From: Eledone cirrhosa
Lineage: Eukaryota
DNA length: 64,000 nucleotides
Direction of reading: 5' to 3'
Assembly: GCA_964016885.1 (NCBI GenBank)
Contig: OZ024751.1
Coordinates: 50,654,001-50,718,000, forward strand
Part shown: piece by piece, positions 1 to 64,000 of the stretch
How positions within the stretch are numbered: the stretch's first letter is position 1
Layout of the letters: every line of letters starts with the position of its first letter
Made by a program: the position numbers and the translations under genes
Notes under the pieces: model-generated
Told to the model about the DNA's origin: nothing
What the model saw: only the letters and a program-made list of their open reading frames with translations
Databases searched by the model: none

Positions 1-592
1 TATATATCTATGTCCCATTCATGAATATTAATATGTATATTTTTATTATTCATTTCATATGAATTGTTAACTCAACTTAACATGACATGACGTAAAGTTT
101 TCATAATCTCCCTCTCTCTCTATTGAACATTTCTCTCTCTTGAGTTTTTCTATCTGTCTGTTGACTTAATATCTCTGTTGCTTTCCTCTGTTTTTCTTAT
201 TTCTTCCTTTTTTCTTCTTTCTTCCTTTCCTCCTGTCTTTACTTATCTCTTTCTTTTTTTCTCCATGCATCTCTCTCTCTCTCCGATATTTCTCCACGTT
301 TTTTCTTTCTCTCCGTCTTTTTCTTTCTCTCCGTTTTTTTTTCTTTCTCTCCGTCTTTTTCTAATTGTCCTTAACACTATGACTTATTAAAGTTATATAA
401 ACAATTCACTATCCGGATGACTTCCAAAAACAATGGTTGCATTTTAATAGGGTACGTCAAAGCTTATTTGTAAAACTGTTAGATATTGTATTTTGTCTGA
501 TGAAGGCATACCATAATTTAATTTGGTATCCCTGAAATATGTATAATGAAATAAATATGGTTTTATAAATATAGTTTCCATTTATTAATATC
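1..592 (+). mobile_element. 3' UTR/pseudo-LTR end of a Penelope-like element (diverged relative of the 5114-12562 family), cut by the window edge
   Basis: CT-rich tract, then TAAAACTGTT..ATATTGTATTTTGTCTGATGAAGGCATA...GAAATAAATATGGTTTTATAAATATAGTTTCCATTTATT, colinear with 12340-12469. Ends directly in (TA)n. Confidence 0.85.
483..558 (+). ncRNA. Type I hammerhead ribozyme (minimal stem III)
   Basis: Stem I ATATTGTATTTTGT/ATGAAATAAATAT; CTGATGA 497-503; stem II AGGcATACCA..TGGTATcCCT; GAAA 534-537; predicted cleavage after AUA at 545. Confidence 0.85.
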
Positions 593-680
593 GTATATAT
601 ATAATATATATATTTTAAATATATATATATAATATATATATTTTAAATATATATATATAATATATATATTTTATATATAT

Positions 681-712
<32 letters not shown>

Positions 713-777
713 ATATATATATTTTAAATATATATATATATATATAATATATATATATATATATAATATATATATAA

Positions 778-846
<69 letters not shown>

Positions 847-1079
847 TATATATATATATAAAATAGATATAAAATATATATATATATATATAAAATATAT
901 ATATATATAAAATATATATATATATATATATATAAAATATATATATTTTAAATATATATAATATATTTAAAATATATATATATATATATATATAAAATAT
1001 ATATATTTTAAATATATATAATATATTTAAAATATATATATTTAAAATATATATATTATTTATATATATATATAATATA

Positions 1080-1121
<42 letters not shown>

Positions 1122-1219
1122 TATATTATTTATATATATATATATAATATATATATATATTATATATATATATAATATATATATATTATATATATATATA
1201 AATAATATATATATTTTAA
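593..1219. repeat. Imperfect (TA)n microsatellite
   Basis: Direct reading; interspersed TTTTAAA/TAAAA interruptions. Confidence 0.97.
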
Positions 1220-1276
1220 ATATAAATTAATAAAATAATGAATAAACAAAGAAACAGTTCCTTATATTAAAAAAAT

Positions 1277-1418
1277 TCATCATTTTACGATCGTTTCTAG
1301 GATATATATGTGTTAGAGTTGGTATGCATATTCTATAGATCTATGTACAATATTTATACAAACTATCAGAGGAAATATACATACCTACACATATATATGC
1401 TGTCTTCAGAAATAATGA
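1277..1418 (-). ncRNA. Type I hammerhead ribozyme with ~105-nt extended stem II
   Basis: Minus strand: stem I TCATTATTT/AAATGATGA (9 bp, one GU); CTGAAGA 1409-1403; stem II ATATATATGTGTAG/CTAACACATATATAT and GGTATGTATATT/AATATGCATACC; GAAA 1297-1294; palindromic ACGATCGT; cleavage after GUA (1286/1285). Confidence 0.82.
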
Positions 1419-2070
1419 TATTTGTTTATTGAAAAAAACAAAGATTCAATACAATAGGTCTGTTTGGGAACAGGTTTTGAATTGACTAATAGAGAGATAG
1501 TGAGGGTCAAGATAGTAATATAGTAGTAGAAGAACCTTAAATTATGGGTAGAGGAAGGTAGATTTCAGTTTTGGATGGAAAAGAATATTATGAATGAAGG
1601 ATTATTTTAGGGAAGAAAATAGGTCATATGCTGACCTCAGAAATAAATATATTTGTTCATTGAATAAAACCAACAAACATCTAATATATTGTGTCTGTTT
1701 GGTAAGAGGTTTAGAATTAACCAATAGAAAGTTAATAATTGGCCAAATGGTAAAATAGTAGTAACTGAAGCTTATTTTAGGGGTGAAAATAGGTCAGGTG
1801 GTCAGTAAAAGGTATACAAGCAGTTGCTGTTATAAAATAGTAATGCCAATGTAAATATCTAAGGAGACTAAAGTTTTACGATAAGAGTGTTAGTGAAAAA
1901 AATACATCTATGAAAAGAATATAAATCAATTTAATTGATGGGTATATTTAAAATGATAAAATTATACTAATACATATAGATATGATAAATAAGAGTTAGA
2001 TGAAGTTAAAAAGTGCTGTTAAAGATGAGGGGAAATTAAGAGAATATAAAAATAATATATATATATACAC

Positions 2071-2171
<101 letters not shown>

Positions 2172-2179
2172 AATATATA

Positions 2180-2226
<47 letters not shown>

Positions 2227-3343
2227 AGATCAAAAGATGGTTAAAGGAGTTCCATGTATTTTATTATGCGCATTTCAAAAACAAACATCATCATGCAATA
2301 ATATTTGTATTTTCATCAGATAAAACAGGAGAACATGATATGAAGGCTAAAAAACACTTGTGGATAGTGCAGTTTTAAATCAACATATGAAAAGTGGTTT
2401 TAGATTGATGTGTGATATTGGGAAAAATATTTTATTTAGAGAGGGGGGGGGTGGAAAGGATGAAAAAGGGAAGGAGATGAGATAGTTTTTATAACTGAGA
2501 GGAGATATATTGTTTTACATAGAGAGGTTGAAAACCGTTGGAAGATAATGTATAAATTAAAAATTAAAAAAAAAAAAAAAAAAATTTTGAAAATTAACGA
2601 AGGGAGGATATGTGCGAGGAAAAAATATTTTATTTAGGGAGGGTGGGTGGAAAGGATGAAAAAAGGGGGAGGAGATGAGAGTGAAGGTGGAGAGGGAGAG
2701 ATGGGTGATAGAGAGAAAGAGATAGTTTTTATAACTGAGAAAAAGATATATAGTTTTACATAGAGAGGTTGGGAACCGTTGGAAGATAATGTATAAATTA
2801 AAGGAATTTGAAAATTAACGACGGGAATTTATGTATGAAGATAGAGAGAAAAAATAATAATTGTGGATGAATATTCTAACGTCAAAAAAAGAAATGTATG
2901 TTGATAAGATATTGTGGCAATTTCAAAATTAACGAAGAGAAAAATTATTAAGGTTTGTGTGTAGAAGGATTTGAGAAAAATAATGTGGAGTTAAAGTTTG
3001 TATATTGAAGGAATTGATAATATATCCGAATAAAGAGTTAATGTGTATTAATAATGAGTTCGTTGATGGGGAGAAAAAAATAATAAATTAAGGATGAAAT
3101 TGAGATTAAAAAGATTTATGATAGAGAGAAAAAATAATAATGATTGCGGATGAATATTCTAACGTCAAAACAACAAATGTATATGTTATGATTTTACAAG
3201 GTGGAGATAGAATGAGGGTAATGAGTAAACAAGTATTATAGAGTGTATAATGCCCTTTAAAGTAAGGTAGATGGGTATATTTTAAAGAGGTGTATGTATA
3301 TGTGCCTTTGAGAAAAGATTCTAAATTGATAAAGAATTGAATA

Positions 3344-4915
3344 TTAACTGTATACTTTGTGAAAAGTTCTATGGAATTTATGCAGGCAGATAGAAAACAA
3401 ATCTGTACGTCTATTTATTATAGAATCTAGGTTAGAGATAATGGTAAATTTTTCATTTAGGCAGAGATTACAGATTTTAGATAGAGAGCTGTTCAAGTAT
3501 GAGGATGCAGAAGAAATCTTCTTCCAAAAGATGGTATATTTAATGTTTTTGTCTTTTAAGGACCATATGAGTTCTGAGAGAGCAGTGTTGGTTCTTTTAA
3601 GTTTGTATTTGAAAGATGAATGATGATTATAGAGACGAGCTTTAAAAGAGGTGGAAGTGGAGCCAAAATAGGTGAAGGAATTGGTGCTAGTTATAATTTT
3701 ACATTCATAAATTAAGTTTTTATCGAGACAATGGTTGTTGAGAGGACATTTATTTTTAATGCGGCAGTTGCAATTAGAGAGATTATTAATGAGTGACCTA
3801 GTGTTATCTATAGAAGGAATTGGATTGGAGAAGTTGTTTGCGATAGGAATAATAGGAATAATAGTTTCTTGATTTAGAGTTGGATTATGAACATTTAGCG
3901 AAGTTGTGTTTGACGTTGTATTTGGGTTTACAGAAGTTAGCCTAGGGTTTACAATGACGTCGGGAGTACTATTACTGTTATTATGAAATTCAATATTGGA
4001 AGGAAGAGATTTAGTATTTAGTATTTTATTGTTGTGTTTAGAGATGATGTTGGAAATATTGGAGGATGTAGAATACGAAAATTTGATGGTGTGTTTGTTA
4101 AATATTTTACTATAGATATGTGAGGGAGGGAAGCATTTATTTAAGGCACTAAAAAATAATTTAGGAATATTGTTATTAATAGAGATGGAGAAAGGAGCAT
4201 TATACCAGATTATGTTTTTGTATCTAGGTCTTTTATTAAAATTATTGGAATGGTCATGATTAATTATTCTACTGTAAGTTTTTCTAGAATTTGTTTCTTT
4301 ACTATATTTGATTTTATCTGGATAGCCGGCTTTAGAAAGTGCGTTATTATAGTAATTGGCGTTAGCATCAAAGATGTTTTTATTAGAAGATATGTTAGAT
4401 ATTCTTTTTCCAATATTATTAACTATAGCATTCTTGATATTGGTAGGATGGTTAGATTTAAAGTTAACATAATTTAGGTTCTCATTGTTTTTATGGTAAG
4501 GGTAATATAGGCCAGTGTCAAGATTAAGAGATACATCCAAGAAATTAGCTAGTTTGATACTATTATCAAATTCAATTTTTAGGTTATGTTGGTTAAAGAG
4601 ATTACGTATATTGTTCTTAATAATATTAAGGTTAACTATATTGCAATTTAGGATAGTAAAGAGTCCATCGTCACGATAAATTCCACCGCGGAGTTGAGGA
4701 ATTTTCCGACTCAAAGAGTTCAAAATGAAGATACCAATTAAATCAGTCAATTGGGATTAATCGGATGCTCCCATTGTGATGTCGAAGTTGTTAGAGGTAT
4801 CGGCTCTGGTCCAATATTCGTTGTTGAACTCTAGGATGGTTTTACGTGCGGTGAGGATGATGTGAAGTTCATCTGTGGTGATGTCAGAATATTTAAGTGC
4901 GAAAGATAGAGCATT
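3344..4915 (-). pseudogene. Penelope-like RT + GIY-YIG endonuclease, 5'-truncated, with premature stop
   Basis: YRDD motif, FLDVSL, CNCRIKNKCPLNNHC, IY...YFGSTSTSFKARLYNH, CNLC..CLH. Homology continues upstream of the called ORF through an in-frame TAA at 4759-4757 (NFDITMGASD*SQLTD) to about 4915 (NALSFALKYSDITTDELHII). Confidence 0.93.
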
Positions 4916-4918
4916 ATA

Positions 4919-5005
4919 TTATGTATACTCCAGTCCTACAAACTGTAGAGTGCTTCTTATCCGATATCTGCATTGCTTTATTGTACTACAATAAAACTCA
5001 CCTCC

Positions 5006-5010
<5 letters not shown>
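4919..5010 (+). mobile_element. Inverted PLE 3' tail fragment
   Basis: TGTATACTCCA...GAGTGCTTCTTAT resembles the family-B tail (ACTCCA...GAGTGCTTTTATAT). Ends ...TACAT into (AT)n. Confidence 0.6.
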
Positions 5011-5044
<34 letters not shown>

Positions 5045-5152
5045 AATATATAATATATATAATATATATATATATATATAATATATATATATATAATATA
5101 TATATATATAATATACAATATTAAATAAATGGAAAACTATATTTATAAAACC

Positions 5153-5229
5153 ATATTTATTTCATTATATATATTTCGGGGATATCATATTAACAATATG
5201 CTATGCCTTCATCAGACAAAATACAATAT
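5153..5229 (-). ncRNA. Type I hammerhead ribozyme
   Basis: Reverse complement of 12354-12430. Confidence 0.82.
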
Positions 5230-5586
5230 AAACAGTTTTATAGATAAATATATTCGACATACCGTAATAAACATCAACTTCATTTGAAGAGGTTTAGTCT
5301 AGCAGTGAAAATACAGAGAGAAAGAAAGAGAGAAAGAAAAGAGGGAAAAAACGAAAGAAAGAAAGACAAAACGAAGAAAAGGAAGAAAAAGAAGAAAAAG
5401 AAAAAGAAGAAATGCATGGAACAAAATAGAGAGATGGAAAAACAGATAAAGTGAAGAGCTTCATGTAAAGAGACAGAAAGATATATATATATAGAGAGAG
5501 AGAGGAAATAGAGATAGATACATATATATATATATAGAAAATTAGGTAGTGGGAGGTCATTTTGAGTAAGTGTATCAATGATACAT

Positions 5587-5629
<43 letters not shown>

Positions 5630-6703
5630 GCTCAAGTATTAATGTAAGGGAGATATATAGAGAGATATAGAGAGATATAGAGAGATATAGAGAGATATAG
5701 AGAGAGAAAAAAATTAAAAAATATCCAGACATATTCGAGGCGTAGAAAACCCTATGTTTTAATGTATTAGTATTTATAAAACTTACACTACACTGTAAAT
5801 ATCAGTATTCCTGAATGAAACAAGTATTCACAATGTGTGAAAATTGATTATCTTATGTTTAGTTTTAAAAATTCATATGTCTATGTGACAGCTACAAATC
5901 TCAATGTGAATCCAACTGATTCACTCCGCAAACTCTAAGTTATCGGAAAACATTCTCAATGTGGTATAAAAATTTGAGCGTATTATTATTCTTGCGATTA
6001 CTCTACAAGATTATCTATCAAGCAGAAATAGAGAGCAGATTTCAATATACTAATCGAAAATATATATTATATTATAAACATAATAATAAGTAAAAATATA
6101 GAATAGAAAACTAAAAAAATATTACGAAAGAATATTACATAATAAAAATATTGCATATTAAAAATACTACGTATTAAAAAATATTACGTATTAAAGATTT
6201 ACATATAAAAATTTACATATAAAAATATACATATAAAAATTTACATATAAAAATTTACATATAAAAATATATAAAAATATTTAAAAAAATAAATAAAATA
6301 AAAATAAAAATAAAAATGAAAATAAAAATAAACCACAAAAAAACAACCCTTCAAAGTTAATTGACAATATATTGCCACGTTCACTACAAGACAAAGCCAA
6401 AAATTATCTATCAAATCACATCTAGCAAAGAATATCGTAAAAAGATTATGATGTCCAATTATGTCTACATATGTTCCTATGTTTAATATAGAAGTTTATC
6501 TAGTGTAAGGTTAATTCAAAAAATTTGGAGCATCGGCTTTTAGGGTAGCTTAATTTTTCATGAGGAATGTTTAGATAAAAATAAAAATAAAAATAAATAA
6601 AATAAAATAAACAATAAAAAGAGTAAAACGAGGGAATCAAAGATTTAGGAATCAAAAGATTTATCGGCTAGTTCTCATATAAATATAAATCAAACTAAAT
6701 ATA

Positions 6704-8542
6704 CTACATTTTAAATTTAAATTTATATTTAAACGTTGAGTTTAATCTATGTTTGCAACAACTGAATAAATTTGTCCGTAGGTTAAGGGAGTTTTTAGAT
6801 TTTAGTATAAAGAATATCTCCTCTGCACAGAGGTCACATGTCTCAGAGGATGAATTAAAAGGAATCCCTCTTGAGACTATATTCCAAGCCGTCGAATATC
6901 TAACGTTATCTAGCTTAAGTTGCCAGAGTACCCCTGATAGTGCCGTTGAAGATTTTTTATTTGGATCTGTGAAAGAATTCTTGTGGTTATTATAGCGAAG
7001 TTTAAATTCCGTCGATGTGGAACCGACGTAGTTAAAAGAATTAGAGTCAGTATTAACATTACAATTGTATACTATATTTTTAACTAAGCAGTTGTTATTT
7101 AACGGACATTTAGATCTATCTCTACAGTTACATTTGTTAACTTGTATATTATTTATGCTATTATCAGTAGGTTTTAAGTTCCTATTATTTATTCTATTAA
7201 TATTTTGTGCTAAATTTTTGGTGGATGAGTAGGTTAATTTAATTGTATGCCTATTGAAGATTGAGGGATACCTATGTGTTCTAGGGAAGCGATTATCAAG
7301 AGCTTTGAAAAATAATTTAGCGATGTGGGTTTTAATGTTTAGTGAGAAAGGGGGGGCAAACCAAATTATGTTCCTAGTTCTATTTCTTTTTTGTCCTTTG
7401 GAATTATTGTAATGCTTTCTATTATAGTTGTTAATGTTGTTGCCGTAATTAAAAAAGTTGTTACTTTGTTTAGTTTGTCTATCATTATCTATGTATACAA
7501 TCTTATCAGCATACCCTGCCCTAGCTAGTGCATCATTATAGTATTGGGCCTTTTCGTCAAAAATCTTTCTATTCGACGAGATCCTAGAGATACGTTTTTG
7601 GACTGAGTTTACTATAGTGTTTTTGACAGATCTGGGGTGGTTAGAGTTAAAGTTGACATAGTTTAAGTTTTCATTCAACTTGTGAAAAGGATAGTGGAGA
7701 CATGTGTTGAGATTTAATGTTATATCTAGGAAATTGACTATTCTATGGTTGTTCTCAATTTCTATTTTAAGGTTAAAGTAATTAAAAAATTTTGTAATTT
7801 GTTTACATTTTCTATTTAGTTCAGGGTTATTATTATTAATAAGTAAAAGCATGTCATCCCTATATAAACCTCCGGTAGTACCAGGTATTTTCCTATGTAG
7901 CGAATTGATTAAAAATAAGCCCACAAGGTCAGTTACCTGAGCTGAGTCGGAAGATCCCATAGTTATGTCAAAATTGCTATCTCTATCTGCTCTAGTCCAT
8001 AATTTGTCATTAAATTCTATCAGAGTTTTCCTAGCCGATAATATAATATGCATTTCTTTGCTAGTTAGGTCCGTATGTTTGAATGCGTAATTTAGTGCCC
8101 TATTTAGTAGACTAGGGGTAATAGAAGAATAATAGTTAGCTATATCAAGTTGAATAAACCTATTATTATTGTCATATTTAATTTGCCTAAACCACTCAAC
8201 AACCTCTCCAGTTCCCTTCCACAAGCTCAGGTTAGATACACAATCCAAGTTCTTAATTTGTAGTATCACCCTGTCAAGAATGCTTTTACTTAATTTTCCC
8301 AGGTCCGATTTTGAAGGTGCGATCAATCTCACTGGCAGGTCATTTTCAAAATTGCTCTTGTGGTCCTTCATATTGATCTTCGGTTTCCTGGGCACGAAAG
8401 GTTGTGTTCTGTTCTCAATTTCCAACTCATGCATTATACAAGATGCTTCAACATTCATTTTCTCAAGTTCGGCCTTATCTGCTACCTTGTATTTTTTCCT
8501 CAGCTCTTTCAGTATGAGGCCATTATACATGTCTTTCCGCAC
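6704..8542 (-). pseudogene. 5'-truncated inverted copy of the PLE RT-GIY-YIG ORF
   Basis: 612 aa essentially identical to residues ~126-737 of the 8663-10876 product; lacks the N-terminus. Confidence 0.93.
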
Positions 8543-8546
8543 TCCA

Positions 8547-8620
8547 TCGAGTGCTTTTATATCAGTTATAAATATTTACTAGTTGTAACCCAACAATTTT
8601 AAATATAACTTTACATGTAT
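8547..8620 (+). repeat. 74-bp direct terminal repeat (pseudo-LTR remnant), second copy at 12489-12562
   Basis: TCGAGTGCTTTTATATCAGTTATAAATATTTACTAGTTGTAACCCAACAATTTTAAATATAACTTTACATGTAT occurs at both sites, and again at ~21417-21490. Confidence 0.92.
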
Positions 8621-8662
8621 CTTGCTCCAATACTGTTGAGCGCTTTATATTATAACTGAAAA

Positions 8663-10876
8663 ATGGAATTCTTTAAGATTACTTCCTCTCTAAAAGACAT
8701 ACCTCTACCTAGAAACAAAGACTTTGTAAAACAACTAATAGATAAATCTGACTCTTTTATAAGGAGAATCAGGTGGCGTGCATTCCACTTTGATAAATCT
8801 AATGCAGACGAAAATATCTCGGACTTAAACAAAGTTTTCAAATCTAAAAGAAATCCACCCCCTAACAAACTTTTATCTGACTTTGAAAACGATATAATTT
8901 CTATCATACAAGGGGTCAAATTTAAGAGAAACTTTAAAGGCCAGGAATATCTGAAAGGCATTAAGAATAACATTGAGAGCTTAGAGAAAACTGAGAAGAT
9001 CTTGGTGAAATCTGACAAGACCAACAACCTCTATGGAGTGCGGAAAGTGATGTATAATGGCCTCATACTGAAAGAGCTGAGGAAAAAATACAAGGTAGCA
9101 GATAAGGCCGAACTTGAGAAAATGAATGTTGAAGCATCTTGTATAATGCATGAGTTGGAAATTGAGAACAGAACACAACCTTTCGTGCCCAGGAAACCGA
9201 AGATCAATATGAAGGACCACAAGAGCAATTTTGAAAATGACCTGCCAGTGAGATTGATCGCACCTTCAAAATCGGACCTGGGAAAATTAAGTAAAAGCAT
9301 TCTTGACAGGGTGATACTGCAAATTAAGAACTTGGATTGTGTATCTAACCTGAGCTTGTGGAAGGGAACTGGAGAGGTTGTTGAGTGGTTTAGGCAAATT
9401 AAATATGACAATAATAATAGGTTTATTCAACTTGATATAGCTAACTATTATTCTTCTATTACCCCTAGTCTACTAAATAGGGCACTAAATTACGCATTCA
9501 AACATACGGACCTAACTAGCAAAGAAATGCATATTATATTATCGGCTAGGAAAACTCTGATAGAATTTAATGACAAATTATGGACTAGAGCAGATAGAGA
9601 TAGCAATTTTGACATAACTATGGGATCTTCCGACTCAGCTCAGGTAACTGACCTTGTGGGCTTATTTTTAATCAATTCGCTACATAGGAAAATACCTGGT
9701 ACTACCGGAGGTTTATATAGGGATGACATGCTTTTACTTATTAATAATAATAACCCTGAACTAAATAGAAAATGTAAACAAATTACAAAATTTTTTAATT
9801 ACTTTAACCTTAAAATAGAAATTGAGAACAACCATAGAATAGTCAATTTCCTAGATATAACATTAAATCTCAACACATGTCTCCACTATCCTTTTCACAA
9901 GTTGAATGAAAACTTAAACTATGTCAACTTTAACTCTAACCACCCCAGATCTGTCAAAAACACTATAGTAAACTCAGTCCAAAAACGTATCTCTAGGATC
10001 TCGTCGAATAGAAAGATTTTTGACGAAAAGGCCCAATACTATAATGATGCACTAGCTAGGGCAGGGTATGCTGATAAGATTGTATACATAGATAATGATA
10101 GACAAACTAAACAAAGTAACAACTTTTTTAATTACGGCAACAACATTAACAACTATAATAGAAAGCATTACAATAATTCCAAAGGACAAAAAAGAAATAG
10201 AACTAGGAACATAATTTGGTTTGCCCCCCCTTTCTCACTAAACATTAAAACCCACATCGCTAAATTATTTTTCAAAGCTCTTGATAATCGCTTCCCTAGA
10301 ACACATAGGTATCCCTCAATCTTCAATAGGCATACAATTAAATTAACCTACTCATCCACCAAAAATTTAGCACAAAATATTAATAGAATAAATAATAGGA
10401 ACTTAAAACCTACTGATAATAGCATAAATAATATACAAGTTAACAAATGTAACTGTAGAGATAGATCTAAATGTCCGTTAAATAACAACTGCTTAGTTAA
10501 AAATATAGTATACAATTGTAATGTTAATACTGACTCTAATTCTTTTAACTACGTCGGTTCCACATCGACGGAATTTAAACTTCGCTATAATAACCACAAG
10601 AATTCTTTCACAGATCCAAATAAAAAATCTTCAACGGCACTATCAGGGGTACTCTGGCAACTTAAGCTAGATAACGTTAGATATTCGACGGCTTGGAATA
10701 TAGTCTCAAGAGGGATTCCTTTTAATTCATCCTCTGAGACATGTGACCTCTGTGCAGAGGAGATATTCTTTATACTAAAATCTAAAAACTCCCTTAACCT
10801 ACGGACAAATTTATTCAGTTGTTGCAAACATAGATTAAACTCAACGTTTAAATATAAATTTAAATTTAAAATGTAG
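8663..10876 (+). CDS. Penelope-like retroelement polyprotein: reverse transcriptase + C-terminal GIY-YIG endonuclease (737 aa, apparently intact)
   Basis: N-terminal SLKDIP; KSDKTN; LDIANYYSSI; ITMGS; YRDD; FLDITL; linker CNCRDRSKCPLNNNC; IVY...YVGSTSTEFKLRYNNH; CDLCAEE; CKH. Confidence 0.95.
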   Translation: MEFFKITSSLKDIPLPRNKDFVKQLIDKSDSFIRRIRWRAFHFDKSNADENISDLNKVFKSKRNPPPNKLLSDFENDIISIIQGVKFKRNFKGQEYLKGIKNNIESLEKTEKILVKSDKTNNLYGVRKVMYNGLILKELRKKYKVADKAELEKMNVEASCIMHELEIENRTQPFVPRKPKINMKDHKSNFENDLPVRLIAPSKSDLGKLSKSILDRVILQIKNLDCVSNLSLWKGTGEVVEWFRQIKYDNNNRFIQLDIANYYSSITPSLLNRALNYAFKHTDLTSKEMHIILSARKTLIEFNDKLWTRADRDSNFDITMGSSDSAQVTDLVGLFLINSLHRKIPGTTGGLYRDDMLLLINNNNPELNRKCKQITKFFNYFNLKIEIENNHRIVNFLDITLNLNTCLHYPFHKLNENLNYVNFNSNHPRSVKNTIVNSVQKRISRISSNRKIFDEKAQYYNDALARAGYADKIVYIDNDRQTKQSNNFFNYGNNINNYNRKHYNNSKGQKRNRTRNIIWFAPPFSLNIKTHIAKLFFKALDNRFPRTHRYPSIFNRHTIKLTYSSTKNLAQNINRINNRNLKPTDNSINNIQVNKCNCRDRSKCPLNNNCLVKNIVYNCNVNTDSNSFNYVGSTSTEFKLRYNNHKNSFTDPNKKSSTALSGVLWQLKLDNVRYSTAWNIVSRGIPFNSSSETCDLCAEEIFFILKSKNSLNLRTNLFSCCKHRLNSTFKYKFKFKM

Positions 10877-11940
10877 TATATTTAGTTTGATTTATATTTA
10901 TATGAGAACTAGCCGATAAATCTTTTGATTCCTAAATCTTTGATTCCCTCGTTTTACTCTTTTTATTGTTTATTTTATTTTATTTATTTTTATTTTTATT
11001 TTTATCTAAACATTCCTCATGAAAAATTAAGCTACCCTAAAAGCCGATGCTCCAAATTTTTTGAATTAACCTTACACTAGATAAACTTCTATATTAAACA
11101 TAGGAACATATGTAGACATAATTGGACATCATAATCTTTTTACGATATTCTTTGCTAGATGTGATTTGATAGATAATTTTTGGCTTTGTCTTGTAGTGAA
11201 CGTGGCAATATATTGTCAATTAACTTTGAAGGGTTGTTTTTTTGTGGTTTATTTTTATTTTCATTTTTATTTTTATTTTTATTTTATTTATTTTTTTAAA
11301 TATTTTTATATATTTTTATATGTAAATTTTTATATGTAAATTTTTATATGTATATTTTTATATGTAAATTTTTATATGTAAATCTTTAATACGTAATATT
11401 TTTTAATACGTAGTATTTTTAATATGCAATATTTTTATTATGTAATATTCTTTCGTAATATTTTTTTAGTTTTCTATTCTATATTTTTACTTATTATTAT
11501 GTTTATAATATAATATATATTTTCGATTAGTATATTGAAATCTGCTCTCTATTTCTGCTTGATAGATAATCTTGTAGAGTAATCGCAAGAATAATAATAC
11601 GCTCAAATTTTTATACCACATTGAGAATGTTTTCCGATAACTTAGAGTTTGCGGAGTGAATCAGTTGGATTCACATTGAGATTTGTAGCTGTCACATAGA
11701 CATATGAATTTTTAAAACTAAACATAAGATAATCAATTTTCACACATTGTGAATACTTGTTTCATTCAGGAATACTGATATTTACAGTGTAGTGTAAGTT
11801 TTATAAATACTAATACATTAAAACATAGGGTTTTCTACGCCTCGAATATGTCTGGATATTTTTTAATTTTTTTCTCTCTCTATATCTCTCTATATCTCTC
11901 TATATCTCTCTATATATCTCCCTTACATTAATACTTGAGC

Positions 11941-11979
<39 letters not shown>

Positions 11980-12353
11980 ATGTATCATTGATACACTTAC
12001 TCAAAATGACCTCCCACTACCTAATTTTCTATATATATATATATGTATCTATCTCTATTTCCTCTCTCTCTCTCTCTATATATATATCTTTCTGTCTCTT
12101 TACATGAAGCTCTTCACTTTATCTGTTTTTCCATCTCTCTATTTTGTTCCATGCATTTCTTCTTTTTCTTTTTCTTCTTTTTCTTTTTCTTCTTTTTCTT
12201 CCTTTTCTTCGTTTTGTCTTTCTTTCTTTCGTTTTTTCCCTCTTTTCTTTCTCTCTTTCTTTCTCTCTGTATTTTCACTGCTAGACTAAACCTCTTCAAA
12301 TGAAGTTGATGTTTATTACGGTATGTCGAATATATTTATCTATAAAACTGTTT

Positions 12354-12430
12354 ATATTGTATTTTGTCTGATGAAGGCATAGCATATTGTTAATATGATA
12401 TCCCCGAAATATATATAATGAAATAAATAT
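12354..12430 (+). ncRNA. Type I hammerhead ribozyme
   Basis: Stem I ATATTGTATTTTGT/ATGAAATAAATAT; CTGATGA 12368-12374; stem II with CATATT/AATATG; GAAA 12406-12409; palindromic ATATATAT; cleavage predicted after 12417. Confidence 0.82.
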
Positions 12431-12562
12431 GGTTTTATAAATATAGTTTTCCATTTATTTAATATTGTAAATATACTCCAAATATTTGTCGAGTGCTTTT
12501 ATATCAGTTATAAATATTTACTAGTTGTAACCCAACAATTTTAAATATAACTTTACATGTAT

Positions 12563-13803
<1,241 letters not shown>

Positions 13804-14102
13804 TGAAACAAAATGAAAACGAAATTTCATTTCTCACTCTTAGTATGGCACTTACTTAAATGTAAGTATGCATGTATACGTACATACATATATGTATACA
13901 GACGTACAGTAGCATGCACACATATATATATACATATATACATACATATGCATACAGGTACACATACATATATGCACGTATCAGTTTAGCGGCGCTTATT
14001 ATAACGTCGCTTTGTTCGTTTGTAAACAAACTGAACAGCCTGAATTTATGCCATACGGTGTTAAGGCAACCACGTCACCTATTTGTTCAACACTGACACA
14101 GG

Positions 14103-14147
14103 AACGATGTACTAGTTTCAAGCTTGTTAGCTATCATCAGCACCGTT
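14103..14147 (-). ncRNA. Minimal type I hammerhead ribozyme
   Basis: AACGGTG CTGATGA tAGCT aaca AGCTt GAAA CTAG TA / CATCGTT. Confidence 0.88.
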
Positions 14148-14576
14148 TACCCATCTGCCAGATAGTTGAACGTTCGAAAGTATATACTTTCCTTATGAAA
14201 ATTAACGGCTGAGCAGCCTAATTTGCATATTGAGTGAGTTAAATCGGTCAGGCATACCGAAAACGATAAATTGAAACAAAATGAAAACGAAATTTCATTT
14301 CTCACTCTTAGTATGGCACTTACTTAAATGTAAGTATGCATGTATACGTACATACATATATGTATACAGACGTACAGTAGCATGCACATATATATATATA
14401 TATATACATATATACATACATATGCATACAGGTACACATACATATTTCCACGTATCAGTTTAGCGGCGCTTATTATAACGTCGCTTTGTTCGTTTGTAAA
14501 CAAACTGAACAGCCTGAATTTATGCCATACGGTGTTAAGGCAACCACGTCACCTTTTTGTTCAACACTGACACAGG

Positions 14577-14621
14577 AACGATGTACTAGTTTCAAGCTTG
14601 TTAGCTATCATCAGCACCGTT
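14577..14621 (-). ncRNA. Minimal type I hammerhead ribozyme (second tandem copy)
   Basis: Identical to 14103-14147. Confidence 0.88.
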
Positions 14622-14678
14622 TACCCATCTGCCAGATAGTTGAACGTTCGAAAGTATATACTTTCGAACGTTCAACTA

Positions 14679-18002
<3,324 letters not shown>

Positions 18003-18133
18003 ATACATGGAAAGTTATATTTAAATTGTTGGGTTAACAACGAGTAAATATTTATAACTGATATAAAAGCACTCAACAAGTATTTGGAGTATATTTATGA
18101 TATTACATAAATGGAAACTATATTTATAAAACC

Positions 18134-18210
18134 ATATTTATTTCGTTATATATATTTCAGGGATATCATATTAACAATATGTTATGCCATCTTCAGACAA
18201 AATACAATAT
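18134..18210 (-). ncRNA. Type I hammerhead ribozyme (CUGAAGA variant)
   Basis: Reverse complement of 18353-18429. Confidence 0.8.
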
Positions 18211-18352
18211 AAACAGTCTTATAAATAAATAGATACGACATACCTTTCAATCACCTTGCATTTGTGAGGTTGATTTGGCAGTTGCCAAATCAACCTCACA
18301 AATGCAAGGTGATTGAAAGGTATGTCGTATCTATTTATTTATAAGACTGTTT

Positions 18353-18429
18353 ATATTGTATTTTGTCTGAAGATGGCATAACATATTGTTAATATGATAT
18401 CCCTGAAATATATATAACGAAATAAATAT
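18353..18429 (+). ncRNA. Type I hammerhead ribozyme (CUGAAGA variant)
   Basis: ATATTGTATTTTGT CTGAAGA ... GAAA TATATATA / ACGAAATAAATAT; G-U to G-C compatible change in stem I relative to family B. Confidence 0.8.
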
Positions 18430-18483
18430 GGTTTTATAAATATAGTTTCCATTTATGTAATATCATATATATATTATATATAT

Positions 18484-18515
<32 letters not shown>

Positions 18516-18521
18516 ATATAT

Positions 18522-18553
<32 letters not shown>

Positions 18554-18638
18554 ATATATATTATATATATATATATTATATATATATATATTATTTATAT
18601 ACAATATTAAATAAATGGAAAACTATATTTATAAAACC

Positions 18639-18715
18639 ATATTTATTTCATTATATATATTTCGGGGATATCATATTAACAATATGCTATGCCTTCATCA
18701 GACAAAATACAATAT
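18639..18715 (-). ncRNA. Type I hammerhead ribozyme
   Basis: Same sequence as 5153-5229. Confidence 0.82.
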
Positions 18716-19080
18716 AAACAGTTTTATAGATAAATATATTCGACATACCGTAATAAACATCAACTTCATTTGAAGAGGTTCACTCTAGCAGTGAAAATAC
18801 AGAGAGAAAGAAAGAGAGAGAGAAAAGAGGGAAATAGGAAAGAAAGAAAGACAAAACGAAGAAAAGGAAGAAAAAGAAGAAAAAGAAAAAGAAGAAATGC
18901 ATGGGACAAAATAGAGAGATGGGAAAATAGATAAAGCGAAGAGCTTCATGTAAAGAGACAGAAAGAGATATATATATATATAGAGAGAGAGAGGAAGTAG
19001 AGATAGATACATATATAAATATAGATATAGAAAAATTAGGTAGTGGGAGGTCATTTTGAGTAAGTGTATCAATGATGCAT

Positions 19081-19119
<39 letters not shown>

Positions 19120-20248
19120 GCTCAAGTATTAATGTAAGGGAGATATATAGAGAGATATAGAGAGATATAGAGAGAGAAAAAATTTAAAAATAGCCAGACA
19201 TATTCGAGGCGTAGAAAACCCTACGTTTTAATGTATTAGTATTTATAAAACTTACACTATATTGTAAATATCAGTATTCCTGAATGAAACAAGTATTCAC
19301 AATGCGTGAAAATTCATTATCTTATGTTTAGTTTTTTAAAAAATTCATATGTCTATGTGAATCCAACTGATTCACTCCGCAAATTCAAAGTTACCGGAAA
19401 ACATTCTCAATGTGGTATAAAAATTTGAGCGTATTATTATTCTTGCGATTACTCTAAAAGATTATCTATCAAGCAGAAATAGAGAGCAGATTTCAATATA
19501 CTAATCGAAAATATATATTATATTATAAGCAGAGATAACAATAATAATGATAATAAGTAAAAATATATAAAAAAAATATAAAAATATAGAATAGAAAACT
19601 AAAAAAGAATATTACGAAAGAATATTACATAATAAAAATATTGCATATTAAAAATACTACGTATTAAAAATATTACGTATTAAAACTTTACATATAAAAA
19701 TATTAAAAATAAAAATTTACATATAAAAATATTAATAAAATAAAAAATATTATAGAATACTACAATACTAAAAGAATAAAAATAAAAATAAAAATAAAAA
19801 TAAAAATAAAAATAAAAATAAAAATAAAAATAAAAATAAAAATAAAAATAAAAATAAAAATAAAAATAAAAATAAACCACAAAGAACAACCCTTCAAAGT
19901 TAATTGACAATATATTGCCAAGTTCACTACAAGACAAAGCCAAAAATTATCTATCAAATCACATCTAGCAAGGAATATCGCAAAAAAAGATTATGATGTC
20001 CAATAATGTCTACATATGTTCCTATATTTAATATATAAGTTTATCAAGTGTAAGGTTAATTCAAAAAATTTGGAGCATCGGCTTTTAGGGTAGCTTAATT
20101 TTTCATGAGGAATGTTTAGATAAAAATAAAAATAAAAATAAATAAAATAAAATAAACAATAAAAAGAGTAAAAAGAGGGAATCAAAGATTTAGGAATCAA
20201 AAGATTTATCGGCTAGTTCTCATATAAATATAAATCAAACTAAATATA

Positions 20249-20496
20249 CTACATTTTAAATTTAAATTTATATTTAAACGTTGAGTTTAATCTATGTTTG
20301 CAACAACTGAATAAATTTGTCCGTAGGTTAAGGGAATTTTTAGATTTTAGTATAAAGAATATCTCCTCTGCGCAGAGGTCACATGTCTCAGAGGATGAAT
20401 TAAAAGGAATCCCTCTTGAGACTATATTCCAAGCCGTCGAATATCTAACGTTATCTAGCTTAAGTTGCCAGAGTACACCTGATAGTGCCGTTGAAG
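20249..20496 (-). pseudogene. C-terminal fragment of the PLE GIY-YIG region
   Basis: STALSGVLWQ...CDLCAEE...CKHRLN matches the end of the 737-aa ORF. The N-terminal part of the called 112-aa ORF is read-through from the inverted arm. Confidence 0.9.
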
Positions 20497-20877
20497 TATA
20501 TTGAAATCTGCTCTCTATTTCTGCTTGATAGATAATCTTGTAGAGTAATCGCAAGAATAATAATACGCTCAAATTTTTATACCACATTGAGAATGTTTTC
20601 CGGTAACTTTGAATTTGCGGAGTGAATCAGTTGGATTCACATAGACATATGAATTTTTTAAAAAACTAAACATAAGATAATGAATTTTCACGCATTGTGA
20701 ATACTTGTTTCATTCAGGAATACTGATATTTACAATATAGTGTAAGTTTTATAAATACTAATACATTAAAACATAGGGTTTTCTACGCCTCGAATATGTC
20801 TGGCTATTTTTAAATTTTTTCTCTCTCTATATCTCTCTATATCTCTCTATATATCTCCCTTACATTAATACTTGAGC

Positions 20878-20916
<39 letters not shown>

Positions 20917-21281
20917 ATGCATCATTGATACACTTACTCAAAATGACCTCCCACTACCTAATTTTTCTATATCTATATTTATATATGTATCTATCTCTAC
21001 TTCCTCTCTCTCTCTATATATATATATATCTCTTTCTGTCTCTTTACATGAAGCTCTTCGCTTTATCTATTTTCCCATCTCTCTATTTTGTCCCATGCAT
21101 TTCTTCTTTTTCTTTTTCTTCTTTTTCTTCCTTTTCTTCGTTTTGTCTTTCTTTCTTTCCTATTTCCCTCTTTTCTCTCTCTCTTTCTTTCTCTCTGTAT
21201 TTTCACTGCTAGAGTGAACCTCTTCAAATGAAGTTGATGTTTATTACGGTATGTCGAATATATTTATCTATAAAACTGTTT

Positions 21282-21358
21282 ATATTGTATTTTGTCTGAT
21301 GAAGGCATAGCATATTGTTAATATGATATCCCCGAAATATATATAATGAAATAAATAT
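21282..21358 (+). ncRNA. Type I hammerhead ribozyme
   Basis: Same sequence as 12354-12430. Confidence 0.82.
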
Positions 21359-21603
21359 GGTTTTATAAATATAGTTTTCCATTTATTTAATATTGTAAAT
21401 ATACTCCAAGTATTTGTCGAGTGCTTTTATATCAGTTATAAATATTTACTAGTTGTAACCCAACAATTTTAAATATAACTTTACATGTATTATTTATATA
21501 TATATTATATATATATATATTATAAATATATATATATTATATATATATATATTATATATATATATTATATATATATATATTATATATATATATATTATAT
21601 ATA

Positions 21604-21641
<38 letters not shown>

Positions 21642-21713
21642 TATATATATATATATTATATATATATATATTATATATATATATATATATATATTATGTT
21701 TATATATATATAT

Positions 21714-21745
<32 letters not shown>

Positions 21746-21813
21746 ATATTATATATTATATATATATATATTATATATATATATATTACATATTATATAT
21801 ATATATATTATAT

Positions 21814-21861
<48 letters not shown>

Positions 21862-22100
21862 ATATTATACATTCTATATTCTATATATATATATTATATA
21901 TATATATTATATATATATATATATTATATATATATTATATATATATATATTATATAATATATATATATATATATTATATATATATATATATTATATATAT
22001 ATATATTATATAACTTTGAATAATAACTTTGAAATGTTTTGGCTAGTATTGGCCCAGGCCATGTCTAACTTAATAGCACCACGTGGCGAAGTCTTTCAAT

Positions 22101-25100
22101 TCAGGATTTGGGCACCATGGCCCATTCGAGAAGAGAATTACTGTTTGCGGAGACATATCCGGGTGTGGGTGGTTTGTCCGGGATTACTTGGAGGAATTTG
22201 TCCAAAGACTTCATGAATTTTGTGTGGTCAGTTTCTGTTTTGACGTGTCCTGGTGTGATGTTGAAGAGAGCAGGGCCGATTGAGGTGAAATAATTGTGCC
22301 GTATTGTTGTTATGAGTTGCGATTTAGATTTTTGAATGGGACGGATAGCACGGGGCCCAAGCCTTGGGTGTATCTTGAAGGCGATGCCAACATCATTTGG
22401 GCAGTGATGATGGAACATTTTCCACATCATGCAGATAATATAACGCTCACGGCGACGTTGGAGTGAGTAAAGTTTCAGGTTTTCTAGTCGACCCCAGTAG
22501 TCAAGGTCTGACATGCCATCTATCTTTTTCGTGATTGCCCTTTGAGGAGCTTCAAGTGTCATGATACTTTGTTTCGAGTGGGGAGACCACAGTGGACAAC
22601 AGTATTCAAGGTGTGGTCGGACAAAAGTAGAGAAGAGAAGGATAATGGTGTGGGAATCTCTCGACTGGAAGGTTCTGAGGATCCAGGAACACATTCTGCG
22701 GGCCATGTCAACTTTGCTGCTTATATGCGTGGCCCAGCTTATGTTGCTGTCCACGGTTACTCCCAAGTCTCTGATGTTGTTAGATGCCACGAGAGTTTCC
22801 CCGGAGGGAAGGGAGTACGGGAGTTTCAGAGCATCCTCTTTTCCAAAGTAGATCAGTTCGAATTTGTCTTCGTTCAGTAACATGTTGTTCTTTTCCGCCC
22901 ATTGGGTAACAGCCAGTAGGTCTGACTGAAGTTTTATCCGGTCATCCACGCCATTGATGACCTTTTGGAGCTTGGAATCATCAGCGAAAATTTTAATGTT
23001 GCTGTGTTTGATGATGTCAGTGATGTCATTAATATAGATGATGAAGAGAAGTGGGCCCAACACAGTGCCTTGTGGGACCCCACTACTGACTTTGGCTGGG
23101 CTGGATTTGACTCCTTCAACTACAACATGTTGGGTTCTATTTGACAGGAAGCTCTTGATCCACTGCAGCAGCTTTCCAGTGACACCAATATTGGACAGCT
23201 TTCTCAGTAGAATGTTATGATCAACCCTGTCAAAGGCCTTGCTGAAATCAAGGTAGATAACATCAGTGTTGGAACCCTCTCCCAAGGCTCTCAAAATGTC
23301 ATCAAAGTGATGCAGTAGCTGCGTCAGGCAATCCCTTCCATTACGGAATCCATGCTGGTTGGAGTTCAGCATATTGTTACTCTCAAGGAAGTGGGTCATT
23401 CGCGATCTCACCACTCTCTCAAATACCTTAATGATATGAGAGGTGAGTGAGATTAGACGGTAATTCACGGCAAGGGATTTGTTTCCCATTTTGAAAACTG
23501 GGACAACAGACTGGGATAGAAGGTTTTCTGGCACATATCCAGCATCCAGTGAGTTCCGCCACAGATTGGCAAGAGGAGATGCAAGTTGGTGTTGACACGC
23601 CTTCAAGACACAAGCAGGGAACCTATCGGGACCTACTGCTGAATTATGCTTGATTTCCTTTATTGCCGCCAAGACATCAGGGGCGCCAAACTTTATGTCC
23701 GATAAGGTGTAATGGGGAGTAACATCGCCGATACAGCCCAGATCGGCCATATCAGGATTGCTGAAAACAGAGCAGTATTGTTTCTGCAGTATCTCACCCA
23801 TGGTTTTAGCATTGTCTTGAAGAGTGCCATTTTCATCAATTAGAGGGCCAACAGTAGAGCCAGTGATTTTGTGTTTTTTTGCAAATGAAAAGAACACTTT
23901 GGGATTGAGTTTGATCTTCTCAATGGCCCAGGCCTCTTCAGCTCTTCTCTGATTGTTGATGAGGGACATTATGTTGTTTTGGAGGTTATGTTTTTTAATC
24001 TCTAGTGATGAAATGGCAGTCAAGTTGATGTGTTGCTGCTGACAGTATTTCAGCTTGTTGATTTTTTTGTTCGTTCTCTTAATTTTTCTGATGAGCGTTT
24101 TTCTATTTCTAGGGATTCTGCTCTTAGATTTGTTTATAGTTCTTAATGGGGTGTGTTTTGCACATATGTTTGTAACAGTGTCCACAAATGTCTGCCAGGA
24201 CTTTTTGATGTTAGTGGGTGTATGAGTGTGCGTGAAGGACCAGTCGACATGTGCAAGATCATGACTGATCGCTTCCCAGTTTGCATTGTGGAAATCCATA
24301 GCGTCAAACGGATGGACAGAAGAGATGACATTGGGTTTGTATATTGGATGGTGGAATCTCAGATCACAGAGAACCATGTCATGATCAGAGAGTAGAGTTT
24401 TCTCCACTGCAATATTGTGGATATTGTCAGTGTGATTGCTGAAAATTAAGTCTAGGACGTTTTTGTGGCACCTCGTTGGTTCGAGCACCAGTTGGGATAG
24501 GAAGAAATCATCCATGAAGTCAAGAAGCGATTCCACTGCTTCCCTGTCAGAGGTTGAGGCAGAAGAACCTGGTGGCAGGCTGTTTGTGGACCAGTCAACT
24601 CCGGGGAGGTTGAAGTCCCCCATCATTAAGATGTTGTCAGGGTGACACTCTTGGATGAAACACTTTATGCTGTTGAGGCATTCCTTGAAGCATGGTACAG
24701 GCGTTTGGGGTGGCCTATAGAGCCCAACTACTATTAGGTTGTTGGTTTGACTAAATACAGTGACTGCTTCACAGTATCCATTAGTGAATATGTTCATAGC
24801 TTCTGTTGAGAAAGAATTATGGACATAAATGGCAGTTCCGCCCTTTCTTCTGCCAGCGCGATCAGCACGGATGGCTTTGAAATTTTTCACTTTCACCTCG
24901 GCTTCCAAGTGGAGGTTACTGAGATGGGTTTCAGTGAGGACGAAGAAAGGGATGTGGTTTGGATGGACATCAATCCAGTCCTCCAGGAATTTGATCTTCC
25001 ATTTTTGAGTATTGGTGGAAGGGCTGATGCCTTGGGCGTTAAGCAAAAATGTAGAGGCGAGAGTGGATGGTTTTAATTGTTTTGGTGTGTTGTTAATTTG

Positions 25101-25121
25101 TTTGTTTGTTAATGGCAGCAA
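22101..25121 (-). CDS. LINE ORF2: apurinic-like endonuclease + reverse transcriptase (1006 aa)
   Basis: NAQG, LTETHL, YRPP, GDFNLP, LDLIF, SDHD (APE); LDFSKAFDRVDH, GVPQGTVLGPLLF, FADD (RT); RPHLEYC..WSP and RL..L.L.SL..RR typical of CR1-group C-termini. Confidence 0.95.
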   Translation of the reverse strand: MLPLTNKQINNTPKQLKPSTLASTFLLNAQGISPSTNTQKWKIKFLEDWIDVHPNHIPFFVLTETHLSNLHLEAEVKVKNFKAIRADRAGRRKGGTAIYVHNSFSTEAMNIFTNGYCEAVTVFSQTNNLIVVGLYRPPQTPVPCFKECLNSIKCFIQECHPDNILMMGDFNLPGVDWSTNSLPPGSSASTSDREAVESLLDFMDDFFLSQLVLEPTRCHKNVLDLIFSNHTDNIHNIAVEKTLLSDHDMVLCDLRFHHPIYKPNVISSVHPFDAMDFHNANWEAISHDLAHVDWSFTHTHTPTNIKKSWQTFVDTVTNICAKHTPLRTINKSKSRIPRNRKTLIRKIKRTNKKINKLKYCQQQHINLTAISSLEIKKHNLQNNIMSLINNQRRAEEAWAIEKIKLNPKVFFSFAKKHKITGSTVGPLIDENGTLQDNAKTMGEILQKQYCSVFSNPDMADLGCIGDVTPHYTLSDIKFGAPDVLAAIKEIKHNSAVGPDRFPACVLKACQHQLASPLANLWRNSLDAGYVPENLLSQSVVPVFKMGNKSLAVNYRLISLTSHIIKVFERVVRSRMTHFLESNNMLNSNQHGFRNGRDCLTQLLHHFDDILRALGEGSNTDVIYLDFSKAFDRVDHNILLRKLSNIGVTGKLLQWIKSFLSNRTQHVVVEGVKSSPAKVSSGVPQGTVLGPLLFIIYINDITDIIKHSNIKIFADDSKLQKVINGVDDRIKLQSDLLAVTQWAEKNNMLLNEDKFELIYFGKEDALKLPYSLPSGETLVASNNIRDLGVTVDSNISWATHISSKVDMARRMCSWILRTFQSRDSHTIILLFSTFVRPHLEYCCPLWSPHSKQSIMTLEAPQRAITKKIDGMSDLDYWGRLENLKLYSLQRRRERYIICMMWKMFHHHCPNDVGIAFKIHPRLGPRAIRPIQKSKSQLITTIRHNYFTSIGPALFNITPGHVKTETDHTKFMKSLDKFLQVIPDKPPTPGYVSANSNSLLEWAMVPKS

Positions 25122-26270
25122 TGGGAGTTTGTGCAGTGGGGTGATAGTGGAGGGTGGTGCTGGGTGATAGCTCGAATGTTTTTTTCCAGTTCTTTTGCCA
25201 GATTCATTATGGCTAAAAAAGAGGAAGAAGTTTCCTGTTTAGAAGACTGTTGGTGACTGTGGTAGTGGTTATTTTTATGTAGGTTATGGTTTTTGTTTTT
25301 GCTTTTATTTTTAATTTTATTTTCATTTGTCCGACGGGTCCCCGGGAGATGGGTAAAGGGACAATCCCGGTCTAAACACAATCTGTCTCGCAGGGAAAAG
25401 CGGCAGATTTGTGGATTCCCTGTTTGAGTTATTGGTGGTTGTGTTGGTGTTAAATTAGAGTATGTATTATGGTGGTGGCTGTTTGTGGGGATAGATCGTT
25501 TTGTCTAGGTAAATGGGTCAATTTGCAGCCACTATCCGTACATATTCTATAGCGTAGAGAGTAGCGGCAAATGATGGGTTTCGAGTGGGTGGGTATGTGG
25601 GTGTGTGTGTTGTGAGAGGTGTAGATGATGGTTTGAGTAGGATTTGACGACCTTTGTGGACTCTGGGAGGGAGAGTTCTTGTTCTGGTATTAGAAGGTAA
25701 ATTCCTTGAAATAGCAGTAGCCAAAGATGTTGTAGTAGTAGTAGTAGTAGTAGTAGCAGAGAAGATGTGGCAGTGTTGATGATTGGACTGCTGGGCCAGA
25801 GAAAGGATGTGGCGTTTCCTGCTGTGAGACAGCGGCTACTGGGAGGTCAATAGTTTCATTAGTAGATCGGCCATTGTTGATGAATCAAGGAGTGGTTCAC
25901 ACTGTTGTCGTTGTTGTTGTTGCTGTTGTTGATGTTGTTGTTGCTGTTGTTGTTGTAGCTGTTGTTGTTGTTGTTGCCGTTGTAGGCTGCTGTTGTTGTT
26001 GTTGCTACTGCTGGACAGCATTCGAAGAAAAAACACACCCGTAGTTTATCCAAATGTTTATTGATTAATTTAAAAGCAATTTCGATTTGCTTTAATTTAT
26101 TTTGAATCTGTTGTTCAGATCGAGTTTTCAAAAGTTGAACTGTACGTTTAGCAATGTCGTTCAGACATGAAGCATCTATGTCTTCTGTTTGGGTAAGGCA
26201 ATGCCATGTGTTTATTAGAATGTCGATTTCATTATCAGACAGTTCTGTTTGGATTTTTGCTGGTTAGCCA
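25109..26270 (-). pseudogene. Disrupted LINE ORF1 with two CCCH zinc-finger-like motifs
   Basis: CRYSLRYRICTDSGCKLTH (~25570-25513) and CRFSLRDRLCLDRDCPFTH (~25408-25350) lie in different frames, with a stop between them; (CAA)n tract at 25905-26005. Confidence 0.65.
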
Positions 26271-26387
26271 TTCTAGTTTTGAGTGTGTGTGTTTTAGTTA
26301 AGTATTTCAATATATATATAATTTTTTAATTTATTTTTTTTTGTTTTTCTTGTGTGTGAGTGAGAAGAGTATATATATAAATATGAG

Positions 26388-26420
<33 letters not shown>

Positions 26421-26421
26421 C

Positions 26422-26455
<34 letters not shown>

Positions 26456-26652
26456 TGTATATTCTGGTTATTTGAAATTAATTAAATTAATGAAAAGACG
26501 AAAGTATATAATAATAATTTGTAGTTAAAGGAAAATGTACTCACAAGTGGAAATATTATATATATATATTATATATATATTATATATATATATATAATAT
26601 ATATATATATATTATATATATATAAATATATATATATATATTTATATATATA

Positions 26653-26740
<88 letters not shown>

Positions 26741-26905
26741 ATATATTATATTATATATATTTATATATTATATATATATATATATTATATATATATATAT
26801 ATATTATATAATATATATATTATATATATTATATATATATATATATATTATATATATATATATATATATTTAATATATATATTATATATATAATATATAT
26901 ATATA

Positions 26906-28015
26906 CAAGCAGTAAAGCTCGGCGTTGCTCGGGGTCGCTCAGTAGCTGTGTTAAAGTTACAATGTTAAGTTTTTTTCTTGGCTTAAAAACTGTAGTGTCT
27001 ACTGTGCAGACTTGCATGTGGTGTTTTTGATTAATATTCCCTCAACCAACAATATGCCTTATGAAGTTAAGAAAACATAACGATAACCCGAATGTTATAA
27101 CAAAAGAGGATGCTGGGGATAGAAACTGCACTGGTTATTTATTAACAAAGATCGAAAATGTAAACACTGCAACGCAGAGAAAAACATTAGCGTAACCAAA
27201 TTATCAGTTATGTCTGTCTGCACGCCTATATCACCTCTCTGCACGACTGTCTGTCTGCACGCCTATATCACCTCTCTGCACGACTGTCTGTCTGCACGCC
27301 TATATCACCTCTCTGCACGATTGTCTGTCTGCACGCCTATATCACCTCTCTGCACGACTGTCTGTCTGCACGCCTATATCACCTCTCTGCACGACTGTCT
27401 GTCTGCACGCCTATATCACCTCTCTGCACGACTGTCTGTCTGCACGCCTATATCACCTCTCTGCACGATTGTCTGTCTGCACGCCTATATCACCTCTCTG
27501 CACGACTGTCTGTCTGCACGCCTATATCACCTCTCTGCACGACTGTCTGTCTGCACGACTGTCTGTCTACACGACTGTCTGTCTGCACGCCTAACGACGA
27601 AATATTTGCTTGTTTTACGTAGTCTTTAAATAGACTTGTTTTCAAGTAAAAAATATTGTTTTAAAATGCTTTTAAATGGAATGAAGCAAAACGGAAGCTT
27701 AGTGTTCAACTGTTCGTGTATTGTGTTAATGTCATTTTAACGCTGAGAAAGCCAGCGTAATTTTTTTACGTAAGACGCTCAATGTAAACAGAACAAAGGG
27801 AAATAACTGATCACTTACGCTCAAAAATCGATACATTATATTCAATTTCGTCACATAGGGTGGGTCAATTTAAAATTTTTTTTTTTCCGATGTCTTCGCT
27901 AGGGCTCAATGTACAAGTCTAGCAATTTCGGTGCAATTCCGTGAGAGATTCTAAGAGGAGATGTGTGCCAAAAATCGATAGACAGACAGACAACCACAGC
28001 TTTGTACTATATAGA
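26906..28015 (-). mobile_element. Probable non-autonomous Helitron
   Basis: Minus strand starts A|TCTATAT followed by (TGTC)n and ends with degenerate hairpin CCCGAGCAACGCCGAG then CTTG|T (CTRR-like variant). Inserted between A and T in (TA)n. Confidence 0.62.
27211..27592. repeat. 37-bp minisatellite (~9 copies plus partials)
   Basis: Unit CTGTCTGTCTGCACGCCTATATCACCTCTCTGCACGA. Confidence 0.95.
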
Positions 28016-28038
28016 TATATATATATAATATATATATA

Positions 28039-28079
<41 letters not shown>

Positions 28080-28200
28080 TATTATATAATATATATATAT
28101 ATATATATATCTATATAGTATTATATATATATATTATATATATTATTATATATATTATATATATATTATATATATATTATATATATATATATTATATATA

Positions 28201-28247
<47 letters not shown>

Positions 28248-28464
28248 TATATATATTTATATATATATAATATATATTATATTATATATATATTATATAT
28301 ATATATATATTATATATATTATATATATAATATATATATATATTATATATATATGTATTATATATTATATAATATATATATATATATTTATATATATGTA
28401 TATATATTATATATATATATAATACTATATATTTTAAATATATAAATATATTATATATATATAT

Positions 28465-28993
28465 ATAAAAACAAATAACGAAACGAAATTAAATTTCGTT
28501 TCGCTTCTAACTCACTTTTGTATGACTGACGCTTAAACAATTAAGTTAAAGTGTACATCTACATATGTATACGGAAGTATTAGTATGCATATAATACACA
28601 CATGTATACATATGTACATGTACTGAGTTTTTCACTAGACACTTTACAGTGAGTGTCAGCTAGTCTGTATGTAACCACACAGACGGACCGGGTTTTAGAG
28701 TCATACGAGTTTTCAAGGAAACACATTTCTCTATTTTCCAGAGGGCCAGACAGGAATATTGAACTAGTTTCGATGTTATTACATCTCATCAGCAATATTT
28801 ACCCATCTTCCGGCTTCTCTGGAGAATTGTAAAAAGCACATATCGTTATATGCTTTTTCTATGAAAATAGTAGTGGGTAGACTAATTTGCATAGAACGTG
28901 AGTCTTTGTACGCACCGGTTCAGCGGAAACGATAAAAACAAATAACGAAACGAAATTAAATTTCGTTTCGCTTCTAACTCACTTTAACTTAAT
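28465..28993 (-). mobile_element. Second non-coding hammerhead retroelement (retrozyme-like), 467-bp unit with 54-bp terminal redundancy
   Basis: Direct repeat 28465-28518 = 28932-28985. Hammerhead 28755-28799. Shares motif order with 13798-14678; (TA)n flanks. Confidence 0.85.
28755..28799 (-). ncRNA. Minimal type I hammerhead ribozyme
   Basis: AATATTG CTGATGA GATGT aata ACATC GAAA CTAG TT / CAATATT; perfect stems I and II, cleavage after GUU. Confidence 0.92.
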
Positions 28994-29007
28994 ATATATA
29001 TATATAT

Positions 29008-29039
<32 letters not shown>

Positions 29040-29108
29040 ATAATATATATATTTTAAATATATATATATATATATTTTAAATATATATATATATATTATA
29101 TAATATAT

Positions 29109-29282
29109 ATATTTATTAAAATAACAGATTAAAGTTTAAGCAAAGGAATCGCTGCTTTCACCCTTGCTTAAACTTTAATCTGTTATTTAATAAATATTTG
29201 CTCTACGGTTCTTATATATTTGATATATATTTTCCTTATCGAACCCTCTTTGGATTTTAGTTTCAATTTTATTATTATTACT
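29109..29282. mobile_element. Miniature inverted insertion, probably termini of another PLE family (second copy at 63061-63207)
   Basis: Inverted arms 29109-29143 / 29164-29197 plus an 85-nt one-sided tail. Both parts match 63061-63207 with a different junction. Confidence 0.65.
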
Positions 29283-30876
<1,594 letters not shown>

Positions 30877-30907
30877 AATCAGGAAAGAAGGTTTACATGG
30901 TTTGCTA

Positions 30908-31107
30908 NNNNNNNNNNNNNNNNNNNNNNNNNNNNNNNNNNNNNNNNNNNNNNNNNNNNNNNNNNNNNNNNNNNNNNNNNNNNNNNNNNNNNNNNNNNNN
31001 NNNNNNNNNNNNNNNNNNNNNNNNNNNNNNNNNNNNNNNNNNNNNNNNNNNNNNNNNNNNNNNNNNNNNNNNNNNNNNNNNNNNNNNNNNNNNNNNNNNN
31101 NNNNNNN
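30908..31107. other. Assembly gap (200 N)
   Basis: Run of N; round length suggests a scaffolding placeholder. Confidence 0.99.
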
Positions 31108-34100
31108 CACATACAGTCACTACCACAACATACACATACAGTCACTACCTCAACATACACATACAGTCACTACCACAACATACACATACAGTCACTACCA
31201 CAACATACACATACAGTCACTACCTCAACATACACCATACAGTCACTACCTCAACAACATCACACATACAGTCCACTACCACAACATACACATACAGTCA
31301 CTACCTCAACATACACATACAGTCACTACCACAACATACACATACAGTCACTACCTCAACATACACATACAGTCACTACCACAACATACACATACAGTCA
31401 CTACACAACAACATACACATACAGTCACTACCACAACATACACATACAGTCACTACCTCAACATCACACATACAGTCACTACCTCAACATACACATACAG
31501 TCCACTACCACAACATACCACAATACAGTCACTACCACAACATACACATACAGTCACTAACTCAACATAACACATACAGTCACTACAACAACATACAGTC
31601 ACTACCACAACATACACATACAGTCACTACCTCAACATACACATACAGTCACTACCCACAACATTACAACATACAAGTCACTACCACAACATACACATAC
31701 AGTCACTACCACAACATACACATACAGTCACTACCTCAACATACAGTCACTACCACAACATACACATACAGTCACTACCTCAACATACACATACAGTCAC
31801 TACCACAACATACACATACAGTCACTACCACAACATACACATACAGTCACTACCACAACATACACATACAGTCACTACCACAACATACACATACAGTCAC
31901 TACCACAACATACACATACAGTCACTACCACAACATACAGTCACTACCTCAACATACAGTCACTACCACAACATACACATACAGTCACTACCTCAACATA
32001 CACATACAGTCACTACCACAACATACACATACAGTCACTACCTCAACATACACATACAGTCACTACCTCAACATACACATACAGTCACTACCACAACATA
32101 CACATACAGTCACTACCACAACATACACATACAGTCACTACCACACATACACATACAGTCACTACCTCAACATACACATACAGTCACTACCAACATACAC
32201 ATACAGTCACTACCACAACATACACATACATCACTACCAACATACACATACAGTCACTACCACACATACACATACAGTCACTACCACAACAATACAGTCA
32301 CTACCTCAACAACACATACAGTCACTACCTCAACATACAGTCACTACCACAACATACACATACAGTCACTACCTCACATACACATACAGTCACTACCACA
32401 ACATACACAGTACAGTCACTACACATACAAGTCACTACCACATACAGTCACTACCACAACATACACATACAGTCACTACCTCAACATACACATACAGTCA
32501 CTACCTCAACATACAGTCACTACCTCAACATACACATACAGTCACTACCACAACATACACATACAGTCACTACCACAACATACAGTCACTACCACACAAC
32601 ATACACATACAGTCACTACCTCAACATACACATACAGTCACTACCACAACATACACATACAGTCACTACCTCAACATACACATACAGTCACTACCACAAC
32701 ATACACATACAGTCACTACCACAACATACAACATACAGTCACTACCTCAACATACAGTCACTACCACAACATACACATACAGTCACTACCACAACATACA
32801 CATACAGTCACTACCACAACATACAGTCACTACACACATACAGTCACTACCACAACATACAGTCACTACCACAACATACACATACAGTCACTACCACAAC
32901 ATACACATACAGTCACTACCTCAACATACAGTCACTACCACAACATACACATACAGTCACTACCACAACATACACATACAGTCACTACCTCAACATACAG
33001 TCACTACCAAACATACACATACAGTCACTACCACAACATACAACATACAGTCACTACCACAACATACACATACAGTCACTACCACAACATACACATACAG
33101 TCACTACCTCAACATACAGTCACTACCACAACATACACATACAGTCACTACCACAACATACACATACAGTCACTACCTCAACATACAGTCACTACCACAA
33201 CATACACATACAGTCACTACCTCAACATACACATACAGTCCTACCAACATACAGTCACTACCACAACATACACATACAGTCACTACCACAACATACAGTC
33301 ACTACCTCAACATACAGTCACTACCACAACATACACATACAGTCACTACCTCAAACATACAGTCACTACACAACATACACATACAGTCACTACCAACAAA
33401 CATACAGTCACTACCACACACATACAGTCACTACCACCAACATACACATACAGTCACTACCTCAACATACAGTCACTACCACAACATACACATACAGTCA
33501 CTACCACAACATACACATACAGTCACTACCACAACAAGTCACTACCTCAACATACAGTCACTACTCAACATACAGTCACTACCACAACATACACATACAG
33601 TCACTACCACAACATACACATACAGTCACTACCACAACATACAGTCACTACCACAACATACACATACAGTCACTACCACAACATACACATACAGTCACTA
33701 CCTCACAACATACAGTCACTACCACAACATACACATACAGTCACTACCACAACATACACATACAGTCACTACCACAACATACAGTCACTACCACAACAAA
33801 CAGTCACTACCTCAACATACAGTCACTACCACAACATACACATACAGTCACTACCACAACATACACATACAGTCACTACCAACATACAGTCACTACCAAC
33901 ATACACATACAGTCACTACCACAACATACACATACAGTCACTACCACAACATACACATACAGTCACTACCACAACATACACATACAGTCACTACCACAAC
34001 ATACACATACAGTCACTACCACAACATACACATACAGTCACTACCACAACATACAGTCACTACCACAACATACAGTCACTACCTCAACATACAGTCACTA

Positions 34101-37100
34101 CCACAACATACACATACAGTCACTACCACAACATACAGTCACTACCACAACATACAGTCACTACCACAACATACACATACAGTCACTACCTCAACATACA
34201 GTCACTAACCAACATACAGTCACTACCACAACATACAGTCACTACCACAACATACAGTCACTACCAACATACACATACAGTCACTACCTCAACATACAGT
34301 CACTACCACAACATACACATACAGTCACTACCACAACATACAGTCACTACCACAACAGTCACTACCTCAACATACAGTCACTACCACAACATACACATAC
34401 AGTCACTACCACAACATACACATACAGTCACTACCTCAAACATACAGTCACTACCACAACATACACATACAGTCACTACCACAACATACACATACAGTCA
34501 CTACCACAACATACACATACAGTCACTACCACAACATACACATACAGTCACTACCACAACATACACATACAGTCACTACCACAACACATACAGTCACTAC
34601 CACAACATACAGTCACTACCACAACATACAGTCACTACCACAACATACACATTACAGTCACTACCACAACATACACATACAGTCACTACCACAACATACA
34701 ACATACAGTCACTACCACAACATACACATACAGTCACTACCTCAACATACACATACAGTCACTACCACAACATACACATACAGTCACTACCACAACATAC
34801 AGTCACTACCACAACATACAGTCACTACTCAACATACAGTCACTACCACAACATACACATACAGTCACTACCACAACACATACAGTCACTACACAACATA
34901 CACAATACAGTCACTACCTCAACATACACATACAGTCACTACCACAACATACACATACAGTCACTACCTCAACATACAGTCACTACCACAACATACACAT
35001 ACAGTCACTACCACAAATACACTACACACATACAGTCACTACCTCAACATACACATACAGTCACTACCTCAACATACAGTCACTACCACAACATACACAT
35101 ACAGTCACTACCTCAACATACACATACAGTCACTACCTCAACATACACATACAGGTCAACTACCACAACATACACATACAGTCACTACCACAACATACAC
35201 ATACAGTCACTACCACAACATACACATACAGTCACTACCACAACATACACATACAGTCACTACCACAACATACACATACAGTCACTACCACAACATACAC
35301 ATACAGTCACTACCTCAACATACAGTCACTACCACAACATACACATACAGTCACTACCTCAACATACCACATACAGTCACTACCTCAACATACAGTCACT
35401 ACCACAACATACACATACAGTCACTACCACAACATACACTACAGTCCACTACCACAACATACACATACAGTCACTACCACAACACACATACAGTCACTAC
35501 CACAACATACAGTCACTACCACAACATACACATACAGTCACTACCACAACATACACATACAGTCACTACCTCAACATACAGTCACTACCACAACATACAC
35601 ATACAGTCACTACCACAACATACACATACAGTCACTACTCAACATACACATACAGTCACTACCACAACATACACATACAGTCACTACCACAACATACACA
35701 TACAGTCACTACCACAACATACACATACAGTCACTACCACAACATACACATACAGTCACTACCTCAACATACAGTCACTACCACAACATACACATACAGT
35801 CACTACCTCAACATACACATACAGTCACTACCACAACATACACATACAGTCACTACCTCAACATACAGTCACTACCTCAACATACACATACAGTCACTAC
35901 CTCAACATACAGTCACTACCACAACATACACATACAGTCACTACCACAACATACACATACAGTCACTACCACAACATACACATACAGTCACTACCTCAAC
36001 ATACACATACAGTCACTACCTCAACATACACATACAGTCACTACCAACATACAAACATACACATACAGTCACTACCTCAACATACACATACAGTCACTAC
36101 CACAACATACACATACAGTCACTACCTCAACATACAGTCACTACCTCAACATACACATACAGTCACTACCACAACATACACATACAGTCACTACCACAAC
36201 ATACACATACAGTCACTACCACAACATACACATACAGTCACTACCACAACATACACATACAGTCACTACCACAACATACACATACAGTCACTACCTCAAC
36301 ATACACATACAGTCACTACCTCAACATACACATACAGTCACTACCACAACATACACATACAGTCACTACCTCAACATACAGTCACTACCACAACATACAC
36401 ATACAGTCACTACCTCAACATACACATACAGTCACTACCTCAACAACATACAGTCACTACCACATACACATACAGTCACTACCACAACATACACATACAG
36501 TCACTACCTCAACATACACAACATACACATACAGTCACTACCACAACATACACATACAGTCACTACCACAACATACACATACAGTCACTACCACAACATA
36601 CACATACAGTCACTACCTCAACATACAGTCACTACCACAACATACACATACAGTCACTACCACAACATACACATACAGTCACTACCTCAACATACACATA
36701 CAGTCACTACCTCAACATACACATACAGTCACTACCTCAACATACACATACAGTCACTACCACAACATACACATACAGTCACTACCACAACATACACATA
36801 CAGTCACTACCTCAACATACACATACAGTCACTACCACAACATACACATACAGTCACTACCACAACATACACATACAGTCACTACCTCAACATACACATA
36901 CAGTCACTACACAACATACACATACAGTCACTACCTCAACATACACATACAGTCACTACCTCAATACACATACAGTCACTACCACAACATACACATACAG
37001 TCACTACCTCAACATACACATACAGTCACTACCTCAACATACAGTCACTACCTCAACATACAGTCACTACCACAACATACACATACAGTCACTACCACAA

Positions 37101-40100
37101 CATACACATACAGTCACTACTCAACATACACATACAGTCACTACCACAACATACACATACAGTCACTACCTCAACATACAGTCACTACCACAACATACAC
37201 ATACAGTCACTACCACAACATACACATACAGTCACTACCTCAACATACACATACAGTCACTACCACAACATACACATACAGTCACTACCTCAACATACAC
37301 ATACAGTCACTACTCAACATACACATACAGTCACTACCTCAACATACACATACAGTCACTACCACAACATACACATACAGTCACTACACAACATACAGTC
37401 ACTACCTCAACATACACATACAGTCACTACCACAACATACACATACAGTCACTACCACAACATACACATACAGTCACTACCTCAACATACAGTCACTACC
37501 ACAACATACCATACAGTCACTACCTCAACATACACATACAGTCACTACCTCAACATACACATACAGTCACTACCACAACATACACATACAGTCACTACCA
37601 CAACATACACATACAGTCACTACCTCAACATACACATACAGTCACTACCTCAACATACACATACAGTCACTACCACAACATACACATACAGTCACTACCA
37701 CAACATACACATACAGTCACTACCTCAACATACACATACAGTCACTACCTCAACATACACATACAGTCACTACCTCAACATACACATACAGTCACTACCT
37801 CAACATACAGTCACTACCACAACATACACATACAGTCACTACCTCAACATACACATACAGTCACTACCTCAACATACACATACAGTCACTACCTCAACAT
37901 ACACATACAGTCACTACCTCAACATACAGTCACTACCACAACATACACATACAGTCACTACCTCAACATACACATACAGTCACTACCTCAACATACACAT
38001 ACAGTCACTACCTCAACATACACATACAGTCACTACCTCAACATACACATACAGTCACTACCTCAACATACACATACAGTCACTACCACAACATACAGTC
38101 ACTACCACAACATACACATACAGTCACTACCTCAACATACACATACAGTCACTACCTCAACATACACATACAGTCACTACCTCAACATACACATACAGTC
38201 ACTACCTCAACATACAGTCACTACCACAACATAACATACAGTCACTACCACAACATACACATACAGTCACTACCTCAACATACACATACAGTCACTACCT
38301 CAACATACACATACAGTCACTACCTCAACATACACATACAGTCACTACCTCAACATACAGTCACTACCACAACATACACATACAGTCACTACCACAACAT
38401 ACACATACAGTCACTACCTCAACATACACATACAGTCACTACCTCAACATACACATACAGTCACTACCTCAACATACAGTCACTACCCAACATACACATA
38501 CAGTCACTACCACAACATACACATACAGTCACTACCTCAACATACACATACAGTCACTACCACAACATACACATACAGTCACTACCTCAACATACAGTCA
38601 CTACCACAACATACACATACAGTCACTACCTCAACATACACATACAGTCACTACCTCAACATACACATACAGTCACTACCTCAACATACACATACAGTCA
38701 CTACCTCAACATACACATACAGTCACTACCTCAACATACACATACAGTCACTACCTCAACATACAGTCACTACCACAACATACACATACAGTCACTACCT
38801 CAACATACACATACAGTCACTACCTCAACATACACATACAGTCACTACCTCAACATACACATACAGTCACTACCACAACATACAGTCACTACCACAACAT
38901 ACACATACAGTCACTACCACAACATACACATACAGTCACTACCTCAACATACACATACAGTCACTACCTCAACATACACATACAGTCACTACCTCAACAT
39001 ACACATACAGTCACTACCTCAACATACAGTCACTACCACAACATACACATACAGTCACTACCTCAACATACAGTCACTACCACAACATACACATACAGTC
39101 ACTACCTCAACATACACATACAGTCACTACCTCAACATACACATACAGTCACTACCACAACATACACATACAGTCACTACCTCAACATACACATACAGTC
39201 ACTACCTCAACATACACATACAGTCACTACCTCAACATACACATACAGTCACTACCACAACATACACATACAGTCACTACCACACATACACATACAGTCA
39301 CTACCTCAACATACACATACAGTCACTACCTCAACATACACATACAGTCACTACCTCAACATACACATACAGTCACTACCTCAACATACAGTCACTACCA
39401 CAACATACACATACAGTCACTACCTCAACATACACATACAGTCACTACCTCAACATACACATACAGTCACTACCTCAACATACACATACAGTCACTACCT
39501 CAACATACATACAGTCACTACCACAACATACACATACAGTCACTACCTCAACATACACATACAGTCACTACCACAACATACACATACAGTCACTACCTCA
39601 ACATACACATACAGTCACTACCTCAACATACACATACAGTCACTACCTCAACATACACATACAGTCACTACCTCAACATACAGTCACTACCACAACATAC
39701 ACATACAGTCACTACCTCAACATACACATACAGTCACTACCTCAACATACACATACAGTCACTACCACAACATACACATACAGTCACTACCTCAACATAC
39801 AGTCACTACCACAACATACACATACAGTCACTACCACAACATACAGTCACTACCTCAACATCAACTTACAAAGTCACTACCTCAACATACACATACAGTC
39901 ACTACCTCAACATACACATACAGTCACTACCTCAACATACACATACAGTCACTACCTCAACATACAGTCACTACCACAACATACACATACAGTCACTACC
40001 TCAACATACACATACAGTCACTACCTCAACATACAGTCACTACCACAACATACACATACAGTCACTACCTCAACATACACATACAGTCACTACCACAACA

Positions 40101-43100
40101 TACACATACAGTCACTACCTCAACATACAGTCACTACCACAACATACACATACAGTCACTACCTCAACATACACATACAGTCACTACCTCAACATACACA
40201 TACAGTCACTACCACAACATACACATACAGTCACTACCTCAACATACACATACAGTCACTACCTCAACATACACATACAGTCACTACCACAACATACACA
40301 TACAGTCACTACCACAACATACACATACAGTCACTACCACAACATACACATACAGTCACTACCTCAACATACACATACAGTCACTACCACAACATACACA
40401 TACAGTCACTACCTCAACATACACATACAGTCACTACCTCAACATACAGTCACTACCACAACATACACATACAGTCACTACCTCAACATACACATACAGT
40501 CACTACCTCAACATACACATACAGTCACTACCACAACATACACATACAGTCACTACCTCAACATACAGTCACTACCACAACATACACATACAGTCACTAC
40601 CTCAACATACACATACAGTCACTACCACAACATACACATACAGTCACTACCTCAACATACACATACAGTCACTACCTCAACATACACATACAGTCACTAC
40701 CTCAACATACACATACAGTCACTACCTCAACATACAGTCACTACCACAACATACACATACAGTCACTACCTCAACATACACATACAGTCACTACCTCAAC
40801 ATACACATACAGTCACTACCTCAACATACACATACAGTCACTACCTCAACATACAGTCACTACCACAACATACACATACAGTCACTACCACAACATACAC
40901 ATACAGTCACTACCTCAACATACACATACAGTCACTACCTCAACATACACATACAGTCACTACCTCAACATACACATACAGTCACTACCTCAACATACAG
41001 TCACTACCACAACATACACATACAGTCACTACCTCAACATACACATACAGTCACTACCTCAACATACACATACAGTCACTACCTCAACATACACATACAG
41101 TCACTACCTCAACATACAGTCACTACCACAACATACACATACAGTCACTACCACAACATACCATACAGTCACTACCACAACATACACATACAGTCACTAC
41201 CTCAACATACACATACAGTCACTACCTCAACATACAGTCACTACCTCAACATACACATACAGTCACTACCTCAACATACACATACAGTCACTACCTCAAC
41301 ATACACATACAGTCACTACCACAACATACACATACAGTCCACTACCTCAACATACACATACAGTCACTACCTCAACATACACATACAGTCACTACCTCAA
41401 CATACACATACAGTCACTACCTCAACATACACATACAGTCACTACCTCAACATACAGTCACTACCTCAACATACACATACAGTCACTACCTCAACATACA
41501 CATACAGTCACTACCTCAACATACACATACAGTCACTACCTCAACATACACATACAGTCACTACCTCAACATACACATACAGTCACTACCTCAACATACA
41601 CATACAGTCACTACCTCAACATACACATACAGTCACTACCTCAACATACAGTCACTACCACAACATACACATACAGTCACTACCTCAACATACAGTCACT
41701 ACCACAACATACACATACAGTCACTACCTCAACATACACATACAGTCACTACCTCAACATACACATACAGTCACTACCTCAACATACACATACAGTCACT
41801 ACCTCAACACATAAAGTCACTACCACAACATACACATACAGTCACTACCACAACATACACATACAGTCACTACCTCAACATACACATACAGTCACTACCA
41901 CAACATACACATACAGTCACTACCTCAACATACACATACAGTCACTACCTCAACATACACATACAGTCACTACCACAACATACACATACAGTCACTACCT
42001 CAACATACAGTCACTACCTCAACATACACATACAGTCACTACCTCAACATACACATACAGTCACTACCTCAACATACACATACAGTCACTACCACAACAT
42101 ACACATACAGTCACTACCTCAACATACACATACAGTCACTACCTCAACATACACATACAGTCACTACCTCAACATACAGTCACTACCACAACATACACAT
42201 ACAGTCACTACCTCAACATACACATACAGTCACCTCAACATACACATACAGTCACTACCTCAACATACACATACAGTCACTACCTCAACATACACATACA
42301 GTCACTACCTCAAACATACAGTCACTACCACAACATACACATACAGTCACTACCTCAACATACAGTCACTACCACAACATACACATACAGTCACTACCTC
42401 AACATACACATACAGTCACTACCACAACATACACATACAGTCACTACCTCAACATACAGTCACTACCACAACATACACATACAGTCACTACCTCAACATA
42501 CACATACAGTCACTACCTCAACATACACATACAGTCACTACCTCAACATACCATACAGTCACTACCTCAACATACACATACAGTCACTACCTCAACATAC
42601 AGTCACTACCACAACATACACATACAGTCACTACCTCAACATACAGTCACTACCACAACATACACATACAGTCACTACCTCAACATACACATACAGTCAC
42701 TACCTCAACATACACATACAGTCACTACCTCAACATACAGTCACTACCACAACATACACATACAGTCACTACCACAACATACACATACAGTCACTACCTC
42801 AACATACACATACAGTCACTACCTCAACATACACATACAGTCACTACCTCAACATACACATACAGTCACTACCTCAACATACACATACAGTCACTACCTC
42901 AACATACACATACAGTCACTACCTCAAACATACAGTCACTACCTCAACATACACATACAGTCACTACCTCAACATACAGTCACTACCACAACATACACAT
43001 ACAGTCACTACCTCAACATACACATACAGTCACTACCTCAACATACACATACAGTCACTACCACAACATACACATACAGTCACTACCTCAACATACACAT

Positions 43101-46100
43101 ACAGTCACTACCTCAACATACACATACAGTCACTACCACAACATACACATACAGTCACTACCACAACATACACATACAGTCACTACCTCAACATACACAT
43201 ACAGTCACTAACACAACATACACATACAGTCACTACCTCAACATACACATACAGTCACTACCTCAACATACACATACAGTCACTACCTCAACATACACAT
43301 ACAGTCACTACCACAACATACACATACAGTCACTACCTCAACATACACATACAGTCACTACCTCAACATACACATACAGTCACTACCACAACATACACAT
43401 ACAGTCACTACCACAACATACACATACAGTCACTACCTCAACATACACATACAGTCACTACCTCAACATACACATACAGTCACTACCTCAACATACACAT
43501 ACAGTCACTACCTCAACATACCATACAGTCACTACCTCAACATACACATACAGTCACTACCTCAACATACAGTCACTACCACAACATACACATACAGTCA
43601 CTACCTCAACATACACATACAGTCACTACCTCAACATACACATACAGTCACTACCTCAACATACACATACAGTCACTACCTCAACATACAGTCACTACCA
43701 CAACATACACATACAGTCACTACCACAACATACACATACAGTCACTACCTCAACATACACATACAGTCACTACCTCAACATACACATACAGTCACTACCT
43801 CAACATACAGTCACTACCTCAACATACAGTCACTACCTCAACATACACATACAGTCACTACCTCAACATACACATACAGTCACTACCTCAACATACAGTC
43901 ACTACCACAACATACACATACAGTCACTACCTTCAACATACAGTCACTACCACAACATACACATACAGTCACTACCTCAACATACACATACAGTCACTAC
44001 CTCAACATACACATACAGTCACTACCTCAACATACACATACAGTCACTACCTCAACATACACATACAGTCACTACCTCAACATACACATACAGTCACTAC
44101 CTCAACATACAGTCACTACCACAACATACACATACAGTCACTACCTCAACATACACATTACAGTCACTACCTCAACATACACATACAGTCACTACCTCAA
44201 ACATACACATACAGTCACTACCTCAACATACAGTCACTACCACAACATACACATACAGTCACTACCTCAACATACACATACAGTCACTACCTCAACATAC
44301 ACATACAGTCACTACCTCAACATACACATACAGTCACTACCTCAACATACACATACAGTCACTACCTCAACATACAGTCACTACCACAACATACACATAC
44401 AGTCACTACCTCAACATACACATACAGTCACTACCTCAACATACACATACAGTCACTACCTCAACATACACATACAGTCACTACCTCAACATACAGTCAC
44501 TACCACAACATACACATACAGTCACTACCACAACATACACATACAGTCACTACCTCAACATACACATACAGTCACTACCTCAACATACACATACAGTCAC
44601 TACCTCAAACATACAGTCACTACCTCAACATACACATACAGTCACTACCTCAACATACACATACAGTCACTACCTCAACATACACATACAGTCACTACCA
44701 CAACATACACATACAGTCACTACCTCAACATACAGTCACTACCACAACATACACATACAGTCACTACCTCAACATACACATACAGTCACTACCTCAACAT
44801 ACACATACAGTCACTACCTCAACATACACATACAGTCACTACCTCAACATACACATACAGTCACTACCTCAACATACACATACAGTCACTACCTCAACAT
44901 ACAGTCACTACCACAACATACACATACAGTCACTACCTCAACATACACATACAGTCACTACCTCAACATACACATACAGTCACTACCTCAACATACACAT
45001 ACAGTCACTACCTCAACATACAGTCACTACCACAACATACACATACAGTCACTACCACAACATACACATACAGTCACTACCTCAACATACACATACAGTC
45101 ACTACCTCAACATACACATACAGTCACTACCTCAACATACACATACAGTCACTACCTCAACATACACATACAGTCACTACCTCAACATACACATACAGTC
45201 ACTACCTCAACATACACATACAGTCACTACCTCAACATACAGTCACTACCACAACATACACATACAGTCACTACCTCAACATACACATACAGTCACTACC
45301 TCAACATACACATACAGTCACTACCACAACATACACATACAGTCACTACCTCAACATACACATACAGTCACTACCTCAACATACACATACAGTCACTACC
45401 ACAACATACACATACAGTCACTACCACAACATACACATACAGTCACTACCTCAACATACACATACAGTCACTACCACAACATACACATACAGTCACTACC
45501 TCAACATACACATACAGTCACTACCTCAACATACACATACAGTCACTACCACAACATACACATACAGTCACTACCACAACATACACATACAGTCACTACC
45601 TCAACATACAGTCACTACCTCAACATACACATACAGTCACTACCACAACATACACATACAGTCACTACCTCAACATACAGTCACTACCTCAACATACACA
45701 TACAGTCACTACCTCAACATACAGTCACTACCTCAACATACACATACAGTCACTACCTCAACATACACATACAGTCACTACCTCAACATACACATACAGT
45801 CACTACCTCAACATACACATACAGTCACTACCACAACATACAGTCACTACCTCAACATACAGTCACTACCTCAACATACACATACAGTCACTACCTCAAC
45901 ATACACATACAGTCACTACCTCAACATACACATACAGTCACTACCTCAACATACACATACAGTCACTACCACAACATACACATACAGTCACTACCTCAAC
46001 ATACACATACAGTCACTACCACAACATACACATACAGTCACTACCTCAACATACACATACAGTCACTACCTCAACATACACATACAGTCACTACCACAAC

Positions 46101-49100
46101 ATACACATACAGTCACTACCTCACATACACATACAGTCACTAACTCAACATACAGTCACTACCTCAACATACACATACAGTCACTACCTCAACATACAGT
46201 CACTACCACAACATACACATACTGTCACTACCACAACATACACATACAGTCACTACCTCAACATACACATACAGTCACTACCTCAACATACACATACAGT
46301 CACTACCTCAACATACACATACAGTCACTACCTCAACATACAGTCACTACCACAACATACACATACAGTCACTACCTCAACATACACATACAGTCACTAC
46401 CTCAACATACACATACAGTCACTACCTCAACATACACATACAGTCACTACCTCAACATACAGTCACTACCACAACATACACATACAGTCACTACCACAAC
46501 ATACACATACAGTCACTACCTCAACATACACATACAGTCACTACCTCAACATACACATACAGTCACTACCTCAACATACAGTCACTACCACAACATACAC
46601 ATACAGTCACTACCTCAACATACACATACAGTCACTACCTCAACATACACATACAGTCACTACCACAACATACACATACAGTCACTACCTCAACATACAG
46701 TCACTACCACAACATACACATACAGTCACTACCTCAACATACACATACAGTCACTACCTCAACATACACATACAGTCACTACCTCAACATACACATACAG
46801 TCACTACCTCAACATACACATACAGTCACTACCTCAACATACACATACAGTCACTACCTCAACATACAGTCACTACCACAACATACACATACAGTCACTA
46901 CCTCAACATACACATACAGTCACTACCTCAACATACACATACAGTCACTACCTCAACATACACATACAGTCACTACCTCAACATACAGTCACTACCACAA
47001 CATACACATACAGTCACTACCACAACATACACATACAGTCACTACCTCAACATACACATACAGTCACTACCTCAACATACACATACAGTCACTACCTCAA
47101 CATACACATACAGTCACTACCTCAACATACACATACAGTCACTACCTCAACATACACATACAGTCACTACCTCAACATACACATACAGTCACTACCACAA
47201 CATACACATACAGTCACTACCTCAACATACACATACAGTCACTACCTCAACATACACATACAGTCACTACCTCAACATACACATACAGTCACTACCTCAA
47301 CATACACATACAGTCACTACCTCAACATACACATACAGTCACTACCTCAACATACAGTCACTACCACAACATACACATACAGTCACTACCTCAACATACA
47401 CATACAGTCACTACCTCAACATACACATACAGTCACTACCTCAACATACAGTCACTACCTCAACATACACATACAGTCACTACCTCAACATACACATACA
47501 GTCACTACCTCAACATACACATACAGTCACTACCTCAACATACAGTCACTACCACAACATACACATACAGTCACTACCTCAACATACACATACAGTCACT
47601 ACCTCAACATACAGTCACTACCTCAACATACACATACAGTCACTACCACAACATACACATACAGTCACTACCTCAACATACACATACAGTCACTACCTCA
47701 ACATACACATACAGTCACTACCACAACATACACATACAGTCACTACCACAACATACACATACAGTCACTACCTCAACATACACATACAGTCACTACCACA
47801 ACATACACATACAGTCACTACCTCAACATACACATACAGTCACTACCTCAACATACACATACAGTCACTACCACAACATACACATACAGTCACTACCACA
47901 ACATACACATACAGTCACTACCTCAACATACAGTCACTACCTCAACATACCATACAGTCACTACCACAACATACACATACAGTCACTACCTCAACATACA
48001 GTCACTACCTCAACATACACATACAGTCACTACCTCAACATACAGTCACTACCTCAACATACACATACAGTCACTACCTCAACGTACAGTCACTACCTCA
48101 ACATACACATACAGTCACTACCTCAACATACACATACAGTCACTACCTCAACATACACATACAGTCACTACCTCAACATACAGTCACTACCTCACATACA
48201 CATACAGTCACTACCTCAACATACACATACAGTCACTACCTCAACATACAGTCACTACCTCAACATACACATACAGTCACTACCTCAACATACACATACA
48301 GTCACTACCTCAACATACACATACAGTCACTACCTCAACATACAGTCACTACCTCACATACACATACAGTCACTACCTCAACATACACATACAGTCACTA
48401 CCTCAACATACACATACAGTCACTACCTCAACATACACATACAGTCACTACCTCAACATACACATACAGTCACTACCTCAACATACACATACAGTCACTA
48501 CCTCAACATACACATACAGTCACTACCACAACATACACATACAGTCACTACCTCAACATACACATACAGTCACTACCACAACATACACATACAGTCACTA
48601 CCTCAACATACACATACAGTCACTACCTCAACATACACATACAGTCACTACCTCAACATACACATACAGTCACTACCTCAACATACACATACAGTCACTA
48701 CCTCAACATACACATACAGTCACTACCTCAACATACAGTCACTACCTCAACATACACATACAGTCAATACCTCAACATACACATACAGTCACTACCTCAA
48801 CATACACATACAGTCACTACCTCAACATACACATACAGTCACTACCACAACATACACATACAGTCACTACCACAACATACACATACAGTCACTACCTCAA
48901 CATACACATACAGACACTACCACAACATACACATACAGTCACTACCTCACTATACACATACAGTCACTACCTCAACATACACATACAGTCACTACCTCAA
49001 CATACACATACAGTCACTACCACAACATACACATACAGTCACTACCACAACATACACATACAGTCACTACCTCAACATACACATACAGTCACTACCACAA

Positions 49101-52100
49101 CATACACATACAGTCACTACCACAACATACACATACAGTCACTACCTCAACATACACATACAGTCACTACCACAACATACACATACAGTCACTACCTCAC
49201 TATACACATACAGTCACTACCACAACATACACATACAGTCACTACCTCAACATACACATAGTGTCACTACCACAACATACACATACAGTCACTACCACAA
49301 CATACACATACAGTCACTACCTCAACATACACATAGTGTCACTACCACAACATACACATACAGTCACTACCACAACATACACATACAGTCACTACCTCAA
49401 CATACACATAGTGTCACTACCACAACATACACATACAGTCACTACCACAACATACACATACAGTCACTACCTCAACATACACATACAGTCACTACCACAA
49501 CATACACATACAGTCACTACCTCAACATACACATACAGTCACTACCACAACATACACATACAGTCACTACCTCACTATACACATACAGTCACTACCACAA
49601 CATACACATACAGTCACTACCTCAACATACACATAGTGTCACTACCACAACATACACATACAGTCACTACCACAACATACACATACAGTCACTACCTCAA
49701 CATACACATACAGTCACTACCACAACATACACATACAGTCACTACCTCACTATACACATACAGTCACTACCTCAACATACACATACAGTCACTACCACAA
49801 CATACACATACAGTCACTACCTCAACATACAGTCACTACCACAACATACACATACAGTCACTAACTCAACATACACATACAGTCACTACCTCAACATACA
49901 GTCACTACCTCACTATACACATACAGTCACTACCTCAACATACACATACAGTCACTACCTCAACATACACATACAGTCACTAACTCAACATACACATACA
50001 GTCACTACCACAACATACAGTCACTACCACAACATACACATACAGTCACTACCACAACATACACATACAGTCACTACCTCAACATACACATACAGTCACT
50101 ACCACAACATACACATACAGTCACTAACTCAACATACACATACAGTCACTGCCTCAACATACACATACAGTCACTACCTCAACATACACATACAGTCACT
50201 ACCTCACATACACATACAGTCACTACCTCAACATACAGTCACTACCTCAACATACACATAGTGTCACTACCACAACATACACATACAGTCACTACCACAA
50301 CATACACATACAGTCACTACCACAACATACACATACAGTCACTACCTCAACATACAGTCACTACCTCAACATACACATACAGTCACTACCTCAACATACA
50401 CATACAGTCACTGCCTCAACATACACATACAGTCACTACCACAACATACACATACAGTCACTACCTCAACATACACATACAGTCACTGCCTCAACATACA
50501 CATACAGTCACTACCACAACATACACATACAGTCACTACCTCAACATACACATACAGTCACTGCCTCAACATACACATACAGTCACTACCACAACATACA
50601 CATACAGTCACTACCTCAACATACACATACAGTCACTACCTCAACATACACATACAGTCACTACCTCACTATACACATACAGTCACTACCTCAACATACA
50701 CATACAGTCACTACCTCACATACACATACAGTCACTACCTCAACATACACATACAGTCACTACCACAACATACACATACAGTCACTACCACAACATACAC
50801 ATACAGTCACTACCTCACATACACATACAGTCACTACCTCAACATACACATACAGTCACTGCCTCAACATACACATACAGTCACTACCTCAACATACACA
50901 TACAGTCACTACCTCAACATACACATACAGTCACTACCACAACATACAGTCACTACCTCAACATACACATACAGTCACTACCTCAACATACACATACAGT
51001 CACTACCTCACTATACACATACAGTCACTACCTCAACATACACATACAGTCACTACCTCACATACACATACAGTCACTACCTCAACATACACATACAGTC
51101 ACTACCTCAACATACACATTCAGTCACTACCACAACATACACATACAGTCACTACCTCAACATACAGTCACTACCTCAACATACACATACAGTCACTACC
51201 TCAACATACACATACAGTCACTACCTCAACATACACATACAGTCACTACCACAACATACAGTCACTACCACAACATACACATACAGTCACTACCTCAACA
51301 TACACATACAGTCACTACCACAACATACACATACAGTCACTACCTCAACATACACATACAGTCACTACCTCAACATACACATACAGTCACTACCACAACA
51401 TACACCTACAGTCACTACCACAACATACACATACAGTCACTACCTCACATACACATACAGTCACTACCTCAACATACACATACAGTCACTACCACAACAT
51501 ACAGTCACTGCCACAACATACACATACAGTCACTACCTCAACATACACATACAGTCACTACCTCAACATACACATACAGTCACTACCACAACATACACCT
51601 ACAGTCACTACCACAACATACACATACAGTCACTACCTCACATACACATACAGTCACTACCTCAACATACACATACAGTCACTGCCTCAACATACACATA
51701 CAGTCACTACCTCAACATACACATACAGTCACTACCTCAACATACACATACAGTCACTACCACAACATACAGTCACTGCCACAACATACACATACAGTCA
51801 CTACCTCAACATACACATACAGTCACTACCACAACATACACATACAGTCACTACCTCAACATACACATACAGTCACTACCTCAACATACACATACAGTCA
51901 CTACCACAACATACACATACAGTCACTACCACAACATACACATACAGTCACTACCACAACATACACATACAGTCACTACCTCACATACACATACAGTCAC
52001 TACCTCACATACACATACAGCTCACTACCACAACATACACTTACAGTCACTACCACAACATACACATACAGTCACTACCTCACATACACATACAGTCACT

Positions 52101-55100
52101 ACCTCACATACACATACAGTCACTACCTCAACATACACATACAGTCACTACCTCAACATACACATACAGTCACTACCTCACATACACATACAGTCACTAC
52201 CACAACATACACATACAGTCACTACCACAACATACACATACAGTCACTACCACAACATACACATACAGTCACTACCTCACATACACATACAGTCACTACC
52301 TCACATACACATACAGTCACTACCACAACATACACATACAGTCACTACCACAACATACACATACAGTCACTACCTCACATACACATACAGTCACTACCTC
52401 ACATACACATACAGTCACTACCACAACATACACATACAGTCACTACCACAACATACACATACAGTCACTACCACAACATACACATACAGTCACTACCACA
52501 ACATACACATACAGTCACTACCTCACATACACATACAGTCACTACCACAACATACACATACAGTCACTACCACAACATACACATACAGTCACTACCACAA
52601 CATACACATACAGTCACTACCACAACATACACATACAGTCACTACCTCACATACACATACAGTCACTACCTCACATACACATACAGTCACTACCACAACA
52701 TACACTTACAGTCACTACCACAACATACACATACAGTCACTACCTCACATACACATACAGTCACTACCACAACATACACTTACAGTCACTACCTCACATA
52801 CACATACAGTCACTACCACAACATACACTTACAGTCACTACCTCACATACACATACAGTCACTACCACAACATACACTTACAGTCACTACCTCACATACA
52901 CATACAGTCACTACCACAACATACACTTACAGTCACTACCTCACATACACATACAGTCACTACCACAACATACACTTACAGTCACTACCTCACATACACA
53001 TACAGTCACTACCACAACATACACATACAGTCACTACCACAACATACACATACAGTCACTACCTCACATACACATACAGTCACTACCACAACATACACTT
53101 ACAGTCACTACCTCACATACACATACAGTCACTACCACAACATACACTTACAGTCACTACCTCACATACACATACAGTCACTACCACAACATACACTTAC
53201 AGTCACTACCTCACATACACATACAGTCACTACCACAACATACACATACAGTCACTACCACAACATACACATACAGTCACTACCACAACATACACATACA
53301 GTCACTACCTCACATACACATACAGTCACTACCACAACATACACTTACAGTCACTACCACAACATACACATACAGTCACTACCTCAACATACACATACAG
53401 TCACTACCACATCATACACATACAGTCACTACCTCACATACACATACAGTCACTACCTCAACATACACATACAGTCACTACCTCAACATACACATACAGT
53501 CACTACCTCAACATACACATACAGTCACTACCTCAACATACACATACAGACACTACCTCACATACACATACAGTCACTACCTCACATACACATACAGACA
53601 CTACCTCAACATACACATACAGTCACTACCTCAACATACAGTCACTACCTCAACATACACATACAGTCACTACCACAACATACACATACAGTCACTACCT
53701 CAACATACACTTACAGTCACTACCACAACATACACATACAGTCACTACCTCAACATACACATACAGTCACTACCACAACATACACATACAGTCACTACCA
53801 CAACATACACATACAGTCACTACCTCAACATACACTTACAGTCACTACCACAACATACACATACAGTCACTACCACAACATACACATACAGTCACTACCT
53901 CACATACACATACAGTCACTACCTCAACATACACATACAGTCACTACCACAACATACATATACAGTCACTACCTCAACATACACTTACAGTCACTACCAC
54001 AACATACACATACAGTCACTACCTCAACATTCACATACAGTCACTACCTCAACATACACATACAGTCACTACCTCAACATACACTTACAGTCACTACCAC
54101 AACATACACATACAGTCACTACCTCAACATACACATACAGTCACTACCTCAACATACACATACAGTCACTACCTCAACATACACATACAGTCACTACCTC
54201 AACATACACATACAGTCACTACCTCAACATACACATACAGTCACTACCTCAACATACACATACAGTCACTACCTCAACATACACATACAGTCACTACCAC
54301 AACATACACATACAGTCACTACCTCAACATACACATACAGTCACTAACTCAACATACACATACAGTCACTACCTCAACATACACATACAGTCACTACCTC
54401 AACATACACATACAGTCACTACCTCAACATACACATACAGTCACTACCTCAACATACACATACAGTCACTACCACAACATACACATACAATCACTACCTC
54501 ACATACACATACAGTCACTACCACAACATACAGTCACTACCTCAACATACACATACAATCACTACCTCAACATACACATACAGTCACTACCACAACATAC
54601 AGTCACTACCACAACATACACATACAATCACTACCTCACATACACATACAGTCACTACCACAACATACACATACAGTCACTACCTCAACATACACATACA
54701 ATCACTACCTCACATACACATACAGTCACTACCACAACATACACATACAGTCACTACCTCAACATACACATACAATCACTACCTCACATACACATACAGT
54801 CACTACCACAACATACACATACAGTCACTACCTCAACATACACATACAATCACTACCTCAACATACACATACAGTCACTACCTCAACATACACATACAGT
54901 CACTACCTCACGTACACATACAGTCACTACCTCAACATACACATACAGTCACTACCTCAACATACACATACAGTCACTACCTCAACATACACATACAGTC
55001 ACTACCACAACATACACATACAGTCACTACCTCAACATACACATACAGTCACTACCACAACATACACATACAGTCACTACCTCAACATACAGTCACTACC

Positions 55101-57585
55101 ACAACATACACATACAGTCACTACCTCAACATACAGTCACTACCACAACATACACATACAGTCACTACCACAACATACACATACAGTCACTACCTCAACA
55201 TACACATACAGTCACTACCTCACATACACATACAGTCACTACCTCAACATACACATACAGTCACTACCTCAACATACACATACAGTCACTACCACAACAT
55301 ACACATACAGTCACTACCTCACATACACATACAGTCACTACCTCAACATACACATACAGTCACTACCTCAACATACACATACAGTCACTACCTCAACATA
55401 CACATACAGTCACTACCACAACATACACATACAGTCACTACCACAACATACACATACAGTCACTACCTCAACATACAGTCACTACCACAACATACACATA
55501 CACACACTACCTCAACATACACATACAGTCACTACCACAACATACACATACAGTCACTACCTCACATACACATACAGACACTACCTCAACATACACATAC
55601 AGTCACTACCTCAACATACACATACACACACTACCTCAACATACACATACAGTCACTACCTCAACATACACATACAGTCACTACCACAACATACACATAC
55701 AGTCACTACCACAACATACACATACAGTCACTACCTCAACATACACATACAGTCACTGCCACAACATACACATACAGTCACTACCACAACATACACATAC
55801 AGTCACTACCTCAACATACACATACAGTCACTACCACAACATACACATACAGTCACTACCTCAACATACACATACAGTCACTACCTCAACATACAGTCAC
55901 TACCACAACATACACATACAGTCACTACCACAACATACACATACAGTCACTACCTCAACATACACATACAGTCACTACCTCAACATACACATACACACAC
56001 TACCTCAACATACACATACAGTCACTACCTCAACATACACATACAGTCACTACCACAACATACACATACAGTCACTACCTCAACATACACATACAGTCAC
56101 TACCACAACATACACATACAGTCACTACCACAACATACACATACAGTCACTACCACAACATACACATACAGTCACTACCTCAACATACACATACAGTCAC
56201 TACCTCAACATACACATACAGTCACTACCACAACATACACATACAGTCACTACCACAACATACACATACAGTCACTACCACAACATACACATACAGTCAC
56301 TACCTCAACATACACATACACACACTACCTCAACATACACATACAGTCACTACCTCAACATACACATACAGTCACTACCTCAACATACACATACAGTCAC
56401 TACCTCAACATACACATACAGTCACTACCTCAACATACACATACAGTCACTACCACAACATACACATACAGTCACTACCTCAACATACACATACAGTCAC
56501 TACCTCAACATACACATACAGTCACTACCTCAACATACACATACAATCACTTCCTCAACATACACATACAGTCACTACCACAACATACACATACAGTCAC
56601 TACCTCAACATACAGTCACTACCACAACATACACATACAGTCACTACCTTAACATACACATACAGTCACTACCTCAACATACACATACAGTCACTACCAC
56701 AACATACACATACAGTCACTACCTCAACATACAATCACTACCTCAACATACACATACAGTCACTACCACAACATACACATACAGTCACTACCTCAACATA
56801 CAATCACTACCTCAACATACACATACAGTCACTACCACAACATACACATACAGTCACTACCTCAACATACAGTCACTACCACAACATACACATACAGTCA
56901 CTACCTCAACATACACATACAGTCACTACCACAACATACACATACAGTCACTACCTCAACATACACATACAGTCACTACCACAACATACACATACAGTCA
57001 CTACCTCAACATACACATACAGTCACTACCTCAACATACACATACAGTCACTACCTCAACATACACTTACAGTCACTACCACAACATACACATACAGTCA
57101 CTACCTCAACATACACTTACAGTCACTACCACAACATACACATACAGTCACTACCACAACATACAGTCACTACCTCAACATACACATACAGTCACTACCT
57201 CAACATACACATACACACACTACCTCAACATACACATACAGTCACTACCTCAACATACACATACAGTCACTACCTCAACATACACATACAGTCACTACCA
57301 CAACATACAGTCACTACCTCAACATACACATACAGTCACTACCACAACATACACATACAGTCACTACCTCAACATACACATACAGTCACTACCTCAACAT
57401 ACAGTCACTACCTCAACATACACATACAGTCACTACCTCACATACACATACAGTCACTACCTCAACATACACATACAGTCACTACCTCAACATACAGTCA
57501 CTACCTCAACATACACATACAGTCACTACCTCAACATACACATACTGTCACTACCACAACATACACATACAGACACTACCTCAAC
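31108..57585. repeat. ~26.5-kb tandem satellite, 25-bp unit CACATACAGTCACTACC(A/T)CAACATA with 19- and 24-bp variants
   Basis: Continuous array of roughly a thousand units, all in one orientation. Confidence 0.98.
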
Positions 57586-57872
57586 ACCACCAACTACCAT
57601 CACCACACTACCACTACTACCACCAACAACTACCACCACACTACACTACCACTACTACCATCACCAGCAACCACCACCACACTACCACCACCAACTATCA
57701 CCACCACACTACCACTACTACCACCAACAACTACCACCACCACCACACTACCACTACTACCAACAACACCACCAACAACCACGACCACCACACTACCACT
57801 ACCACCCTACCACTACTATCAACAACACCAACAACAACAACCACACTACCAGCAATACTATCAACAACAACA
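57586..57872. repeat. Low-complexity (CAC/CTA/CAA) tract
   Basis: Direct reading; abuts the satellite end. Confidence 0.9.
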
Positions 57873-58104
57873 ATAAAACAATCTGTAGTAGACATAAAAA
57901 ACAGATAGTGTACATAAAGACCCTTGGTGTTTTAACAAATTTCCTGGTAACGCACCATTAACTATCTCTTCTGCTCCTCCTAACCACCACCTCCACCACC
58001 CTCTCTCTCTCTCTCTCTCTGTATATATATATATAACACCAACCACATTTACAGTGTAGAACTGGGAACTTTTTACCCTGTTACCTACACATATATGTAT
58101 ATGT

Positions 58105-58325
58105 ATCATCATCATCACCGTTTTACGTCCGTTCTTCCACGCTAGCATGGGTTAGACGGGATGTATATATATATATATATATAATTTTAATGTCTATTTT
58201 TCCACACTTGCACGGGTTGCCATGGTATGCGACAAGTCAGGTCTGGAGATCACAGTTTTCTCATGCGATCTGTATCTTGGCTTGGTTTCTACAGCTAGAT
58301 ACCCTTTGCTAATGCCAACCATCTT
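58105..58325 (-). mobile_element. Degenerate short interspersed repeat with (GAT)n tail
   Basis: CATCATCATCACCGTTTTACGTCCGTTCTTCCACGCTAGCATGGGTTAGACGG...GCTAATGCCAACC resembles an abundant octopus retroposon 3' end (from recall, not searched). Confidence 0.5.
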
Positions 58326-58630
58326 ACAGTGTGGATTTGGTGCTTTTTATCGTGGCACCAAAGCGACCATCTAACAGGATGGACTGAGTGCTTTGTGTCA
58401 TGTCACCATCACAACTATCTTATAGGGTGGACTGGCTGCTTTTTGTTGTGTCACCAACACAACTATCTTACTGGGTGGACTGGATGCTTATTGTTGTGTT
58501 ACCTGCACAACCATCTTACAAGGTGGATTGGGCACTTTTTGCTGTGTCACCAGGATGGATTAGGAGCTTTTGTTGTTGTGGCATCAGATCAGTATACAGG
58601 ATGGACTTGGTACTTTTTGCCGTGTCAACA
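58317..58630. repeat. Diverged ~48-bp tandem repeat (5 full + partial copies)
   Basis: Units approximating AACCATCTTACAGGGTGGACTGGNTGCTTTTTGTTGTGTCACCANCAC. Confidence 0.8.
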
Positions 58631-59262
58631 GCATTGTGGGAATTCAGATATACAGTGTGTCCAGCTTTCCTGTGGGTGTTGAACAAATGAGGTGTATCAG
58701 GGAGGAGGGTTTGGAAATAGGGGTGGTAGACAAGTAATCAAGTCTGACTACTTCTACAGAGCCCTCTGAGCATTCAAAAGAGCTTGTTTTCTGTGAGTTC
58801 TTGCTGCTTACTGCTCCTGTGCATTCACCACATAAGAAACCTACATTTTTTGCTTGCCTGTCTAAGATCCCACTACATCTCTTGTGTACCCTAAGTTTGC
58901 ATTTTGACCTAGGATGGAATTACAACCCACTCCTTTCCTGCACACTGAGAAAGGCCATTTCCCTGAAGGGATCTGGAGCAAGCAACCTATCCAGGGTGAT
59001 ATTTATCTTTCGTCTGATACACGTTGTGATCCTGAGATTATAACAGCGGGCCTTCATGAAACAGTAAACTACTATGCTCATAACATATACTCTTCATTGT
59101 GCTATACCTCCAAGTGGTGTCTATGGACGACTAGGTGAACTGAGCCAGTAGTAGATACCACACTTCTTTGAATGGTGATGTGATGTGACACAAACATGCA
59201 GATGTTTCTATCATCAGACAAATGTATTTCCAATATCTTCCTCAACTTATGGTGATGATGAC

Positions 59263-60020
59263 AACCACAACAATCACCACTGCTACCACCACCACCACCA
59301 CCACCACCACCACTGCTGCTACCACCACCACTACTGCTACCACCACTACTGCCACCACTGCTACCACCACCACCACCACTACTGCTGCAATAACCACTGC
59401 CACCTTCATTGCCACCATAACTACCACTGCTACCACCACCACTGCCACCACTGCTACCACCACCACCACCACCACTACCACCACCGCTACTGCTGCAACC
59501 ACTACCATCATTGCCACCATAACTACCACTGCTACCACCACCACTGCCACCACTGCTACCACCACCACCACCACCACCACCACCGCTACTGCTGCAACCA
59601 CCACCATCATTGCCACCATAACTACCACTGCTACCACCACCACTGCCACCACCGCCACTGCTATCACCACTGCTACCACCACCACCACCACTACTGCTGA
59701 AACCACCACCGCCACCATCACTTCCACCATCTTCACCATTAACTCACCACTACCACCACCACCACCACTGCTACCACCACCACTACTGCTGCAACCACCG
59801 CTACCACCACCACCACCATTGCCACCATCACTTCCACCGTCTTCACCATTAACTCACCACTACCACCACCACTGCTACCACCACCACCATCACTACTGCC
59901 ACCACCAACACCACTGCTACCACCACCACCACTGCTGCAACCACCACCACCGCCACCACTACCACTGCAACCACCACCACCACCATCACTTCCACCATCT
60001 TCACCATTAGCTCACCACCA
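59263..60020. repeat. (CAC/CTG/CAT) trinucleotide low-complexity tract with internal duplications
   Basis: CCATCACTTCCACCRTCTTCACCATTARCTCACCAC occurs three times (~59715, ~59825, ~59983). Confidence 0.9.
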
Positions 60021-60780
60021 TCACGAGAGACCGTCACGCTTATGCAAGAAACAGTTATTTCATTAACAGTGGAAGCCATGGGATGGGCTTTCATGTTCAG
60101 CCAAGTGAAACAGTATTGATCTGTATTGATAGCTTTACTGATCGATGTTAGCAATGATTGGAAAATCATATCATATTCTCAGATTCTATGGAAACTTTAA
60201 ATTGATGTTTTTGTGTGTGGGTAGGTGCTTGTGTTTGATCATACACACGCACTCATATATATATATATTAAATATCAGTGCTCGTTGATCCTCACAATCA
60301 ATGAATTAGTGTAAGAACTTAAGCACTCCACGTTTTGTACGTCCACATGAGTAATGATTGATATTATATGTATGGTTACCCGACAAAGTATGGTTACTTC
60401 ATCAAATCAGAAGAGATGGTTTTTACCTTTTAAATTTCAATTTATTCTATTACATAACATCTATTATGTACATTTCAACGGAATTAGACTGTGATTACGT
60501 AATGTTATGTGAATCTCATGCGTTCTCATCAGATGGATGTAAATAAATGTAAATAATGTCTATGATATGCCAGGTGTCGAAAATTGGTGTTGACGGTTCA
60601 AGTTTCTCAACTGGCATATGTTGTTCAATAGAAAGACATTCAATTCCTTGCTGACAGTTAGTGGGTGGGGCTGTTAAGGGGTCGCTGTTCCCTTGGGGTT
60701 GAAAGAAAGTCATTTCGTTGGTGTTATCCCCTCCTACTTGTAGTGCACCTGAGCATTGTACACAATTATTATTATTATAA

Positions 60781-61735
60781 TCCCGCCGAAGTTAACTTTG
60801 CCTTTCATCCTTACGGGGTCGATAAAATAAAGTACCAGTAATGTACTGGGATAATTGCTGGCCGTGTGCCAAAAGTAGAAATAATTATTATTATAAGAGC
60901 AGTGGATTTGCAGTATTGGTAGAGCGTCAGACACCATGCTTTGCAGCATAGAGCTATGGTCCTTTTCGGTCTGAGTTCAAATCCTGGTGAGGTTAACTTT
61001 GCCTTTCATCCTTACAAGGTCGATAAAATAAAGTACCAGTAATGCACTGGGATAATTGCTGGCCTTGTGCCAAAAATAGAAACAATTATTAGGATTAGGA
61101 GTATCGGTAGAGGGTCGGACGCCATGCTTTGACGCATAGAGTTACGGCCCTTGCCATTCTGAGTTCAAATCTCGCCGAGGTTAACTTTGCCTTTCATCCT
61201 TACGAGATCGATAAAATAAAGTACCAGTAATGCACTGGGATAATTGCTGGCTTTGTGCCAAAAGTAGAAACAATTATTATATAGACTGTCCTTTCTGCCA
61301 GTCAATTTGATGTCGCCTCTATCGGAACAATAAAGCCATTATTTACACTTGTTTTCAGTACATTACAGCCCTTTATGTTCTGAGTTCAAATCCCGCCGAG
61401 GTTAGCTTTGCCTTTCATCCTTATGAGGTCGTTAAAATAAATTACTAGTAATGTACTGGGGTCGATTTAATCGACTTTCCCCTCCCGCCAAATTGTTAGC
61501 CTTGTGCCTAAATCAGGAACCATTATTTCTAGTACATTAAGTGGCGGTGGATTGGCAGTATTGGTAGAGGGTCGGACGCCATGCTTTGACGCATAGAGTT
61601 ACGGCCCTTGCCATTCTGAGTTCAAATCCCGCCGAGGTTAACTTTGCCTTTCATCCTTACGGGGTCGATAAAATAAAGTACCAGTAATACACTGGGTAAA
61701 TGCTGGCCTTGTGCCAAACGTAGAAACAATTATTT
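60781..61735 (+). mobile_element. Cluster of five head-to-tail tRNA-derived SINE copies (some partial)
   Basis: A-box-like TGGCAGTATTGGTAG, B-box GAGTTCAAATCC, core GCCTTTCATCCTTACGGGGTCGATAAAATAAAGTACCAG (Meta-SINE-like, from recall). Copies near 60781, 60899, 61100, 61360 and 61541. Confidence 0.85.
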
Positions 61736-61769
61736 CTAGTATATTAAATCATTTTCTTTTACTGCTATC

Positions 61770-61890
61770 TTTTATTATTTTACTTGTATCAGTCATTTGA
61801 CTGCGGCCATGATGGGGCACCATCTTTATTTAGTTAATCATATCGATCCCAGTACTTATTTTTCAAGTTTTGTACTTATTTTGGTTGGTT
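61770..61890 (-). mobile_element. SINE 3' portion (degenerate)
   Basis: TTTACTTGTATCAGTCATTTGACTGCGGCCATG...ATCGATCCCAGTACTTATTTT; the last part is the reverse complement of the SINE core. Confidence 0.65.
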
Positions 61891-62054
61891 TTCCTTTGTA
61901 CCAAGTTTAGAGGCTGGAGTTATTAAGGTATTCTTAATAGGTTGCTTTAAGTAAATACTGGATGTAGGATTTCATGTTATATTACATTGAGGGTGGCTGT
62001 GGTTTGATGTTACATGAAGTCTAGATAATAAATAGGAATAAAAACAAGTGTAAA

Positions 62055-62235
62055 TAATTGTTTCTACTTTTGGCACAAGGCCAGCAATTACCCAGTGCAT
62101 TACTGGTACTTTATTTTATCGACCCCATAAGGATGAAAGGCAAAGTCAACCTCGGCGGGATTTGAACTCAGATCGTAAAGAGACGTAACTATGCTGGAAA
62201 GCATGGCGTCCGACCCTCTACCGATACTGCCGATC
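62055..62235 (-). mobile_element. tRNA-derived SINE copy
   Basis: Reverse complement of the 61541-61735 unit. Confidence 0.85.
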
Positions 62236-62449
62236 AGGGAAGATAACTAATTCTATGACTGGTGTATGTTATTTCCCCTGAAATAATGAAAATTATTGTA
62301 AAGACTAACATGAACAAAAAACGATTTTTATTTTGTTTGTTTGGATGCAGTCATAGATCCGGGGCCATACAGGAACACTACATTTTAGTCCATTTTTAAT
62401 CGATTATATTAACCACACAACTTTCTCTGGTACTTATTTTTCAAATAGT

Positions 62450-62562
62450 AGATTGGGAGAACAATCAGAACGTTAGCTATTTGAGTTCAAATGCGGCCGA
62501 AGTCAAAATTTCATTTTATTCTTCAGTTCTCTATGAATTAAAGTACCAGATATGCACTGGAT
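62450..62562 (+). mobile_element. Old degenerate SINE copy
   Basis: GAGTTCAAATGCGGCCGAAGTCAA...AAAGTACCAG..GCACTGG. Confidence 0.55.
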
Positions 62563-62838
62563 TTGCTTTAATATTTCTATAAATCAGCAAATATGTAATT
62601 TGAAATATGATAGACAATGAGAATAAAAGTAAGCCAAAATGTTTCACATATTCCCGGGGCGGTGTTGGTTACCTGTAAGAGCGAGCCCCGTGAGTTGGGG
62701 TGGCTGTTCCAGTGCGTCACCCTCGCCATCCTTCAGGGCAACGTCTTTATTCTGTCTACAGAGACCACGAAATGGGTTAACCCTTAGACAGTGAGGATTT
62801 ACTCTGACAGCAATGCTCAAATCAACATACACACACAT

Positions 62839-62895
<57 letters not shown>

Positions 62896-63060
62896 TAGCT
62901 ACCCAGCTACATAGTGTGCCACCGTAGCTCCTTCGAATGAAAGTTCTAGTCCTGCAGAAGCCATTTCTATATTAAAAATTTATACTCTGCTACCCACGAT
63001 TGAACCCGGGATACACACACACAGACACACAAACACATATATATATATATATATATATAT

Positions 63061-63199
63061 AGTAATAATAATAAATTTGAAGACTAAAATCAAAAGAGGG
63101 ATCGATAAGGATAAATATATATCAAATATATAAGAACCGTAGAGCCCCGTTAAGGGTGAAAGCAGCGATTCTTTGCTTAAACTTTAATCTGTTATTTTA

Positions 63200-63207
<8 letters not shown>
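63061..63207. mobile_element. Miniature inverted insertion of the 29109-29282 family
   Basis: 63061-63145 = reverse complement of the 85-nt tail. 63146-63207 = AAGGGTGAAAGCAGCGATTC..TTAATAAATAT on +. (TA)n flanks. Confidence 0.65.
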
Positions 63208-63234
<27 letters not shown>

Positions 63235-63238
<4 letters not shown>

Positions 63239-63607
63239 TCTTAGTCCCTCCTGTCCCTTGTGGAACATTGGGCGACGAGCTTCCTCCACTTGATCCTGTC
63301 ATAGCGGCCCTTCTAGCACCTCTCCAGGTAATTCCCATCTCCCGCAGGTCCTCCCTGAATGTGCTCCACCATGTTTTTCGTGGTCTTCCCCGTCCTCTCC
63401 TGCCACCTTCTGGTACCCAATCCATGGCAATATGAGCAGGTCGATCTGCCGGCAAACGAAGGATGTGGCCCGCGAACCGCCGTCTCCTTTTCCGGACAAT
63501 GTCCCTTAACCTCTCCAATCCTGACCTCCTCATCACTTCCTCGGTGTTAACTTGGTCTCTCCATGAAATTTTCAATATGGTTCGAATGCAACGATGGTGG
63601 AATACAT
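63235..63607 (-). pseudogene. 5'-truncated RTE-type LINE 3' end
   Basis: FHHRCIRTILKISWRD..N.EV..., FAGHILR, R.RGRPRKTW motif. Frameshift before DRIKWRKLV. Ends in GACTAAGACTAA. Confidence 0.85.
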
Positions 63608-63635
63608 CATGCTTGTTACATAATATCAAGCTTGT

Positions 63636-63666
<31 letters not shown>

Positions 63667-64000
63667 AGAGGGGGAGTCCTGCGTGGCTAAAAACATACAA
63701 ATGAATAAAAAATATGGACGAAGACGGGAAAATGAATGAATAGACAGTATCTCATCAGTTGACCGCTAAAGATACATTGTTTCGATGCTTTAAGGTCAAT
63801 ACATCTGGCTCTAGTGCACAAGGGACAGTAACACATGAACAAAGGACAAGACGCTAATCTTAACAACTATTTACAAATAATAGAACATTTGCTACTAACC
63901 TAATGATGTGCAACTGAAAAGATATTGGCGAGGCTTAACATATTGATTAACCAAGGGGAAGGGATAGAGAAGATGCAAACGGTAATAGAATTATTGTCAG

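Follow-up and report, generated by a model that had tools for sequence, protein, structure and literature searches.

Two described systems come closest to the element analysed here. Passages of Frangieh et al. (2024, PMC11167929) report that PAc, the Poseidon Penelope-like element (PLE) of Anolis carolinensis, cleaves both strands and extends them, that two internal start sites bound its tail, and that these sites are alike on both strands in vitro. RNA 3' of the start sites is required in the same account, which extends the needed RNA to +172 although synthesis starts at or before +118. For the Hydra clade, passages of Craig et al. (2021, PMC8557442) give a defining set of protein features (an RWK-type motif, DKT, CxCX5C, CxxC and CxH) and call the formation of PLE tails and inverted repeats an open question.

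Here we analyse an element in a 64,000-nucleotide stretch of the Eledone cirrhosa genome (GCA_964016885.1, contig OZ024751.1, positions 50,654,001 to 50,718,000, forward strand; hereafter the window). Like the Hydra-clade elements in the passages of PMC8557442, it combines the protein hallmarks with (TA)n targeting, a candidate hammerhead, an inverted 5' copy and a tail that is often one-ended; its tail measures ~55–90 nt, compared with the 30–40 nt given there, and one of its families, B, reaches ~4 kb. With PAc, as the text of PMC11167929 presents it, the element shares a PLE reverse transcriptase (RT)/GIY-YIG protein, an upstream hammerhead, an AT-rich target and two internal starts bounding a tail, the last judged here from genomic ends.

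A Hydra-clade element in the window

Four head-to-head insertions of two families, A and B, occupy the window, all of them within (TA)n. One contains a full copy whose single open reading frame (ORF; 8663–10876, plus strand, 737 aa) encodes a Hydra-clade RT with a C-terminal GIY-YIG-type endonuclease, facing an inverted, 5'-truncated partner arm (5111–8551, minus) with a short (S) end at ~5111. Because its inverted arms (5660–8551 and 9029–11920) are 100% identical across 2,892 nt, this insertion must be very young. A second insertion spans 18596–21490 (S end ~18596, minus; long (L) end ~21490, plus), a third 17995–18467 (L end minus; S end ~18467, plus), and a family A insertion lies at 2220–5009 (S end ~2220, minus; L end ~5009 on a short plus arm). 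Another family-B-type short end, with its own hammerhead variant, is present at 443–601. Elsewhere the window holds a 1,045-aa open frame (22101–25238, minus) from an APE-type non-LTR retrotransposon, CR1/L2-like by eye and with an ORF1-like region upstream, and a 26-kb array (31100–57700) of 19- and 25-nt units with strong C and A skew that adjoins an assembly gap.

The element is a Hydra-clade PLE. Its protein has RWR at 37, DKT at 118 (the DKG changed), YRDD at 352 and a CxCX5C linker at 596, with CxxC at 694 and CxH at 721 in the endonuclease; by eye, CCHH is absent and a GIY-YIG-like segment is present, which a strict regular expression missed. The ORF gave no Pfam match. Among 143 homologues at E ≤ 1e-20, the 120 listed share 30–42% identity, and two are named from Argonauta. 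Placement in the clade rests on the protein hallmarks, the protein tree being composed of relatives without named Hydra references. Two further Hydra-clade traits are seen, (TA)n insertion and, as a candidate recognized by sequence, a hammerhead core near the 3' end (12368). This core belongs to a type I hammerhead-like motif drawn by eye (12360–12425, plus; core 12368–12374, GAAA 12406–12409, palindromic stem III), and a candidate core stands 48–67 nt ahead of hairpin 1, described below, in 23 of 25 loci. Rfam has no match to the motif; across window positions 1–25000 at E ≤ 1 it returned 20 matches, all miRNA models on TA-rich repeats below gathering and none at the hairpins. The clade's tendency to sizes below 3 kb does not extend to family B, which is ~4.0 kb long because its 3' region takes up 1.6 kb.

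A bulged hairpin occurs twice in the leader

The motif is a bulged hairpin, NCUC-stem-UY-GAGN-RCU, found twice in the leader. In the full copy, hairpin 2 (8624–8641, plus) consists of a 4-bp lower stem, a UU bulge and an upper stem, and stands 3' of the L site (8614–8620, plus), the place in the leader where tailed copies stop. With its 3' triplet it covers 8624–8644; its lower-stem pair probabilities are 0.66–0.98, and it shows covariation. Only the 3' arm of hairpin 1 (8547–8555, plus) remains in this leader because the inversion junction cuts the hairpin; 8547–8620 is identical to 12489–12562. Intact, hairpin 1 lies within the plus-arm tail (12475–12494, or 12475–12497 with its 3' triplet), which runs for ~90 nt from S to L (12470–12562, plus) with (TA)n at its end; the S site is at 12466–12470 (plus). 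The junction itself (8541–8555) joins an ORF-derived antisense end to the cut hairpin 1 in a near-perfect palindrome that resembles hairpin 1. P3, the tail's inner hairpin (8582–8594, plus), is seen in families of the E. cirrhosa genome.

Hairpin 1 recurs in the second insertion (21403–21422, plus), the third (18071–18090, minus) and the family A insertion (4927–4951). A sequence-only reading of this DNA had placed motifs at or near all of these sites, and its observation that the closing pair covaries is borne out: A-U closes hairpin 1, and G-C closes hairpin 2. The GCUUU that it had attached to the signal proved to be a family trait, the clade-wide 3' triplet being ACU in 63 of 74 hairpins.

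A pattern search of the 3.0-Gb genome gave 37,267 matches to hairpin 1 against 46 for the reversed control, and 1,107 against 23 for the tandem hairpin 1–hairpin 2 pattern; these numbers are matches rather than loci, and overlapping matches may count twice. A chance origin of the motif was rejected on this comparison. When 30 tandem loci were inspected, 28 led into a Hydra-type ORF start, one had the motif with no start found and one was unrelated. Two family anchors are also abundant (~41,600 and ~13,700 matches). At one place (G000:C1:284285755-284285841) the hairpin unit itself is repeated in tandem with a period of ~41 nt. Low-copy Hydra families of the same genome (L384–L399) have a G-C closing pair and an ACU triplet, as is typical of the clade and unlike the abundant families.

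Conservation outside Eledone was assessed in relatives chosen by protein alone: 40 proteins were aligned, and 78 metagenome loci, 32–38% identical to the query, were collected, 60 of which contained the N-terminus and 49 of which were left once near-duplicates had been removed. Two hairpins scored above the shuffled maximum in 32 of these 49 (sequence-only score at least 12; best of 100 shuffles, 11.5). Most of the other 17 were cut short upstream, started in flanking DNA or had variant stems, such as, by eye, U-A at pair 1 (L120, L124 and L148) or at pair 2 (L096). The two copies begin 54–83 nt apart, and the loop between the arms ranges from 5 to 18 nt. The bulge is UU in 51 of 74 hairpins, UC in 13 and UA in 10.

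Base pairs were counted by anchoring on the arms, since MAFFT, given 64 hairpins, put the 5' arms in the wrong place. Lower-stem pairs 2–4 are almost invariant and for that reason carry little covariation. Of 74 hairpins, 73 have a canonical pair 5 (C-G 49, U-A 22, U-G 2), compared with 58 after shuffling and 9 after sliding. Pair 6 is canonical in 44 of 68 (27 shuffled; U-U in 15) and pair 7 in 33 of 40 (16 shuffled), and at pairs 8–9 the signal is weak or absent. On the protein tree (202 columns, 14 open branches; frameshifted rows L127 and L129 excluded from step counts), pair 5 of hairpin 1 takes six parsimony steps on each side and six jointly, so every change is double. In a 15-row subset of equal length, pairing reached 91% and only the covariation score stood out (5 of 500 shuffles), the remaining measures being unremarkable (27, 68, 57 and 228 of 500). 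Folding energy shows no preference for the sense strand in the hairpins, the sense form being better in 18 of 64 and the antisense form in 39.

The motif also appears among the published Hydra consensus sequences of PMC8557442, twice in tandem in Ajap and once each in Amil and in a second Ajap 3' end; the sequences with the motif come from sea cucumber and coral, and a Caligus sequence has a variant stem by eye. In other PLE clades, 28 of 30 GIY-YIG loci, mostly Neptune-like by eye, lacked it within ±1.5 kb, and the two remaining matches appear to stem from neighbouring Hydra copies. Neptune-like PLE endonucleases with a CxxC linker and, by eye, a CCHH pattern are abundant (L355–L383), with the Hydra motif absent within 1.5 kb of them. 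Viral contigs yielded 15 pattern matches with no relative among them, and a tandem search with the canonical motif gave 15 matches against 17 in the control, a comparison that is uninformative as a count. Taken together, the hairpin is almost certainly a real, structured element.

Copies end at a fixed distance before either hairpin

Copy ends were sampled with an anchor lying upstream of the S and L ends alike; the first 98 family-B-type ends and the first 30 family-A ends along contig 1 were used. Of these 128 ends, 73 lie immediately ahead of hairpin 1 (S) and another 50 immediately ahead of hairpin 2 (L); three read through into the ORF, two belong to unmatched subfamilies with a tail, and none lies directly past hairpin 2. 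In family B, S ends outnumber L ends by 61 to 36. The leader is AT-rich throughout, yet copies end at two places only. Similarly, in other hosts, where removing 11 contig ends and three cross-family matches from 27 alignment stops left 13 true ends, 11 of the 13 fall 0–8 nt before a hairpin (eight S, three L).

The gap from end to hairpin is the same at the S and L sites. Because TA bases common to target and element blur the exact end base, a single end can fit several gaps: for the 140 resolved among 162 ends, a gap of 6 nt fits 102, 7 nt fits 99, 5 nt fits 84, 4 nt fits 71 and 8 nt fits 43, and minor registers lie ~2 nt off the main one. The gap of 4–5 nt proposed in the sequence-only reading is thus the smallest value, obtained once common TA bases are credited to the element. 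Clade-wide, UA is enriched at −8 to −5 and begins most commonly at −6 (12 of 30 and 16 of 32 cases). This UA is all that is enriched of the UGUA for which that reading proposed pairing to the nicked target. We rejected UGUA-specific pairing; UGUA is a family trait, and the minus-strand copy carries CAUA ahead of the gap.

Between hairpin 2 and the AUG the spacing ranges from ~31 to 76 nt, whereas the distance to the ends is fixed. RT copies towards the 5' end of the RNA, and each hairpin is therefore outside its own copied region and works as a ruler. Hairpin 2 is never found in an L-ended copy and must therefore act on a longer template. We consider it very probable, from the genomic ends and hairpin sequences, that the hairpin sets the start sites, in keeping with the earlier proposal of a duplicated hairpin fixing RT initiation just 5' of itself; covariation, the fixed end positions across families here and in unrelated hosts, and the two starts of PAc in the passages of PMC11167929 all speak for it.

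A long-range helix joins the strands beyond the two hairpins

The 10–14 nt past hairpin 1 pair with the 10–14 nt past hairpin 2 to form a helix, P2, whose strands in the full copy are P2a (8562–8571, plus), past hairpin 1, and P2b (8650–8659, plus), between hairpin 2 and the AUG. P2 starts 0–8 nt past each ACU. Its sequence differs among families and its pairing is retained: in each of families A, B and C of the E. cirrhosa genome the best partner comes from the same family, although L059 and L042 gave a better duplex with a close relative. For 32 outside loci, cognate duplexes average −11.65 kcal/mol against −6.08 kcal/mol for non-cognate ones, and the cognate duplex is better than the non-cognate mean in all 32; it beats 95% of non-cognate duplexes in 16 and 95% of shuffles in 21. 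In a natural junction that is intact (L046), pair probabilities are 0.86–1.0 for nine of ten pairs. The sense strand has the better duplex energy in just 10 of 32 loci.

P2 is able to form solely in RNA that spans the pLTR–ORF junction. Because it is antiparallel, the two hairpins would sit at its opposite ends, and a pseudo-two-fold axis would relate them. In the tail of family B (12504–12556), P2a could by eye pair instead with a stretch immediately ahead of the long end, perhaps as another fold for RNA that lacks hairpin 2; it is not evident in families A and C.

Head-to-head copies mostly combine one short and one long end

All four pairs in the window join one S end to one L end. We selected 45 head-to-head pairs of less than 6 kb by position only, and 41 of them are S+L (p ~5e-9 against 0.5); the other four comprise two L+L, one S+S, whose plus end has a mutated hairpin 1, and one S with a read-through end. 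From the S side, 26 of 60 ends have a head-to-head tailed partner, compared with two in a tail-to-tail control, and for 34 of the 60 no inverted partner was detected. The arms share a donor, the closest copy being the arm's own partner in 15 of 15 cases in family B and 18 of 27 in family A.

Arm lengths could be resolved in 26 of 44 pairs, natural reference copies having broken the chain in the others. In 17 the two arms are about equally long, and several of these centre on short palindromes; seven have a longer L arm and two a longer S arm. A longer S arm is also seen in three partly resolved pairs (L310, L318 and L321). Two primings are the simplest reading of these pairs, because fold-back of an L-primed cDNA cannot lengthen the S arm and fold-back of an S-primed cDNA cannot give the tail. 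Junctions show overlaps of 1–6 nt in 11 cases and of 15–30 nt in four, and inserted bases in 11. Many short insertions, seen among family A pairs (L273, L277, L290, L298 and L306), break at a junction hotspot, a short self-complementary site that lies ~120 nt upstream of the anchor. For tail-only insertions there was no enrichment near TA runs (135 minus-strand matches near versus 247 far, in overlapping sets).

Discussion

We propose that the twin hairpins each position one RT/endonuclease and that both nicked (TA)n strands prime in a single insertion, a reading that genomic ends and head-to-head pairs make likely; that both sites are used in one event seems similarly probable. With somewhat more for it than against it, we further favour a symmetric double target-primed reverse transcription in which one pseudo-two-fold RNA, through its twin hairpins, would load a protein dimer, both strands would prime at fixed internal sites and the cDNAs would complete each other. 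The least certain part is the participation of a single RNA with a protein dimer, as opposed to two ribonucleoprotein particles (RNPs) of one locus, and we lean only slightly towards the former. In this scheme the hairpins would act in junction RNA, in the order hammerhead, hairpin 1, P2a, linker, hairpin 2, P2b and AUG, with antiparallel P2 serving as a pseudo-two-fold scaffold for two protein subunits. The subunits would bind the two hairpins and nick opposite (TA)n strands, and the nicked target ends would pair with UA near −6 before extension. The two cDNAs could then anneal or be joined and copy each other, yielding a head-to-head insertion that is tailed at one side alone, and completion of just one cDNA would leave a solo S- or L-ended copy. 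Sharing of one RNA might favour enrichment of tail-only insertions, and its absence counts against this explanation, as do the strand energies, the nearly invariant lower stem, the S ends with no partner detected and the few L+L and S+S pairs. The same holds for the PAc start sites of PMC11167929, which do not differ between strands in vitro, and for the lack, by eye, of a duplicated motif in its template.

The main rival is the DNA-level trimming model of PMC8557442, whose passages ascribe the tail to endonuclease resolution: the element would be copied past both sites, and the GIY-YIG endonuclease would use the hairpins in DNA to trim 6–7 nt before each motif, once per side. The Drosophila virilis endonuclease needed the tail for cleavage, according to a passage of PMC11167929, and the strand energies are compatible with an antisense or DNA form. 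We nevertheless regard trimming as unlikely, given that in another clade RT starts on RNA map exactly to the tail bounds (passages of PMC11167929), that the variable loop and stem covariation fit a duplex recognition site poorly, and that the sampled ends never fall directly past hairpin 2. Alternatively, a cDNA primed once, at L, could fold back and be copied again, with synthesis stopping or jumping at S; hairpin 2 would then act to start synthesis and hairpin 1 to stop it. The common donor and the near-equal arms of many pairs, several on palindromes, are what such copying would give, but a copy cannot outrun its template, and the longer S arms, the excess of often solo S ends in family B and the equal gap at both sites make this improbable.

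It is also conceivable that the leader is structured for translating an uncapped or circular RNA, or for RNA processing with the hammerhead, and that nearby UA-rich sequence alone sets the ends. P2b stops just short of the AUG, the hammerhead core keeps its place ahead of hairpin 1, and UA is enriched where copies end; against this stand the variable spacing of hairpin 2 from the AUG beside a fixed spacing from the ends, and the restriction of ends to two places in a leader that is AT-rich throughout. We consider it improbable that these functions account for the ends, although a second role of the leader structure in translation is possible. Finally, the hairpins could be start signals working singly, with two separate RNPs of one locus priming the two strands and P2 merely folding the leader. 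Solo S and L ends are common, and arm identity cannot separate one RNA from two transcripts of one locus, but independent particles should produce S+S and L+L combinations in about half of the pairs, whereas three of 45 were seen, which leaves this explanation very doubtful.

The analysis yields a compact cis signal that is clade-wide and makes exact predictions for mutants, and a genomic rule, S+L, that points to coupled priming of both strands; the starts in the passages of PMC11167929 had no defined determinant. A signal outside the copied region would allow cargo to be placed upstream, a point of relevance to RNA-templated insertion tools, and the system offers a small model for template selection in the sister group of telomerase. 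Symmetric double priming, if true, would account in a single step for the PLE tail, the inverted repeats and the synthesis of the second strand, and other PLE clades may share it while using different signals.

The sequence-only reading, which knew of no description of the motif, missed the long-range helix, the S+L rule and the earlier work on Poseidon. We likewise found no description of the motif, the P2 helix or the pairing rule in the open full text, and part of the supplements, of the PLE literature, in which PMC11167929 and PMC8557442 were the only relevant papers; the passages of PMC8557442 contain no occurrence of 'hairpin', and the portion seen of a retrozyme preprint (10.64898/2026.07.22.740005) does not describe the motif. 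RNA folds in Figs S1B and S2C of PMC11167929 may bear on novelty. Internal initiation at two sites is already known from that work; the twin hairpin, P2 as a scaffold and the S+L rule appear new. Passages of PMC11167929 model a PAc dimer and describe starts in a stem-loop of AC-rich sequence inside the ORF, unlike the present starts, which fall in AU-rich sequence 5' of a hairpin and upstream of the AUG; they name no duplicated motif, long-range helix or S+L pairing. By eye, the template printed there lacks a duplicated Hydra motif and has a drawable hairpin at ~+119 to +150, just 3' of the +111–118 starts.

The telomerase comparison made in the sequence-only reading has some basis, in that the RTs are sisters and in both systems an RNA structure defines the copied part. 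As an analogy it is weak. Telomerase's template boundary element, situated 5' of the template, brings copying to a halt (passages of PMC5855555), whereas the Hydra hairpin lies 3' of the copied region and of the start, and we rejected a telomerase-type boundary on that ground. In the part of the literature seen, only the Tetrahymena template recognition element is on a comparable side, a likeness of position, with none seen in sequence or fold.

Two further retrotransposons are instructive. In L1 twin priming, both target strands prime and an inversion results, the second primer acting at a random internal site so that the segments do not overlap. In the Hydra element, by contrast, each start has a fixed site, and the two arms, copied from the same 3' region, form an inverted repeat. 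R2 resembles our proposal in that two RNA motifs send two subunits to opposite target strands; its motifs, however, are dissimilar and lie at opposite ends of the RNA, and only one subunit copies RNA, from the 3' end. The Hydra element instead has two like motifs 54–83 nt apart, 3' of internal starts, and both subunits would prime on RNA. As a working analogue, the two-motif, two-subunit scheme of R2 thus appears nearer than telomerase.

Follow-up and report, generated by a model that had tools for sequence, protein, structure and literature searches.

Positions 28465-28993 of the window (the whole 64,000-nt stretch of Eledone cirrhosa DNA analysed here) most probably hold a non-autonomous retrozyme mobilised by a Penelope-like element (PLE) that targets (TA)n arrays. 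The segment has the sequence-level features of an animal non-LTR retrozyme, namely a hammerhead in each unit, a head-to-tail repeat, a non-coding unit and a self-paired predicted circle. Both it and a divergent cousin family at 13.8-14.7 kb display (TA)n-footprint traits in the form of a partial tandem, an inverted 5' piece and a microsatellite target (two insertions). The class, animal retrozyme, and its PLE link are already known; new here are the conserved predicted fold of the whole unit, the fixed 3' end and the PLE-type footprint.

Extent, ends and target site

The element comprises one complete unit, the 5' part of a second one and a short inverted piece, set within (TA)n:

28465-28931, minus strand: full non-coding unit of 467 nt; longest stop-free stretch 72 codons, circular reading included
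28932-28985, minus strand: 5' partial second unit, an exact 54-nt repeat of 28465-28518, head to tail
28980-28993, minus strand: fold-back 5' end of 14 nt, the reverse complement of 28540-28553
28008-28467, no strand: (TA)n array of the target, 3' of the element, from repeat content
28992-29116, no strand: (TA)n array of the target, 5' of the element, from repeat content

All 54 nt of the repeat are identical, the period is 467, and the element at 28465-28985 totals 1.12 units with a single ribozyme and (TA)n on both flanks. We found no LTR, PBS or PPT in the 467-nt unit; the 54-nt repeat is a partial unit. Its interpretation as a target-site duplication was rejected because numerous other copies share this joint and the repeat is 400 nt long in the cousin. 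The fold-back consists of a 6-nt microhomology plus 8 added nt, the final 3 of them TA-like; given the microhomology and a TA flank, it arose by chance in 39 of 20 000 random trials, and a fold-back 5' end is present in the cousin as well. The junction with (TA)n reads TTTAT in both elements and the next letters of the unit would be CGTTT, in agreement with the initial annotation, which had placed both joints at the same point.

A small repeat (~150-170 bp) is also found in TA arrays of the window at 29111-29285 and 63041-63225. The two copies are near-identical outside one block, the first contains an internal inverted duplication of ~30 nt, and one end of the repeat resembles the cousin 3' end (TTTCAATTT..AT), with no ribozyme seen in the two copies. 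Elsewhere there is an open LINE ORF of 1045 aa (22101-25238, minus strand) with APE endonuclease and reverse transcriptase domains, a 26-kb satellite with a 25-bp unit and very strong strand skew (31108-57586) that adjoins an assembly gap (30908-31107), and a SINE-like repeat of ~190 bp in several direct and inverted copies (60779-62235), presumably an octopus SINE. The 64-kb window contains no tRNA genes.

Two families, their ribozyme and their predicted fold

The cousin family was delimited as follows:

13798-14678, minus strand: cousin family, 1.84 units in (TA)n, with the same 3' end and two hammerheads
14098-14156 and 14572-14630, minus strand: cousin hammerheads, from the motif
14666-14678, minus strand: cousin fold-back 5' end of 13 nt, at a 16-nt palindrome

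The initial annotation had described the two as divergent families of the same retrozyme-like element and proposed a pairwise alignment among its checks. That alignment bears the description out: the units are collinear and 60% identical (299 of 499 columns of a global alignment), with a score of 314, where 300 dinucleotide shuffles average 120.6 ± 12.2 and peak at 174 (z = 15.9). The first ~230 nt have 10 9-mers in common (mean 0.28, with 0 of 1000 shuffles as high), and each of the sense-strand blocks that had been named is present in both units, their order unchanged. As for the periods given there, 467 was correct, while 468 holds only at the cousin 3' end (13798/14266) and becomes 474 at its ribozyme (14140/14614), a shift caused by a 6-nt TA indel. 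The cousin's two units differ by 3 substitutions and one 6-nt indel; since a single pass around a circle would give identical units, either later mutation or a mixed multimer template is needed. There is no ORF between the cousin's two ribozymes, and an RT/GIY-YIG ORF between the repeats is absent from both elements.

The ribozyme of the 467-nt unit is of the canonical metazoan type:

28750-28808, minus strand: type I hammerhead ribozyme, from Rfam HH9 and the pairing pattern

Its core, CUGAUGA...GAAA, is intact at 28792-28768. Stem I has 7 and 5 bp with a UA bulge between them, stem II has 5 bp and the loop AAUA, and stem III has 2 bp with the palindromic ACUAGU. Across both families stem II measures 4-5 bp, and neither hammerhead has an extra base after the core. 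The annotated statement that the stems differ in sequence and still pair is right for stem I, including its extension beyond the UA bulge in both families; for stem II it has to be qualified by a U.U at the base in the cousin. The HH9 match spans the full model length at 29.5 bits (E = 4e-5) and does not reach the gathering score of 52, which explains why a scan of the whole window at the gathering threshold returned 0 Rfam matches. Searching metagenome contigs and viral contigs with the hammerhead pattern gave 0 loci in each.

Among the 19 hammerhead pairs compared between unit and cousin, 5 are changed on both sides yet paired, 1 is replaced by U.U in the cousin and the remaining 13 are invariant. 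The covarying ribozyme of the initial annotation is thus upheld for two sequences, with more cases within the family (below). Counts as high were obtained in 14 of 500 shuffles and slid controls gave 0-1 such pairs, so that, with two sequences only, the covariation between the families is suggestive. Cleavage is predicted after 28762, at a GUU triplet in the 28465-28993 copy and at GUA in the cousin. Hammerheads prefer NUH triplets, GUC being the best. With one ribozyme and GUU, the 28465-28993 copy probably cannot make a monomer alone. The two-consecutive-ribozyme rule for an 'active' copy (Li et al., cited in full below) separates the cousin, which has two, from this copy, which has one and is a monomer-type copy in that scheme; the distinction concerns copy activity, not family membership.

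Circular folds are predicted to be 67% paired in both units (z = -8.2 and -9.0, 40 shuffles each) and the linear fold has z = -8.8 (0 of 100 shuffles as low), values that owe something to a self-complementary AU-rich arm. The predicted circular folds have an identical series of helices in both families: a small hairpin past the terminus, the ACUCAC long-range helix, the UAUGCAAAU hairpin, a palindromic hairpin, the extended ribozyme arm, a second long-range helix, hairpins, the long AU-rich arm and a terminal hairpin. Blocks common to both families are mostly helix arms or ribozyme core. The main parts are:

28898-28903, minus strand: ACUCAC block, predicted long-range pairing with GUGAG near 28515-28511
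28860-28893, minus strand: invariant hairpin UAUGCAAAU / AUUUUCAUA with a C.U mismatch, from the predicted fold of both families
28520-28706, minus strand: second long-range helix, 28706-28699 pairing with 28527-28520 around hairpins and the AU-rich arm 28623-28553
28477-28505 (again 28944-28972), minus strand: terminal hairpin, then a U-rich tract, 3' end at ~28465, from the fold and a bacterial promoter/terminator scan

The ACUCAC/GUGAG helix is predicted to close the RNA body (mean pair probability 0.98 here and 0.97 in the cousin). The first two helices are nearly invariant between the families and hence uninformative on covariation, and invariance likewise leaves the ACUCAC helix without covariation support. 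In the second long-range helix all 8 pairs are maintained in the cousin, 2 of them changed on both sides, and in the terminal hairpin 1 of 8 pairs is changed two-sidedly, from C-G to U-A. The hairpin at 28690-28657 (H3) fits the cousin more poorly, with 1 compensatory and 2 broken pairs of 8, and was left out of the covariation count because a gap makes its register arbitrary.

The 5' arm of the 28860-28893 hairpin corresponds to what we take to be an octamer-type DNA motif, ATGCAAAT, which is retained upstream of the ribozyme in both families. An octamer drives transcription of newt satellite 2. A promoter role for the motif is only a lead here, since it also forms an arm of the invariant RNA hairpin. 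Two sets of search results were set aside: Rfam miRNA-family matches at 28550-28625, far under the cut-offs and due to the AU-rich hairpin, and 17 metagenome loci with the ACTCAC/octamer pattern, attributed to chance, where 0 of 17 had the partner arm, a downstream hammerhead core or a TA array.

Among 24 listed public sequencing runs, none of which is an RNA run, 20, from 15 studies, contain the stretch or part of it, and 8, from 5 coded organisms, have a share of at least 0.2. Four of the 24 (X1, X2, X6 and X23) were compared in detail against one unit, with small-share rows left unused. Run X1 contains a 499-nt wrap-around contig of the whole unit (5 other letters, 4 gaps, depth 2.4) and its counterpart in X6 measures 497 nt and belongs to a variant that has diverged further; the two contigs come from two organisms and neither has an ORF. 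A wrap-around contig is no proof of long arrays, since any copy with a terminal repeat of more than 31 nt yields one. The 619 contigs of X2 (the family is multi-copy in organism B) have the head-to-tail joint at a depth of 6278, and in X23 (RAD reads) 318 reads with 50 starts run across this joint, which is also present in X1.

Variation within the family respects the predicted pairing. The 40 listed variants (16 further ones fall outside the count) include 23 at unpaired sites, 8 that keep a pair, 4 that are compensatory and 5 that break a pair, against 14.1 ± 2.3 pair-breaking variants expected (0 of 5000 draws as low). Two compensatory pairs were found within the family, at 28773/28784 in stem II and at 28743/28817 (unphased variants); the former sites vary in 156 of 564 and 173 of 590 reads of X23 (27-29% each, unphased). 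The cut triplet is GUC in the X1 contig, the X6 contig and 191 of 535 reads of X23, so the GUU of the 28465-28993 copy is one family variant. A loop III variant in 184 of 540 X23 reads loses the strict palindrome, with pairing still possible through G.U. Six X2 contigs depart from the unit ~10 nt past the ribozyme (before 28752) into unlike sequence with a sense ATG, and are either another subfamily or a coding PLE with the same ribozyme.

Molecule ends in X23 cluster at six places. Five of these (28492, 28542, 28828, 28868 and 28884) are at AATT, which we take to be the sites of an AATT cutter, and the sixth, 28669, is not and is probably due to a second enzyme. Low-agreement loose ends at the AATT places were dismissed as cuts made in library preparation. 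The internal AU-rich palindrome, and not a fold-back end, was taken as the origin of opposite-strand joints near 28550-28657, and record 2 of X1 (36 nt, 6 differences) was rejected as unrelated.

Mobilisation route and alternatives

The window itself contains a candidate helper:

8660-10876, plus strand: open Penelope-like ORF of 738 codons with Hydra-clade motifs, in (TA)n

Its RWR, DKT, CxCx5C, CxxC and CxH motifs fit the Hydra-clade description; Pfam returned no family for either PLE ORF, and the clade assignment of both is by motifs. The closest named relative is from Argonauta hians, at 39% identity. In this coding PLE, part of the sequence is repeated upstream and an inverted 5' copy occupies 5010-8551, with imperfect microhomology at the join; in combining a partial tandem and an inverted 5' piece with a (TA)n target, it follows the plan of the two small elements. 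Neither unit nor cousin has any sequence in common with the two local PLE families beyond TA-rich matches, and the local coding PLE ribozymes have long stems II, unlike the retrozyme units. The echo of a PLE 'terminus-then-signal' arrangement seen by the initial annotation is therefore a loose likeness of layout, not of sequence. An autonomous PLE carrying the common blocks, which it suggested looking for, was found neither in the two local families nor in the accessible part of the Craig et al. supplement (PMC8557442), where three blocks gave 0 exact hits in line-wrapped text on one strand, a weak test.

A second Hydra-type PLE family is represented by a 5'-truncated copy at 1230-4756 (minus strand) with a 470-aa open stretch containing CxCx5C, its own hammerhead-like motif (2319-2273) and an end in (TA)n. 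Hydra-type insertions also form inverted pairs in (TA)n at 5010-12560, 18005-18470 and 18600-21490, in which one end stops ~45 nt past the ribozyme and the other has a further tail of ~90 nt, exceeding the reported 30-40 bp. We regard this tail as the start of the next unit because its sequence is also found just upstream of the ORF (8547-8620), and the end pairs fit two reverse-transcription start sites. The 465-bp PLE end at 18005-18470 is almost perfectly palindromic, its inverted ribozyme-bearing termini being joined by a ~75-nt palindrome of other sequence, and both ribozyme cores read CUGAAGAUG, not CUGAUGAAG.

For the retrozyme we propose the following route. Copies with at least two units would be transcribed from the minus strand, and the transcripts would be cut by the hammerheads, probably as dimers through the palindromic stem III, as motif conservation and published retrozymes suggest; the products would be 467-nt monomers that could close into circles. 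The RNA is predicted, with covariation, to adopt the conserved multi-branched structure, in which the site UUUAU/CG would lie between the terminal hairpin and the small hairpin, beside the ACUCAC helix. A PLE protein would nick (TA)n and begin reverse transcription at this internal UUUAU. The Hydra clade has about an even chance of being the helper, the Naiad clade a distinctly lower one and any other clade a lower one still. The candidate start site is just past the terminal hairpin and 297-312 nt downstream of the cut site, and both families use it, to judge from their common 3' end, despite TA-richer stretches elsewhere in the unit, which suggests from two examples (n = 2 insertions) that its position is set by structure. 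The footprint shows that copying went beyond a single unit (1.12 and 1.84 units) and passed through the ribozyme cut site, which leaves a circle or an uncut multimer as template, with about even odds. The new DNA would then fold back over a few matching letters, with 8-13 nt added, and connect with the TA array on its other side, a step whose footprint is seen at both 5' ends.

A bolder version, to which we give a rather low probability, has the whole 467-nt circle acting as a folded docking platform, so that an unrelated (TA)n PLE enzyme is recruited by shape and its reverse-transcription start fixed at one junction. If true, the intact Hydra-clade ORF alongside would supply the helper to this retrozyme, the start site would be mapped, and circular RNAs could be tested directly as templates for genomic insertion.

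It is possible, if on the whole doubtful, that the element is instead a SINE-like PLE passenger moving via linear read-through transcripts, its ribozyme being a relic or a setter of transcript ends, and no circle being formed. This overlaps with the retrozyme reading, from which it differs only in the release of monomers and circles and in the template. It would accommodate the non-identical units of the cousin and the GUU of the 28465-28993 copy, as well as published findings that ribozyme cleavage is dispensable for PLE insertion in vitro (PMC11167929) and that, of 9 predicted Xenopus retrozymes assayed as dimers in vitro, 1 cleaved and 8 did not (bioRxiv 10.64898/2026.07.22.740005). However, stems I and II have compensatory changes, both from one family to the other and inside a family, and many copies have GUC, signs that the ribozyme is under selection; and circles accumulate for related retrozymes of mussel, coral and axolotl (PMC7229834).

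The case that the initial annotation had named as its own refutation, that the copies are solo pseudo-LTRs (pLTRs, terminal repeats) of a coding PLE, or alternatively that the unit is a fresh internal-deletion product of an autonomous PLE and moves only with it, appears improbable to us. It is disfavoured by the ORF-free wrap-around contigs of the whole unit in X1 and X6, by the 1.84 units of the cousin that are ORF-free between ribozymes, by the length and predicted fold kept in two families at 60% identity, and by a canonical ribozyme with short stem II, unlike both the PLE minimal hammerhead and the ribozymes of the local coding PLEs. Against certainty stand the X2 contigs that leave the unit after the ribozyme into a sense ATG, the fact that a coding tandem would contain the terminus/CGTTT joint too, and the report that retrozymes are related to pLTRs (bioRxiv 10.64898/2026.07.22.740005); as the ancestry of the unit, a pLTR can still be true. 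An ordinary satellite or chance arrangement, produced by DNA recombination in TA arrays around a coincidental ribozyme-like motif, could draw on the abundant simple repeats of the region and an Rfam match under the gathering score, but is already largely refuted and very improbable given collinear blocks far beyond shuffles, covariation, the agreement of both families in their 3' ends and in having a fold-back at the 5' end, and dispersed short copies.

Comparison with known systems

Animal non-LTR retrozymes, their circles and a proposed PLE dependence are in print (Cervera & de la Pena 2020, PMC7229834; Li, Clavereau & Pollet 2026, bioRxiv 10.64898/2026.07.22.740005), and in the accessible text of these sources their return to the genome (enzyme, template, start site) is proposed, not demonstrated. 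The footprint described here points to one candidate start site and limits the possible helpers to clades that target TA, which makes the proposal testable with the existing in vitro PLE assay; it also adds two retrozyme families for a cephalopod genome. Our literature search, which left most subscription journals and Repbase outside its range, found no paper describing cephalopod or Octopus retrozymes, and a search on the link between Hydra, microsatellites and hammerheads found none on these families; both may be catalogued in Repbase or subscription journals.

The available text of Craig et al. 2021 (PMC8557442) attributes partial tandems, inverted 5' pieces and (TA)n targets to PLEs; it states that Hydra-clade PLEs insert almost always in (TA)n and lists Octopus Naiads as (TA)n inserters. 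With Hydra-clade and Naiad PLEs as described there the elements have in common the target, the partial tandem, the inverted 5' piece and an internal 3' end, and with Hydra elements the carriage of hammerheads. They differ in having no ORF, another ribozyme type and nothing in common with the sequence of the two local Hydra-type families; their two copies have no two-ended 'tail', and the 3' end is ~300 nt downstream of the cut site. An RNA-internal site of initiation has a parallel in the Anolis Poseidon PLE, which in vitro initiates in a stem-loop within the RNA (PMC11167929).

The minimal hammerhead of PLEs is described as having a stem II of 6-8 bp, a short stem I and an extra base that separates stem II from core position 9 (Cervera & de la Pena 2014, PMC4209133, available text). 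In contrast, unit and cousin have a stem II of 4-5 bp, a stem I of 7+5 bp and no extra base. Non-autonomous Chlamys elements such as MRC1 resemble the unit as PLE passengers with pLTRs and head-to-tail copies; according to the accessible text they generally have a helper-like 3' end and mostly miss canonical hammerheads (PMC8557442), whereas the unit keeps its hammerhead and we found no likeness to a helper.

Newt satellite 2 is also a hammerhead repeat with a weak palindromic stem III, and works as a dimer there (PMC7229834); an internal snRNA-type promoter has been reported for it (cited in PMC2220036). As far as the available descriptions go, other animal retrozymes differ from the present families, which occur as dispersed (TA)n insertions of 1.1-1.8 units, their 3' end fixed at one point and their 5' end folded back, and the 467-nt unit is longer than those of invertebrates (170-400 nt). 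The likenesses to animal retrozymes are extensive: a unit that is non-coding, repeated head to tail and low in GC, a canonical type I hammerhead, a highly self-paired predicted circle, no LTR, PBS or PPT, PLEs in the same genome, a length inside the reported 51-972 bp and, in the cousin, the U.U at the base of stem II that is also present in axolotl HHR_Amex2.
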